DNA from: Bryobacteraceae bacterium
GTDB taxonomy: Bacteria > Acidobacteriota > Terriglobia > Bryobacterales > Bryobacteraceae
Length of the DNA stretch: 64,000 nucleotides
Assembly (NCBI GenBank): GCA_963714395.1
Contig: CAVQOO010000068.1
Coordinates: forward strand, 18,728-82,727
Reading direction: 5' to 3'
Below, in pieces: positions 1-64,000 of this stretch. The notes beneath the pieces are model-generated. The model was not told where the DNA came from, ran no database searches, and saw only the letters and a program-made list of their open reading frames with translations. Both the position numbers and the translations under genes were made by a program. How positions within the stretch are numbered: the stretch's first letter is position 1; every line of letters begins with the position of its first letter.

Positions 1-280
1 CCTTGATGCCGGTGCCGGCATAGACGTGGACGTGGATGTCGATGAGGCCGGGGGTGACGATGAGGCCCGAGACGTCGGCGACTTGCCGGGCCTGGGCGGC
101 GGGGAGGTTCGTGCCGACGCGGGCGATCTTGCCGGCGGCGATAGCGACGTCGCGGACTGCGTCGATGTTGTTCTTCGGGTCGATGACACGGCCGCCCTTG
201 AGGAGAAGATCCCAGGTTTGCTGTGCGTCGATATTGGTGGCCATGAGCGTGGCGATGAGAACGCAGTTGCGGAAATTCAT
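1..280 (-). CDS. amidohydrolase-family protein, N-terminal part (gene runs off the left edge)
   Basis: The reverse-strand translation from ATG (complement 278-280) reads MNFRNCVLIATLMATNIDAQQTWDLLLKGGRVIDPKNNIDAVRDVAIAAGKIARVG...GLIDIHVHVYAGTGIK. The GxxDxHVH metal-binding start is typical of the amidohydrolase superfamily. The + ORF 26..424 is antisense noise. Confidence 0.5.
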   Translation of the reverse strand, partial: MNFRNCVLIATLMATNIDAQQTWDLLLKGGRVIDPKNNIDAVRDVAIAAGKIARVGTNLPAAQARQVADVSGLIVTPGLIDIHVHVYAGTGIK

Positions 281-294
281 GGTGTTGGCTGCCG

Positions 295-744
295 TCAGAT
301 GAAGGCGATGACGTCGATTTCCACGAGCGAGTTGCCGGGGATGCCGCCGGCGGCGGCGATGGTGGTGCGAACAGGGGGCTCTTCGCCGAAACGGCCCAGG
401 AAAACCTCATTCATGCCGGCGTAGTCCTTCAGGTCATTCAGGTAGACATTGCACTTGAGGACCTTGGTCATCGAGGAGCCGGCCGCGACGAGTTCCTTCT
501 CGACTTCATCGAGGACAATTTTGGTGTGGTCCTTGATGTCGCCCGGGACGTGTGCGCCCTTGCCGGCGATGAAGAGCAGGTTGCCGTAGGAGACGGCTCC
601 GCTGAACAGCGGTGTCTTGGCGGGCTTCTTACCGCTGCGGTAGTGGACCTTCTTTTGTGGGGCGGCCGCCGGCTGGGCGGCAACCGTGGTGGAAGCGGCG
701 CCGGCAACGATGGCCGCGCCAAACGCGCGTCGGGATTTGGTCAT
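295..744 (-). CDS. RidA/YjgF/L-PSP family protein with a Tat-type signal peptide
   Basis: 149-aa ORF. N-terminus SRRAFGAAIVAGAASTTVAA resembles a Tat signal. The core ...GAVSYGNLLFIAGKGA...KCNVYLNDLKDYAGMNEVF...IPGNSLVEIDVIAF matches RidA family signatures. Confidence 0.7.
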   Translation of the reverse strand: MTKSRRAFGAAIVAGAASTTVAAQPAAAPQKKVHYRSGKKPAKTPLFSGAVSYGNLLFIAGKGAHVPGDIKDHTKIVLDEVEKELVAAGSSMTKVLKCNVYLNDLKDYAGMNEVFLGRFGEEPPVRTTIAAAGGIPGNSLVEIDVIAFI

Positions 745-767
745 GAAGTATGGTCCTCGAAGGCAGT

Positions 768-1907
768 CTAGCTCAGCTTGATGGCACGCAGGTCGATCTT
801 CTTGCGATCGGCGACGCCGATACCGAGAGCGCCGGCAATTTCGACGTGCTCGGGCTGCATGCGAACGAAGCCGCTGTCGGCGTCCTTCATGGCTTCAGCC
901 AAGGGCTTCATACCGACTGAGACGCGGTGGGCGTCGAGTTCCTCCCAGCCGATCTTGTCGATCGCCACAGGGTCGGTGGAGAAGAACATCGTCTTGTGTT
1001 CCCAGACGTACTTCTCGCGGCTTGGATTCATAACGGGTCCGCCGTGGGCGAGCGCTTTGATGGCGTCGCCAATGTGGAGGACCGCTTTGTTACGGATGAC
1101 GGGGATGGAGACAGAGGCGGGAATGAACGCGCCGCAGGCGTTCAGCATCGGCGAGGAGTGGCTGCGGTTGACGTTGTTCACGAGCCCGTGCGACATGTTC
1201 TTCAGCGCGAAGGTGATGCCGGCCGACTGGTGGTGCTTGAGCAGGCAGAGATTGACGAGCTTGTTCACTTCTTTGGTGATGTAGACGGCGGCGAAGCTGC
1301 GGCGTGCCTGGTCGTTGGTCATGTCGAAGCCCGGCAGCGTGAGCTGCATGTCCATGTAGTGGTCGGGGTCGTAGCCGTCCATGCGCTGCTGCGTGCGGTC
1401 GTTGTAGTCGGCGGCCCAGGCGACACGGACGCCTTCGGGCAACCATTTGTCGAAACCGGCGGCGTAGAACTCCTGCTTGTAACGGTCGTAGACAACGATG
1501 TTCTTGCGCGGGACGCCGGCGGATTCGAGGCCCGAGATGATGGACTGGACGACCTCGGGAGAGGAGATGACGTAGGGGCGGCTGACCGGGTTGAGCTTGA
1601 TGCCGACGACGTCGGACGGTTCGAAGAAGGCGCGCCAGGCGGCGGTGGAGTCGGGCGCACCGGTGAGTTCAGTCATGCCGCGGTTCATCATCTGCTGGAC
1701 GGGCTCGCGTTGATAGGCGCCCGAGATGATGGAGCCGGGGTGCTCGACGCGGACGACGCGTCCAGGGAAGAGGCCGGGTGCGGACCACTTGGTCTTTTCG
1801 CTTTTGCTGTTAGTGGAGGTGGCGTGTGCAAGAGCTGAGCCTGTCAGTCCGAGCGCGAGCATGCGCTCGAGCCATTCGCGGCGGGATTCTCGAATGATTG
1901 AATTCAT
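768..1907 (-). CDS. DUF362-family protein with a Tat signal (RREWLERMLALGLTGSALA)
   Basis: 379-aa intact ORF with a twin-arginine N-terminus. Overall composition and length resemble DUF362 proteins. The family assignment is from memory, not a search. Confidence 0.5.
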   Translation of the reverse strand: MNSIIRESRREWLERMLALGLTGSALAHATSTNSKSEKTKWSAPGLFPGRVVRVEHPGSIISGAYQREPVQQMMNRGMTELTGAPDSTAAWRAFFEPSDVVGIKLNPVSRPYVISSPEVVQSIISGLESAGVPRKNIVVYDRYKQEFYAAGFDKWLPEGVRVAWAADYNDRTQQRMDGYDPDHYMDMQLTLPGFDMTNDQARRSFAAVYITKEVNKLVNLCLLKHHQSAGITFALKNMSHGLVNNVNRSHSSPMLNACGAFIPASVSIPVIRNKAVLHIGDAIKALAHGGPVMNPSREKYVWEHKTMFFSTDPVAIDKIGWEELDAHRVSVGMKPLAEAMKDADSGFVRMQPEHVEIAGALGIGVADRKKIDLRAIKLS

Positions 1908-1990
1908 GTTTGTCCCAGGTTCCCAGTGATGAAAGAAACGCCGGCCCTCGAAGGGAGCCGGCGTTTCGGTTACGGTTGACAGTCAGCCTA

Positions 1991-4900
1991 TTAGAAGATG
2001 TACTTCAAGCCGAACTGAATGTTGCGGGGCGCCTGCACCTGGCTGGTGATGGCGCCAAAGCTGGCCGGAGTGCCGATGCTGCGACCGGGAGCGCCCCAAC
2101 TGACGTGGTTGAAGGCGTTGAAGAACTCCGCGCGGAAGTCGACGTACTGCTTTTCGGTGATGTTGAACTTCTTGCCGACGGAGAAATCGGTGGAGAAGTA
2201 GCTGGGCGCCCGTTCGGTGCCGATGCCGGAGTTGCCGAACGAACCATCGGCTGGCTGGCCGTACGCGCAGGTGCCGTTGTTGACGCCGCCGGCGCAGAAG
2301 AATGCGGTCGCGGGCGGCCGTGTCAGTGGGCAGACCGAAGTAGTTGTCAATGTTGACCAGGTTCGGGTCGCCATTGAGCTCGCCGTAGCGATTGGCCCGA
2401 ACGTTGCCGCGGACGGCCTGACCGGTGCGGTCGATCGCCATGATGGTAACGGGGAAGCCAGTGCGGGCGGCGACAAAGTAGTTGATGTTCCAGCCGCCGA
2501 GGATGAGGTCGCGCCGCCTTGTTCATGTCGGAGCCGAACTTCTTGCCCTTGCCGACCGGCAGGTCATAGAGGCCGCCGATGGTGAAGTTGTGGGTGACAT
2601 CGAAGAACGACGGGCCGCGGTTGCCGCGGCGGTCGTATGCGTTCTGCCAGTAGGCGCCTTCACCGGCGGTGAAGCCGCCGCCGTAGTAGCCCAGGTTATC
2701 GGTGAGGGTTTTGCCGAAGGTGTAGGCTGCCAGGAACTCGAGCCCCGAGCTGTAGCGCCGGCGGCCAGTCACCTGGAGGGAGTGGTAGTCCATGGTGGCC
2801 GAGGCCTCGGTCAAGGCGATGTTGTCGACGTTGGGCAACACGTTGATGAGCGGCCGCCGGAGGTTGAGGTTGGTCCAGGTGCTGAACGGGCCCGTACCGG
2901 CGAGGGGCTGGTTGGCCTCGTGCGGAGCCACAAGGTGGGTCCCCTTCTGACCGACGTAGGCGGCGGAGAAGGACGTGGCGCGTCGAGCTGATACTCCATG
3001 GAGAAGTTCATCTGGGAAGTAGTCTGTGGGCGCAGGTTCTGGTCCCACGCACGCCCCTGTAGCTGAGGGTTGGTGCCGGCTGACGCAGGACGCGGCATAT
3101 CGAGACGGATGTCGCCAGTCACGACGTCGGAGAAGCCCGAGGTGATTGTGCCCGGTGTTCTGGCGTCGTAGGTGAAGTTGGTTTCGACGAAGAACGGCGG
3201 GTTCAGGGGCAGGCGGAGGTTGGCGCCGGTGCCTTCCATGAAGCTCATGTAGGCATAGCCGGCGCGAATGACCATCTTGCTCTTGAACATTTCCGGCGTC
3301 CAGGCCAGCCCGATGCGCGGCATGAACTGTTTCCAGTAGCCCTCGTAGAGCGCGCGGCTGTTGCCGTTCTGGCCCGGCGTAGAGCAGCTTGCCGGTGTAG
3401 GTGTCGATGTTGACCTGACGGTCGGCGACCTCGTAGATGGGCTGAGCATACTCCCAGCGAATGCCGAGGTTGATCGTGAACGTGCTGGTGACCTTCCAGT
3501 CGTCCTGGGCGAAGATAGCCGTACGCCAGGAGCGGTGGCCCCAAGTTCCCGCAGCGGCGCCGCGGCCCTTGCTCGGCAAGTGCGTCGAGCAGGAAGTCGG
3601 CGTAGTCGAGGTTCGGAGTAGGTGCCGTTGTAGGTGAAGAACCCGAGGGCGCCGTTGTTGCCGGCATAGAAGCGGTTCTGCTGATAGCGGGTGAGCTGAG
3701 CGCCCATCTTGAGCAGGTGGCGGGCTTTCTGCCAGGTGAGGTTGTCGTAGTAGATGAACTTGTTGTCCGCGGTATTGCTGATGATGGCGCCCGCGCCGGC
3801 CGCGGTCAGATCCTGAACCGAGCGAGACGGAGCTAAGGCCGGGGATCGGCTGGCCGCCGGGAATGCCGAAGTGAAGCGTTGCCATCGGCGCCGAGTTTGC
3901 CGGACCAGTCGAGGACGGTGTCGTTGATGACGACGCGCGAGTAGGCAGCACGAGCCTCGTTGACGACCGACGGGGAAAAAGTGCGAACCCAGTTGACGAC
4001 GCCGGACTTCGTCGGACCTTCCTGGCCGCTGTGTCATCTGTATGGCAAGCGGCTGCAGGCTGCCGAAGGACTCTCATAGCTTCCCATGGAGAAACGGCCG
4101 GAAAGGCTGTCCTTGTCGGAGAAGCGATAGTCGATCTTTGACGTCGCCCTGGTGGTTCTTCTAGCGTGGTCGCCGTGCTCGAACCATAGTTACCGCTGAT
4201 GCCAAGGGCGCCGGCTCCCGCTTGGTTCGGCAGCGGGTAGAGGTCGGGGCTTGAGAAGAGTTTCCTGGCGACAGGGTTGACGATTCGTGCCACCGGGATT
4301 TGCTTGCCGGGGAACGGATTGCCAGTCAGTCGGGTCAATGATGTTGTTGGGGAACTGGCTCAGGTCGCCGATACGCCACGCGGCTGGCGCCACGCTGGCC
4401 GATGCAGGGCCGCCTGTGCGCTGCTCGGTGCCTTCGTAGTCGACGAAGAAGAAGGCCTTGTCACGGACGATCGGGCCACCGAAGGTGCCGCCGAAGATGT
4501 TGCGCTTGAAGCCGAGCGCGTCGCCGTAGACACGTTGCGGTTGCGGAAGAAGCCATTGGCGTTCAGCTTATCGTTCTGGAGGAACTCGAAGACGTTGCCA
4601 TGGAACTGGTTGGTGCCGCTCTTGATCGACATCATAACGGCGGCGCCGCCGGCGTTGCCGTAGTCGGCCGCGGCATTGCCGGTGAGGACCTTTACTTCTT
4701 CGAGGGCGTCGACGTTCGGGGAATAGCCGTTCGCGGTTGTCGATGGAGTCATTGACGTCGACGCCGTCGAGCATGAAGTTGTTGGTCTGCTCGCGGTTGC
4801 CGTTGACGAAGGGCCGGGCGCCGAAGCGGCTGTTGAGTCCATCCGGGATTGGTGGTGATCGCGCCAGGGATCATCTGGGTGAGGGCCATGAAGTTCCGCC

Positions 4901-5348
4901 CCTTCAAGGGGAGGGAGGTGAGTTTGGCCGTCGTGAGGGTGTCACCTGTTTGGGTCGTCTCGGTCTGAAGAATAGGAGCGACGCCGGTGACTTCGACGAC
5001 CTGCGTAGTGTCGCCGATCTCCAGTTTCACGTCAACGCGGGCGGTCTGGCTGCCGTCGAGCCGGAAGGGCCCAATGCTTGACTTCTTGAAACCCTGAGCC
5101 GAGGCGGTCAAGTTGTAGTCGCCGATCGGGAGGAAGAGCAGGTTGTAGACGCCGGACTCGTTGGTCTGCGCTTCGGTGCTGATGTTGGTGGCAGTGTTGG
5201 TTGCAGCCACTTTGACATTGGGAATAACGGAACCAGATGGATCCATGACGGTGCCCGTGATGGCACCGGTGATCGTCTGGGCAGAAGCCAGCCCACTAGT
5301 GATGAGCAGGCAGAGAAGCAAAACTCCAAAGCGATAGTTGATTTTCAT
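1991..5348 (-). pseudogene. TonB-dependent receptor with an N-terminal carboxypeptidase-regulatory-like domain, split by at least four frameshifts
   Basis: N-terminal piece 4749..5348 (signal peptide plus TGAITGTVMDPSGSVIPNVKVAATNTATN...GDYNLTASAQGFKK). Plug motif in 4360..4842 (NGYSPNVDALEEVKVLTGNAAADYGNAGGAAVMMSIKSGTNQFHGN). Barrel segments in 2811..4037 and 2347..4338. C-terminal piece 1991..2476 ends in ...QFGLKYIF (TonB C-terminal Phe). The pieces lie in different frames. Confidence 0.6.
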
Positions 5349-6133
5349 ATGGGAATAGCCCTTTTAGGCTGGCCTGGGGAGCCCCAGCAACCCAACTTCA
5401 TTGGCTGCAGATTTGGAGCCATCAACGAGAGACCCTGAGCGTAGCCTATGTTCTTAGTTAACAAAAAGTTAACGTGAAAAGCAAGCCCGCTCTCGGCCCC
5501 ACCAAGTGAGCCGAGGCTTACTGTTGCATCGACTTTCGGGATTGGTCTATAATCCTCACTAGTCGATACATGACGATCCGGTGCACTATCAGTGCCGTAC
5601 TTATCGCGTGGATGGGCGTTTGCGCCCAGACCCCCGAAGCACGCGTGCCGGCGGGTACCCGACTGCGACCCAGTCGATGTGCGCGGCTTGACATCGACCA
5701 TGGATCTGACCACGCCCGGGACGGCGAATCGCACTCATTTGACACGTATTCCGCGCGTCATCAGGCGCTGGGGAACCGGACTGGAACGGGTACGATCAGC
5801 GCCGGTCCGGCCGATCCGATTCCGGCAGTACTTGCGGACGAGATCCGTCTTTCCACTCCAGGAATCGCATTCCATTCGCTCGTCATCGCCTGGCACGAGA
5901 CAGTTCCAGCCCGACTGACCAAGGGCGTCGTTCGGGGCCGAGCCCCTCCATTGTTTCATTCGTAAATCTTCACGCAACCGCCGCGGGTTTCACCGGAGCA
6001 GGACCTATTCAGGTCCCGCTTTCACCGACCTCACCCGCGGCTAACCCGTCCAGGAGAGTCTGCCTGAATCAAGGCATCACCTCCAGGACAAGACGCGCGA
6101 GTCCCTGCTTGCGCGTGGGCTGCCTAACTGTAA

Positions 6134-6811
6134 ATGGAGATTACTGCAATGAAGAGAATTCTAGATGGACTTTCCCGTTTCCAGACTGAGATCTTTCCCG
6201 AGGAGCGCGCGTTGTTTGCGCGCCTGGCTAAATCACAAACTCCCGAGGCGCTCTTCCTCACCTGTTCGGACAGCCGTATCGTACCGGACATGCTCACACA
6301 GACGAAGCCCGGCGATCTATTCATCTGCCGCAACGCGGGCAACATCGCGCCTCCATACGGCGAACACGCTGGAGGCGTCTCGGCGACGATCGAGTATGCG
6401 GTGCTGGCCCTGGGGGTGAAGGACATCATCGTCTGCGGCCACTCCGATTGCGGGGCCATGAAGGGACTTCTTCACCCGGACCAACTTGCCGCACTTCCCA
6501 CTATGGCCGCGTGGCTGCGCCACGGCGAACGAGCGCGATTCGTCACCGAAGAGAACTATGCCCACCTTCCCGATCATGCAAGGCTTGCGGCGCTGACTGA
6601 GCAAAACGTGCTGGCGCAAATCGACAACCTGAAGACCTATCCCTGCGTTGCGTCGCGGCTGCACAATGGCACGCTCCAACTGCACGGCTGGGTGTACGAG
6701 ATCGAAAGCGGGGTGATGCGCGCTTATGACCCCAGCGATCGATCGTTCGTGCCGGTCCTGGCTACGCGCGAACATCTTGGCCCGCGCGCCCTGGAGGCGA
6801 GAAGTGCCTAG
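6134..6811 (+). CDS. beta-class carbonic anhydrase
   Basis: Intact 225-aa ORF with LFLTCSDSRIVPDML and VCGHSDCGAMKG (the beta-CA Cys/His zinc ligands and CxDxR motif). Confidence 0.85.
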   Translation: MEITAMKRILDGLSRFQTEIFPEERALFARLAKSQTPEALFLTCSDSRIVPDMLTQTKPGDLFICRNAGNIAPPYGEHAGGVSATIEYAVLALGVKDIIVCGHSDCGAMKGLLHPDQLAALPTMAAWLRHGERARFVTEENYAHLPDHARLAALTEQNVLAQIDNLKTYPCVASRLHNGTLQLHGWVYEIESGVMRAYDPSDRSFVPVLATREHLGPRALEARSA

Positions 6812-8196
6812 CCTGACTGCTACGACGAGCGGCGCAGCGCCGCCTCCACGCGTCAATAACGCGGACGACACGACACTGCTCCGGCGTTTGCTCTTCTTCA
6901 TCAACCCAATCGATGCCCGCTACGAGGACCTGCGACGGGGCAACATCGCACTGAACGTGCTGCGCGACTTCGCCGCCGGACTGATCGTGGCCATGGTGGC
7001 GATCCCGCTTGCGATGGGATTCGCCATGGCCAGCGGACTGCGCCCGGAACAGGGCATCGTCGGCGGAGCCATCGCCGGAATGATCGGCGCGCTCTGGGGC
7101 GGATCGAAGTACCAGGTCTACGGCCCCACTGCGGCGTTCATCCCCGTCATCGGCGGGCTGATGGCCAAGTACGACCACCGTGTGCTGGTGCTTGCCTCGA
7201 TCCTGGCCGGTGTGATTCTGATTGGTTTTGGCGTGCTGCGACTGGGCCGCATTGTGGCCAAGGTGCCGCACTCCATCGTGGTTGGCTTCACGATCGGGAT
7301 CGCCATCACAATCGCCTTCTCCCAGGTCGGCGAGCTGCTCGGCCTGAAGGCCAAGATGGGCTACAGCCTGTTCGACAAGGTGGCGGTGATCAGCGCAAAC
7401 CTGGGCGCGATCAACTACTATGCTGTCGCGATCGGGCTGTTCACCTTCGTGATCACGAAGTACGTGCTCAAGATCTCGGTGTTCATTCCGGCGCCGCTTC
7501 TGGCGTTGGGATTGAGCACCTTGATTGCGGCGACCCTATGGGGAGGCAAGGGCCTGGTTCTGGTGAAAGAGAAGTACGGGCAGATCCCGACGGACTTCCT
7601 GGTGTTCACGTCGCCGGCCTCGATCATCCCGACTCCGCAGTTCCTGCTCGATCTCGCCTACTATGTGGTGGCGTTCGTTGTCGTGGCAGCCATCGAGAGC
7701 CTGCTGTGCTCGCGCATGGCTGACCGACTGGCGGACAATCGCGGCACACCCTTCAACCCCAATAAAGAGCTGTGGGGACAGGGAATCGTGCAGATCGTGA
7801 TTCCGCTTGTTGAACGGTTTCCCGCACACCGGCGCACTGGCGCGCACCGCCACCAATATCAAGCTTGGAGCGGTCTCGCCCCTGGCCGGAATCTTCAAGT
7901 GCATCCTGAAGCTGCTGCTCGCGCTTTACCTTGCACATTTCCTCGAGCTGGTCCCGATGGCGTGCATCGGCGGCATTCTGCTCTACGTTTCGACCGCGAT
8001 GGTGAAGCCAGCGGAAGTCAGGCAGGTTCTGGCTCACAACTCGTTCCACATCGGGCTGATGGTGTATACGGCGGTCATGGTCGTGGTTACGGACTTCCTG
8101 ACCGGAGTTGTGAGCGCCGTGGTGATCTGGGCTTTTTTGCAGCGCTACCTCGACAAGCCGGTGGGTGTTCCCGAGCAGGCCGGCGCGGAGGCTTAA
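6804..8196 (+). CDS. SulP-family anion (sulfate/bicarbonate) transporter, with a frameshift near 7800
   Basis: A GTG at 6804 overlaps the CA stop. Polytopic membrane sequence ...AAGLIVAMVAIPLAMGFAMASGL...YGPTAAFIPVIGGL... is typical of SulP. The reading frame switches from ORF 6726..8222 to ORF 7807..8196 (NGFPHTGALARTATNIKLGAVSPLAGIF...) around 7800. Confidence 0.7.
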
Positions 8197-8200
8197 GCCG

Positions 8201-9070
8201 ATGCAGCCACACGAACGAGTGACTGTGGCGCTGGCGCGCGCGGAAGGCGACAGTGAACTGCTTGAATTCGCCCTCTGCGTCGCGAAACTCCGGCCCACGG
8301 AGTTTCAATTTGTTCACGTGCTGGACTGGCCTGCGGGCGGCCGGGATCCCGCCACAAGTCGTCGGCCACGACCGGGCCCTCGCCGAGATCGTCTCTGAGG
8401 TGCGGCGATACTTTCCCGGGGAAGGCGGCGATTGTCACGTCCTGGCTGGGTCGCTACTGGACCGGCTGCTCGAATTTGCGATCGAGGAGCAGAGCGATTT
8501 GTTGCTCGTGGGTCACAACCGCGGACGCAGCGGGAGGCGCTCGCTGGCCCGCCGTCTCGCCATGCAGGCGCCGTGCTCGCTGTTGATGGTCCCACTGGGC
8601 TCATCGCCGGCGGTTCGCGGCGTTCTGTGCGCGATCGATTTCTCCGAGCACTCCGCGCAGGCCCTCTCTATGGCTACACAGATCGCACAGCGAGCGGGGC
8701 TCGAAGAGTGCCTCGCCTTGCATGTCGTCTTCGGCGAAACCCGCGGCCGGGAGCATGCGGCGTTCGAGCGCTTCACTGCGCCGCTTGAACTTCACGGCGT
8801 GAGGGTTAGGCCGGTGTTTGAACAGGGGGTTAGCGTTGCTCGAATCCGCCATGGCAATTGCGCGGAACGAGAGCATCGACCTCATCGTGGCGGGGACGCG
8901 CGGGCAGAGCCGCTCAGCGAGTATCCTGCTGGGAAGCGTGTCGGAGCAGTTGCTTGGAGGAAACTCCGATTCCGGTGTTGATCGTCAAACAGCGGGGCGA
9001 ACGCATGAGCGTGCTCGAGGCGCTTTTTGATCGCGACCTGAGCATTCGCCGGGCGCCGCGTTCCGCCTGA
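8201..9070 (+). CDS. tandem-domain universal stress protein (UspA family), interrupted by frameshifts
   Basis: ATG at 8201 (MQPHERVTVALA...). Usp motifs LLLVGHNRGRSGRRSLARRLAMQAPCSLLMVP and DLIVAGTRGQSRSASILLGSVSEQLL...PVLIVK are spread over three frames (8165..8398, 8253..8981, 8818..9030, 8858..9070). Confidence 0.6.
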
Positions 9071-9087
9071 CTGGGTACAATCGATTG

Positions 9088-9974
9088 ATGTTCCCGTTCC
9101 GGCGGGTCCTGGTGGCACTGGCCGGGACCGAGACAGATGCCGGGCTGCTCGACTATGCCGCGATGATCGGCAAACGCAGTTCGGGCGTGGAATTCCTGTG
9201 CGTGCACATCGCCGCCTCAGAACAGGCGCTGAAGCTCGCTCTTCCCCTTCGCGAGCGAGCCATCGAACTGCTGAGCGACGAAGGCCGAGCAAACTCCACT
9301 ATGTGCGAGTTCGTTCATTGGTGAACGCGAGGACAGTCTGCTCGAGATCGCGGCCGAACAGCAGGCAGACGTCATTCTGCTCGGACATCGCCGCGACCGC
9401 AGCGGACGCCGGTCGCTTGCCCGACGCATGGCTATGAAAGCGCCGTGCGCGGTATGGATGGCGCCCGAAGGAACGCCCGCAGCAAGTGCGCCGCGTCCTG
9501 GTACCGATCGACTTCTCCCGCCGCTCGGCTGATGCCGTCACACTGGCCACGGAACTCGCCGAATCCATGGGGCTTGATGAAGTGTTCGCCCTGCATGTTT
9601 ACTTCAATGAGGCTTCGGTCAGCTACGACGAGTACGACGAACTGATTGCGGATGAGCATGACCTGGCGTTTCGCATCTTTGTCGCGCCGATAGACCTGCA
9701 CGGCGTCCATTTGAGGCCGTTGTTCGTCGAGGGCTCAATCGTGGCCCACACTGTGCTTCGGATCGCCGATGAGCAAACGTTCGATCTCATCGTGATGGGA
9801 ACACGCGGCCGCAGCCGTTCGGCCGCAGTCCTGCTGGGTAGTGAAACAGAGCACGCCATCCGGGAGACGCGTATCCCGATCCTGGCAGTCAAGCACTTCG
9901 GGTCGAAGCTCCGATTCCTTCAGGCCTTGCTCGATCGCGGACTGCGAGGCGCGCGGGGAGGCCGGTTCACGTGA
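9088..9974 (+). CDS. second tandem-domain universal stress protein, interrupted by frameshifts
   Basis: MFPFRRVLVALAGTETDAGLLDYAAMIGK... (9085..9324) continues out of frame. ORF 9486..9974 has VLVPIDFSRRSADAV... and DLIVMGTRGRSRSAAVLLGSETEHAIRETRIPILAVK. Confidence 0.6.
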
Positions 9975-9977
9975 AGC

Positions 9978-10570
9978 CTAGACAGCCGTTGCGGCCGCCT
10001 GGGGGTCGACTGTGGCGCCCTGGAGGCCCAATTCAGGCGCGCGGGCCTGGAGGGCGGTTATGCAGAAAGTGATATGGGTGTCGAGGTCGAGGCCGAGTTC
10101 GGCGGCGCCGCGAGTGATATCGTCGCGATTGATGGCGCGTGCAAAGGCTTTGTCCTTCATCTTCTTACGGACGCTCTTTGCTTCGACTTCGTGGATGGAG
10201 CGGGAGGGTTTGACGTAGCTGACGGCGGTGAGGAAGCCGGCGAGTTCGTCGCAGGCGTAAAGGACCTTTTCGAGGGGGGATTGGCGGGGGACGCCGGAGT
10301 AGTCGGCGTGCGAGAGAATGGCGCGGCGGATGGTGTCGCTGACGCCGCGCTCCTTGAGGATCGGTTCGCCGAGCATGGGATGGTCAGGCGACTGGGGATG
10401 GATCTCCCAATCGAAGTCGTGGAGGAGGGCGGTGACGGACCATTCCTCGGGTCGCCGCCGAACTGCGGGGCGTAAGCGGAGACGCAAGCTTCGACGGCGA
10501 GCATGTGACGGCGGAGGGCGTCGTTTTGGACGAACTCGCAGACGATATTCCAGGCCAGATCGCGGGTCAT
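9978..10570 (-). CDS. HD-domain phosphohydrolase-like protein, with a frameshift near 10440
   Basis: MTRDLAWNIVCEFVQNDALRRHMLAVEACVSAYAPQFGGDP (frame of ORF 10157..10636) continues as EEWSVTALLHDFDWEIHPQSPDHPMLGEPILKERGVSDTIRRAILSHADYSG (frame of ORF 9978..11015). The H...HD...D pattern resembles the HD/HDIG superfamily. The long ORF 9978..11015 that runs across the tRNA is an artefact. Confidence 0.5.
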
Positions 10571-10653
10571 TGAGATGAAGATAGCACTGACCGGGCACGG
10601 AGTGAAGTTGGCCTGGCGAGGGGTGCCGTGGTACATTGACTGAAGATCGACGT

Positions 10654-10729
10654 GGGCCTGTGGCGCAGTTGGGAGCGCGCTTCCATGGCATGGAAGAGGT
10701 CGTGAGTTCGAATCTCACCAGGTCCACCA
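10654..10729 (+). tRNA. tRNA-Ala (anticodon GGC)
   Basis: Cloverleaf folded by hand. Acceptor GGGCCTG/CAGGTCC with G3:U70. D-arm GCGC-AGTTGGGA-GCGC. Anticodon stem CTTCC/GGAAG with loop ATGGCAT (GGC). T-arm GTGAG-TTCGAAT-CTCAC. Discriminator A followed by CCA. Confidence 0.85.
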
Positions 10730-10749
10730 GATTTCCCCTCCCCAACACG

Positions 10750-11934
10750 TCAAAGAACGGGCTCCGTTCCCTCCTGAAGGATCGCCAAGTACGCGTCATA
10801 GACAAACAGCCGGTGCCGCTGTCGGCCGGTGATCTCCCGCAGGATGCCGAGGCGGCGCATGTGCTCGAGCGACTTCGCCACGGTGGGAGCGGAGAGGCCG
10901 ATCTTCTGGGCGGTCGTGGGGATCGACACGACCGGGTTGCGCTGCATGTGCTGGAAGACGCGCAGCACCGACGCGGCCGGCCGGCCGAGGGTCTCAATTT
11001 GGCGGCGGTGCTCATCGAACAGCGCCACGATGCGGCGGGCGGCGGCGGCGGCCTGATCGGCGGTCTCGCGAACGCCGGTGAGAAAGAAGTCGAGCCAGGC
11101 CTCCCAGTCGCCTTTCGTGCGCACGCGTCCCAGCAAGTCGTAGTAGGCGGAGCGGTGCGTCTTAAAGTAGAGGCTCAGGTAGAGGATCGGCTCGCGGATG
11201 GCGTTCGCAGCGCAAAGCAGGAAAGTGATCAGCAGGCGGCCGAGGCGGCCGTTACCGTCCAGGAAGGGGTGGATCGTCTCGAACTGCACATGCACCAGGC
11301 CGGCTCTAATGAGCAGCGGAATGCCGGGCCTCTCTTCGTGCAGGAACCGTTCCAGCGCGCCCATGCAGTCCATCACCAACTCTGGCGGCGGGGGCACGAA
11401 GACCGCGTTTCCCGGGCGGCTGCCGCCGATCCAGTTCTGGCTGCGCCGAAACTCTCCGGGCTGTTTGCCGCTGCCGCGTCCCTTGGCGAGCAGGATCTCG
11501 TGGATCTCGCGGATGAGCCGGAGAGACATCGGAAACCCGCCGCGCATGCGCTCCAGGCCGTGCGTCATCGCGGCGACGTAGTTAGAGACCTCCTGGACAT
11601 CGTGAAGAGGGACGCCGGGCGCTTCGCCGTTCTCGAACAGCAGCAGGTCCGCCAGAGAGGACTGCGTGCCCTCAATCTGCGAGGAGAGCACCGCCTCCTT
11701 CCGGACGTAAGTGTAGATGAATAGCGAAAGGTCGGGCAACAGGGAGGCCAGCCCGTCCAGTCGGCCCAAAGCTTGATTGGCTTGCTCCAGAAGGAGTTGC
11801 AGGGAATCGAGGCGGACGGAGGGTTCGGCGGGAGCGGGGGCGGGACGAACGCGCGGAAGGACTCCTGCTCTAGCGCCCTCACGATGTATCGCCCAAGCCG
11901 AGGGTTGTCTCGGGCTTCCAAGGGAGATGCCCAT
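10750..11934 (-). CDS. Fic/DOC family protein (predicted AMPylator) with a C-terminal winged-HTH
   Basis: 394-aa intact ORF. Canonical Fic motif IHPFLDGNGRLGRLLITFLL. The N-terminal ...SQIEGTQSSLADLLLFE is typical of Fic. Confidence 0.85.
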   Translation of the reverse strand: MGISLGSPRQPSAWAIHREGARAGVLPRVRPAPAPAEPSVRLDSLQLLLEQANQALGRLDGLASLLPDLSLFIYTYVRKEAVLSSQIEGTQSSLADLLLFENGEAPGVPLHDVQEVSNYVAAMTHGLERMRGGFPMSLRLIREIHEILLAKGRGSGKQPGEFRRSQNWIGGSRPGNAVFVPPPPELVMDCMGALERFLHEERPGIPLLIRAGLVHVQFETIHPFLDGNGRLGRLLITFLLCAANAIREPILYLSLYFKTHRSAYYDLLGRVRTKGDWEAWLDFFLTGVRETADQAAAAARRIVALFDEHRRQIETLGRPAASVLRVFQHMQRNPVVSIPTTAQKIGLSAPTVAKSLEHMRRLGILREITGRQRHRLFVYDAYLAILQEGTEPVL

Positions 11935-12025
11935 CCTTTCGTCGGTTTGTATCTAACGAAAGGATACACGACTTTCGTTTTTCTGTGGCAGGTATCCCTA
12001 ACTCTATGAGGTAACGCAGATCCGC

Positions 12026-13411
12026 CTATATTCCAGCCAACGCGGCAAGCAGGGCGGCCAGCAGCTTGGGTTCCTGGTTAGGGGCAACAGTGCGGAGATC
12101 GATGAGGAGTGTATCGTCTTCGACGCGGGCGATGACGGGGGGAGACGAGGCCCGCAAGGCCCGTTCGAGGGCGGCGGCAGGCCCGCGCAGTGCAATGAGC
12201 ACAGATGAAAGGGATTGCGCGGGAGTAGAACCGCCGCCGATCAGAGACCGGCCATCACGGACCTCACAGGAGGACCCTCCCAGCTCGCAGGCAATGCGAT
12301 TGGCGCGATCTCGGAGGTGATCGACGCTCAAGCTCAGCATCCGGTGAACCGGGAGGGCTTCCACTTGTGAGAGGAGATGGAGGCGCAAACAGGTTTCCAT
12401 GGATTCGATAACGAGTTTGTCGACGCGCAGGGCTCGGAACATGGGGTTGCGGCGGAGACGCTCGACCAGGACAGGGTCGCCGGCAATGACGCCGGCTTGC
12501 GGGCCGCCGAGGAGTTTGTCGCCGCTGAAGCTGAGCAGGCTGACTCCAGCGGCGAGGCTGGCCTGGACCGTAGGCTCGTCGATGCCGAGGGCGGACAGAT
12601 CGGTGAGATTCCCGGAGCCAAGGTCTTCATAAAGGGGAATACCGGTTTCGCGGCTGAGCGCCACGAGTTCGTCGAGCGAGGGACGTGAGGTGAAGCCCTG
12701 GATGCGGAAGTTGCTGGGGTGGACCCGCATCAGCAATCGGGTTTGCGGAGTGATGGCGCGGCGATAGTCCTCGATGCTGGTGCGGTTGGTGGTGCCGACC
12801 TCGACAAGCTTGGCGCCGGAGCGCTGCATGATGTCGGGAATTCGGAAGCCGTCGCCGATCTCGATGAGCTCCCCGCGGCTGACGACGACTTCATCGCCCT
12901 GGCCGGCGAGTTCGTGCAGGGCAAGATAGACGGCGGCCGCACCGTTGTTGACCAGGATCGCGGGACGGCCCAGGAGACGCTCGAGAAGCCGTGCCGTGTG
13001 GCGGTCTCGCTTGCCGCGGCGGCCTGTTTCGAGGTCGTACTCGAGGTTGGTGTACCAGGAGCGGGGCGCGGCTTCGGACAGGGGAGCGCGGCCGAGATTG
13101 GTGTGCAGGATCACGCCGGTCGCATTGATCACCTCGACCAGGGAAGGGGCGGCGAGGGATTCGAGACCTGCGGCGGCGCGCGCGGCCAAGTCTCCGGCGG
13201 GGTGGCCGGCTCGGATGCGGTCGCGGGCTGCATCGATGGCGAGGCGGCACTCGGCAACGATCAGTTCACGCGGAAAGCGGTTCTCGAGATGCGCAAGCTG
13301 CCGGGCTAGCGCATCGACGGAGGGCAAACCGCGGAGATCGTTCGAATCGCTCACTTCAACGGGAACATCTTTCTGAGTTCGTCGAGCGGCGGGCGGCGGC
13401 CATACTCGCAC
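12026..13411 (-). CDS. selA: L-seryl-tRNA(Sec) selenium transferase
   Basis: 461-aa ORF. N-terminal LRGLPSVDALA and the PLP-lysine region FSGDKLLGGPQAGVIAG are characteristic of SelA. The upstream 61 nt overlap the preceding gene, so the true start may be internal. Confidence 0.8.
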   Translation of the reverse strand: MRVWPPPAARRTQKDVPVEVSDSNDLRGLPSVDALARQLAHLENRFPRELIVAECRLAIDAARDRIRAGHPAGDLAARAAAGLESLAAPSLVEVINATGVILHTNLGRAPLSEAAPRSWYTNLEYDLETGRRGKRDRHTARLLERLLGRPAILVNNGAAAVYLALHELAGQGDEVVVSRGELIEIGDGFRIPDIMQRSGAKLVEVGTTNRTSIEDYRRAITPQTRLLMRVHPSNFRIQGFTSRPSLDELVALSRETGIPLYEDLGSGNLTDLSALGIDEPTVQASLAAGVSLLSFSGDKLLGGPQAGVIAGDPVLVERLRRNPMFRALRVDKLVIESMETCLRLHLLSQVEALPVHRMLSLSVDHLRDRANRIACELGGSSCEVRDGRSLIGGGSTPAQSLSSVLIALRGPAAALERALRASSPPVIARVEDDTLLIDLRTVAPNQEPKLLAALLAALAGI

Positions 13412-14202
13412 AGCTCGAAGGTTTCGTACTCCTTGACACCGGCCGGCACATCAGGATGGCGCGTGCGGCGCTCACGGAAGCCTTCGAGCCATTTGCGGCG
13501 GGCGGCGACGTCCTTGGGGACTTCTTCGAGACGGTGGTCGACCCAGGGGAGCCACTCGTAGACCTGCGAGACGTGCGCGTCAAGGGCGTCGATCTTCTTC
13601 TCGAAGACGTCGTCGATGGGGACGATGATGTCGGCGCGGAATGGCGCTGGCTTCTGGAAGTTGTCCTCGTAATAGAGGAAGATCGGGTTGTTATCGAGGG
13701 CCGGCGTGTCGGCGGCAACGTTCGGGACGACGACCATGTAGGCTGCGTCCTGGACGAGGACGCCGGTGTAGCGGTGGTCGGGGTGATAGTCGTTGGGGCG
13801 GGGGGCGAAGACGATATCCGCTTTCCATTTGCGGATGGCGCGGATGATCTGGCGCCGGACTTCGAGGGTGGGCAGCAGCTCGCCGTCGTGGTTGTCGAGG
13901 ACTTCGTATTCCTGGATGCCGAGCCGGCGGGCGGACTCCTGGGTTTCGAGGAATCGGCGCTGGGCGAGGCGCGCGCCGCCGATTTCGTGGTGGCCCGCAT
14001 CGCCGTTGGTGACGGAGAGGAACTTGACGGCGTGTCCGTCGCGGGCGAACTTGGCGGCGGTGCCGCCGAACTTGATGTCGCAGTCGTCAGGGTGCGCGCC
14101 GATGGCGATGACACGCAGTTTTCCGGGATGAGCGGCGGGGGCCTGCGCTCGCACGAGAGCCCCGGAGAGAAACGATAAGACTGCCTGCCGCCGAGTGATC
14201 AT
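13351..14202 (-). CDS. PIG-L/LmbE family deacetylase with a signal peptide
   Basis: 283-aa ORF. VIAIGAHPDDCDIKFGGTAAKFARDGHAVKFLSVTNGDAGH matches the LmbE-like metal-binding motif. Confidence 0.75.
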   Translation of the reverse strand: MITRRQAVLSFLSGALVRAQAPAAHPGKLRVIAIGAHPDDCDIKFGGTAAKFARDGHAVKFLSVTNGDAGHHEIGGARLAQRRFLETQESARRLGIQEYEVLDNHDGELLPTLEVRRQIIRAIRKWKADIVFAPRPNDYHPDHRYTGVLVQDAAYMVVVPNVAADTPALDNNPIFLYYEDNFQKPAPFRADIIVPIDDVFEKKIDALDAHVSQVYEWLPWVDHRLEEVPKDVAARRKWLEGFRERRTRHPDVPAGVKEYETFELCEYGRRPPLDELRKMFPLK

Positions 14203-15351
14203 ACGCTACCGTAGAGGCCTTTCCAGGTGGTTTCTTTCTGAGTGTAGATCGCCGTGCGGCCCAGGATGGCAATCATCGTGGAGAGGGCGGAGCGCTCGCC
14301 GACGTTTTCGACTTCGCCGCGCTGGATGCGCTCGAGGAAGAGCTCGAAGGCGTCGATAGGTGATGTCGCGCTTGGCGTCGACCTTCTCCATTTCGTTCGG
14401 GCCCTTGTATGTGAATCATGCGCGGCGCGCGAGGTGGTGATGGTTCCCTTGGTTCCGGTGAACTCCTCGCCGACCTTGGCGTAGCCGCGCGGGGTTAACT
14501 GGTTGGCTTCGAAGTTGACGTGGATGCCATTGGGGAATTCGAAGCAGAGGGTGAGGTGATCCATGATGTCCATCGTGGTGCGGACCTTGCGGCCGCCATA
14601 GCCGACCGCGCGGATGGGCAGGCCGCCGAGGAACCAGTGGAGGACGTCGAAGTTGTGGCAGTCCTGCTCGACGATGAAGTCGCCGGAGAAGTCGCGATAG
14701 CAGAACCAGTTGCGGAGCTTGTCTGTCTTGGCGTCGGCGCCGGGATAGTCGCGGCGAGTGAAGGGGTCGTTGGCGATCCAGTAGCCGCGGGCGGCGGAGA
14801 GTGTGCCGATGTCGCCCGCCTGGAGCCGCTTGTAGGCGTCCAGATAGACGCGGCCGTAGCGCTGCTGGAAGCCGACGGAGAGCATCTTCTTCGGATCGTG
14901 CTTGCGGGCGGCGGCAATGACTTTGCGGCAGCCTTCGCAGGTCGACGCCCATGGGCTTCTCGCAATAGACGTGCTTCTTCGCGTTGACGGCGGCCTCGAG
15001 CATGCGCGGGTGCTCGAAGGGCGGCGTGGCGATGACCACCGCGTCGATGGAGGGGTTGGCCAGCAGCTTTTCGAAGTCCTTGTAGACGTCCGGTTTCTGA
15101 AGGCCGAGGGCGGCAGTCGCCTGCTCGATGCGGTCGTCGAAGGCGTCGCAGAGGGCGGTGATGCGGCCGCGGGGATCGGCGTGGGTGATCTTGGCGTCGA
15201 AGGTGCCGCGCCCGCCGCAGCCGATGAGGCCGACCGAGACTTTGGAGTTGGCCTGGCTGCCGCGCACAGCGGAAGGGGCGACGATCGAGAAGGCCGCGGC
15301 GGAAGAAGTGATCAGGCCGCGGCGGGTGAGTGCGCTGTCGGAGGGGTTCAT
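14199..15351 (-). CDS. Gfo/Idh/MocA-family oxidoreductase with a Tat signal, two frameshifts
   Basis: N-terminal part in ORF 14416..15351 (Tat-like RRGLITSSAAAF; VGLIGCGGRGTF...IDAVVIATPPFEHPRMLEAAVNAKKHVYCEKPMGVDL). C-terminal part in ORF 14199..14885 (...GYWIANDPF...). The frames differ. Confidence 0.65.
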
Positions 15352-15368
15352 GGGCCTTGGGCCCGATT

Positions 15369-16418
15369 CTATCGCAGGTGGCTGGATGAGGCGGATTCCG
15401 CTTCGCCCCGGCGGGCGGCCTCATGGGAATCGGAGTGGTCGCGGGCGCGGCGGTAGATTTCCTTGATCTCCGATCCTGTGAAGGCGAGGGCGACGGCCCC
15501 GGCTGCGAGCAGGGGGACTGTGACGGCAAAGAACATCATGCCGGAGACGAGCTTGGCTGTCTGCGCGTCGACGCCGAGGACCTTGTGGAGGGCGAGGTAG
15601 CAGAAGAAATGAAACACGCCGACGTTGCCGGGAGGACCGGGGACGACCGTGCCGAGACGAAGGACGACCAGGACGAGGGCGCCGGCGCCCCAGTGCAGGT
15701 TGAGGCCATAGCCGACGAGCATGGCGTGCAGGGGGATGATCTGGAGCGCCAGATAGACGGTGCTGAGCATCACCGCGGCCGGGAAACTACTGGAACGGCC
15801 CATGAGGTGGAGGCCCTCCACGAGCGAGCGGAGAACGTTCGACCAGCGATGACGTGTCACGGCGTGCTGGGCGAACTTCTTGTTCAGGACTGCGAAGATG
15901 ACCAACCCGCCGATGCTGGCAACGACAAAGGCGAGGATCCAGGCAGCGGTCTGGAGTTCACCGGGCATGGGGACGAACATCGCGGCAAGGATGAAGCCGG
16001 CGATGAGCCAGACGCCATCGATCAGGCGTTCGATGATGGCCGACGAGACGACGATGGGAAACGGGAGGCGGTTCCAGACGGCAAGCAGATAACAGCGGAT
16101 CAGCTCTCCGCTGCGCAAGGGCAGGACTTCATTGGCGAAGAGCCCAATGTAGATCGCCTGCACGCTCTTGCCGAGAGGAAGGTTCCCCAGGGGGGTGAGG
16201 AGCCGGTTCCAGCGCCAGGCCTGGGAGACATAGACGAGAACGTCGGCGGCAACCGCGAGGGCGATCCACGCCCAATGGATTCTGGCCAGGCGTGGGAGCT
16301 CGTTCTTCCAGTCGAAGTCGTGGTAGACCCACAGCAGACAGGCCAGTGAAAGCACATAGGCGAACACAGTGCCCCAAAAAGGGGAAGAGTTACGAGCGCC
16401 GTTCGCCGAAGTTGCCAT
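15369..16418 (-). CDS. flippase-like / lysylphosphatidylglycerol-synthase TM-region family membrane protein
   Basis: 349-aa intact polytopic ORF. Hydrophobic repeats with an RCYLL-like motif (GELIRCYLLAVW) are typical of the TIGR00374/UPF0104 family. Confidence 0.5.
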   Translation of the reverse strand: MATSANGARNSSPFWGTVFAYVLSLACLLWVYHDFDWKNELPRLARIHWAWIALAVAADVLVYVSQAWRWNRLLTPLGNLPLGKSVQAIYIGLFANEVLPLRSGELIRCYLLAVWNRLPFPIVVSSAIIERLIDGVWLIAGFILAAMFVPMPGELQTAAWILAFVVASIGGLVIFAVLNKKFAQHAVTRHRWSNVLRSLVEGLHLMGRSSSFPAAVMLSTVYLALQIIPLHAMLVGYGLNLHWGAGALVLVVLRLGTVVPGPPGNVGVFHFFCYLALHKVLGVDAQTAKLVSGMMFFAVTVPLLAAGAVALAFTGSEIKEIYRRARDHSDSHEAARRGEAESASSSHLR

Positions 16419-16710
16419 CTCTCCTCATCTTAATGTTCTGACGCGGCAGCGCGCGTGTCGGTTCAGAAACAACGCCGTGCAAGGAAAATGGTTCGCCATT
16501 GTCCCGGTACCGATGTTTCGCTCGGGAATGCCCGGCACCTGACCGGAGTCCCAGAAACTAAGTGGTTTGGGGGTGCTTTATGGCTTGGAACGTACATTCC
16601 GGCGGCGGCGGAAGGCTCCTCAGCTTTTCTTCCCATGCCCTCGGTACCGTTGGCAGACGCGCTCCTGGACCGTAGGGTTGAGAGGAACTCGGAGGAAAAG
16701 GAATTGTACT

Positions 16711-17379
16711 TCACGTACCAACTTGGACGATTGGCGATCGCGGCCCTTATCTGCGGCGGACTCGCCAGTGGGGTCGCCCCTGGCGATTGTCAGCAACGGC
16801 TCGATCGGTAGCCAGACCAACAACTCTTGCGAGGTGGCGGGAGTCAACAGCGGAAACTGCGATACACAAAACATCGACAAGCATCCCGCCTGGGCCAACC
16901 CATCGACGGGGTCGAACTGGGTTTCATTCGCCCAGACGGGGAACGATAACGGAGCCAGCTTCATTTCAAATGGAATAGACGTCGAGTTTTATCATCCCTT
17001 TGTGCTGCCAACGGATTGGGATGCGGCGGAGGGCTCCATCAGCGTCATGGGAGACGACACGGCGCAAGTGCGGTTGAACGGCGACGTGATCTACGATTTC
17101 GCGGAAAACAATGGCTATCCGACCTGCGCGCTCAATGGAATCGGATGCCTGGACCAGACCAAGCAGACCATCGATCTGACGCCGGAAATGTTCAATTACG
17201 GAGTCGGGAATTCGAACACCTTTACTTTTGTAGTGGCGCAGCGGGGCGGGGGCGGATACGGCTTGAACTATGCGGGTTCGGTGGATGGGTTCGCCACGCC
17301 CAATGAGGTTCCGGAACCCTCGACATACATGCTCATCGGAGCAGGTCTGATCGGGCTGTACCTGGCTCGCAGGAGCTAG
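16711..17379 (+). CDS. PEP-CTERM sorting-domain secreted protein, with a frameshift at the signal-peptide junction (~16780)
   Basis: The C-terminus VPEPSTYMLIGAGLIGLYLARRS is a canonical PEP-CTERM (PEP, TM helix, basic tail). A TTG/RBS at 16711 gives signal peptide ...LAIAALICGGLASGVA in a different frame from the mature part. Confidence 0.7.
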   Translation, partial: SRTNLDDWRSRPLSAADSPVGSPLAIVSNGSIGSQTNNSCEVAGVNSGNCDTQNIDKHPAWANPSTGSNWVSFAQTGNDNGASFISNGIDVEFYHPFVLPTDWDAAEGSISVMGDDTAQVRLNGDVIYDFAENNGYPTCALNGIGCLDQTKQTIDLTPEMFNYGVGNSNTFTFVVAQRGGGGYGLNYAGSVDGFATPNEVPEPSTYMLIGAGLIGLYLARRS

Positions 17380-17514
17380 ATACATTCCCGTCAGGAGGAG
17401 ACGAACGGCGCGCCATGGCGGCGCGCCGTTTTCGTTGACACGGGGCGTTTCAAAACAACCGATTCCTTGGTACCCTGATCTAACTCAAGAAGTACAGATA
17501 AGGCAGGTACGGGT

Positions 17515-18837
17515 ATGCAAGCGGTTGGTCCAGTGCAGGCTGAGGAGCGGATTTCGTCGCTCGACACCGTGAGAGGATTCGCCCTGCTGGGGATTCTGTT
17601 GATGAACATCGTCGGGTTCGGGCTGGCGTCAGCGTACGATGATCCGACGAACGCGGGCGGGGCAACCGGGGTGAACCTTTGGACCTGGATCGTGATGCAC
17701 GTTCTGGCCGAAGGCAAGATGCGCTGCCTGTTCTCGATGGTGTTCGGCGCGGGAGTGGTCTTGTTGACTTCGCGCGCGGAGCAGCGTGGGGCGGCCGCTT
17801 CGTCGGCCGACATTTTCTACCGTCGAAACCTGTGGCTGCTGGTCTTTGGCGTGGCGCACGCGTTTCTGCTTTGGCACGGGGAGATTCTTTATCCCTACGC
17901 GTTGTGCGCGCTGGCGCTGTACCCGTTCCGGCAAGTGCAGCCGAAAACGCTGCTGCTGATCGGCGGGACGATGCTGTTGATCATCGCAGGGGCGAACATC
18001 TACTCGGGCTTCGAGCTAAGGCAGACGATCACTCAGGGAACGGCGGCGATACAGGCTGAAAAGAGCGGCGCCAAGTTGACCGGCGAGCAGGAGGAGGCCA
18101 AACAGAAGTGGGAGTCAGTGAGGAAGCACGCCAAGCCGACTGCGGAAGAAACGGAAAAGACCAACCGGCGGTGGCGGGGCAGTTTCATCGACGTGCTGAA
18201 GGTGCGAGCGGAGTCGGTGTGGCGCTGGCACAGCATGGCCTACTACCACTACTACAACCTCGATCTGTTCAGCATGATGTTTATCGGGATGGCTTTCTTC
18301 AAGCTGGGGATCTTCAGCGCTGCGCGTTCGATGAAGTTCTACGCGGTAATGGCGTGTGTGGGCTACCTGATCGGCTTGTCGGTGAATTCATACACGGCGT
18401 ATGTGCGCGTGTCGAACAACTTCGACCTGGTGGTGAACGCCTATTCGACGGTGACCTATGACATCGGGCGGCTTTCGATCGCGCTGGCGCATGTCGGCGT
18501 GCTGATGGTGCTGTTGAAGGCCGGTATTGTGCCCTGGTTGCTTCGTCCGCTTGCTGCGATTGGGCAGATGGCGCTGAGCAATTACCTGATGCACTCGGTG
18601 ATTTGCTCGACAATCTTCTGCGGGTACGGTTTCGCGATGTTCGGCCGGATGGAGCGGCACCAGTTGTACTTCGTGGTGGCGGGAATCTGGCTTGTGCAGA
18701 TGATTGTGAGCCCGATCTGGCTGCGGCACTTCCACTTTGGGCCGGCCGAGTGGGCATGGCGGTCGCTCACCTACTGGGAAAAGCAGCCGATGCGAAAGGC
18801 CGTACCGGGAACGGTTGCAGAGCCAGCGGTTGCGTAG
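17515..18837 (+). CDS. DUF418/YeiB-like polytopic membrane protein
   Basis: 440-aa intact ORF. N-terminal ...LDTVRGFALLGILLMNIVGFG... is typical of the DUF418/DUF1624 family. Assignment from memory. Confidence 0.45.
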   Translation: MQAVGPVQAEERISSLDTVRGFALLGILLMNIVGFGLASAYDDPTNAGGATGVNLWTWIVMHVLAEGKMRCLFSMVFGAGVVLLTSRAEQRGAAASSADIFYRRNLWLLVFGVAHAFLLWHGEILYPYALCALALYPFRQVQPKTLLLIGGTMLLIIAGANIYSGFELRQTITQGTAAIQAEKSGAKLTGEQEEAKQKWESVRKHAKPTAEETEKTNRRWRGSFIDVLKVRAESVWRWHSMAYYHYYNLDLFSMMFIGMAFFKLGIFSAARSMKFYAVMACVGYLIGLSVNSYTAYVRVSNNFDLVVNAYSTVTYDIGRLSIALAHVGVLMVLLKAGIVPWLLRPLAAIGQMALSNYLMHSVICSTIFCGYGFAMFGRMERHQLYFVVAGIWLVQMIVSPIWLRHFHFGPAEWAWRSLTYWEKQPMRKAVPGTVAEPAVA

Positions 18838-18876
18838 TGGCCGTAACCAATTGCAGACGGCTTCGTCTGAGGATCA

Positions 18877-19647
18877 ATGATGCGACGACGGGACTGGCTG
18901 GGAGCGCCTGCGGCTTTGGCCTTCAGGGCCGATGGGCCGCGGCCGGTGAGCGCGACTTTTCCAACTCAGGCGCCAGAGCTGGCGAAGGAAGTGGTAGGAG
19001 TTTCACACGGCAACTTTAAGCGGGTGAAAGAGTTGGTGGAGGCGCAGCCGACACTGGCCGAGGCGACCTGGGATTGGGGATTCGGCGACTGGGAGTCGGC
19101 ACTGGGAGGGGCATCGCACGTTGGGAACCGGGATATCGCGCTATATCTGATCGACAAAGGCGCGGCGCCGACGATATTTTCGGCGACGATGCTGGGTCAG
19201 GTGGAAGTGGTGCGAGCGTTGGTTACGGCGCAGCCGGGGATTCAGCGGCAGAAGGGGCCACACGGGATCACACTACTTTCTCACGCTCGAGCAGGCGGGG
19301 CGCAGGCGAAAGATGTGCTCGAATACTTGCAGTCATTGGGGGATGCCGATCAAAAGCCTCCTTTGGCTCCGATCTCAGACGAGGAGAAGGCAGCGATTGC
19401 CGGAGAGTATGCCTGGGGCGCCGGGAATGACGAGAGGTTCGTGGTCGCGCTGTCGAAGGGCCAACTGACGATCATGCGGCCCGGCGGAACTGGAACGGCG
19501 CGTAATCTCTTCCATTTGGGGGCTTTCGCCTTCTATCCTGCCGGGGCGGAAGCGGCGAAGGTCAGGTTTACTATGGCTTCAGGAAAGGGTGAGGCGCTGA
19601 GCATCCACGACCCCGAGCACGTCGTGTCCGCGAAGCGAGTCTCATAA
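18877..19647 (+). CDS. ankyrin-repeat protein with a Tat-like signal (RRRDWLGAPAALAF)
   Basis: Repeats of the form G.TPLH.A...G...V..LL..GA (for example GNRDIALYLIDKGAAP and GPHGITLLSHARAGGAQAKDVLEYL). Confidence 0.55.
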   Translation: MMRRRDWLGAPAALAFRADGPRPVSATFPTQAPELAKEVVGVSHGNFKRVKELVEAQPTLAEATWDWGFGDWESALGGASHVGNRDIALYLIDKGAAPTIFSATMLGQVEVVRALVTAQPGIQRQKGPHGITLLSHARAGGAQAKDVLEYLQSLGDADQKPPLAPISDEEKAAIAGEYAWGAGNDERFVVALSKGQLTIMRPGGTGTARNLFHLGAFAFYPAGAEAAKVRFTMASGKGEALSIHDPEHVVSAKRVS

Positions 19648-19657
19648 GCATTGAAGA

Positions 19658-20032
19658 TCAGTTGCGAGTAGCGCTCCAGGTCATCTCGCCGCCTTCGGGC
19701 ATCTCGACCGCGGTGGAACTCCCCTTCATCGACTTACCCTCAATCTTGGCGGTCATCTTGTAAGTCATGGAGCCGCCTTCGGGGCGATTGCGCTTGACGG
19801 TGAACTTCAGGGTGTCGCCTTCCACTGTGCCTTCCGTAATTTCGAGAACGCGACTGCCTTCGAAGGTGAACTTGCCCGTGAGTTTGCCGTCTTCCACCTT
19901 GAGGGACATGGCAGCCGTGACCTCGCCCTGAGGCGTGTCCATTTTGTAGTTCCACTCACCGGTGACTAAGTCTTCCGCCACTGCGGCGAAGGAACACGCC
20001 AGGAACACTACGAGGAGTATGGTGCGGTGCAT
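19658..20032 (-). CDS. small secreted hypothetical protein
   Basis: MHRTILLVVFLACSFAAVA signal peptide followed by a Lys/Thr/Glu-rich beta-rich sequence. No recognisable family. Confidence 0.35.
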   Translation of the reverse strand: MHRTILLVVFLACSFAAVAEDLVTGEWNYKMDTPQGEVTAAMSLKVEDGKLTGKFTFEGSRVLEITEGTVEGDTLKFTVKRNRPEGGSMTYKMTAKIEGKSMKGSSTAVEMPEGGEMTWSATRN

Positions 20033-20078
20033 GGATGGGTGATGCTGTCGATTTGACGGCAGACTCACCAATCGGCGG

Positions 20079-20960
20079 CTATCTAAAGTCGCGAAGGCTC
20101 TCTTTGTCTGCGGTGGGGAAGTCTTTTGGAACCTTCTGCTTGACCTTGCCGGTGGTGGCCCATTCGGCGCCGCGCTGGAGGGTGACGATAAAGCCTACGC
20201 AGCGCATGGCTTCCACGTCGTGCCCGAGTGTGGTGTGGAAGATGCGGCCCTTGCCGTATTGGATGGTGAACAGTATCGGCTCGTTTTCGCCGGTACCCTT
20301 CTGTTCGACAGAGGAAAAGGCGGTGGCCAGGAGTTCCAGCTTTTCGGCGGGCCCGCGTAGACGGTCATAGAGCTCGTCGATATGGTGCAGGAACGCCGGG
20401 GGCAGTCCCTTGGTGATGGGGTGGTTGGGCTCGCGGATCTCAATCTTGAAGGCGTGCCGCGGACCATGGCTGCCGCCGCGGCCGGGGCTCATGTCGCGGA
20501 AGACTTTGCCGTCTTTCCAGCGGATATAGGGGCCGTCCTTCTCGCTGCGGCCGCTCCAGCCGCCGAGGCCGATCACCTTGTTGAACTCGGCCCACTTGGG
20601 GAAGGCGTTGTCGGCGGCATGGTAGCTGATGACGCCGCCGCCCTTGTTCACAAACTCCAGGAAGGCCGCCTGGGTGGACTCGGGCCAATCGCCGGCGTTC
20701 TTGGGGCCGAAGTCGTTGTAGTTGAGAACAATCAGGTCGTAGGCGGCGAAGTCGGGCTTGAATGAGGCCAGCGCCGCGTTGTCGGGAGGCGCGGTGAGCA
20801 CTTCCACCTTGAAGTGACCGCCCTCTTCCAGGATTTGCTTCAGGACCGGCGTCGTGGTCTTCCAGTCGTGATTGTTGCGGCCATCGATGATGAGGGCCTT
20901 TTTCGGCGCGGCAGAGAGAGTGCCGGCCATAACAAGTGAGACGAGGAGGGAAGATGATCT
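20079..20960 (-). CDS. ThuA-like (class-I glutamine-amidotransferase-like) protein, secreted
   Basis: ...KKALIIDGRNNHDWKTTTPVLKQILEEGG...VLNYNDFG...GGGVISYHAADNAF...IGLGGW... matches the ThuA family architecture. The start is uncertain. Confidence 0.55.
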   Translation of the reverse strand, partial: RSSSLLVSLVMAGTLSAAPKKALIIDGRNNHDWKTTTPVLKQILEEGGHFKVEVLTAPPDNAALASFKPDFAAYDLIVLNYNDFGPKNAGDWPESTQAAFLEFVNKGGGVISYHAADNAFPKWAEFNKVIGLGGWSGRSEKDGPYIRWKDGKVFRDMSPGRGGSHGPRHAFKIEIREPNHPITKGLPPAFLHHIDELYDRLRGPAEKLELLATAFSSVEQKGTGENEPILFTIQYGKGRIFHTTLGHDVEAMRCVGFIVTLQRGAEWATTGKVKQKVPKDFPTADKESLRDFR

Positions 20961-21179
20961 GCCGCATAAGGACTTGAAACTCCTGAACTGAGTGTATACG
21001 GCCAGCGACCCATTGAGGCAACTGCATTCATCGGGGAAATCTCCCTGCATAACCTAGGAGTACCGGTACGAAATCACTCGGTTGGCCTCCGCGATGGGAC
21101 CGATGTCTCTGGCGGCAACTCCCTTGAATTGCTTATCCTGTATTGATCCATCCTTGAAGTTAGTCCCCACGAAGTACCA

Positions 21180-23354
21180 ATGAACAAAACAGCTTTGATT
21201 GCAGCAGGCGTCTTTGCCGTCAGCCTCTACGCCCAAATCCCCGGCCCGAATGTCAACATGATCTCCGGAACGACCTGGCCCAATGGGGATCCGCACCTGA
21301 ACCGGCAGAACGAAGGCTCCGGCGCGGTGTCCAGCCGCAATCCCAGGACCCTGTTCGCCGGTGGAAATGACTATCGGACGGTGGACATACCTTTCCCCGC
21401 CGATGACGGGCGCGTCGTGGGCGACGCCTGGATGGGCGCCTACCGGTCCTACAATGGCGGCGAGACCTGGCTGAGTTCGCTTCTGCCGGGCTATCCGCAG
21501 GACAATTCTCCGGAAGGGGTTACCTCTCCGCTCAAAGGCTACGCGGTCGCCACGGATCCGATCGTCCAGGCGGGCACACATGGCCTCTTCTACCAGGGTG
21601 GGCTGGTATTCAACAGGGGGAATAACGCCGACAGCGCCCTTTTCGTCGCCACCTGGCAGGACCTGAACAACAAGGAGAACGGGGAGCGCATCCGCTACCG
21701 CAGGGCGGTGATTCTCGATACGGGCACGTCGGGCACCTCCCTCGATAAGCCGTGGATGGCTACCGACATTGCCCGCGGCGGGGCAGTCGGCTCGGCATCC
21801 TGCTCCTTTGACGGAGTGCTCCTTCACGAGCGGGAACCTGTATGTGATCGGCACCAAGTTTGTCGGCTTGGACCCGGGCAAGCCGCAAAACAACCCGAAA
21901 TCGCAGATCCTCGTCTACCGTTCGCAGGATTGCGGCGCCTCCTTCCCGCTTGTCACCAAGGTGAGCGAATCGATCAATTTGAGCAACGGAGCCGTGGGAG
22001 CTATCGACCCTTCCGATGGGACTCTCTATGTTGTCTGGCGGCAGTTGGCCTCAGGAAACCAGGGCGACGGGATCATCTGGACCAAGTCGACAGACGGAGG
22101 CAGAAACTTCAGCAAACTGGAAACAGCCTTCACATTCCCGGCAGGCCAGCTTTTCGACCAGGGGAGCACCACGTCGACTTTTCGCGCCCTTTCCCTGCCG
22201 TCGTTGGCGGTCGACAAAGCAGGAACGGTGTACATGACCTTCTCCCTGCGAGGGGCCCAAGGCGCCGACGCGCGGGTGGTACTCAGCACGCTCCCCAAGA
22301 ACGGCAATAACTGGACTCATCCGCTCCAGATCGACAACTATACCGGGCGCGGTCACCAGTTCTTTCCGGCCATCGCGTACGTCGGCGAGCAACTGGGAGT
22401 CCTCTTCTATGACTCCCGGGAAGACGGCACCAAAAGCGTCTTGAACTGCAGCGGGACGACGAGCGGCTGTACCGAATCACGCGTTCCAGTGAAGACCGGA
22501 CTCAACCCGCAAAGCCTTTTCACTCCGTATATCGACGACGCTGGAATGCCAGTGCGACACACAATCGACGTCCGGTTTGTGCAGTTTCCCGCAGGCACGG
22601 TGAGCTCCGCGCGCATCGGTCCGGGTTTCGCAATACAAGTACGCGGCGAATACTCTGACCGGCAAAGTCGAGCAGGTGCAGTACAACGCACCCAACTTGC
22701 CGATGTTCGTGCAGGGAACAAAGCCCTTTATCGGGGACTACATCTACCTGGCCACGCAGTTGATTGCGAGCGATGGCGGAGGCGGATGGAAGTACAACAC
22801 CGAGGCGACCAATGCGCCAGTCTTCCATGCCGTTTGGACGGACAACCGGGACGTGCAACCTCCACCTGCACGTTTGGTTGGAGGAATCTGGACTCGGGAT
22901 TGGAAGAGTATACGCCGCCGGGAACGACGAGCAGGCAAGCCTCTATGATCCGGCCCAGAACACTCCCCTCTGCGATCCGGCCAAACCGGCTTCCGGGACT
23001 CGCAACCAGAATCTCTATTACTCGCAAATCACGGGGGGGCTGGCCGTTTCGCTTAGGCAGGATTCCAAGAATCTGACATCCGGCTTCCAGCGGTCCTTCG
23101 CTATCACCGTCAGAAACAACTTCAGAGCGGCAAAGTATTACCGGCTCACAATTCAGTCGCCGGTCGGCGTGACCGCATCGTTCTCTTATTTGCAGCCTGA
23201 GTTGTCGCTCGATGTCGCCGTCCCGGCTCGCTCGTCCATTTCGCGCACGGTTTTCGTTAAGTCCGGAAACCCGAAGAGCCAGGTTAAAGTGTTGGTGCAG
23301 GAACTGATGAGCGTCGGCGGCACTCCTCTTCGGGAGGTCAACAATCTACGCTGA
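21180..23354 (+). CDS. secreted BNR/sialidase-like (beta-propeller) protein, multiple frameshifts
   Basis: Signal peptide MNKTALIAAGVFAVSLYAQ. Asp-box-like S.DGG.TW elements (SYNGGETW, STDGGRNF, SQDCGASF). The sequence is spread over ORFs 21180..22310, 21769..23076, 22676..22948 and 22764..23354. Confidence 0.5.
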
Positions 23355-23356
23355 TT

Positions 23357-23806
23357 GTGAATCCCGACATCACCAACCCGGACATCGTTAGTCCGGATAT
23401 TGTCAGTCCCGACATCGTCAACCCGGACATCGTCAGTCCCGACATCACGAATCCTCTCATCACCACCGCCGAGGTCTACAGCCCGACTATCACGAATCCC
23501 GACATCGTCAATCCGGACATCGTCAGCCCCGACATCAGCACAGTTGACATCTCAAGCCCGCAGATCGTAAGTCCGGACATTGTCAGTCCTGACATTGTCA
23601 GTCCCGACATCGTCAACCCGGATATCAGCACGTTCCAGATCATCAATCCGGATATCGTGAGTCCCGACATCGTCAGCCCCGATATTGTGAGCCCGGACAT
23701 CGTGAGCCCGGACATCGTCAACCCGGATATCACGGCTATCCGAATCGTCAGCCCGGACATTGTGAGTCCGGACATCGTGAGTCCGGACATCGGCAACCTG
23801 TCGTCA
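23357..23806. repeat. about 30 tandem 15-bp coding repeats encoding (S/N)PDIV pentapeptides
   Basis: Direct reading: ccggacatcgt(c/g)ag(t/c) units; protein NPDITNPDIVSPDIVSPDIVNPDIV... Confidence 0.9.
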
Positions 23807-26081
23807 GGCGTGACCGACTTCACGTGGAAAATCACCAACAAGGGCAACACCGGCGTCTCCTACAACGCCAAATTGCTCGAGGCGGGTCCGAAGTTCTGCT
23901 GCCCGCAGGGGTGTCAGAGCGCGGGCAACTGCCCAACGGGTTGCTACAAGTGCCAGCTGGTTCTCCGCAGGACGTATCCCACTCCGGCGGCGAACGGATG
24001 TTCTCCGACCGTGAGCGTTCAAAACATCCTGGTCTCAAGCGTTCTCAATCCGAGGCTTCTGGATGCCTCTCAGGGCGACACGCCTGACAACTCTCCCGAT
24101 GAGAAGAACTCGACTCTGGCTCTTGGGCCGGGCGAGGCGGGCCGCATGACGCTGCGGGTGTTTGGCCTCAAGACGGGGACCGTTCCACCCGGGCTCACTC
24201 AGCCTGTCGCTGTGTCCGCTTCCGGTACGGCGGCCAGCGACACTTCCGTTACAATCACAACCTTCTCATTGCCGCCAGGCATGCTGGGGCAGCCCTTCAA
24301 CCAGACCATCACGTCAATCGGCGGCTCCGGTCCACGCGAATCTGGACCGTGTACAGCGGCACACTTCCACCCGGCCTCACTCTGGACCCGTCAACGCAAT
24401 TGATCGCCGGCACGCCCGTGGCCTCGGCCTCGGCCGTGCTGTCTGGAACCCCGACTCAGGGAGGTACGTTCACTTTCACGCTTCAGGTCAAGGACACGCC
24501 GGCCGGGCGCCTGCAGTGTAGAAAAGACAGCGGACTGCGTTCAGCCTCACGTAGACCGCCAGACGTACACACTCACGGTGAACGACTTCAAGCTCTTGTC
24601 CGTGACGCCATCCAAGCTGTTTGCCAAGTCGGGAGACACGATCACGGTCACAGCGGCTGTCACTAACCTCGGTCCCGATGCGGTTGCCAATGTCGCAGCC
24701 GGTCAGCTTCAGCTCAACTCGAACGGATCGACCGCTTCCGCTTCTTGCGGACCGGCGGCGCCGGTTTCCGTGAGTCTGGCCGCCGGGGCTTCGCAGAACT
24801 TCTCCTACGTCTGCTCAGGCTTCAGCGGTAACGGCTCGGTTGCTTTCAGCACGCAGGCGTCGGCCACGCTGAACGGAGGGCCATCATTCCAAACGCCGTC
24901 TGTTGTCCTCGGCGCCGGTCGTGGTCGACAACGTGCAGCCAACATTCAGCCCGGCCGTCATCCTCTCAGGCGGCCAACCCTACACTCCTGGGCCAGGCAA
25001 CTGGACCAGCCAGAACGTAACGGTGACCTTCGCATGTACCGACAGCTCAGGGATTGCCCAACAGCCGCTGAGTCCTCAGACCTTGAGCGCCGAAGGCGCG
25101 AACCAATCCGTCTCGGCTACCTGTGCGGACAATGCCGGCAATAGCACAACCCAATCCGTGACCGGCATCAACATTGACAAGAACCAGCCGCTGATCAGCT
25201 ACACCATGTCAGCTGGCGGGGCCGTCTACACAGCGGGAACCTGGACCAATAAGGCGGTGAGCGTTCTCTTCGCTTGCACGGATACTCTCGGGGGGGCCGT
25301 GCTCGCCCCGGCTACGAATCCCCGGGTTCTGACCACGGAGGGCGCGAACCAGTCGGTGTCCGCGACGTGCACTGACATCTCCGGCAAGTCTGCTACGGCG
25401 ACTGTCTCCGGAATCAACATCGACCTGACTCCGCCGGTGATCACCATCACGACACCGGCCAACGGCGCTTCGTATACGCTGGGCGCGAGCCTGACCACGA
25501 GCTATTCCTGCACCGACCCAATGTCCCCCGTGACATCCTGCACCGGGCCAGTGGCCTCGGGCGGAACTCTGACGCTATCCACGGCCGGACCGGGATCATT
25601 CGCAGTCAGTTCGTCGAATGCCGCAGGCAATACCGCAACTGCTGCATCGAGCTACACTGTCGTCGCTCCCCCGCAGTTCACCTTCGTCGGGTATCTGACG
25701 CCGCTCAAGACCGCCGGTACCTATTCAGGAACGGCGAAACTGGGCTCGGCTGTCCCGGTTAAGTTCCAGATCCTGGACGGCTCGCGAGTCACCGTGTCGA
25801 ACATTGCTGCGGTTGCTTCCATCCGCAGTATCTTCACTGGACGCCCCACTGGCGGGACGTGCCCCATCAGTCTGGCGGGAACGAGCACGGTGCTTTACGC
25901 TCCGACAACCGGCGCCACGGGAGGCAGCACTTTCCGGATCGACACCGGGAACACTTTCATCCTGAACTGGGACTCCACGAGTGTGGCTCCCTTGGGAGTA
26001 GGATGCTACACGGTCGTAACCGAACTCGCACCAGCCTACGGGGGACTGGTCCGGTCGACGAGCATTCAATTAACTCGTTAG
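23357..26081 (+). CDS. large secreted repeat protein ((S/N)PDIV pentapeptide array plus multiple Ig-like/putative-Ig domains), several frameshifts
   Basis: GTG start at 23357. The repeat array is followed by LPPGLTL...GTP...GTFTFTLQVKD (putative Ig domain) and Thr/Ser-rich Ig-like domains in ORFs 24349..24666, 24578..25144 and 24903..26081. It may be contiguous with the upstream BNR protein. Confidence 0.45.
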
Positions 26082-26446
26082 GATAGGGGACTATTTCGCG
26101 GCGAGGCGCTGTTTGGCGTCCGCCGCGAGCAGGTCCTGGGCACGCTGGCGCGGAGCTTTAAGTAGCTGCCGAAGAAATCAGCCGACGAAGGGCTCTTGAG
26201 CCCTTCGTGCAGCCGGCCCGAGATAGTAGGGAATCGGGGCACAGTAGCGGAACGTCGGCATCTCGTTCATCATGATGTCGGTGGCTTCGCCCCGGCGTCT
26301 TTCGCAGGTGTCCATCTCCGAGCCGGCTTCGGCGAATGCGCCCAATGCGATATAGGCCTTGGCGAGGACGAAGCGTCCGAGCCAGGTGTCGATGAGTTTC
26401 TGTCCTTCGATCAAGGCCTCAATGGCGTTTCTGGGCTGGCCGCGCC

Positions 26447-29101
26447 TCAAATCGATTTCGGCCTGGATGATCTTGGCGAAGGTGCGAGGAACCGGGCCGA
26501 GCTTTCGAGCCAGCTCAGCGGCAATCGCCTGAGCTCTTGCCTCCTGGCCCAGACTCCAAATGTGAGATTGCGAGCGACCATGGCGATGCCTTCGTCATTG
26601 GTGCCCTCGAGCGCTTTCTGAAATGCAGCGATCGCCGCGCTCCGGTTCCCTTCCATGGCATGTGCTTCGCCGACCAGCGACCATTTCTTGGCGGCAAGCT
26701 CGGGAGTGCCGGCTTTCGCCTCGGCCTCAATCGCCGGGAGGAGGACCGCGAGGGCGTCCTGTGGGCGTCCCTGGTAGAGCGCCAGATCCGCTTCCCCCGC
26801 GGCGGCAAATGAGGCTCCCTGCTCATTAACCGTCTTCATCTGCTGATAAACCTGGCTCGCCTTATCCAGGCTGCCGAGCAACAATTGGGAAACAGCGTTG
26901 GCGAAGTAGCCCTTCATGTACTTCGGATTCTCGGCAATAACCGCGGCGGACTCCCGCGCGGCCGATTCGAATTCCCCGGCGTACAACGCATAGAGAGCCA
27001 CATTGTTACGGTACGGGATGTTCTTTGGATAGACCTCCAGCGCTTTCCGTCCCTCCTCGAGCGCCCGCTGCATGTCGCGCCGCAGGTAATACGCGTAGGC
27101 CAAGTTGCTGCGGCCGGTGGAATCCACGGGGAATTGCTTCACTAGCGCGGTGAATTCCTCGACAGCCCTGCCGGCTTCCATATTGACCAGGTAATATCCG
27201 CCACGAGTCCGGAAGCGCTCACGTTCGCTCATGCGATTGATGTGCGCCATCGACTGGCTGTAGAACTGGAGGGCGAGTTCGCGCTGTCCCAGATTGGCGT
27301 AAACGGCGGCGAGGCTCGAATAGGCGCTGCCGAATCCGGAGTCGATCTGGATGGCTTTCTTGTATTCCTCGATCGCCTGCTGCGCCTTGCCTGCAAACCT
27401 GAATTCCTGGCCCAGAGCATAGCTGTGCGCCGCTTCGATGTTTGTAGTGGTGTAGGTCTCGGCGGCCGCCAGTTTGGCGGATTCCACCGCCGAATCGCCC
27501 AGGGCCTTGCGCAGCGGTCCGGAGAGGAGGCCTACCTCGTTGAGGAAGTCCGCTTTCCCAGCAGGGGAGCTGTCGACTTTGGCGATCTCCTTTCCACTTT
27601 GCGGGTCCACCGCCCGGACTTCGATCAAGTACCGATTGCCGCTCTTCTCGAGTTTTCCCTCCAGAACAACGGAAATCCCCTCGCGGACGGCCACCAGGCG
27701 GGCTCCCGTGCCATCCAACTTGCCGCTCTTCGGATTCAGTTGCTCCACGAGGCGCTTGGCGCGGCCTCGGTCGTATGAATTGACGAAGGACGCGGCCTCC
27801 AGGGAAACACTCAGCGTCGATTCCACGGTTCCGTCAAACACAGGTTCTCCTGTGCCGTTGGTAAAGTCCGCGATGAGGAGTGTCACGATCCTGGGTACTC
27901 CGCCCTGCCCGGAGTCCGAAGGCCGGTTCAGCAAGTAGTATCCGCCGCCGGCAATCGCTGCCACTCCAGTCGCTCCCGCGATGATCCACTTACGACGTGA
28001 GGACGGCCCAGGAGGCGACACCGCGGCGACCGGCACCGAAGGCTTGATTGCCGTCGCAAAAACTGTCGGCATCTGCGAAGAAGTTCGCGGCGTGCGCGGC
28101 CGGCCCAGATAGACATCGAGGTCGCCAATGATGTCGTCCACCGTCTGGTACCGTGTGGCAGGATCCATCTCCATGGCATGGCCGACTATCGCATTCAGCG
28201 CCTCGGGAATGCTCGGATCCAATTCTATTGGCGGCCTTGCTTTTTCGCGGGTCCGGGCCACAAGAGAGCCGACCATCGTCTGCGACGGGAAGGGAACCTG
28301 CCCGGTCAGCATTTCAAACAGGATGACGCCGAGCGCGAAGATGTCGGCGCGGTGGTCGGCGCGCTGGCCCATGGCCTGTTCGGGCGACATGTAGTCCGGG
28401 GTGCCCATGATGACGCCGCTCCGCGTCATTCCGGTATTCTCCATCGAATGCGCGAGGCCGAAGTCCATGACGGCCACCCGCCCGCGGCCGTCCACCATAA
28501 TGTTCTGCGGCTTCAGATCGCGATGGATGACATTCTTGGCGTGGGCCGCGGCCAACCCGAGGCAGACCTCGCGGATGAGAGAGGCGGATTCCTCGGGAGG
28601 AAGCCTTCTTTCGCGCATAATGTCCGTCAGCATGCGGCCTTCGACGAACTCCATCGACAGGAAGCGGAGGGAGCCAGCCGTTCCCAGGTCATACACGCGC
28701 ACTACATTGGGGTGGGCGATCTGGCTCGTCAGGACTACTTCCTGCTTGAAGCGATCGAGCACCTGCCGCTGCGCGGCCAGTTCGGGGCGAATGGTCTTGA
28801 TTGCTACTTGCCGGTTCAGTTCGCGGTCCAATGCCTTGTAGACCGCACCCATGCCGCCCTGCCCTAAGAGCGATTGAATCTCATAACGGTCCGCCAGGAT
28901 GGCGCCCACCTCTAGCGAGGCCCCTTGCGGCGCATCGAAGTCGGCTTCGAAGTTGGAAATCCTCGTTTCGGCGGAAGACTGAAGCCCGATCGCGATGGTC
29001 TCAGAGCCGAGGCCTGGGGCAGTACCGCCGAACAGCGAACTGCATTTCCGGCACTTCTCGGCACCTTCCTCGTTGACAGTTTGACACTCCGGGCAGATCA
29101 C
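26447..29101 (-). CDS. Ser/Thr protein kinase with an N-terminal zinc-ribbon, one TM segment and C-terminal TPR repeats
   Basis: 884-aa ORF. MICPECQTVNEEGAEKCRKCS (zinc ribbon). Kinase motifs GQGGMGAVYKA, HRDLKPQNIMV, DFGLA, MGTPDYMSPEQ. TM segment IIAGATGVAAIAGGGYYLL. TPR-like repeats follow. The 3' end may really continue into ORF 26178..26450 (TPR-like) after a frameshift. Confidence 0.85.
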   Translation of the reverse strand: MICPECQTVNEEGAEKCRKCSSLFGGTAPGLGSETIAIGLQSSAETRISNFEADFDAPQGASLEVGAILADRYEIQSLLGQGGMGAVYKALDRELNRQVAIKTIRPELAAQRQVLDRFKQEVVLTSQIAHPNVVRVYDLGTAGSLRFLSMEFVEGRMLTDIMRERRLPPEESASLIREVCLGLAAAHAKNVIHRDLKPQNIMVDGRGRVAVMDFGLAHSMENTGMTRSGVIMGTPDYMSPEQAMGQRADHRADIFALGVILFEMLTGQVPFPSQTMVGSLVARTREKARPPIELDPSIPEALNAIVGHAMEMDPATRYQTVDDIIGDLDVYLGRPRTPRTSSQMPTVFATAIKPSVPVAAVSPPGPSSRRKWIIAGATGVAAIAGGGYYLLNRPSDSGQGGVPRIVTLLIADFTNGTGEPVFDGTVESTLSVSLEAASFVNSYDRGRAKRLVEQLNPKSGKLDGTGARLVAVREGISVVLEGKLEKSGNRYLIEVRAVDPQSGKEIAKVDSSPAGKADFLNEVGLLSGPLRKALGDSAVESAKLAAAETYTTTNIEAAHSYALGQEFRFAGKAQQAIEEYKKAIQIDSGFGSAYSSLAAVYANLGQRELALQFYSQSMAHINRMSERERFRTRGGYYLVNMEAGRAVEEFTALVKQFPVDSTGRSNLAYAYYLRRDMQRALEEGRKALEVYPKNIPYRNNVALYALYAGEFESAARESAAVIAENPKYMKGYFANAVSQLLLGSLDKASQVYQQMKTVNEQGASFAAAGEADLALYQGRPQDALAVLLPAIEAEAKAGTPELAAKKWSLVGEAHAMEGNRSAAIAAFQKALEGTNDEGIAMVARNLTFGVWARRQELRRLPLSWLESSARFLAPSPRSSRPKSI

Positions 29102-29162
29102 CTTCGTCGGATTCCAGAAGCGATACTGGATCTATTGAAGTTACTATCTTCCGTGCTGGCTA

Positions 29163-30950
29163 TCAAGCGGTGGATTTTGATACAACGGCGCCACCGCGAG
29201 GGGTACGGCGGACAACGACGGCGGTGAAGTCGTCCGACGCGGTGACCGAGCCGGCGAATGCAGCCACTTCGCGGGTCAGCAGATCCACCAGGTCGACCAC
29301 CGGGCAGGTGTGGTTGTCCTTGACCAGATTGAGAAGCCGGCCTTCGCCGAACTCTTCGTCGGTGCCTGTCTGCTCGGCTTCGGTGACGCCGTCGGTGTAC
29401 ATCATCAGGACATCGCCGACTTCCATCCGGCAGCAGTGTTGAGTGAAGGCATACTTCGGCAAAACGCCGAGCACGGGCCCTCCGTCGTCAAGACGAACCA
29501 CCTTGCCATTTGCGCGCACCAGAAGAGGCGGGTTGTGACCCGCGTTGCAGTATGTCACGTCACCGGTGACCGGATCGATCTCGCAAATGAAGAACGTGAT
29601 GAAGCGGTTACCGGGACAGGTGGTGGTAATACTCGAGTTCAGCCGGGTCGTGAGCGCTGCCATCTCGATCTTCTCTTCCAGCAGGACCTGAACGCGGGCC
29701 TGCAGGCCGGTCATCAGCAGGGCGGCGGGCATGCCCTTGCCGGCGACGTCGCCAACGAGGAAAACCTGCTTGCCGTCCGGGCGGAGGAAGAAATCGTAGT
29801 AGTCGCCGCCGACGCTGCGGCAGGCCTCGGTGAAAGCAGCAACATCAAGCCCGTCGATGGACGGCGCGGCGCCCGGCAGCAGGCTCTTCTGAATGTCGGC
29901 GGCCTGCTGCATATCGCGAGCTATGAGCAGGTCGTGTTTCTCGACCTCCAGCAGCCGCGCGTGCTCGATGCGGATGGCCGCGATATTGGCCATCACCGTC
30001 AGCAGGTTCAGATCTTCGGCAGTGAAGGGCCGGACCATGTGCGGCGAGTCGACATAGATGAGTCCGAGCACTGTGTCCTTGGTCTGGAGCGGGACAGCCA
30101 TCATGCTGCGGACCGCTTGCGCGACGATGCTGGCCTGGGCCCGGAGCAACTCGTCGAGCCGGACGTCGCGAACCAGCAGACTCTCCTTCTTGTTGAGGAC
30201 CTGGTCGCGGACAGTGTTGCTGATTTTGAAGCCTTCGCCCTTGGCCGCGCGAGTCTCCAATTGGCCGTTCTCAAGGATGAGCAGGACGCCGCGAGTAGCG
30301 CCGACAGCCTCCACGGCGAGATTCATGATGATTGGGAAGAGTTCGTTCAACGGCCTGTGGCCGGCCAGTTCCTGTCCCGCCCTCACCAGAGGGTGAATGC
30401 GCGAACCGCCGCCAGAGGACCCTCCCGATTGAGTGCTCACCAGCGACTTGCCGGCGCGCATGATGTTGTCCAAATTGGCGATGACGGTGGCGCCGGGCGC
30501 GATCTCCATCGGGGAGTCCACGAACTCCACGCTGCTGCCTCGATCAAGCTCCTCGCTCCTGAACTCGACCAGAAGTGAGCCCGCGGCGACGCGGTCGCCA
30601 GTGAGCAGCATCCGGCGGGCGGTGACGGCCACGCCGTTCACCTTGGTGCCGTTGCGGCTGCCCAGATCGACGACAGCCCAGGAAGAGCCGCTCTTCTCAA
30701 AGGCCAGATGATTCCTGGACAGTCCGGCATCCTCATGAAAACACAAGTCGTTATTGGGCGCACGCCCCAACGTGTAACGTGCCGAGTCGAGGGTTACGAC
30801 TCGGGTTTGTCCAGAAGGAGTGCGGATGTGGAGTTCCGACCTGGTCATGGGGGCTCCAATCAATGTAGCGCGTTCTATCGCCTGCATGACAGTTGCCTTC
30901 ACGATGGGGGACAATGGCCGGAGCGGCGCCGGCGGCGAAAGCTGGAACAA
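29163..30950 (-). CDS. FHA-GAF-PP2C (SpoIIE-like) serine phosphatase
   Basis: 595-aa ORF. FHA region YTLGRAPNNDLCFHEDAGLSRNHLAFEKSGSSWAVVDLGSRNGTKVNG. GAF-like middle. PP2C region GGDYYDFFLRPDGKQVFLVGDVAGKGMPAALLMTGLQA...MYTDGVTEA. Confidence 0.8.
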   Translation of the reverse strand: MFQLSPPAPLRPLSPIVKATVMQAIERATLIGAPMTRSELHIRTPSGQTRVVTLDSARYTLGRAPNNDLCFHEDAGLSRNHLAFEKSGSSWAVVDLGSRNGTKVNGVAVTARRMLLTGDRVAAGSLLVEFRSEELDRGSSVEFVDSPMEIAPGATVIANLDNIMRAGKSLVSTQSGGSSGGGSRIHPLVRAGQELAGHRPLNELFPIIMNLAVEAVGATRGVLLILENGQLETRAAKGEGFKISNTVRDQVLNKKESLLVRDVRLDELLRAQASIVAQAVRSMMAVPLQTKDTVLGLIYVDSPHMVRPFTAEDLNLLTVMANIAAIRIEHARLLEVEKHDLLIARDMQQAADIQKSLLPGAAPSIDGLDVAAFTEACRSVGGDYYDFFLRPDGKQVFLVGDVAGKGMPAALLMTGLQARVQVLLEEKIEMAALTTRLNSSITTTCPGNRFITFFICEIDPVTGDVTYCNAGHNPPLLVRANGKVVRLDDGGPVLGVLPKYAFTQHCCRMEVGDVLMMYTDGVTEAEQTGTDEEFGEGRLLNLVKDNHTCPVVDLVDLLTREVAAFAGSVTASDDFTAVVVRRTPRGGAVVSKSTA

Positions 30951-31099
30951 GGCGAGGCGCGTTTGCGTTGGTTAGGGAAGGAGGCATATTCATGACTCCC
31001 CACGCCCCGTGGCGCTCGATGCGCCCTTAGAAACAACCCGGCGGCCCGCCCGGCCGCACGCGGATCCTTCCCAAAGTCGGCGGTTTCAGGAGATCACAA

Positions 31100-32902
31100 A
31101 TGCAGATGTATGTCTACGCGGGCCTGGCCCTATTAGGGCTGGTGCTGCTCGCTGTATTGAGCAAAGTGTTGTTTGGCTGGGTTCTCATCCGGGAGGACCA
31201 GGTCGGCCACGTGGTTCGGAAGTTCGGCGCGAAGGATCTGCCGCAGGGGCGGATTGTCGCCCTGGAGGGTGAGGCCGGTTATCAGGCGCGTACACTCGCT
31301 CCCGGCGTCCATTTCTGGTATTGGCCGTGGATGTTCAAGGTCGACCGGAAACCAATAGTGGTGGTGAAGCCGGGACAGATTGGCCTGGTGGTGGCCAAGG
31401 ACGGCGACGCGCTGCCGCAGGACAGGATTCTCGCTCGCCGCGTCGATTGCGGGAACTTCCAGGACGCGGAACAATTCCTGCGAAACGGGGGCCAAAAAGG
31501 CAAGCAGAGCGCGGTGCTGACCACCGGAATGTATCGCATCAATCAGGTGCTGTTTGAGATTTTCACCGCCGATGTGACTTCGGTGCCTCACAACAAAGTG
31601 GGCATCCTGACGGCCAGGGACGGCGCTCCCATGCCGGCAGGCCAGATGGCGGCCCCGGTGGTGGGAGGCCATTCGAACTTCCAGGATCCGGAAGCCTTTC
31701 TGCACAATGGCGGATACCGCGGTTTGCAGGAGCAAATCGTGCTGGCCGGCCAGTACAATCTGAATCCGTGGTTCGTCGACGCCGAACTGGAGGAACTGTA
31801 TGAGGTCCCGATCGGGCACGTCGGCGTTGTGGTGAGCTTCGTGGGCAGCGACGAGAAGGACATTTCCGGCGAGTCCTTCACCCACGGCAACATCGTCCCG
31901 CGGGGAGGCAAGGGTGTCTGGAGCGAGCCGCTGTATCCCGGCAAGCATCCGCTGAACCTGCGCTGCATGCGCGTTGAACTGGTACCGACCACGAACATCG
32001 TGCTCAACTGGGCAGACGCCCGAAGCGAGGCGCACAAGCTGGATGAAAAGCTGTCGACGATCACAGTCCGTTCGCGCGACGGCTTCACGTTCAATCTCGA
32101 CGTCAGCCAGATCATCAACATCGGTGCAACCAAGGCGCCATGGGTAATCAGCCGAGTGGGCAGCGTTCGCAACCTGGTGAATCAGGTGCTGGAGCCGCTG
32201 GTGGGCAACTACTTTCGCAACAGCGCGCAGAACTACACGGTGCTCGACTTTCTGTCGGCGCGCAGCGACCGGCAGCGGGAAGCGCGGGAGCACATCAGCC
32301 GGGCGATTCTCGAATACGACGTTCAAAGCGTCGATTCCCTGATCGGCGACATCACACCGCCTGCGGCACTGATGGACACGCTGACCGCGCGCAAACTTGC
32401 GGAGGAACAGAAGAAGACGTTTGAGGTGGAGCGGGAAGCTCAGGAGAGCCGCAAGACGCTGGAAGCGGAGAAGGCGCTGGCCGAAAAGCAGCGCGAACTG
32501 GTCAACGAGGAACAGAATGTGATGATCGCGCAGCGCAAGGCGCAAGCAGCGGTGCGCCATGCCGAAGGCGATTCCTCGGCGATGTCGATCCGCGCCAACG
32601 GCGAGGCGGAGGCCATTCGCCGCCGGGGTACGGCCGAGGCGGAGATCTCGGCCATCAAGGGCGAGAACGAGGGCCGGGCGATTCAGGCTGTCGGTTTGGC
32701 CCGTGCGGAGGCGGCGCGCAAGGGCGTCGAGGCGATGGGCGAGTACTATGGGCTGCTGCAGATTTTCCAATCGCTGGCCGAAAAAGGCATCCGGCTGACT
32801 CCGGATGTCATGGTGGGCGGCACACAGCCAGCGGCATCGGATGCCGTGCTGGCGTTGCTGGCGGCGCAGATGAGCAAAGCGACGCAGCCGAAGCACGATT
32901 GA
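31100..32902 (+). CDS. flotillin-like SPFH/Band-7 membrane protein (YqiK/FloA-like)
   Basis: 600-aa intact ORF preceded by an RBS (caggag). N-terminal TM helix (LALLGLVLLAVL). SPFH region. Long Ala/Glu/Arg/Lys coiled-coil tail (LAEEQKKTFEVEREAQESRKTLEAEKALAEKQRELV...) typical of flotillins. Confidence 0.8.
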   Translation: MQMYVYAGLALLGLVLLAVLSKVLFGWVLIREDQVGHVVRKFGAKDLPQGRIVALEGEAGYQARTLAPGVHFWYWPWMFKVDRKPIVVVKPGQIGLVVAKDGDALPQDRILARRVDCGNFQDAEQFLRNGGQKGKQSAVLTTGMYRINQVLFEIFTADVTSVPHNKVGILTARDGAPMPAGQMAAPVVGGHSNFQDPEAFLHNGGYRGLQEQIVLAGQYNLNPWFVDAELEELYEVPIGHVGVVVSFVGSDEKDISGESFTHGNIVPRGGKGVWSEPLYPGKHPLNLRCMRVELVPTTNIVLNWADARSEAHKLDEKLSTITVRSRDGFTFNLDVSQIINIGATKAPWVISRVGSVRNLVNQVLEPLVGNYFRNSAQNYTVLDFLSARSDRQREAREHISRAILEYDVQSVDSLIGDITPPAALMDTLTARKLAEEQKKTFEVEREAQESRKTLEAEKALAEKQRELVNEEQNVMIAQRKAQAAVRHAEGDSSAMSIRANGEAEAIRRRGTAEAEISAIKGENEGRAIQAVGLARAEAARKGVEAMGEYYGLLQIFQSLAEKGIRLTPDVMVGGTQPAASDAVLALLAAQMSKATQPKHD

Positions 32903-32932
32903 GCCGGTTTCACCGACGGGCGCTCTAAGCCT

Positions 32933-34378
32933 GTGCTAATTTTGAAGTTTGGCTCCGCTCACGAGGCGGTTTTCGTGCAGGTATTTCTACAAGGCAAAAT
33001 CCTGGGCGCCGACGGGTTTGTCGAGGCCCACGGAAGTGATCTTCAACAACTCGGCGGGAGTTGTCTCTATATTTCCCTGCTGAGCGAGGCGGTTCCGCGC
33101 GGCCTCCTGGACGCGCTTAAACTGTCGCCGGAGCTGCTGGGCTCCAGCGGCGGCGGCCAGTTTCTTGTCCTGCTGCCAGGCGAAATCCTCGCCGAGGCCA
33201 ATGCCTACCTGACTGAAGCGACGCGACGGCTCGCGGCGTTCTCCGGCAGGCGTTTGAGGCTGGTTTGGGCCTCGACGGAGAACCTGGGAGTATGGAGCGA
33301 CGTCCGGCGCCGTCTCGACGGCGAGATGGTCCATTGGAGCGGCCTGAACGCATTGGAGCCGGACGGATTGTTCGATCCTTTCGTTGACTCACTGCAGGGC
33401 GGCGAGTGGATGGGCAGCTTGTTCGAGAGTCTGCCGGACTCGGCCGCGGCGGTGCTCGATTTCGCAGAACCCGGCTTGCTGCGGCGCGCAGGCGATCCGC
33501 ACGCCGTGGCGACGCACCGGGCATTGAACGATGCCGGGGATGCGCCTGCCACGCTGAAGGACCTGGCCGAACGAGCGCAAGGGCGCAGCGCCTGGGGGAT
33601 TCTGCGAGGCGAAATCGACCAGTATGAGTCGCGGCTGCGGCAGGCACAGAGCGTCGAGGAGTACATGCCGCTGACGGCTTTCTTCAAGCCGTTTTTCACC
33701 GGAGAAGTTCAGGTTCTGTGCATGCAGGGCGCATTCTGGCGGAAGGTGACGGTGCTATCAGCCGGCGGCAACGGCTTTGCGGTGGCCGGTTCGTGGGACG
33801 CGCTGATCGAGTTTGCGCGGGAAATGCAGCGGTTGTATCACCGGACGGCGGAGGAAGTGCTGCGCGAGCAGGCTGGTCCGGAGGCGAAAACGCTCTCGAT
33901 GGGACTCGCCCTGGCCGCGACGGCGGATTCGGCCCCCGCGCCGGTGTGGGTAGAGGCAGGACGTCAATTGAGCGTGGCAAAGTCATCTTCTCGGGACTCT
34001 ATCTCGGTATTTGGCCGTGTTGTGGATTCAAAACAGCTCGCCGAAGCCTCGGATTTGAAGAACCTGATGGTTCGCCTGGTGGACGAGTTTGGGGCAAGCC
34101 CGCAATTCCTCGGGGAGTTGGGAGCGTTTTACCGCGAAACCGACCGGGTTCTGCCGGCACGCAACCAGCAGCGGCAGGCCGATGCGCAGCAGCGTCCTTG
34201 GCGGCTGCATCGCCGGTTGAACCGCGTGCTTGACTCGGAAGGTCGCCACCGTGATTTTCAAAAGGCTCGCGCCGCAGTGCAGGCAGCGTTCCTCACGCGC
34301 GGGCAGGGACAATTGAAGCTGAGGCCCTCCGGCCGCGTCGCCCTGGAATGGGCGCGGCTGGCCAAAGAGGCGGAATAA
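32933..34378 (+). CDS. Cas10-like large subunit (two degenerate palm/cyclase-like domains, no HD domain)
   Basis: GTG start 30 nt after the flotillin stop. ...LLGSSGGGQFLVLLPGE... (near 33140-33185) and ...LSAGGNGFAVAGSWDALIEFAREMQRLYH...TLSMGLALAA (near 33756-33900) mirror the Cas10 GGDD segment (GGDDllv.g.wd.v.ela..i...f...TiSaGi), with GGDD replaced by GGGQ and GGNG. Size of 481 aa. Position at the head of a csm2-3-4-5-like operon. Confidence 0.5.
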   Translation: MLILKFGSAHEAVFVQVFLQGKILGADGFVEAHGSDLQQLGGSCLYISLLSEAVPRGLLDALKLSPELLGSSGGGQFLVLLPGEILAEANAYLTEATRRLAAFSGRRLRLVWASTENLGVWSDVRRRLDGEMVHWSGLNALEPDGLFDPFVDSLQGGEWMGSLFESLPDSAAAVLDFAEPGLLRRAGDPHAVATHRALNDAGDAPATLKDLAERAQGRSAWGILRGEIDQYESRLRQAQSVEEYMPLTAFFKPFFTGEVQVLCMQGAFWRKVTVLSAGGNGFAVAGSWDALIEFAREMQRLYHRTAEEVLREQAGPEAKTLSMGLALAATADSAPAPVWVEAGRQLSVAKSSSRDSISVFGRVVDSKQLAEASDLKNLMVRLVDEFGASPQFLGELGAFYRETDRVLPARNQQRQADAQQRPWRLHRRLNRVLDSEGRHRDFQKARAAVQAAFLTRGQGQLKLRPSGRVALEWARLAKEAE

Positions 34379-34380
34379 TA

Positions 34381-35130
34381 ATGAGCGAAATCGAAGAGCA
34401 GAACCAGAATCTTCCGGAAGAAAATCCGGAACCCAGGCCGGAGCCGGCAGTGGAAGCTCCTCAGGCCGCCGAAGCGCCTGCTGCTGAGGCTCCAGTTGCC
34501 GAGGTTTCGCCGGCGGCATCGCCCGCGGAAGCTCCGGCTGCCGCCGCCGCACCGGCGGCAGGCGAACCTAGGCCGGAGCGTCCTCCCCGCGGCGAAAGAA
34601 GCGATCGCGGACCGCGCCCGGAACGAGGACCTCGCCCTGAGCGCGGTCCCAAGCCTGAACGCAGCGAGCAGCGCCCCGAGCAACGTGGCGGCGAACGTCC
34701 AGGCGGCGGCGACCGCGGTGGAGACCGAGGCAGACCTCCGCTTCGGGGCCGGGAAGGTCCGCGCCCCGGCGGACGCCCGCCCGAGCTGATGCTGGACATC
34801 GATCTCGAAAAGCTGATTCACGACAGCCTCTATCTGGACAACCAGGCCCACACCGTCGTGGTTCGCATGCGCGACATGGACTCGGGCACCCGCAGCCAGC
34901 TTCGCCGGCTGTTCAGCGCCACCCGCCGCGCCTGCCGCGCGGTCGAGTCCGAACGGCAGCACCACTTTGTGATGCTGCGGGCACGCCTGGCCTATACGAT
35001 TGCGCGCCATCAGTTGCGCAGCCTCGATCCGCTGGAAAAGCTTCTGCTCCAGGTCACGCGAAAGAATGACCCGCGCGGCTACGAGCGTTTCCGCGATCTC
35101 TTCGAGGCCATTGTGGCCTACAACGAGTAA
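34381..35130 (+). CDS. Cas11/Csm2-like small subunit candidate with a roughly 130-aa low-complexity Pro/Glu/Arg/Ala-rich N-terminal extension
   Basis: ATG immediately after the cas10-like stop. The N-terminus is repetitive (PERGPRPERGPKPE..., GGDRGGDRGRP). The C-terminal ~110 aa look alpha-helical (LEKLIHDSLYLDNQAHTVVVRMRDM...LRARLAYTIARHQLRSLDPLEKLLLQV...FRDLFEAIVAYNE) at the position where csm2 sits in III-A operons. Confidence 0.4.
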   Translation: MSEIEEQNQNLPEENPEPRPEPAVEAPQAAEAPAAEAPVAEVSPAASPAEAPAAAAAPAAGEPRPERPPRGERSDRGPRPERGPRPERGPKPERSEQRPEQRGGERPGGGDRGGDRGRPPLRGREGPRPGGRPPELMLDIDLEKLIHDSLYLDNQAHTVVVRMRDMDSGTRSQLRRLFSATRRACRAVESERQHHFVMLRARLAYTIARHQLRSLDPLEKLLLQVTRKNDPRGYERFRDLFEAIVAYNE

Positions 35131-35155
35131 GGGCCCAAACGAGGAAGGAGAATCC

Positions 35156-35989
35156 ATGAGTTCCCATACCGCCGATACGAAGCTCGGCCTGATCGGCAAG
35201 CTCCTGCTCGATGGCGAGCTGATTTGCGACACCGGCCTGCACATCGGTGCGGGCAAAGGCTCGCTCGATTTGGGCGGAGCCGACAATCCGGTCGTCAAGG
35301 ACGCTTTCGGGCGTCCCTACGTCCCTGGCAGTTCACTGCGGGGGCGCATCCGGGCGCTGCTCGAGCAGGCGCACGGCCACGCTGTCGCCTCCGATCTGGT
35401 CTACTTGTCGCGCCGCCGCGGACAGGAAGTCCGAATTCATCAGAGCGACGATCCGGGTGACGAAATCTGCCTGCTTTTCGGGCGCAATCCGGGCCGCATG
35501 GAGCGCGTTTCCGGAGATGCGCTGGAGCCCTCGTCGGCGACGCCAGCGAGGCTCACCGCCTATGACGCTCCGCTGGAGCTGGACTCGATTACAGTGCAGA
35601 TGCGCGAGAATCTCGACGACGAACTGACTGAGGTGAAGAGCGAAAACTCCATCGACAGGCTGACCGCGCAGGCTCTGGCACGCACATTGGAGCGCGTCCC
35701 GGCGGGGGCGAGGTTCCGGGTTCGGTTCGTGATCGACATCCTGTGCGCGGAGGACCGCGAACTGGTGTCGCCATTCGTGGCGGGCATTCGATTGCTGGAA
35801 GACGATTCGCTCGGGGGAGGCGGTTCCAGAGGCAGCGGCCGAGTGCGCTTCACGTCGTGGAAGGTCTCCTGGCGGAACAAGTCCTACTACACAGCCGCCG
35901 GCGCCGAGGCGACACTGGCCTCGGCCGGCACGACAGCCGAACTGCAAGCCGCGGTCGCCGATCAGGAATTCTCCGGACGCCTGGCCTAA
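35156..35989 (+). CDS. Cas7-group RAMP, Csm3-like backbone subunit
   Basis: RBS ggaaggag before the ATG. ...CDTGLHIGAGKGSLDLGGADNPVVKDAFGRPYVPGSSLRGRIRALLE... matches the Csm3 N-terminal signature, including the catalytic-loop Asp in G.DNP..KD and the PxxPGSSxKG motif. The C-terminal glycine-rich loop is LGGGGSRGSGRV. Confidence 0.7.
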   Translation: MSSHTADTKLGLIGKLLLDGELICDTGLHIGAGKGSLDLGGADNPVVKDAFGRPYVPGSSLRGRIRALLEQAHGHAVASDLVYLSRRRGQEVRIHQSDDPGDEICLLFGRNPGRMERVSGDALEPSSATPARLTAYDAPLELDSITVQMRENLDDELTEVKSENSIDRLTAQALARTLERVPAGARFRVRFVIDILCAEDRELVSPFVAGIRLLEDDSLGGGGSRGSGRVRFTSWKVSWRNKSYYTAAGAEATLASAGTTAELQAAVADQEFSGRLA

Positions 35990-37011
35990 TGAACCCCGCC
36001 CTGCTCGTTCGTCTCCGGCCCCTCACGCCGTGGCGCATCGGGAGCGATTCCGGCGCCCGCGAGCAGGCGTCCGCCGTGTATTCCAGCGACACTCTATTCT
36101 CGGCAGTATCCGGGGCATTCCAGCAGCTTGGCTGGCTCGAGGAGTGGCTCGGGGCCACAGTGCGGGGGGTCGAAGATCCCGCCGTGCGATTGACCAGTGC
36201 CTTTCCGTTCCAAAAGGGACTCCTGTATCTGCCGCCTCCCTCGGGGTTGTGGCCGCCGCCCGGAGAAAGCCGTGTGCGCTGGAAGGGCGCCCAACTGCTG
36301 CCCGCGCCGGTCCTGGCCGGACTGCTGCGCGGAGAGATGCCTGGCGAAGAAGAGTGGACCATTGATGGCCAGAGCGCTTGTCTCGTGCCCTCGCGACAAC
36401 GAGGGGCGGCCGGTCCGTATCGATTCCTGCGCCGCTCCCATGCGGCAGTCGACCGGCTTACCGGCGGCATCGCGGAGCCTTATTCCGTCGCTTGCACACA
36501 GTTCGCGCCTGAGGCGGGACTCTGGTGTGCCGCGGAGTTCTCTTCCCACACGGCATATGCGATCTGGTCGCCCAAACTACAGGCGGCGTTCCGGCTATTG
36601 GCCGACTCCGGACTCGGCGGCCTGCGGAGTCGCGGCTTTGGCCGTTCGCGGACCCCACTCTTCCAGGCGGGTACGCTTGCGGAATTGATCTTCGGGGCCG
36701 CGGCGCCAGTGTCTGCCGCCGCGCCTGCCGCATGGTGGCTCCTTTCGCTCTTCTCGCCTGCCGGTGACGACGCGGTCCATTGGGAACGGGGCAGTTACGA
36801 TCTCGTGACCCGCACCGGCCGCGCTGTTGACGGACGGCTGAAGCTGTCGACTCGCATGGTCCGCGAGGGAGGCGTCCTGGTTTCGGATAAGCCCTTGCGA
36901 GGCACGGCGCTCAATGCCGCTCCGCCCGAAGCGCCCCATCCATTGTGGCGCGCGGGTTTCGCCGTCGCCCTGCCGATCGCATGGTCCGGCGCTGGAAGGG
37001 GGGTGGCATGA
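35989..37011 (+). CDS. Cas5-group RAMP, Csm4-like subunit
   Basis: Start overlaps the csm3-like stop (TAATG). N-terminal ...PWRIGSDSGA...YSSDTLFSAVSGAF is Csm4-like. Glycine-rich loop GLGGLRSRGFGRS. Position after csm3 matches the III-A order. Confidence 0.6.
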   Translation: MNPALLVRLRPLTPWRIGSDSGAREQASAVYSSDTLFSAVSGAFQQLGWLEEWLGATVRGVEDPAVRLTSAFPFQKGLLYLPPPSGLWPPPGESRVRWKGAQLLPAPVLAGLLRGEMPGEEEWTIDGQSACLVPSRQRGAAGPYRFLRRSHAAVDRLTGGIAEPYSVACTQFAPEAGLWCAAEFSSHTAYAIWSPKLQAAFRLLADSGLGGLRSRGFGRSRTPLFQAGTLAELIFGAAAPVSAAAPAAWWLLSLFSPAGDDAVHWERGSYDLVTRTGRAVDGRLKLSTRMVREGGVLVSDKPLRGTALNAAPPEAPHPLWRAGFAVALPIAWSGAGRGVA

Positions 37012-38174
37012 CGCGCTACCGTCTCACAGTCTTGACGCCGATGCTGATCGGCGACGGCCAGAGATTGGCCCCGATCGATTACATGGTCTGGAAAGACCAG
37101 GTCAATGTGCTCGACCAGAAGAAGATCTTCCGGCTCCTGGCTAAAAGTCCGCGGCTGGACAGCTACCTGTCCCAAATCCGCCGGGCCGACAAGCTGGACT
37201 TCAACTCCTGGGGCGGCTACGCCCAGAACTATGCGCTGCGCCGCATTCCGCTCGAGTCCCCGGCCCTGGGCCGCGTGTTTGAGCGCACTCTGCCGGAGCA
37301 CCTCTTTCTGCCGACTTTCGCCACCACTCCCTCCGGGAGCCTCCATATCCCGGCCACCGCAATCAAAGGAGCGTTGAGGACAGCGCTGCTGACGCAACGG
37401 GCGACGAACTCCCATTGGGCACAGTTCTCTGAACGGTTGGAAGCCGCCGAACGGGCGCCCAGAAGTCCCGGCGAGATCCTGGAAGCGGCCGTTTTGGGTT
37501 CACAGGGGCAAGCCCGCACTCGGGGGTTCCTGCTGGCCGACTCGGAGCCGCGCCCCGCGGGCGGGCTGACTCGAATCTACCTGACCCGCACGGCCACCCT
37601 CGTCGATCGCGGCGGACGACTCGAACTTGGCTGGAAAACCGCGCCTCGCGGCACGCTGGACGGTAAGCGCGCCGCTGACGCAACGCCAGTCCTGGCTGAA
37701 ATGGCCATTCCGGGGAGTGTGTTCGAAGGCTCGTTCTCCGAGGCGCCATTTTTCCGCCGGACAGAGACCCTGCGCGCCCTGAACTGGAAGGAATCCCCCG
37801 GGGCGCTCCGCTATGCGGAAGCCTCAAACGCATGGGCCGCACGCTGTCTCGCCGCTCAAAGGATCTGGGCCGAGAAGGCCGCGATTCCGGCCGTCATCCG
37901 TTCACTCGATACCCTGGAAGCACGCCGCAAGGATCTGGAAGCCTCGCGCACTGGCTGCCTGGTCTGCTTGGGGTGGGGGACTGGCTATCTGCCCAAGGCC
38001 GCCGATCCGAATCCGGAAGATGAGGTCAAGGACAAAGTTCTGCGCTCGCTTCCGGTGATCGCGTCGGCCATTCGTACTGGCTTGCCCTTTCCCAAGACGA
38101 GGCGGATCGTATTCAGCGCCGATCAGCCGGCGACGCTGCCAGGCTGGGCGGCAATTCAGTTCGAACTCTCTTGA
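37008..38174 (+). CDS. Cas7-group RAMP, Csm5-like subunit
   Basis: ATGA overlap with the preceding gene. ...PSGSLHIPATAIKGALRTALLTQ matches the Csm5 P.IPGSS.KGalRt motif. Glycine-rich loop CLGWGTGY. Confidence 0.6.
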   Translation: MTRYRLTVLTPMLIGDGQRLAPIDYMVWKDQVNVLDQKKIFRLLAKSPRLDSYLSQIRRADKLDFNSWGGYAQNYALRRIPLESPALGRVFERTLPEHLFLPTFATTPSGSLHIPATAIKGALRTALLTQRATNSHWAQFSERLEAAERAPRSPGEILEAAVLGSQGQARTRGFLLADSEPRPAGGLTRIYLTRTATLVDRGGRLELGWKTAPRGTLDGKRAADATPVLAEMAIPGSVFEGSFSEAPFFRRTETLRALNWKESPGALRYAEASNAWAARCLAAQRIWAEKAAIPAVIRSLDTLEARRKDLEASRTGCLVCLGWGTGYLPKAADPNPEDEVKDKVLRSLPVIASAIRTGLPFPKTRRIVFSADQPATLPGWAAIQFELS

Positions 38175-38263
38175 AACACAGCGGAAAGCCCGATCATAGT
38201 AGTCTAGAAGGATAGTGAAGGGACACCAGTCCTTTCTTGTGGGCGGCTGTCAGCGTACCCAAC

Positions 38264-39169
38264 ATGTACAACGCTTTTTTCGGCTTTCGGGAAAATCCAT
38301 TCAACCTCAGCCCGGATCCCGCGTTCCTCTATCGAAGTCCGCAGCACGATGAGGCTCTCGCGAACCTGATCTACGGCGTTCACAGCCGGAAGGGGTTCAT
38401 TGTCCTGACCGGCGAGGTGGGTACAGGCAAGACCACTATGCTCGAGTGTCTCCGGGACTATCTGGAGGCCCAGTATATTGAGTTCGCCTTCATCTTCAAC
38501 TCCAGGATTTCGTCGGACCAGTTTTTCGAGATGATCGCCTACGATCTCGATCTCCGCTGCTCGCACAAGTCCAAGACAGAAGTCCTCTTTGCCCTCAATC
38601 ACCTACTGATCCAGCAGGCCAATCAAGGGCGCACCACGGTGCTAATCGTCGACGAAGCCCATAACCTCGAGTGGGATGTACTCGAGGAGATCCGGCTCCT
38701 GGGAAACCTGGAGAATCCGCGCCTCGGCAAACTCCTGCAGATAGTACTTGCCGGTCAGCCCGAGCTTGACCGGAAACTCGATGCCCCGAACCTCCGGCAG
38801 CTCAAGCAGCGCATCGTGCTCAGGTGTTCTCTATCTCCGTTCCAGCCGTCCGACACCGAAGCCTACATTCGAGCCCGGCTCGACAAGGCGGGCATGCCCG
38901 ATCAGAGCGTGTTTTCGGCTCCATTGATACGGGAGATTCACACGCGAAGTCAGGGGATTCCCCGCATTATCAATGCGCTCTGCGACAACATGCTCCTGAC
39001 GTGCTTCGCTCTGGAACGACGCGATGCCTCGGCTGAAATGCTCGAGGAGATCTGCAGGGACATGCGGCTCGAGTGGCCGGGGATGCCGCAAGTTCGTGGC
39101 GCACGAGGCGGATCGGATCGGCCCGGGTCTGTGGACACGACCGCTTCGCTGTCTTCTCACATGGACTGA
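38264..39169 (+). CDS. ExeA/GspA-like AAA+ ATPase (PEP-CTERM-locus ATPase-like family)
   Basis: MYNAFFGFRENPFNLSPDPAFLYRSPQHDEALANLIYGVHSRKGFIVLTGEVGTGKTTMLECL closely follows the ExeA N-terminal pattern and Walker A. Walker B is VLIVDEAHNL. Intact 301-aa ORF, 90 nt downstream of the csm5-like gene. Confidence 0.8.
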   Translation: MYNAFFGFRENPFNLSPDPAFLYRSPQHDEALANLIYGVHSRKGFIVLTGEVGTGKTTMLECLRDYLEAQYIEFAFIFNSRISSDQFFEMIAYDLDLRCSHKSKTEVLFALNHLLIQQANQGRTTVLIVDEAHNLEWDVLEEIRLLGNLENPRLGKLLQIVLAGQPELDRKLDAPNLRQLKQRIVLRCSLSPFQPSDTEAYIRARLDKAGMPDQSVFSAPLIREIHTRSQGIPRIINALCDNMLLTCFALERRDASAEMLEEICRDMRLEWPGMPQVRGARGGSDRPGSVDTTASLSSHMD

Positions 39170-39409
39170 TCTGGCTATCGAACGGAGACTCAGATAAATC
39201 CTACCAAAGTCCTAACATAGGTCTAAGTGTAACTTTCCATTCGCCTTAGGCGTAGTTAAGAGAAAGTACTGTGAGTAATAGTAGGATTAATCCTAAGAGA
39301 CCTGCCAATAGTTGCATCTTAGGCTAAGGAAGATCCCTTAGTCTGAGGGAATTGCCCACCTGCACTGTTCACTGCGGGCAAGGCAGACAAAACGAAGGTA
39401 AAACCTCAG

Positions 39410-39854
39410 ATGTCCAAGCTGCTTGGCATTAGTCTTATTTGTGCTACGCTCCTTTTGATTGGGCTTTCCGCTACTGCGGGAACGCTCCCAATTGGTACGG
39501 ATGCAAACTCTCTCTCCCTTGGCCGCGATTGCCTCCTCCCGAATCCCTGGGATGATAAGCTCTCCCTCGGCCCGATGCCTCCTCCCGAATCCCTGGGATG
39601 ATAAGCTCTTCCTCGGCCCGATGCCTCCTCCCAATCCCTGGGATGATAAGCTCTTCCTCGGCCCGATGCCTCCTCCCAATCCCTGGGATGATAAGCTCTT
39701 CCTCGGCCCGATGCCTCCTCCGAATCCCTGGGATGATAAGCTAGCAGGCCTTCTCCGCCGAATTTTGCGAACCAAAGCCGACGAGTTTCCCCCCTGGGGG
39801 GCAGCCTGTCGGCTTTCATTTTGCTTCCGATTATTATTGTGTAAGCCAAGCTGA
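39410..39854 (+). CDS. possible small secreted repeat protein (15-aa PNPWDDKLFLGPMPP units) running through the tandem repeat
   Basis: RBS-like aggtaaaacctcag before the ATG. The signal-peptide-like N-terminus MSKLLGISLICATLLLIGLSATAG is in ORF 39410..39601. Coding continuity through the repeat requires the 46-bp units to be 1-nt indel errors (ORF 39459..39854 then reads ...PNPWDDKLFLGPMPPPNPWDDKLFLGPMPP...). Confidence 0.3.
39530..39750. repeat. perfect tandem direct repeat, 45/46-bp unit, about 4.7 copies, no spacers
   Basis: Units gcctcctcc(c)(g)aatccctgggatgataagctct(t/c)cctcggcccgat begin at 39530, 39576, 39622, 39667 and 39712. The periods are 46, 46, 45 and 45, and the copies are otherwise identical. 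Confidence 0.9.
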
Positions 39855-40226
39855 CCGCGAAAGTGCCTGAGTCCGCTGATTGTCTACGGAGTAGTTGGCA
39901 TTTCTGCGACGCTGTATGTTTATCTCCTTACTCTCCTGCTCAAAGGGTATGCCCGTTCCTATTTCGGATTGCTCCTGTATGTCGTAGTCTTGACGCTGAC
40001 GACTGGTGATGGACATGGCAGTTTACAAGTCCGAGGGCTGGAGCAATCTTTTCCTGATCAGTGAGACGGCCCGATGGGTGTGCCCTGTATCTGGTTGTGC
40101 ACTCATTCGTATGGAAGGCGCTTTCATCCAAGCCGGGCCTGGGGTGGATCCGGCACTGGCTTATCGCAGTCAGCGTCCTCATCGTGGTTCGCAGCGTTGT
40201 ACTTCACCCACAGCGAAAAGGCATCG

Positions 40227-40514
40227 ATGTGGGTGCTGAGGACGATCAACATTATCAGCATTGCTGGCATGGTGCTGAACCTGATTCTCTGGACATTGCT
40301 GGTTCGCTACCGCAATACGGACCTCACATTGTTCCTGGTGACGAGCGGATTGGGAATCCAGGCTGCGATGGAGGCTGCGGCATGGTCGATGCGAAGCCTC
40401 AGCATCCGTAGCCTTTTTGGCGCTGCATACTATGTACAGATTCTCGGCCACTTGCTTTGCTTGCTTATCTGGATCATGGCCTTTCGCCGCAAGGCCCCAA
40501 GCTCCAAGGCCTGA
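40227..40514 (+). CDS. small hypothetical membrane protein
   Basis: Hydrophobic segments (INIISIAGMVLNLILWTLLV; ILGHLLCLLIWIMAF) within ORF 40074..40514. No family recognised. Confidence 0.3.
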   Translation: MWVLRTINIISIAGMVLNLILWTLLVRYRNTDLTLFLVTSGLGIQAAMEAAAWSMRSLSIRSLFGAAYYVQILGHLLCLLIWIMAFRRKAPSSKA

Positions 40515-43500
40515 CTACGGCGTGACGGTGTAGCTACCCGTCTGCGGTGAAGGACTGGTGAGTCCGGCTGAATCTGTGGCGTTCATCCAGATCGATTTGG
40601 TTCCCGTGAAGCCGGGGATGAAGGCGATATCGAGCATGACGGTGAGCGTGTTGCCCGAGGCGATCGTCCAGGAACCTGATCCGTACACCCGGCATTGGCT
40701 GTTCTGCACTGTCTGGGCGGCCCCGAGTGTCAAGGACGTGCTCAGCGCAGCGGCGTCGTCGGCCAGCATCACCTTGCCCGCGGCTATGTCGACTTGCAGG
40801 TAGCAGGCCTGATTGGCTTGCTGTACCGAGTTGATCAGGACGCGGGGCCAAAGGATATCGTGAGCTCCGTTGGCATCGGTCCAAGTCAATGTGAACGTCT
40901 GTCGCGCCCCGCTGGCAGCAGCAGGGGAAACGCTAACGGAGATGGGCGCTGCCGGCAGATTGCTCATGACATCGTACGTGCCCAATTGGGGCGCGGCGGA
41001 GGTGAGTCCGCCGAGATCAGTCGCGTTCATGAATACGGCCTTCAGTCCGTTGAACTTGGCTTTGAAGCGAATGTCGATATAGGCGCTGAGTGTGGAGCCG
41101 GTGGCCTGAACACTGGAACTCTGCATTTGTAAAGCGCATTGCGAGTTAGCGACAACGTCGGAGGTTCCCAATCGGCCCGCCTGCGACGGGCTGCCGGCAT
41201 CGTCGGCCAGGGTCACAAGCCCCGCGGCGCGGTCGATCACGAAGTAGCATCCGCCCGGAGCCTGCTGTGAAGAGTTGATCAGCACCCTGGCTGAGCTGAT
41301 GTCGTTGGCGCCATTGGCGTCGGTCCAGACAAACTGAAAAACCTGCCCGCCACCGGAACCGGTGGAGGGCGAAACAGAGACCGGAACCGGCGGTAGCTGG
41401 GCGCTGGCAGCCACCGTGTATGTACCCATCAGCGGAGTCTGGCTCAGCATTCCCGCCGTGTCGAGCGCGTTGGCCCAGAGGGACTTGGCGCCATTGAAGA
41501 CAGGTTTGAAGGAGAGATCCAAGCGGGCTACCAAAGTGCTCCCCAGGATCTGTAAGCTGGTTCCGCTTCCCCGCAGCGTGCACTGGCTATTGGAGGCGCT
41601 GGCCTGTGCGCCCGCCTGGACCGGACTCCAGGAGGCGCCGTCGTCGGCGGCCAACGCGACGCTGCCGGTGGCAGGTCTTACCTGGAGGTAGCAGCCCCAC
41701 GCGGCCGACTGCGCCGAATGGATCAGGACCTCCGCCCTCTGAATGTCCGCGCCGCCATTGAGATCGATCCAGGAGAATACGAACACCTGCTCCGACCCCG
41801 ACCCCGCGGACGGAGTCAGGGACGATGCATGAGGCGCCTGATTGACAGGAACAACGACCGTGTAGCTTCCCATCCAGGGAGAATCGCTGGTCGCGCCGGA
41901 AAGGTCCGTGGCATTAGCCCAGACGCTCTTGGCGCCGTTAAATGGACTCTTGAACGAGAACTGGAAGCTGACGCTCAGTTTTGTCCCGCTCAGCAGCAAG
42001 GAGCTTCCCGCCGTATGCACGGTGCACTGACTGTTGGACAGGGCGACCCCTGAACCCGCGGCAGCCGCACTCCATCCAGAGCCCGTGTCGTTGGCCAGCG
42101 AGACGGCCAGGGTCTGCCGGTCGAACGCGACATAGCAGCCCGCCAGCGAGGTCTGCGAGGAATTGACGAGGACTCTGACGGTCCTGATGTCCTGGGGGCC
42201 ATTCGCATCGGTCCACTCGGCCGTCAGCGTCGTTCCCGTTCCACTGCCCGAACTCGGGCTGACCGAGAGTGGGACTGGCGACATGTTGATGATGACGGCG
42301 ACTGAAAACGATCCGGTCTGCTGCCAGCCGCTGGTTGCCGCCGAAGCGTCTTCACCGGCCGTCCAGATTGTCCGGGCGCCGTTGAAACCCGGGAAGAAGG
42401 CGATTTCAATACTCCAGTGGACCAGTTGGCCTTCGACCGCGACAGTCACCCCGGCCGGGCGCATCTCACAGCGGCTGTTGGCGACAGTCTGCGATGAGCC
42501 GACCGCAGCCAAGAGCCAATCGCTACCGGCATCGTTGCGGAGGCGAAGTGTGGAGGTCCTCCTGTCCAGTTCCAGCAGGCATGCTCCCGAATCCTGGGCC
42601 ACGTTGTGGAAGCGCATCCTCAGGAGAACCAGGTCGGAGGCGCCATTGCTGTCGGCGTATGTGATCGTGAATCGCTGCAGCGCACCCCCTCCCGCCGAGG
42701 GCGTCAACTGAACGAACACCGGAGCTGTGTTGTTGTTCGCCATGGGCGGAAATAGTCCGAAATCGAGATACCCCGTTTGCGCACCAGATGCGTCCGTAGC
42801 GGATGCGTAGATCGACTTGACCAGCGGGTTGGACGAGGCGAAGATGATGTCGAAGCCTATTTGAAGCCCGTTGGCCGTAAAGGAAATCACGGTTGCAGCC
42901 GGGCGAAGCTGACAGTGGGAATTAGCCAGCGGCGCGGCCGTGCCTGGAGCGGCCGAGTACCACCCGGTTCCAGAATCGTTAACCAGCCTAAGCAGCCCCG
43001 CTGCCCTGTCGTACTCCACGGCGCAAGCGCCAGCCTCGACGGGTGAAGTTCCAACCAGCAGGCGGACCTTTGCCAAATCTCCGGCGCCGTCGGCATCGGT
43101 GGCGAGCACGGTAAAGACCGCACCGACACCTGACGCGGTAGAGAAAGTCGCGGAGGCGACATCGGGAGGCGTATTGGCCTTGTCGGGTACGATCCACGTC
43201 CCGCCGCTGACATACCCGCTTTCGGCTTCGTCCACGGCTCGTGCAGCCGCAGCGATGGAGCGGGAGCCGGCAAAGGCTTTTGTGAAAGACAGACTGAGCC
43301 GGATGGAGACGCTCGTGCCTCCAACGGAAACTGTTGAGGTTGCACCTGAGAGGGTGCAGGCAGCCCCGGAGCTCGACGATGCCGTGCCTGGCGTAATGGG
43401 GATTTCTGTCGCGCCGCCCTCAGGCAAGACCATCAACTGGCCGGAGGAACGGATCCAGCGGACACGGCAAGTCAGGGACGCTCCGAGCAGATCGCCTAAA

Positions 43501-45707
43501 GCAAGTTCGACCCAGTTGAATTGGGTGGCGCCATTGGGGTGGGATGCCTGCACTTCGAAGACTCCCTGCTCGCCAGTGCCAGATGCCGGCGTTATCGAAT
43601 CGATCTGAGGCGCCGGACCAAGCGTGAAGCGAGTGACGAAGAACCGGAGTGCGCTGCCTGAAGGGGCGGGGGCCGGCCCACGCAGGGGGAGGTCGGGCGA
43701 GCCGCTCTGTCCGGCCACGACAACGGAGTTGCCCGGCGCCGGGGCGACTGCAAACACCGTGTCCGCACCTGCGCCGCCAATGTAGGTCGAGAATGGAACA
43801 GCCGTGCCGTCGGGTGTGAAGATCGTCAGAAACCCATCGGTTGAGCCCCGATAGCTCGTCACGACAGGATCCTGCAAAGGCAGGTTGACGGAAGTAGTCG
43901 CACCGCCCACGGCGATTCGCCCGTCGGGGAGCAAAGCCATGGTTTGGATCATGTCCTGGCCTCCGCCGCCAAGATAAGTCCCCCAGGCGAAACCGTTCAG
44001 CCCTGGATGGAGTTTGACGAGGAAGCCATCCCGGACACCTCCCATGGTTCCCAGCCACGCGCCCGGAGCCGGGAAATCAGCCGAGGGCGTATAGCCTGCC
44101 GCGTAGACATTGAGAGATCCGTCTACGGCCAGGGCCTCGACGCGCTCCGGCATGCTGGCCGTGCCAGCGCTCCCGCCCAGGTATGTGCCGGCAAGGATGA
44201 GGCTCCCCGATGAGGACAGCTTGAGGACGAAGCCGTCGAGCGCTCCCCGAAGGGAAGGCTGCGCCGCCCCAGGTGGCACGGGAAGGTCCGCTGAACCCGT
44301 TGACCCGCCCGCCAGAATGTCGCCGCCGGGCGCGATGGCGAGGGTCCGGACCAAGTCGTCGCCACCGCCTCCCAGGTAGGTGCTGTACTCCATGGCCCCG
44401 CCAAGGCCGTACCGGGCGACAAAACCATCCGTGGCCCCTCGGAGCGCCGTCTGCGGCGCGCCGGATACGGGGAAGTTCGTTGAAGAGGTCTGCCCTCCCA
44501 CCCAAACTCCCGTGGCCGATGCCGCCACCGAATAGGCTGAATCGTTCTGTGTGCCCCCCAGGTAGGAGCTGAAGAGCAGTTGCGATCCGTCAGCGGCGAA
44601 TTTCAGCAGGAAGGCGTCCGTGCCTCCCCTGGGTGAGGAAGCCGCACCGGCAACGGGGAAGTTCGCCGAGTTCGTACTGCCTGCGACAACGAGGCCTCCG
44701 TCGCTCGAGAGGGCGATCGCCTGCGCGCGATCATCGCCATTGCCGCCGATATAGTTGGCCCACAGAAGTTTGCCGGTTGCCGGATCCAGTTTGATCACGA
44801 CTGCATCAACCCCGCCTCCACGGGGAAGAATTGCCGCTGCCTGGGGGAAATCGGAAGCGTCGGTGTAACCGGCGACGTACACTGAGCCAAATGAATCAAC
44901 GGTCATCGCCGTGGCTGCGGAGATCCCGTTGCCGCCGAAGACGCCGCTGTAGTTGATCGCCGGATCGATGATCAGGCGCTCGTCGTTGAGCAGGGGTGCA
45001 ATGAAGCCGACGGAGTGACCCTCCTGCCCCTGGTGGATTCGAAACGAGACGTCGACGGGCTCGCCTGTCTCCGTCCAGGCGCGCGGCGGATCCTCGCGCC
45101 ACAGGCCATCGGGCATCTCAATCAGCAAGCCCCCGCCGGGTTCCACGCGAACCGCCCGGGCACCGTCGAAGGCAACCCGGATGACATCGGAAGAGACTCC
45201 AGGCTCGACAATGTAGTCGGACTTGATGCGGCCTTCACCGCCCATGAGCCGCAGGGAGATGCCCGGCCAGAGACTCTCAATGAGCAGGCACTCGCCGGAT
45301 TCAGATGTTTGATGCGGCCGTTCTCCCTCGCCCGTGAACCAGCGGATCGGCGCGCGCTGGCCGGTGCAAAGCTTCGCATGCGGGTGGGCCGCGCTGCCTG
45401 GATATCTGATGCGAAGGGTCCTGCCACTGTCCTGGAGACTCAGCGCCGGGCCGTCCGGACCGTTTTCCCAGGAAAGCCGAACTCCTCCGTCGGCTCGCCA
45501 GATCCCGGGCGCCGCCTCGAAGAACCACAATGGACCAGTCACTCCCGCGACCCGAGGTGAGGCCCATGCTTGCGACATCGCCAGCAGCGCCGTCAACGCG
45601 GCACGCCACGGCAGACCGGTGTTCTCCACGTTGGGCTTATCGACCGCCCCGGACGGAATTTGAATAGTGCCGGCACCCCTTAGCCCGTGCCGCGGGTGCC
45701 GTAGCAT
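40515..45707 (-). CDS. giant secreted protein with SBBP-type beta-propeller repeats and at least eight tandem ~140-aa Ig-like domains
   Basis: 1730-aa intact ORF. N-terminal signal. Repeated ...AIALSSDGGLVVAGSTNSANFP... (SBBP-like) units. Then repeated domains of the form SPS.GSG....F.F.W.D.NG..D....RVL.NS.Q....GCY...D......L..D.G..W... Confidence 0.8.
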   Translation of the reverse strand: MLRHPRHGLRGAGTIQIPSGAVDKPNVENTGLPWRAALTALLAMSQAWASPRVAGVTGPLWFFEAAPGIWRADGGVRLSWENGPDGPALSLQDSGRTLRIRYPGSAAHPHAKLCTGQRAPIRWFTGEGERPHQTSESGECLLIESLWPGISLRLMGGEGRIKSDYIVEPGVSSDVIRVAFDGARAVRVEPGGGLLIEMPDGLWREDPPRAWTETGEPVDVSFRIHQGQEGHSVGFIAPLLNDERLIIDPAINYSGVFGGNGISAATAMTVDSFGSVYVAGYTDASDFPQAAAILPRGGGVDAVVIKLDPATGKLLWANYIGGNGDDRAQAIALSSDGGLVVAGSTNSANFPVAGAASSPRGGTDAFLLKFAADGSQLLFSSYLGGTQNDSAYSVAASATGVWVGGQTSSTNFPVSGAPQTALRGATDGFVARYGLGGAMEYSTYLGGGGDDLVRTLAIAPGGDILAGGSTGSADLPVPPGAAQPSLRGALDGFVLKLSSSGSLILAGTYLGGSAGTASMPERVEALAVDGSLNVYAAGYTPSADFPAPGAWLGTMGGVRDGFLVKLHPGLNGFAWGTYLGGGGQDMIQTMALLPDGRIAVGGATTSVNLPLQDPVVTSYRGSTDGFLTIFTPDGTAVPFSTYIGGAGADTVFAVAPAPGNSVVVAGQSGSPDLPLRGPAPAPSGSALRFFVTRFTLGPAPQIDSITPASGTGEQGVFEVQASHPNGATQFNWVELALGDLLGASLTCRVRWIRSSGQLMVLPEGGATEIPITPGTASSSSGAACTLSGATSTVSVGGTSVSIRLSLSFTKAFAGSRSIAAAARAVDEAESGYVSGGTWIVPDKANTPPDVASATFSTASGVGAVFTVLATDADGAGDLAKVRLLVGTSPVEAGACAVEYDRAAGLLRLVNDSGTGWYSAAPGTAAPLANSHCQLRPAATVISFTANGLQIGFDIIFASSNPLVKSIYASATDASGAQTGYLDFGLFPPMANNNTAPVFVQLTPSAGGGALQRFTITYADSNGASDLVLLRMRFHNVAQDSGACLLELDRRTSTLRLRNDAGSDWLLAAVGSSQTVANSRCEMRPAGVTVAVEGQLVHWSIEIAFFPGFNGARTIWTAGEDASAATSGWQQTGSFSVAVIINMSPVPLSVSPSSGSGTGTTLTAEWTDANGPQDIRTVRVLVNSSQTSLAGCYVAFDRQTLAVSLANDTGSGWSAAAAGSGVALSNSQCTVHTAGSSLLLSGTKLSVSFQFSFKSPFNGAKSVWANATDLSGATSDSPWMGSYTVVVPVNQAPHASSLTPSAGSGSEQVFVFSWIDLNGGADIQRAEVLIHSAQSAAWGCYLQVRPATGSVALAADDGASWSPVQAGAQASASNSQCTLRGSGTSLQILGSTLVARLDLSFKPVFNGAKSLWANALDTAGMLSQTPLMGTYTVAASAQLPPVPVSVSPSTGSGGGQVFQFVWTDANGANDISSARVLINSSQQAPGGCYFVIDRAAGLVTLADDAGSPSQAGRLGTSDVVANSQCALQMQSSSVQATGSTLSAYIDIRFKAKFNGLKAVFMNATDLGGLTSAAPQLGTYDVMSNLPAAPISVSVSPAAASGARQTFTLTWTDANGAHDILWPRVLINSVQQANQACYLQVDIAAGKVMLADDAAALSTSLTLGAAQTVQNSQCRVYGSGSWTIASGNTLTVMLDIAFIPGFTGTKSIWMNATDSAGLTSPSPQTGSYTVTP

Positions 45708-45734
45708 CGCATTGCATTACAATCGGGGTTCCGG

Positions 45735-47777
45735 ATGCTTCTCTACGCTGTTACGGTCTTTCTCAGCGCCTTCCTGCTCTTTCAGGTCCAACCGCTGATC
45801 GCCAAGATGATACTGCCCTGGTTCGGCGGCACCGCGGCCGTTTGGGCGACCTGCCTGCTCTTCTTTCAGTCCGCACTGCTTGGCGGATACTTCTATTCGC
45901 ATTTCATCGTGAAGCGCCTCTCGCCACGCCGGCAATGGTACATCCACACGGCGTTGCTGCTGGTTGCGTTGGTGTTCATCCCGATCACCCCGAACCAGTG
46001 GTGGAAGCCGGCTTCTCCCGACGCGCCGATACTCCGGATTCTAGGTCTGTTGGCGGCCACGGTGGGGCTGCCCTACTTCATGCTGTCGACGACGGGACCT
46101 CTGATCCAAGCCTGGTTTGCACGGAGTTTTCCCGGCCGGTCACCCTACCGGCTCTACGCGCTGTCGAACGTGGGTTCGATGCTGGCCTTGCTCACCTATC
46201 CCGGCCTGATCGAACCGGCTCTACCACTGGGGGGGCAGACATGGCTGTGGAGCGGCGGCTTCATCGCTTTCGCTGCGCTGAGCAGCCTGACTGGGTGGCT
46301 GGCGCTGCGGTTGAGGCCGCGCATTCAAGTGCAATCGGCGGTGCAGGAGCCGGCGGAGGTCCCAGCTCGCGGGCAGAAGCTTCTCTGGATCGCCCTGTCT
46401 GCATGCCCGTCCATGTTGTTGCTGTCGCTCACCACTCATCTCACGATGGATGTCGCGCCCATCCCGTTCCTGTGGGTGCTGCCCCTGGCGCTCTACCTGC
46501 TGACCTTCATCCTTTGCTTCGACGCCGAAGGCTGGTACCGGCGCGGCATCTTCTGGATATTGGCACCCTTCGCGCTCGGCGGCCTGGCTTATCTGCTCTC
46601 GCTGGGACCAGCCGACCGGCCTGATGTCCGCATTGTCATCGCACTGTTCGCCGTGGCGTTCTTCCTTGTGACGATGGTCTTTCATGGCGAACTCGCGCGC
46701 CGGAAACCCGCGCCGGCGCACCTGACCGGGTATTTCCTGATGATCTCCATCGGCGGCGCCATCGGCGGCGTGTTCGTCGCGCTGCTTGCCCCGCTGGTTT
46801 TTCCGGCCATGATCGAGTTCCACATCACGCTGGGGCTCATGACACTTCTGCTCGGCCTGCTGGCCTACTTGGAGCCTGGCTGGGGCATGCGGGGCGATCC
46901 TCTTGGATGGAAGGCCATCGCACTCTTCTCGCTGTGCGCCGCCTCGCTGGGCTATCTGGCGAGCGAAGTGCGCGACTCCACCAAAGACAGCCTGCTGGTG
47001 ACCCGCAATTTCTACGGTGAGCTGCGCGTGAAGCAGTACCACGGGATGTACGACATGGATGGGTACCGGACGCTTGTGCACGGCGCCATCAATCATGGCG
47101 AACAGTACACCCACCCGGCGCGCCGCCGCGAGAAGGCAACCTACTATTGCGAAGAAACGGGCTTCGGGCGCCTCATGCAGGGGCGGAACATCGCCGACAT
47201 GCAGAGGGTAGCCATCATCGGGCTCGGCACGGGCAACCTTGCAGCCTACTCCCGGCTGGGCGACCTCTACCGCTTTTACGAGATCAACCCGGTGGTGGAG
47301 AAGATCGCCAACACCTACTTCTGGTATCTGAAGAACGCCGAAGGCGCTACCGAGGTCATGCTGGGCGACGCGCGGCTCACGCTGGAACGGCAGGAACCGC
47401 AGAACTACGACAGCATCACGGTAGACGCGTTCTCGTCGGATTCGATACCCGTCCACCTGCTCACCAGGGAAGCCATCGACCTCTACTTCCGGCACATGAA
47501 GAAGGGCGGAGTGCTCGTTATCCACATCTCGAACCGTTTCATCAACCTGAGCCCGGTGATCGAGCGCGCAGCGACTTCCACCGGGCGCGTGGCCGTGCAG
47601 GTGGAGACCGAGGACACCGACGACGGACGGTGTTACGGCACCACCTGGGTGCTCATCGCCGACTCGATGGCGCCATTTGAAACCCCTGCCTTCAGGGGGT
47701 ATAAGAAGATGGAGCCGAACCCGTGGCTCAGCGCGTGGACTGACGACTACTCGAACATCTATAAGGTGTTGAAGTAA
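45735..47777 (+). CDS. fused polytopic membrane domain / spermidine-synthase-like protein
   Basis: 680-aa intact ORF. About 400 aa of TM helices are followed by a spermidine synthase-like domain (VAIIGLGTGNLAAY...VMLGDARLTLE...YDSITVDAFSSDSIPVHLLTREAIDLYFRHMKKGGVLVIH). Confidence 0.75.
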   Translation: MLLYAVTVFLSAFLLFQVQPLIAKMILPWFGGTAAVWATCLLFFQSALLGGYFYSHFIVKRLSPRRQWYIHTALLLVALVFIPITPNQWWKPASPDAPILRILGLLAATVGLPYFMLSTTGPLIQAWFARSFPGRSPYRLYALSNVGSMLALLTYPGLIEPALPLGGQTWLWSGGFIAFAALSSLTGWLALRLRPRIQVQSAVQEPAEVPARGQKLLWIALSACPSMLLLSLTTHLTMDVAPIPFLWVLPLALYLLTFILCFDAEGWYRRGIFWILAPFALGGLAYLLSLGPADRPDVRIVIALFAVAFFLVTMVFHGELARRKPAPAHLTGYFLMISIGGAIGGVFVALLAPLVFPAMIEFHITLGLMTLLLGLLAYLEPGWGMRGDPLGWKAIALFSLCAASLGYLASEVRDSTKDSLLVTRNFYGELRVKQYHGMYDMDGYRTLVHGAINHGEQYTHPARRREKATYYCEETGFGRLMQGRNIADMQRVAIIGLGTGNLAAYSRLGDLYRFYEINPVVEKIANTYFWYLKNAEGATEVMLGDARLTLERQEPQNYDSITVDAFSSDSIPVHLLTREAIDLYFRHMKKGGVLVIHISNRFINLSPVIERAATSTGRVAVQVETEDTDDGRCYGTTWVLIADSMAPFETPAFRGYKKMEPNPWLSAWTDDYSNIYKVLK

Positions 47778-47791
47778 GCGGCTGAGCCGCT

Positions 47792-49636
47792 TTATAGACG
47801 GCAAATGAGCAGTTCGCGCTCGTAGACCATCTCGGGTGGCAGGTGGTCGTGAAGGTCGATGAACAGCTCTTCGTGCCCGATGACCTCTGTGCGCCAGGCT
47901 GCCCGGTCGAAGCGCTGCAGTTCTTCGAAGGTCTCCCTGGGGAAATCGAGGCCGGTCCATTGGATGCACTCGTAGCTGGGCACCCAGCCAATAGGCGATT
48001 CGTTGGCCAGGGCGCGGCCGCGGGCACGGTCGACGATCCACTTCAGAATCCGCATGTTCTCACCGAAGCCGGGCCACAGGAAGTGGCCGGCCTCGTCCTT
48101 GCGAAACCAATTTACATGGAAGACGCGCGGAGTTTCGCGAAGCGGACGCTGCATCTTGAGCCAGTGCCGGAAGTAGTCGCCGATGTGGTAGCCGCAGAAG
48201 GGAAGCATGGCCATCGGGTCGCGGCGGACCTTGCCCACCTGCCCGCCGGCCGCGGCTGTGGTTTCAGAGCCCATCGTGGCGCCTGTGTACACGCCGGAGG
48301 TCCAATTGAATGCCTGGTAGACCAGCGGCATCGTGGTGGCGCGGCGGCCTCCGAAGATGATGGCGCTGATGGGGACGCCTTCGGGGTTCTCCCAATCGGG
48401 GTCGATGCAGGGGCACTGAGAAGCTGGGGCTGTGAAGCGAGCGTTGGGATGCGCGGCCTTTGCGCCGGTCTCGTGCGCTATTTCCGGTGTCCAACGGCGG
48501 CCCTGCCAGTCGAGACACTCGGCCGGCGGCTGCTTGGTCATGCCTTCCCACCAGACGCCGCCGTCAGGGGTCAGCGCCGTGTTGGTGAAAATCGTATTGC
48601 GCACCAGAGTCGCCATAGCGTTCGGGTTTGTGTGGGCCGAGGTGCCTGGCGCAACGCCGAAAAAGCCGGCTTCGGGGTTGATGGCGCGCAGTTGACCGTT
48701 CGGGCCGGGCTTGATCCAGGCGATGTCGTCGCCAACCGTCCAGACTTTCCAGCCATCGAACCCCTTGGGCGGGATGAGCATGGCCAGGTTGGTCTTGCCG
48801 CAGGCGCTCGGGAAGGCCGCGGCGACATAGGTCTTTTCGCCCTGAGGATCTTCCACGCCGACGATGAGCATATGCTCGGCCATCCAACCCTCGTCGCGCG
48901 CGATGTTGGAGGCGATGCGCAAGGCGAAGCACTTCTTGCCGAGCAGGGCGTTGCCGCCGTAGCCGGAGCCGTAGGACCAGATCTCGCGCGTTTCGGGGAA
49001 GTGAACGATGTACTTCTCGCGATTGCAGGGCCAGGGCACGTCTTCCTTCCCGGGCTCCAGAGGCATTCCTACGGTGTGCATGCAGGGCACAACGCGCTTT
49101 TCGTCCTTGTCGATCTCCTTGAGGACGGGCGCTCCGATGCGGGCCATGATCCGCATGTTCACCACGACGTAGGGTGAATCTGTGAGCTGCACGCCGATCT
49201 GAGACATAGGTCCGCCGACGGGGCCCATGCTGAATGGAAGCACGTACATCGTTCGGCCGCGCATCGAGCCGTCGAACAGCGACTTGAGCTTGCGGCGCAT
49301 CTGGAAGGGGTCCTCCCAGTTGTTGGTGGGTCCGGCGGCGTCCTTGGACAAAGAGCAGATATAGGTACGATCCTCGACGCGCGCGACGTCGTTCGCGTCC
49401 GATCGCGCATAGTAGCAGCCCGGCCACTTCTCTTCGTTCAACTTGATGAACGTGCCGGAGTCGACCAGCCGGGCGCAAAGCGCATCACGTTCTTCGTCGG
49501 AACCGTCGACCCAATGGATGGCGGCAGGCTTGGTAAGCTGAGCCATTTTTTCGACCCACCGTATGAGGTGCTTGTTCTCACAAATAGGGAGAGAGACGTC
49601 GCGTCCCGATAGGATGTTTGGATTGTATGAAGTCAT
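47792..49636 (-). CDS. pckG: phosphoenolpyruvate carboxykinase (GTP)
   Basis: 614-aa intact ORF, strongly PEPCK-GTP-like throughout (for example ...[21 protein letters not shown]...[10 protein letters not shown]...[18 protein letters not shown]...). Confidence 0.9.
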
Positions 49637-49702
49637 GGGGACGCCTCTGGCGAGGCATCCTAACAGGGTAACAGCGAAGGTCCCGAGTTCACTGCTCAGT
49701 AG

Positions 49703-50002
49703 CTACTGGACAATTCCCTGCTTGCCGCCCTGCGGCTCCAGGCTGATGGCGCCGAAGGTGGCTTCGTATTGCTCGACGTTGGTTTGCAGCACGTTCAGCA
49801 GCGCCTTTGCCTGCTGGGGGCTCAGGTAAATGCCCTGGTAGTTTTCGATGTTAACGGCCTCCGGTGTGGTCTGCCGGACTTTTCCGAACAGGAGGAAGAA
49901 GTCCCAGAGGCTGGCGCGCAGTTGGACGCTGTTGGAATAGCTTTCCCGATAATCGGCCGAGTAGTCCAAAGAAACGGTCGGAGGAGGACCTTGCACGTGC
50001 AT
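49703..50002 (-). CDS. DUF3467-like small protein
   Basis: 99-aa ORF. ...YSNSVQLRASLWDFFLLFG... pattern recalled for DUF3467. Family from memory. Confidence 0.45.
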   Translation of the reverse strand: MHVQGPPPTVSLDYSADYRESYSNSVQLRASLWDFFLLFGKVRQTTPEAVNIENYQGIYLSPQQAKALLNVLQTNVEQYEATFGAISLEPQGGKQGIVQ

Positions 50003-50095
50003 AGGCCAACATCCTAACAGGTTGGAGCGAAGGAATCTGGTCTCTACACCGGGGGCACTGCTTCGATGTTCCTCTTTGGACTGCTCAGCTTGCCC

Positions 50096-50650
50096 TCACC
50101 TAAGTTTCATTTCATCGAACACGGACTGGAGAACCGCACCTAGTTGCATGAATTCATCATAGTTGGCGGGTTTTCGGAAGTAGCGAGCTATTCCGAGACG
50201 CATCAGTTCTTCTCGTTCCCTCGCGACATCCGCCGAAGTGATAATCACAACCGGAATGTGGGGGCATGTTTTGCTTCCTCGGAGGCGCATGAGCACCTCC
50301 TTGCCCGTTCGCTTAGGGAGGTTCAAATCGAGCAGAAGCACTTCGGGACGAACAGCTCCGGGGCTGCAATCAGCACGTTCAAGAAATTCGCACGCCTTTT
50401 CACCGTCTTCGACGACATGCAACTCGACCGCAAGACCTTGGAGCTCTATCGCCTCTTCGACCATGAGCACGTCGGTTCTGTTGTCCTCGACGAGCAGCAC
50501 GACGATTTTACGGGCGCTCGTTGCGCCGGAAGGCTGAGGGTTGAAGCCGGTGCGACTCGAATCAGTTGCAGAACCATCAGCACCACACCAAACAGCATTG
50601 ATTGCCGATTGCGGATCAAATGTCACGGCCATATTCCTCTCATTAGCCAC
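50096..50650 (-). CDS. single-domain response regulator (CheY-like receiver)
   Basis: VLLVEDNRTDVLMVEEAI...LLLDLNLPKRTGKEVL...PVVIITSADVAREREELMRLGIARYFRKP (Asp pocket, phospho-acceptor D, conserved K). Confidence 0.75.
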   Translation of the reverse strand: MANERNMAVTFDPQSAINAVWCGADGSATDSSRTGFNPQPSGATSARKIVVLLVEDNRTDVLMVEEAIELQGLAVELHVVEDGEKACEFLERADCSPGAVRPEVLLLDLNLPKRTGKEVLMRLRGSKTCPHIPVVIITSADVAREREELMRLGIARYFRKPANYDEFMQLGAVLQSVFDEMKLR

Positions 50651-50687
50651 CGCTCAGGTAGGCTGCTGCGACTTGCGCATAAGCGTG

Positions 50688-53600
50688 TCATCGAACCGGG
50701 ACGGAGAAGTAGAATGTGGTACCCCTTCCCGGCCCCTCGGACTCCAGCCAAATTCTTCCGCCGTTCCGCTCAACGATCTTTTGGCATATTGCCAAACCGA
50801 TTCCGGTTCCTGGATACTTGCCATCCGTGTGAAGGCGTTTGAAGATGCCAAAAACTCGTTCTTTGTACTCCTCCGCAATGCCGATGCCATTGTCACGCAC
50901 GGAAAAGAGCCACTCCTTCGCGCGTCTTTCGGCGCTCACGTGAATGCAAGGTCTCTCGTTGTCTTTCCGGTATTTGATCGCGTTTCCGATGAGATTCTGA
51001 AAGAGCTGCTGCAGCTGGATTTCTCGCATCCGGACGCACGGAAGACTATCCTGGGTGATCTCCGCGGCCGTTTCGCTTACTGCAGCAGAGAGGTTTGCAA
51101 GTGCCTTTGCGAGAGCGTTGGACGATTCGGCATTTTCGAGTCCGGCTCCATCGGCGCTGGCACTCTGGGTGTACACCAGAAGATCCCTGACCAGTTGCTC
51201 CATTCTCTTTGCGCCCCCGGTCATGAATCCTAGATATTCCTTGGCTTTTGTATCGAGCAGGTGCCCATATCGGCGGCTTAGCACGTCGCCTGAAACGGCG
51301 ATGTTTCGAATCGGTTCCTGCAGGTCATGGCTCGCCGAATATGCGAATTGCTCGAGGTCTGAGTTCGCCCGTTGCAGCGCTTCGTTGTAGCGCTTCAATT
51401 CTTCCTCCGTGTTCTTGCGATCAGTAATCTCAAGTGTTACGCCGACCATACGCGGTGGCGCGCTACCGGTTTCAGGGAGAACGCGGCCCCTGGCATTGAT
51501 CCAATGGATCGAGCCGTTGTCCCAGATGCAGCGGTAGTCTGCCTCCCAACTCCCTGACTCCTGAATCGCGCGATCAATGATCGCCTGAACGGCATCGCGG
51601 TCCTCTGGATGGGTCGCGGCGCGAAAGGCGTCATAGCTGAAAGGCTCAGAAGGTGCGCGGCCAAAATGCGCTTTGCACTGAGCAGAAGAAGTCAGGTCCA
51701 TGGTCTTCAGGTCGAGTTGCCAGTCGCCCAGTTTTCCCGTGCTGAGGGCGAGCCGCAACCGCTCCTCATTCTCGCGAAGGTCGGCACTCTGCTCGAGAAG
51801 CAATCGTTCCGTTCGCTTTCGCTCTGAGACATCGCTGAAGACGACAACGAGACCAGCTACCCTATCAGCTTCCCGCAGTGGGGCCGAGCTATAGACTACG
51901 TCGAAGAAAGTTCCATCCCTTCGAATGAAAACGTCTTCGTGGCCGGTCAAAGTTGTTCCCGCGTGCAACACCTGAAATCCAGCGCACTCTTCGGCCGGGA
52001 ATGCCGTTCCGTCAGGATGCATGTAGTGCGTCACATCGTGCATGCGCTTTCCACGCAGTTCATCAAACGTCCATCCGAACATTGCTTCGGCTGCTGGATT
52101 GATTGTGGTCACACACCCGGTGCTGTCGACGGTATAGAGCCCCTCACCCATGTTGTTCACGATTGCTTCGTTAAACTGCGCGGCGTGGCGAAGGGCTTCC
52201 TCCGCCTGTACACGGGCGGTGATGTCTTCGCAGAGCTTGATGATGTGCTGAGGGCGGCCCTGATGATTTCGCATCAGGGAGACGCTATTTTGAACCCAGA
52301 CAATACGGCCGTCTTTCCGGACGTAGCGCTTCCGAATCACAAACCGCTCGATCTTGCCGGCGAGTAGCTGTTGAATCCTTGTTTGCATCTTGGCGCGATC
52401 ATTTGGATGACTTAGAGAGGTTGTGTCCAACTCCCTAAGCTCGTCTTCGGAGTAGCCGGTAATCGCGCACAATGCCTCATTGGCGTTCACGAACCGTCCT
52501 TCAGCCGATAGGATGGCGACTCCGACCGCTGCCGAGTTGAAGACGCCGCGGAATCTTTCCTCAGACTCGGCAAGCTCAGCGCGCGCGCGCAGCTGAGCGG
52601 AAATGTCCCGAAAGTAGCAGACCACGCCATACCGGCCATCCGGCAGCACAATACGGTCGGCCCGCCGCTCAAAACATTCGGTCACGCCGCGATCAAGGCG
52701 CTGCTCGATACTCTCGAGCGACTCATACGGCTCGCCTGACTCCAATGTATGGCGGAAAATGCGAACGACTTCATCGGCGTAGTCTTTCGGCCACAGTATG
52801 TGAGCTATTTCGTCGAAGTCCCGTCCTACGATGTCCGGGATACCAAACACAGGGAATGCCACGGGATTGACTTCGCGGATGCGAAAGTCAGCGTCAACAA
52901 GAAAAACCCCGAGCGGCGCCTGGTTGAGCAGAGTTTCATACTGAGTGGAGCGGAAGTGCAGGGCATCCGCGCTTTCGCGGCGAAACCGGGCAAGCGCGAC
53001 GTGCGATTCTACCCGCGCGACAAGTTCCCGTGCGCTAAAGGGCTTGGTAAGGTAGTCGTCTGCTCCGGCCTCCATGCCCTCAACGCTTGCTTCCTCCCCT
53101 GCCCTGGCCGAGAGGAGAATGACTGGAACGGTATTCAGATTGTCGTCGGCCCGGAGCGCGCGCAAGAGCTCAAACCCGTCGAGCCCGGGCATCATGACGT
53201 CCGCGAGAACGAGGTCGGGTTTCCGCTCTTTGGCAGCTTGAAGCGCGGTAGCGCCGTCAGCGACTGCGGCAACTTCAAATGATCGCGCGAGGAGCCGACG
53301 TACGTAGTCGCGCATGTCTGCGTTGTCGTCTGCAAGGAGAACCAGCGGTCGCGGCAGACCGGCAACGGGAGTATCTGAAGGGCGGCTGCTCGGGACAGTG
53401 CCATGCGTTTTCGAACTGTCAGGGGCGTCCTCCGGCAGCCAGCGGGACACTTCTTCGACGAACGCTTTGACGTTCGTAGCGGTCGACAATGAACCGCGGG
53501 TCGCTTCGAGGCTTTCGGGCGGCAGATGAGCTGAGCCACGGGGCAGCGACACGGTCAATGTCGTGCCTTTGCCAATCTTGCTTTGAAGCTGAATGTTGCC

Positions 53601-55271
53601 GCCATGCAGCCTGACAAGCTCGTGAACCAGAGCGAGGCCTATGCCCGTGCCTTCATGCGTTCGGGCCCGGGCGCCGCGTACACGATGGAAGCGCTTAAAC
53701 ACGTGTGGCTGGTCGTCCGGAGCGATGCCGACGCCTGTATCGGCCACTGTGAACAAGACCCCTTCGCCATGCCAGGTCAGGCGAACGGCAATCTCACCTT
53801 CAAACGTGTGCTTGAAGGCGTTAGAGAGAAGGTTCAACACCACCTTTTCCCACATCTCCCGGTCCACATAAATCGGTTCGGGTAGTGAGTCGCAATCGAT
53901 GGTGAACTGCACGCCGGCTTTCTCAACAGCAGAGCGGAAGTTGCTGGCAAGATCCCCGGTCAGCCTGGCGAGGTCGGTGGGCTCAAAGAATGCCTGCACG
54001 CGTCCTGCTTCCATTCGCGAGAAATCGAGCAGGGTATTCACGAGCTTTTGGAGCCGGAGCCCGTTCCGGTGCACGACCGCGAGCGATTCAACGGCAACTG
54101 GAGGAAGTGCGCCGTCGTCGGAAAGCATCTCCTCCAGAGGGGCGAGCATGAGGGTCAGCGGCGTACGAAACTCGTGACTCACATTAGAAAAGAAGACCGT
54201 CTTTGCCCGATCAAGCTCCGTCAATGCGGCCGCGCGTTTGCGCGCCTCTTCAAAAGATCGAGCGTTGGCAATGGCTGTTGCCACTTGAGAGGCAGCAACC
54301 TGTAGGAAATTCTCATACGCCTCGTCCAACTTGACACGCGAACTCGCGCCGGCGATGAGAAATCCAACGAGTTGGTGCGCTGTGTTGGAACGAATTGGTA
54401 GAACAACAGCTGTATGCGGAGGATCGGGCCACGGGCCAGCGGGGACTGAATCAAATCTGGCGCCTATGTCCTCCACTACCTGCATTTGCTCAGTAGTTTT
54501 GCACTCGGCCAGAGGCCATGGTGCATTTTCATCATCGAGGTAAATCAGTTGCGGGCTAATGCTCCTTCCCGAATCCACGCCGCACAAATCCGCGAGATGC
54601 GCCTGCCCGCCTTCAGCCGATAACAAATATATGAGAGCGAACGGGACGTCCTTCGAATGCTCGGCCAGCGTTTCGCACACTGCGGCGCACGCTTCTTCGT
54701 CAGATTTGGCATCAGAGGCAAGGGCGCCCAGATCGCGGAGAATCTGGAGGCGGCGCGCGCCGATAACCTTTTCCGTTATTTCGTGCACGGTGGCAAGCAC
54801 GCCGCCAATGCCGCGTGGCGCTGTCTCGTCCGGGACGGGACTGTACGCGACAGTAAAGTGCGTCTCTTCTGTGTAGCCCTTTCGTTGGATATGAAGCTCG
54901 ATATCGTCCATCCAAGTAGAAGGGCCGCCGCTAAACGGAGTATCGATAAGAGGCTGAAGCACGTGCCAGATCTCCGACCAGCACTCTCTGACCGGCTTGC
55001 CTAACGCCCACGGATGCTTAACGCCGAGTATCGGCCGGTAGGCATCGTTGTAAATCGAGATGTAATCCGGTCCCCACCAAAGAAGGAGCGGGAAGCGATT
55101 TGCCAGGAGGAAGCTCACCATCATGCGCAGCGCAGGCGACCACGTTTCGACCGCTCCAAGCGGGGTCGCCGACCAGTCGAGCGTGCGCATCAGCGTGCTG
55201 ATTTCGCTACCGCCGGAGGGGAATCCGGACGGCAAATCAGCCTCGCAGCGAAGAGGGGTTTCATGGGACAT
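50688..55271 (-). CDS. multi-domain hybrid sensor histidine kinase (PAS/GAF - HisKA/HATPase - receiver - multiple PAS - second HisKA/HATPase)
   Basis: 1527-aa intact ORF. H-box SHEFRTPLT. ATPase G-boxes (DTGVGI; GTGIGL). Receiver LLADDNADMRDY...LVLADVMMPGLDGFELL...K. Second H-box ASHDLQEPIRNI and G-box DNGIGI..GTGIGLAI. Confidence 0.85.
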   Translation of the reverse strand: MSHETPLRCEADLPSGFPSGGSEISTLMRTLDWSATPLGAVETWSPALRMMVSFLLANRFPLLLWWGPDYISIYNDAYRPILGVKHPWALGKPVRECWSEIWHVLQPLIDTPFSGGPSTWMDDIELHIQRKGYTEETHFTVAYSPVPDETAPRGIGGVLATVHEITEKVIGARRLQILRDLGALASDAKSDEEACAAVCETLAEHSKDVPFALIYLLSAEGGQAHLADLCGVDSGRSISPQLIYLDDENAPWPLAECKTTEQMQVVEDIGARFDSVPAGPWPDPPHTAVVLPIRSNTAHQLVGFLIAGASSRVKLDEAYENFLQVAASQVATAIANARSFEEARKRAAALTELDRAKTVFFSNVSHEFRTPLTLMLAPLEEMLSDDGALPPVAVESLAVVHRNGLRLQKLVNTLLDFSRMEAGRVQAFFEPTDLARLTGDLASNFRSAVEKAGVQFTIDCDSLPEPIYVDREMWEKVVLNLLSNAFKHTFEGEIAVRLTWHGEGVLFTVADTGVGIAPDDQPHVFKRFHRVRGARARTHEGTGIGLALVHELVRLHGGNIQLQSKIGKGTTLTVSLPRGSAHLPPESLEATRGSLSTATNVKAFVEEVSRWLPEDAPDSSKTHGTVPSSRPSDTPVAGLPRPLVLLADDNADMRDYVRRLLARSFEVAAVADGATALQAAKERKPDLVLADVMMPGLDGFELLRALRADDNLNTVPVILLSARAGEEASVEGMEAGADDYLTKPFSARELVARVESHVALARFRRESADALHFRSTQYETLLNQAPLGVFLVDADFRIREVNPVAFPVFGIPDIVGRDFDEIAHILWPKDYADEVVRIFRHTLESGEPYESLESIEQRLDRGVTECFERRADRIVLPDGRYGVVCYFRDISAQLRARAELAESEERFRGVFNSAAVGVAILSAEGRFVNANEALCAITGYSEDELRELDTTSLSHPNDRAKMQTRIQQLLAGKIERFVIRKRYVRKDGRIVWVQNSVSLMRNHQGRPQHIIKLCEDITARVQAEEALRHAAQFNEAIVNNMGEGLYTVDSTGCVTTINPAAEAMFGWTFDELRGKRMHDVTHYMHPDGTAFPAEECAGFQVLHAGTTLTGHEDVFIRRDGTFFDVVYSSAPLREADRVAGLVVVFSDVSERKRTERLLLEQSADLRENEERLRLALSTGKLGDWQLDLKTMDLTSSAQCKAHFGRAPSEPFSYDAFRAATHPEDRDAVQAIIDRAIQESGSWEADYRCIWDNGSIHWINARGRVLPETGSAPPRMVGVTLEITDRKNTEEELKRYNEALQRANSDLEQFAYSASHDLQEPIRNIAVSGDVLSRRYGHLLDTKAKEYLGFMTGGAKRMEQLVRDLLVYTQSASADGAGLENAESSNALAKALANLSAAVSETAAEITQDSLPCVRMREIQLQQLFQNLIGNAIKYRKDNERPCIHVSAERRAKEWLFSVRDNGIGIAEEYKERVFGIFKRLHTDGKYPGTGIGLAICQKIVERNGGRIWLESEGPGRGTTFYFSVPVR

Positions 55272-55289
55272 TGGGAAAGCCCTCGCGTT

Positions 55290-55705
55290 GTCTGCGGTTC
55301 ACTACCTCCCTTACCACTACACCGAGTTCCAAGTAGGAATCGAGGTCTGATGGCTTCCGGAAGAAGATCCCCGAATGACTTCGCACCTCTTCACGATCCT
55401 CCGGTGCGTCAGAAGAGCTCAAGGCGACAATGGGAGTTTCACGGCAGCGACGCCCGCTGCGAACGCTCCCGCATGATCTCTGCTCCGTCTCTCCTTGGGA
55501 GATGGAGGTCCAGCAGGAAAAGGTGTGGAGCTGGAATCCGGATGTCGCGCTCAAGCTCCTCCAGATAGTGAAGGGCATCCTCACCATCCCTCATTCGGAC
55601 AAGCTGATAACTGATTGCGTGGGCTTGAAGAGCTTCCTCGATCATCATGACATCTGCGTCGTTGTCCTCAGCGACAAGAATTCGCAGCGTCTTCAGCTCA
55701 TCCAT
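55290..55705 (-). CDS. response-regulator receiver protein, with a frameshift near 55450
   Basis: ORF 55439..55705 (RILVAEDNDADVMMIEEAL...LFLLDLHLPRRDGAEIM) continues in the frame of ORF 55261..55587 (PIVALSSSDAPEDREEVRSHSGIFFRKP). Confidence 0.6.
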
Positions 55706-55940
55706 AAAAGCCGCCTGCCTCTATGACATTCTGCGCCGCTTGCCATTCCGGCTGTCGCTTTGCTTAAGAGCAGCCCCGGGAAGCGACCATTCTCTCCGAC
55801 CGCTTCCAGCCCCCTTCATCCAGCTTCGGCTAAGGCCTCTCCTCGCATCCCTCCCCGAACAAAAGCCTCTAACCGGGCGCGCGTTATTCCACATTTTACG
55901 TGATCTAAAGGGACTTTTGGCAGCGCCGGAGTTTGCGCGG

Positions 55941-57181
55941 CTACTGCGTGGCCACATCCAAAGTGGCAGTCGTTCGCAAGCTTGGCTCGCCGCCCGGAGA
56001 GCAGCCGAGCGTGAGGCGGCCAGCCGGCCAACTCGCTGGGATACGGATGAGCGCGACCCAAAACGCCGGCTCGCTGGAATCGCGTTCGACGCTGACCACC
56101 TCTAAGCCGCTCTTCCAGGATTGTGCCGGCTCGTCCCAATGGACCCACTCCAGCCCGTCAGAGGTCGGGCCTAGCCCGGTCAGGTAGATCCGCACGAGCT
56201 CGCCCGGCCGGGCGGGGCGGTACTGGTTGATGAGATCGCCGTTGCCGGCGGAGATCGCCACATTGACGGAGCTCCAATAGGAGGCTGTTTCGCCCAAGTC
56301 GAAAAGGACAAGAAAGCGCGGCGCCCTGGGGACAACGGTGATCGTCCGCCGCTGCGGCTCAAAGGGAGATGCCTCGGCCTGGACTTCAATTTCTCCATCG
56401 CCCAGCGGAGTCGCGGCGTCGGCGACGACGATCAGAGAACGATTTCCCTGGAGCCGGATGGATGCTTCCTGGCCGGCGATGCTGACGCCGGCCCGGCCAA
56501 GCGCGTTCCCGGCCAATGAGAGCCAGCTACCCGGGGCGATCCGTTTGGGGGAGGAGGAAATCGAGGGAGTTTCCGCCAGCAGTTGGCATTGCCGGAGATG
56601 GCGATCGCGGAGAGATCCTGCTCGACCTCCGTAAGAAAGCTCCGGGTGCGATACCGGAGGTCCAGCATATGCACCTTCGAACTGAGCCCGTTGAGTTCAT
56701 CCTGCCGGAGGAAGAGCCGGCTGCCATCGGCTGTAAGGGCAATCGGAAGAGGAGAGAAGCGATAGTAGTCCGGGAGAATCTGGGTCGTGCGGCCGGAGGC
56801 GATGTTCACTGAGTAAAGAGGCAGTGGACCCTTGGCCTCGTCCTGCTGGACAACCGCCGTTGTGCCATCGCGGCTGTACGCCACGACGCGCGCAGCGTGG
56901 AAACCAAGCTCGATCCGCTTGGGGGCAGCCTCGGGCGAGAAGACGCGCAACTGTGTGCCTTCCGCAATCGCCACACTGCCGTCGTCAGCGATTGAATCGA
57001 CAGGCAAGCCGCCTTCCGGCAACGGGTACTCCTTCTCCGATTCGAGGTTGATCCACAGCGAGCGCCTCTGGCCGTTGGATGCATTCGGCTGGCTGAACAG
57101 GGCCCATCGCCCGTTCCGGCTGACGCCGGCGTAGCCCGGTCGGTTCAATTCACTGTCGAACCAGCGGGTGGCTTGAGCCAC
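55941..57181 (-). CDS. hypothetical beta-propeller-like protein, frameshifted
   Basis: Two overlapping frames (56432..57181 and 55941..56516) carry repetitive Ser/Gly/Asp-rich beta-strand-like segments. The upstream open frame runs into the tRNA-Asp, so the start is unclear. Confidence 0.3.
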
Positions 57182-57307
57182 AACCCCTTCGACTTCGGAG
57201 ACTCGACCTGGAATTGCCGGAAAGTCCGTGACGATCGAATAGGCGAACGTCAGGCCATCACTGCTGACGCTGGGCTGGATGATCGAAGTGGGAGGAAGAG
57301 GGCTGGA

Positions 57308-57384
<77 letters not shown>

Positions 57385-57462
57385 GCATTGCGGTAGGCAA
57401 CACCTTTAATCTAACACACAGGCAGATTCGGGTTCAAAGCCGCGCACCGCGGTTGAGTTCGG

Positions 57463-60162
57463 CTATTGCTTCTTCCGGTGCTGCTCGCGAAGGAACGACG
57501 GATCGTCCATCTTGGGCGAAGGCGCGGGGTCGATGGGGTCCTTGGCATTCTCCGGAACAAAGATCTCCGGATCCGGACGCAAAGCCTCATAGGGAGAGAA
57601 GTCCGGATTTGTGGTCTGGAAGCAATCCGACAAGTCCGGCGCCGTGGCGTCGTAGAGATTCAGGGGAGGCAGACCCAGCAGCCGGAACGCTGTCTTCAGC
57701 AAGCCAGGGAAACTGACATTGGTGCGGGACGCGTAATTCCGCTTCGCCCACGGGCTGGCCACCAGCAGCACTGTCCTGTGCGAATCGACATGATCCACTC
57801 CCCCCTGCGCGTCGTCCTCAGTAATGAGAATTGCCATGTTTTTCCACCAGGGCGACTTGGACAAATACTCGACCATCCGGCCCAGCGCGTAGTCGTTATC
57901 GGAAACGTAGGATGCAGAAAACGGATAGCCGTCTTCGGGCCGCGGCTTGGCCATGTGGTCGTTCGGCAGATGGATGAACAGGAACCGCGGCAGCTCCCTG
58001 CCTGGCTTTACGTACAGTTTCTCCACCTCGCCGATGAACTGCTCCACGCGGTATTGATCCGGGATGTTCATGTTGTACTGCGCGTACTCCCGCGAGGTGT
58101 TTCGCCACAGCGGGTCCGGCATCGGCACATTGGTCATGTAGCGTGCGCCGGTGGGCATCTCGCCCGGGTCCTCGACCACGCCGGCCAGTTCGAGCCCCTC
58201 GCCGTAGTTTCGGAACGGAATGCCGTGCCGCTCGAGATGGTGCCAGAGCGCGCCCTGCTCCAGTTGCTCCTCGGGGTGTAGGCTCGAATTCGACTGCGCA
58301 AACAGCAGTCGCCCCGGCGCTGTCGTCGGAAAACGGAAGTCCTTCTGTCCGCCGTATGATGCCATCAGCGAACTCTCGGTCCATGCATTCGGGTACGAGC
58401 CCACGATCCAGTGGTGGCCGTCTACCGATACTTCGCTATCCACATAGAAGTTGTCCGAGAATGCGTATCGCTCGGCCAGCGAATGATGATTTGGCGTGAT
58501 GTTGTAGAACTTCTTTTCGAGGCGAGCTTTCAGCGCGCCGGGTTCCGGGTCAATCCAGCCTCGACGTCCGAATCGCGCCAGCTCGGGCGCGCCACGAAGT
58601 TCATCGCCGCGGTCACGCTCCAGGTCGCCGAGAACTTCGTCATAGGTGCGATTCTCTTTGACGATCACCACGACGTGCCGGATCTCCTTGGGCAGATCAG
58701 GTGGCGGTTCCGTCTGCGGCTGGAATCCGTTGACGGTCGTCACCTGATGGCTCAACACTCGCAGAACTCGCGGGAATGGCATTGGGTACACGCTCACCAG
58801 CCCGCGCCGCAGCTCCCCCTGGAAAGAAGATTCGAGCGGCGCTGTTTTGGTCGCATTCGGCCCCGTGCCCAGACCCTTGGCGCTGGCGACGAAGACCTGA
58901 CCTTCCCGTGTGGCCACCGACGAAGGGAACCATCCGGCCGGAATCCGTCCAACCACTCTGTTGCTCGACATGTCGATGACGGAGACCGCGTTGATGCCCG
59001 CTTCTGCCACCAGCAGGCGGCTGGAGAGTACATCGATCGCCAAGCCGATCGGCAGGATGCCGCGATAATTGGCGAGCCCCTCGATCCTCAGCTCAATCGT
59101 TGCCCTCGGCCTGAGTGTGAGCGCGTCGATCACCGTCACCGAGTCCTGATTCGAGTTGGCTACATAGATGGCGCTCGGCGTCACGGCCAGGCCCGACGGG
59201 CCGGATCCGCCCTTGCTCCAGACGCCGAACGGCTCGCCTGTGCGAATGAACTTCACGACGCGTGGCGCTGCCGGATTCTCGACGTCGACAACGCACAGCG
59301 AGTTCGATTCGTCCACGTTCGGGTCGCCCAGACCGGGGATGTCGACTTCACCGGTGCCGGTGCTGCGTCTTGCTCCCGTCTCGGCATCCCTGGATGGGAA
59401 GCCGAATGCCGGATATTGCAGCCCGGTCTCCCGCGCTCGCTTCGGATCGGCCCCCGGCACGGGCTTGTACTCGAACATTCCCACATTGGTCACATAGAGA
59501 CGCCGCCCGTCGGGCGAGAGTGCCGCGCGAAACGGCAGCCGGCCTGTCCGCACGCTGGCCAGCATTCTCCGCGAACGTGTGTCGAAGATGGCCACCCGGA
59601 AGTTCGCCTGGTCTACGACATACAGAATGCGCTTCTTTCCGTCGTAGGCCAGATCACCTGAATAGCCATCCCGCCACGCGCCCTGATTCAGGCTGAAGAG
59701 GCCCTGCACCCGGCCGCCCGGGATCGTGATCTCCCGCACACGGCCGCTATTGCCTTCGCTGGCGAACAGCCGCCTGTCGTCGGCAAACTGCAGTCCCATG
59801 AAGACGCTGCGCCAGTCGTCCTCGTCATTGTCGGCTTTTTCGTTCTTGCGCTTGGTGGCCAACGTGCGCGTCTGCCACGGTTCGCTGGTCATGTCCAGCA
59901 GCGTGAGCGAATAGCGGTTCGGGCCGCCGTCCGATGTCACGGCGAATTCGCCATCGGGACTCACCGCCAGGCCGAATGCACCCGGCCCGGTGGGGAAATG
60001 GCGCCCGTGCGGAGCGATCATGCGCCCGCCAGGCAGGATGCTCTCCGCGCCCGGACGCCTGCTCGCAGGCCTCGTGCCCGCCGGCGTTCTGTAGTCTTCG
60101 GCCCAAAGGGTCGCCGCCAGCGCGGCCAGCCAGAGTAAACGCATTCCTGCTCTCAACATCAA
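57463..60162 (-). CDS. secreted YVTN-type beta-propeller fused to a phosphoesterase-family (phospholipase C / AcpA-like) domain
   Basis: 899-aa intact ORF. Signal peptide. Propeller-like repeats (LYVTNVG, IYVANSNQDSVTVID). The phosphoesterase signature HVVVIVKENRTYDEVLG and ...FIHLPNDH... is in the C-terminal half. Confidence 0.7.
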   Translation of the reverse strand: MMLRAGMRLLWLAALAATLWAEDYRTPAGTRPASRRPGAESILPGGRMIAPHGRHFPTGPGAFGLAVSPDGEFAVTSDGGPNRYSLTLLDMTSEPWQTRTLATKRKNEKADNDEDDWRSVFMGLQFADDRRLFASEGNSGRVREITIPGGRVQGLFSLNQGAWRDGYSGDLAYDGKKRILYVVDQANFRVAIFDTRSRRMLASVRTGRLPFRAALSPDGRRLYVTNVGMFEYKPVPGADPKRARETGLQYPAFGFPSRDAETGARRSTGTGEVDIPGLGDPNVDESNSLCVVDVENPAAPRVVKFIRTGEPFGVWSKGGSGPSGLAVTPSAIYVANSNQDSVTVIDALTLRPRATIELRIEGLANYRGILPIGLAIDVLSSRLLVAEAGINAVSVIDMSSNRVVGRIPAGWFPSSVATREGQVFVASAKGLGTGPNATKTAPLESSFQGELRRGLVSVYPMPFPRVLRVLSHQVTTVNGFQPQTEPPPDLPKEIRHVVVIVKENRTYDEVLGDLERDRGDELRGAPELARFGRRGWIDPEPGALKARLEKKFYNITPNHHSLAERYAFSDNFYVDSEVSVDGHHWIVGSYPNAWTESSLMASYGGQKDFRFPTTAPGRLLFAQSNSSLHPEEQLEQGALWHHLERHGIPFRNYGEGLELAGVVEDPGEMPTGARYMTNVPMPDPLWRNTSREYAQYNMNIPDQYRVEQFIGEVEKLYVKPGRELPRFLFIHLPNDHMAKPRPEDGYPFSASYVSDNDYALGRMVEYLSKSPWWKNMAILITEDDAQGGVDHVDSHRTVLLVASPWAKRNYASRTNVSFPGLLKTAFRLLGLPPLNLYDATAPDLSDCFQTTNPDFSPYEALRPDPEIFVPENAKDPIDPAPSPKMDDPSFLREQHRKKQ

Positions 60163-60205
60163 GCGTCTCAGAGCGTCCCCCGGCTGCGCAATGGCTGCAG
60201 CGCGT

Positions 60206-61764
60206 TTACTTCGGGGCGGCGGCCGGACCGGCGCCGCGATTCGCCAGCTTGTTCAGGCCGTCGATATAGGCCTTGACGCTGGCTTCGATGATGTCGGTGG
60301 ATGCGCCGCGGCCCATGACGCGGACGCCCGGAACCTCCAGTTGCACGGTCACTTCGCCCATCGCTTCCGTGCCGCTGGTCACCGCTCGAATCTCGTACCT
60401 GCCGAGTTTCGCTGAGCTGCCCGTCAATTGTGAGATTGCCTTGTAGACGGCATCCACCGGGCCGTCGCCGATGGCGGCGCCTTCCTTCACCTCATCGTTC
60501 ACGCGCAGCCGGACGGTGGCCGTCGGTATCGCCGCTGTGCCGCTGTAGATGTGCAGGTAGTCGAGCTTGTAGGTCTCCGCATCGGCGTGCAGTTCATCGC
60601 GCAGGATGGCGACCAGGTCTTCGTCGAAGACCTCCTGCTTCTTGTCCGCCACAACCAGGAATCGCTGGTAGGTCTGGTCAAGTTCCTCCGGCGAAATCGC
60701 GTAGCCCAGCTTTTCCAGACGGTCCCGCAGGCCGGCGCGGCCGGTACGAGCGGTGAGCACCACGCGGCTCTCCGCGGCGCCGACGTCTTCGGGCCGCATG
60801 ATCTCGTAGGTCTCACGGTTCTTCAGGAAGCCGTCGACGTGAATGCCGGAGCTGTGCGAGAACGCGTTGCCGCCGACTACGGCTTTGTTGGCCGGGACAA
60901 CCATGCCGAGCATCTCCGAGACCAGCCGGCTGGTACGGATGAACTCCGTCGTCTCGATGCCGGTCTGAAGCCCGAAGTAGTCGCCGCGCGTGCGGATGGC
61001 CATCACGACCTCTTCCAGCGCCGCGTTGCCGGCTCGCTCGCCGATGCCGTTGATGGTGCCTTCCACCTGCCGCGCGCCGTTGCGAACGCCGGCCAGCGAG
61101 TTGGCCACCGCCAGGCCCAGGTCGTTGTGGCAGTGAACGCTGATGGTGGCCTTCTCGATGTTGGGCACGTTGTCGCGGATGGAAGCGATCAGCGCGCCGT
61201 ACTGCTCGGGCATCGCGTAGCCGGTCGTATCGGGAATATTGACCACCGTGGCCCCGGCGTCGATGGCCGCCTGCAGCATCTCGAAGAGGTAGGCCGGATC
61301 GGAGCGGCCGGCGTCTTCGGCGTAGAACTCCACGTCGTCGGCGAACTGCCGCGCCAGCTTCACCGCGTCTGCCGCCATCTGGACGAGGCGGACCTTCTTC
61401 TCGCCCAGGGTCTTGCCGTACTTGTCGTCGCCGAACTTGCCGATGATGTGGATGTCGGACACGCCGATGCCGGTGTGGATCCGCGGCCGCTGTGCCTTTG
61501 CCAGCGCCTTGCCGCAGGCCTCGATGTCGGAGGCCACGGCGCGGGAAAGGGCGCAGATCGCGGGGCCTTCGATCTCCTGGCCGAGCAGTTGCACCGCCTC
61601 GAAATCCTCGGGCGACGATGCGGGTATCCCGCTTCGATGACGTCCACTTTGAGGCGGGCCAACTGCCGGGCGATGGTCAGCTTCTCGCGCCTGCCCAGCC
61701 GGGTCCCGGCCGCCTGCTCGCCGTCTCTCAAGGTGGTGTCGAAAATGAAAACTCTATCGGACAT
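60206..61764 (-). CDS. 2-isopropylmalate synthase / citramalate synthase family protein (LeuA/CimA-like), with a frameshift near 61600
   Basis: N-terminal [20 protein letters not shown] (ORF 61360..61764) continues in another frame as ...[12 protein letters not shown]...[20 protein letters not shown]...[17 protein letters not shown]... (ORF 60206..61594). A regulatory C-terminal domain is present. Confidence 0.75.
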
Positions 61765-61818
61765 CGGGTTACACCAGTGCCCTTGAGTGTAATACCCGGC
61801 CCCCGGCCCTCGCGCAGT

Positions 61819-62815
61819 CTAGCCCAGGACTTCGGGATTCACGGGGTTTGCCGGCCGCTCATCCGACAGGAAGGCCGCGGCATTCTCCGCGGCCATCATC
61901 GACATGCGCTTGCGCGTCGCGATGGAAGCTGACGCGATGTGCGGGGCGACGACGACGTTGGGCAGGCTCAGGAGTTTCGCTTCCACCCCCGGCTCGCGCT
62001 CAAAGACGTCGAGGCCCGCCGACCAGATGCGGCCCTGCTCCAATGCGTCTGCCAGTGCGCGTTCATCGACGACGGGGCCGCGAGCGGTGTTGATGAGAAC
62101 CGACGTGGGCTTCATGATGGCCAGCTCGGCGGGGCCGATGAGGTGTTTTGTTTCCGGCAAAAGCGGAACGTGGAGCGTGACGAAGTCGGCCTGACGCAGC
62201 AGTTCCTCCTTCGACACGAACGTAACCGCAAGTTCGCCCTCGACGTTCTCAGGCAGACGGGTCGCATCGTGGTAGAGGATCCTCATTCCGAAGCCACGAC
62301 CCCGGCGCGCCACAGCCTGCCCGATGCGCCCCATGCCGAAGATGCCGAGCGTGGCGCCATGGACATCCTGGCCCGGCGAGAAGATCGATGAGCCATGTTT
62401 TCCATCTGCCTTCGTGCACAAAAGCGTGCGCTTCCGGAATGCGCCTGGCGGCGGCCATCAGCAGCGCCCAGGCGAAGTCCGCCGTAGTTTCCGTGAGGAC
62501 GCCGGGCGTATTGGTGACCAACAGCCCGCGCCGCGTCGCGGCTGGCACATCGATGTTGTCGTAGCCCACGGCCACCTGGGCAAGAACTTTCACTGAGCTG
62601 TCCAGTTGCTCAATCACGTCCGCGCTGAGCTTGTCGGTCAACTGCGAAACCACTGCGGCACAGCCCTTGGAGCGCGACAGCAGGCCGGCAGTGTCGAGCC
62701 CGGTGTCAGTGGATTCATAGTCCACCTCGAACCGCGACTGCAGAAAGTCCACCGCCTCCGGGTAGACGCGCTTGGTTATCAGAATCCGCTGGGCTGCCAT
62801 ATCAATTTCCGCCAC
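61819..62815 (-). CDS. D-isomer-specific 2-hydroxyacid dehydrogenase, with a frameshift near 62400
   Basis: ORF 62249..62815 (substrate-binding domain) continues as ORF 61819..62421 with GIFGMGRIGQAVARRG (NAD Rossmann) and ...NTARGPVVDERALADAL...LDVFEREP...PNVVVAPHIASAS. Confidence 0.7.
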
Positions 62816-62869
62816 GATTGTCGCACGGTGATTGTGGCCCGTGGGCGCGGCCTCCTACAATTGAATGCT

Positions 62870-63776
62870 ATGGCACAACTCGGCTTTCTTGGTCTCGGCA
62901 TTATGGGCTACCCGATGGCCCGGCATCTCCTCCGCGCCGGCCACTCCGTCGCGCTCTGGTCCAACACCTCTTCCAAGGCCAGGCAACTGGCGGAAGAGGA
63001 GAAGGGTACCTTCTGCGAAACCCCCAGGGAGGTCGCGGAGAAAGCCGACGTCATCTTCCTCTGCGTCGGCGACACCGACATGAGTGCCCGGGTGACGCTC
63101 GGCGAGGGCGGGCTCATCGAGGGCGTTCGTCCCGGCTCGGTCATTGCCGATTGCTCAACTATCTCCCCCTCCTACGCCCGGCGCGCGGCCGAAACCCTCA
63201 AAGTGAAGGGCGTTGACTTCCTCGATGCGCCCTGCACCGGATCCAAGCCCGGGGCGGAGGGCGGCACCCTCACCTTCATGATCGGCGGCGACGAGGCGGT
63301 CTATGAAAAAGTGAAGCCATTCTTCGAAATCATGGGAAAGCGCCTCTATTACTGTGGTGGCACCGGCCTTGGTCTGCACGCCAAGCTGACGCAGAATCTT
63401 ATTCTTTCCAATATCTTACAGGCATTCAACGAGGGCATGGTGCTGTCCACCAGCGCAGGGGTGGATCCCGAACTGATGCTGGACATCCTCGACAACAGCG
63501 CCGCCAAGAGCGGACTGATCGCTTTTAAGGCTCCCTACGTCTTCCGCCGGGACTTTTCTACCAATTTTTCAGTGAGATGGATGCACAAGGACATTGGGCT
63601 GATTCTGGAATCAGGCGAATGAACTAGAAGTTCCCCTGCCGTTGACCGCTGTGACCGCAGCAACTCTTTCAGACGGCAATTTCTCAAGGGCTCACAGATG
63701 AGGATATGTGCTCTACTATCAAGGTTTTAGAGAAGATGACGGGGGTAGAGGTCAAGTCGATATCCAAAAAATCATA
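62870..63776 (+). CDS. 3-hydroxyisobutyrate dehydrogenase-like NAD-binding dehydrogenase, with two frameshifts near the 3' end
   Basis: MAQLGFLGLGIMGYPMARHLLRAGHSVALWS... is intact to 63622. The family-typical C-terminus (...NELEVPLPLTAVTAAT...FQTAISQGLTDEDMCSTIKVLEKMTGV...) then continues in two shifted frames to a TAA near 63776. Confidence 0.7.
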
Positions 63777-64000
63777 AAAAACTCTTGCAATCCATGGAAT
63801 CAGTATCTTACTATTGGAATCAAGCCGGGGAGGCAACTCCCACCAAAGCGAGACTAACCTCAAAAGACCCCTGAAGCATTCCTCCCCGGCGCCTTCGGGT
63901 CTCTCGCAAAAATCAAACAAAGCCGATAGAAGAAGAAACGGGTCGCATCATGCGCGCATCGGTCAATAGCCCGCGTGTTCGCGCCGCAATGATAGGATGG

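Follow-up and report, generated by a model that had tools for sequence, protein, structure and literature searches.

The tandem array at positions 39512 to 39742 of the window (the whole stretch of 64,000 nucleotides analyzed here, from a Bryobacteraceae bacterium) codes, as comparison with related loci argues strongly, for the body of a small tandem-repeat protein that is rich in proline and either secreted or anchored at its N terminus. This protein belongs to an uncharacterized family without a Pfam or NCBIfam model, secreted tandem-repeat proteins being already a known kind, and its gene is part of a three-gene unit conserved in Bryobacterales (Acidobacteriota). On this reading, an apparently odd RNA-like or CRISPR-like array is settled as a coding repeat, its apparent frameshift is probably an artifact of assembly, and a small uncharacterized protein family and a conserved three-gene unit are defined in abundant but poorly studied soil bacteria. 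The repeat feature itself is ordinary in kind; the three-gene unit and the array-less Csm cassette adjoining it are the parts most worth further work.

The array was delimited by three approaches, as follows.

39512..39742, + strand: tandem array of five 45/46-nt units (TRF, exact 20-mer census, and unit table)

TRF gives a period of 45, 5.0 copies, 96% matches, 2% indels, and a score of 402. The 20-mer AATCCCTGGGATGATAAGCT has exactly five copies, at 39542, 39588, 39633, 39678, and 39723, and none elsewhere in the window, with zero matches expected from a shuffle control. Both results agree with the earlier note, which had placed a tandem repeat at 39530-39750, except that the array begins ~18 nt before that position, with a degenerate first unit. 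The periods reported there, 46, 46, 45, and 45, are reproduced when counted from "gcctcctcc" and become 46, 45, 45, and 45 when counted from the AAT core. After the degenerate unit 1, three of the four complete units have 45 nt, and one extra base, at 39587, breaks the open reading frame (ORF). The units stand head to tail at a spacing of 45-46 nt, which equals the unit length and leaves no spacers, and the claimed near-absence of substitutions is confirmed by the unit comparison, with very few differences (ctcTCc in unit 1 versus ctcTTc; ccC versus ccG). The flanks are AT-richer, as had been observed, with a GC content of 0.45-0.50 at 39100-39500 and 0.49-0.51 at 39800-40100 versus ~0.60-0.70 in the surroundings. 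A census of the unit, which the earlier note had proposed, finds a single locus in the window and no copy of the DNA unit in exact 20-mer scans of genome and metagenome contigs, and is positive in relatives by blastn, in which 39170-40520 matched the repeat region in tandem register and at the same position in nine loci. The repeat unit is species-specific at the DNA level.

The sequence as given splits the coding sequence (CDS) into two ORFs, 39410-39601 and 39459-39854. The ORF that starts at ATG 39410 with the signal peptide enters unit 1 in frame and terminates in unit 2, and units 2-5 are read in a second frame. The elements used in the reconstruction are listed here.

39410..39481, + strand: start codon and putative Sec-type signal peptide MSKLLGISLICATLLLIGLSATAG (basic N-region, hydrophobic core, A-x-A-like end)
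39410..39744, + strand: reconstructed CDS, 109 aa after removal of 39525, 39530, 39541, 39587, and 39741
39587..39587, + strand: extra G of unit 2 (cccGaat), whose removal by itself puts the ATG and the repeats in one frame
39774..39826, + strand: terminator-like hairpin AAAGCCGACGAG...GTCGGCTTT, then CATTTTGCTT (the hairpin itself spans 39774-39816)

G39587 alone separates the signal-peptide ORF from the frame of the remaining repeats; the matching site is cccaat in units 3 and 4 and ccgaat in unit 5. In unit 1, three extra bases (G39525, T39530, and G39541) cancel out, so that the unit as given reads ...SLSLG-RDCLL-PNPW and, with the three removed, SLSLGPMPPPNPW, matching all other units. 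Past the last unit, the frame stays open for another 37 codons and crosses the terminator-like hairpin, and removal of C39741 turns the end into ...NPWDDK-TAG. This 37-aa tail is probably an artifact of a fifth extra base, C39741, that hides the stop, because the closest ortholog likewise ends in ...NPWDDK*. That ortholog (P0019/L083) is the closest relative found, with 82% identity and the form (ALGPAPPPNPWDDKV)n, and its end, NPWDDK-TAA followed by a terminator hairpin, supports the reconstruction of the C terminus in the window. The reconstructed 109-aa protein consists of the signal peptide, a short linker, and five 15-aa units L[SF]LGPMPPPNPWDDK, ending ...NPWDDK*.

A signal peptide from 39410 had been claimed, and it holds up: an ATG with a signal-peptide-like N terminus is present, and similar starts occur in the orthologs, the closest of which begin with MSKWLSFSVLCVTILLAGIPASAG (L001) and MSKSLGFVALCVTILLAAAPASAA (L002). 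By a simple rule (basic N-region, hydrophobic run of ≥11 residues, small-residue end), these features are found in the window protein and in 43 orthologs. The protein may be exported, or it may be N-terminally anchored by an uncleaved signal anchor.

Extra bases are also found in the next gene downstream, which encodes a membrane protein.

39863..40514, + strand: gene for a ~213-aa seven-helix (7TM) membrane protein, broken by four insertions near 39872, 40005, 40079, and 40186

In tblastn searches with intact 7TM orthologs, the window copy was matched through frames 1, 2, and 3 in succession, and deletion of four single bases yields one 7TM ORF, from MPE... to the stop, that aligns with the orthologs. 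Together with the five in the repeat gene, this makes nine inferred events between 39525 and 40186 (~660 nt), all of them +1 insertions, with no deletions and no nonsense substitutions. Assembly error is favored over decay because so many insertions and no deletions fall within so short a stretch. We therefore consider it probable that the 46-bp units are single-base insertion errors of assembly and that the true gene is a continuous ~109-aa ORF; the earlier suggestion that the 1-nt length differences are indel errors remains the best reading, with one base, G39587, breaking the frame between the signal peptide and the repeats. The statement that indels are frequent in the window is likewise supported by two other genes split between two frames, a TonB-dependent-receptor-like gene and a GFO/IDH/MocA oxidoreductase gene; a GC3 frame plot for frameshifts over the whole window was too noisy. 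Among the related loci, L006 (a long-read metagenome-assembled genome) carries a frameshift inside its own array, and three assemblies have N-gaps there. Local single-base insertions of this kind bear on other findings from the same window.

It is unlikely, in our view, that the frameshifts are real, which would make the repeat gene and the 7TM gene decaying pseudogenes or mean that a slippage-type event had silenced the repeat gene. The given sequence is indeed frameshifted, the shifts cluster in two functionally linked genes, and the degenerate GGNGF motif of a Cas10-like protein in the window could indicate local decay. Moreover, the adjacent ORF of 1,730 aa (40515-45707; 5.2 kb) is intact, and errors would therefore have to be spread very unevenly over the contig. 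Against real frameshifts stand the uniformity of the nine +1 insertions, with no deletions, substitution-made premature stops, or larger lesions; the three insertions in unit 1, which restore the frame within 17 nt; the full-length alignment of both proteins to intact orthologs once the bases are removed; and the unrelated window genes that are also split between frames. A 45-nt unit is also far too long for a frame change by classical slipped-strand phase variation. A phase-variable contingency locus was rejected on similar grounds: it needs a tract of 1-8 nt, a copy change of 45 nt keeps the frame, and the shifts seen here are isolated extra bases. Assembly error thus remains the preferred reading.

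The evidence for translation comes mainly from orthologs, which were sampled through the gene just upstream.

38264..39169, + strand: gene for a GspA/ExeA-type AAA+ ATPase of the XrtA/PEP-CTERM-system ATPase family (TIGR03015, AAA_22)

An ATPase-based scan kept 80 loci with 73-91% identity, nearly all from Bryobacterales (Bryobacteraceae, Paludibaculum, and "Candidatus Solibacter"). At least 44 of the 80 carry, after the ATPase gene, an intact ORF composed of a Sec-type signal peptide and 2-9 tandem units. These 44 comprise 38 arrays detected by TRF, 5 two-copy versions, and 1 locus with the gene 1.6 kb further on. Over the 1.3 kb past the ATPase gene, TRF found arrays in 40 of the 80 loci, 38 of them of this family; the period is divisible by 3 in all 38 (33-144 nt), and every one of these arrays sits within an ORF that opens with a signal-peptide-like segment. 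In Paludibaculum fermentans P105 (CP063849.1), whose genome is finished (PMC8407742), the gene is annotated at 5016586-5017062 (9464-9940 of locus L081); its product has 158 aa, and its array has eight units of 45 bp and 0% indels.

The substitutions show a codon pattern as well. Within 34 arrays, the changes relative to each array's own consensus are 361 synonymous and 231 nonsynonymous, against an expectation of 26% synonymous (p = 3e-72); in L007, all 28 within-array differences are synonymous and 0 are nonsynonymous. When all six frames are compared, the synonymous fraction is 0.60 in the frame of the signal peptide and 0.06-0.10 in four others; the antisense in-phase frame reaches 0.53, as expected, because its third codon positions coincide with those of the coding frame. 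Across 29 species, each of the four bases occurs at third positions of the PP(D/N)P codons.

The earlier note had left two alternatives side by side, a 15-aa coding repeat behind a signal peptide at 39410 and a noncoding RNA or regulatory array. The first is upheld by the intact orthologs, the periods in multiples of 3, and the codon-patterned substitutions. The second, in which the array would give a structured or processed RNA or else serve as a set of protein-binding sites (iteron-like regulatory DNA), could draw on the frame not being kept in the window and on the position of the array between a conserved AT-rich region and a terminator-like hairpin. It is nevertheless highly improbable and was rejected because of the strong frame-specific synonymous excess, the lack of a special fold (the fold energy of the array equals that of shuffles, z = 0.03), and the empty Rfam result, with no match at the gathering score and chance-level hits only at E < 1. 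The multiples of 3 in 38 of 38 orthologous arrays, the intact ortholog ORFs, the conserved signal peptides, and the third-position DNA, which diverges freely between species, also speak against a noncoding array and for the coding one.

The members of the family share the core P-P-P-(D/N)-P-(W/L/H/F), with Gly or acidic residues after it, and usually terminate right past the last core. L004 is an intact example, with a signal peptide and 5 × GPVPPPNPWEDKFAI, ending NPWEDK*; L009 and L005 are intact ORFs with 8-9 × SPLPPPDPWGDxLxI, and in L027 DPF replaces DPW. The core PPP(D/N)P(W/L/H/F) and the acidic residues that follow it are under purifying selection. Between species, the period ranges over 11-27 aa, the copy number over 2-9, and the linker residues vary, and units within one genome are near-identical; this combination fits concerted evolution by unequal recombination. 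When 1.84 billion cluster representatives were searched exhaustively with HMMER, 38 proteins were returned at E ≤ 1e-3, mostly of 46-230 aa and of the same build. A word-indexed protein search, queried with the corrected window protein and then the ortholog from P. fermentans, returned nothing, the index being weak for repetitive sequence. No Pfam, NCBIfam, or PADLOC-type assignment of the repeat protein was obtained, and Pfam and NCBIfam searches with the window protein and four orthologs gave only a sub-threshold match to SsdA_C in L029 (20.1 bits versus a cutoff of 27).

The ATPase upstream matches NCBIfam TIGR03015 over the full model length with 287 bits, below the curated cutoff of 324.5, and also matches Pfam AAA_22; the family is of the GspA/ExeA/MshM type, and the window ATPase is ~300 aa long. 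An exact look-up of this ATPase was unsuccessful with either of two starts. Downstream, the membrane protein has ~205-240 aa in relatives, and beyond its gene, past a lower-GC stretch, the 1,730-aa ORF on the opposite strand encodes a DUF7948/SBBP protein. In the ATPase-based sample, a 7TM profile HMM found the membrane protein in 22 of the 80 loci, in each of which its gene immediately follows the repeat gene; no locus has it without the repeat gene. In the same sample, the membrane partner is absent at about half of the loci that carry the repeat gene, and the repeat gene does not adjoin the ATPase gene in about half of the relatives. A second sample was based on the repeat protein itself and started from six different family members. 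Here, the gene immediately upstream of the repeat gene encodes an ATPase homolog in 7 of the 7 loci whose flank is long enough, and the gene immediately downstream encodes the membrane protein in 9 of 10. In two loci of this kind (L084 and L086), infC, not Csm, precedes the ATPase gene; in the short contigs L085 and L090, no sequence precedes the ATPase gene. Conserved residues of the 7TM protein suggest no protease-like catalytic set.

Upstream of the ATPase gene lies a type III-A-like Csm cassette, with a short Cas10-like protein followed by Csm2, Csm3, Csm4, and Csm5. In the ATPase-based sample, cassette and repeat gene occur together in 36 loci, the cassette occurs without an adjacent repeat gene in 24, and the repeat gene occurs without the cassette in 4. 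From these counts and from the synteny in the repeat-protein-based sample, the conserved unit consists of the repeat protein with the ATPase before it and the 7TM protein after it, and Csm is a neighbor rather than a member. The earlier description of the repeat as lying just downstream of the cassette is therefore correct as to position but not as to the association it implied: the ATPase gene lies between, and the repeat gene travels with the ATPase.

The Cas10-like protein has the motif GGNGF only in the window copy, and its relatives have GGD[ED]F; a cyclase-dead Cas10-like protein across the family is ruled out, since the relatives keep GGD[ED]F. A literature search on array-less Csm cassettes in Acidobacteria or Solibacter returned nothing relevant.

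Proximity to the cassette raises the question of whether the array is CRISPR related, either as a spacer-less or degenerate array or as a fixed source of guide RNA for an array-less Csm cassette. The type III-A-like Csm cassette lies 1.3 kb upstream, no CRISPR array is seen in the window, and a k-mer scan covering the window and about 1 Mb from related loci detected no array with spacers. In having a 45-nt tandem unit, cas (csm) genes nearby, and an AT-rich region ahead of it, the array does resemble a CRISPR array, and the 36 loci with both cassette and repeat gene could be read in the same way. However, the array has no spacers, is coding, and continues in frame from a signal peptide; its unit is a multiple of 3 and ranges from 33 to 144 nt between species; and it is not tied to cas genes, as seen from the 24 loci with the cassette and no adjacent repeat gene, the 4 with the reverse, and the two in which infC takes the place of Csm. 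A CRISPR-related array is accordingly most improbable, and the earlier statement that the repeat is not CRISPR stands on the absence of spacers, the translated frame, and the lack of strict cas linkage.

As to function, the protein would, once exported, be an extended, acidic chain of polyproline-II-like character that carries several identical PPP(D/N)PW motifs. Working with the ATPase and the 7TM protein, this chain would serve in the cell envelope as a multivalent ligand, a spacer, or a tether. Such an envelope mechanism is a tentative proposal, possible rather than probable, made on the analogy of GspA/ExeA with the proline-enriched, TonB-like GspB/ExeB. The ATPase domain of ExeA is needed for the complex with ExeB, and a proline-enriched region is common to ExeB and TonB (PMC4098917). 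Like the genes of that system, the repeat gene follows a gene for a GspA/ExeA-family ATPase, and, as in GspB/ExeB and TonB, an N-terminal hydrophobic segment precedes a proline-rich, predicted periplasmic part. In contrast to them, the repeat protein has no C-terminal globular domain, and its proline-rich part consists of exact tandem PPP(D/N)PW units, not a low-complexity linker as in GspB/ExeB. Unlike ExeA, the window ATPase (~300 aa) lacks the transmembrane and peptidoglycan-binding parts, and the three-gene unit contains no secretin gene. Membership in the GspB/ExeB or TonB families was rejected, as there is no T2SSB or TonB_C match and the proteins end right past the last repeat.

The repeat protein also resembles PEP-CTERM proteins, the substrates of exosortase XrtA, in having a neighboring ATPase of the XrtA/PEP-CTERM-system family and in being small, secreted, and repetitive. 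It was rejected as a PEP-CTERM protein: it has no C-terminal PEP motif, transmembrane helix, or basic cluster, it ends in ...NPWDDK* or an equivalent, and the NCBIfam search was negative. A literature search on partners of the PEP-CTERM ATPase returned nothing relevant. Eukaryotic endocytic adaptors are disordered proteins with DPW, DPF, or NPF repeat motifs, and the repeat protein shares with them several Asp/Asn-Pro-aromatic motifs, variable linkers, and a proline-rich chain; it differs in being bacterial and, by prediction, exported, and the resemblance is at the level of the motif only.

Multi-core precursors are known among fungal Kex2-processed repeat proteins and among RiPPs. Like them, the repeat protein has a signal or leader followed only by near-identical tandem units, with a copy number that varies between relatives. 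By this comparison, it could be a multi-copy precursor that is cut after export into identical short peptides, signals to be sensed by the receptor-like 7TM protein. The repeat loci differ, however, in having no conserved cleavage or processing site and no protease, modifying enzyme, or other conserved processing enzyme nearby, and we regard a peptide precursor as unlikely. It is also quite unlikely that the repeat protein, or peptides cut from it, with 2-9 PPP(D/N)PW motifs, forms a ligand-receptor pair with the 7TM protein, taken to have a GPCR fold, driven or gated by the ATPase; if true, this would be a previously undescribed envelope signaling or assembly module in Bryobacterales. Still more remote is the idea that the array-less Csm cassette upstream uses the transcript of the repeat locus.

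The sequences on either side of the gene contain putative regulatory elements, of which those upstream are given here.

39282..39295, no strand assigned: palindrome TAGGATTAATCCTA (core GGA-N4-TCC), AT-rich intergenic, putative operator or promoter-associated site
39335..39349, + strand: small hairpin CCCT-tagtctg-AGGG, putative 5' leader, kept in relatives as judged by eye
39394..39399, + strand: Shine-Dalgarno-like GAAGGT, 10 nt before the ATG

With an upstream region, a Shine-Dalgarno sequence, and a terminator of its own, the repeat gene looks like its own transcription unit. A promoter scan of the window returned none before the repeat gene, and a sigma-54 or sigma-70 promoter upstream was rejected by eye, since the spacings do not fit. 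The terminator-like hairpin at 39774 was missed by a simple terminator scan of the window; the minimum free energy fold of 39744-39835 is −34.9 kcal/mol, and a GC-rich hairpin lies within ~50 nt past the stop in 10 of 10 orthologs (L001, L002, L004, L005, L007, L009, L012, L016, L020, and L029), with a clear T-run after it in L001, L002, L020, and L029 and also in L083. For the leader hairpin, relatives show altered stem bases, for example, ACCTGA...TCAGGT in L011, a weak observation made by eye on alignments; RNAalifold on the upstream MAFFT alignment did not recover this hairpin and returned only the 3-bp core of the palindrome. CGAAGGT is conserved ahead of the start codon in most orthologs. 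In 24 of 43 orthologous loci, GGA-N4-TCC stands 106-136 nt ahead of the start codon, and positions G36, A37, T42, and C43 are invariant in a 26-species alignment; TAGGATTAATCCTA is likely an operator or promoter-associated site.

The GspA/ExeA-type AAA+ ATPase gene that opens the three-gene unit is immediately preceded by a type III-A-like Csm cassette in 60 of the 73 evaluable Bryobacterales loci. In the window, this upstream segment is laid out as follows:

Window 31100-32902, + strand: 600-amino-acid ORF with an SPFH/Band 7 domain
Window 32933-38174: type III-A-like Csm cassette, with equivalents in the upstream parts of L003-L080 (related loci sampled through the ATPase)
Window ~33764-33778: GGNGF motif of the Cas10-like protein (residues 278-282)

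The cassette runs from a short Cas10-like protein of ~470-480 amino acids, in which no HD domain match was found, through Csm2, Csm3 and Csm4 to Csm5. Interspecies identity in the Csm2 part is 88-91%, and no CRISPR-like array was found across the 64-kb window and about 1 Mb of related loci. Overall, this looks like a vertically conserved Csm module that is possibly array-less. The SPFH/Band 7 ORF shares its reading frame with the Cas10-like gene that directly follows it, with a stop codon and 30 nt between the two; at the position of this ORF, Paludibaculum fermentans P105 instead has the genes of a 1,131-amino-acid protein and a VWA protein.

The Cas10-like protein of the window carries GGNGF where 17 relatives have GGDEF or GGDDF, so that the degenerate cyclase motif is confined to the window copy in this comparison. 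The deviation is either a real change or a sequence error.

Two unrelated window genes are each split over two overlapping reading frames:

Window 2347-4338, - strand: OMP_b-brl_4 domain gene (TonB-dependent-receptor-like)
Window 14199-15351, - strand: GFO/IDH/MocA oxidoreductase gene

Frameshifts therefore also occur outside the region of the repeat gene, which encodes the small secreted proline-rich tandem-repeat protein. The orthologous repeat-gene arrays are themselves a recurrent trouble spot for assembly, with a frameshift in a long-read MAG (L006, 7207-7914), while N-gaps break up the array in each of three short-read MAGs (L003, L052 and L079).

Two other repeats were detected, one in the window and one in a related locus:

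Window 23367-23792: imperfect long repeat of 15-nt period, inside ORF 23357-24403 (+ strand)
L044 4160-4385: head-to-tail repeat of ~37 nt (AAGAAAGCCGCTCGCAGGCCGGAGGCCTGCGCCACAA) at one end of the contig, with the ATPase 3 kb away

The former comprises ~28 copies with 67% matches, was also detected at a 90-nt period, and is probably a pentapeptide-type coding repeat. The latter forms hairpins, has no spacers, and bears no relation to the repeat-gene array.

Within the AT-rich stretch that precedes the repeat gene lie two elements whose spacing to the repeat-gene start codon is constant in many species, and which probably constitute an operator or leader:

Window 39282-39295: conserved palindrome TAGGATTAATCCTA, with the core GGA-N4-TCC
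Window 39335-39349: small hairpin

Beyond the three-gene unit, an OmpA-family gene follows on the opposite strand in three loci sampled through the repeat protein, whose lower ATPase scores suggest that they belong to more distant relatives:

L085 2410-3204, - strand: OmpA-family gene
L090 2254-3033, - strand: OmpA-family gene
L091 1435-2214, - strand: OmpA-family gene

The same position in Paludibaculum-like genomes is held by the gene of a DUF7948/SBBP giant protein.
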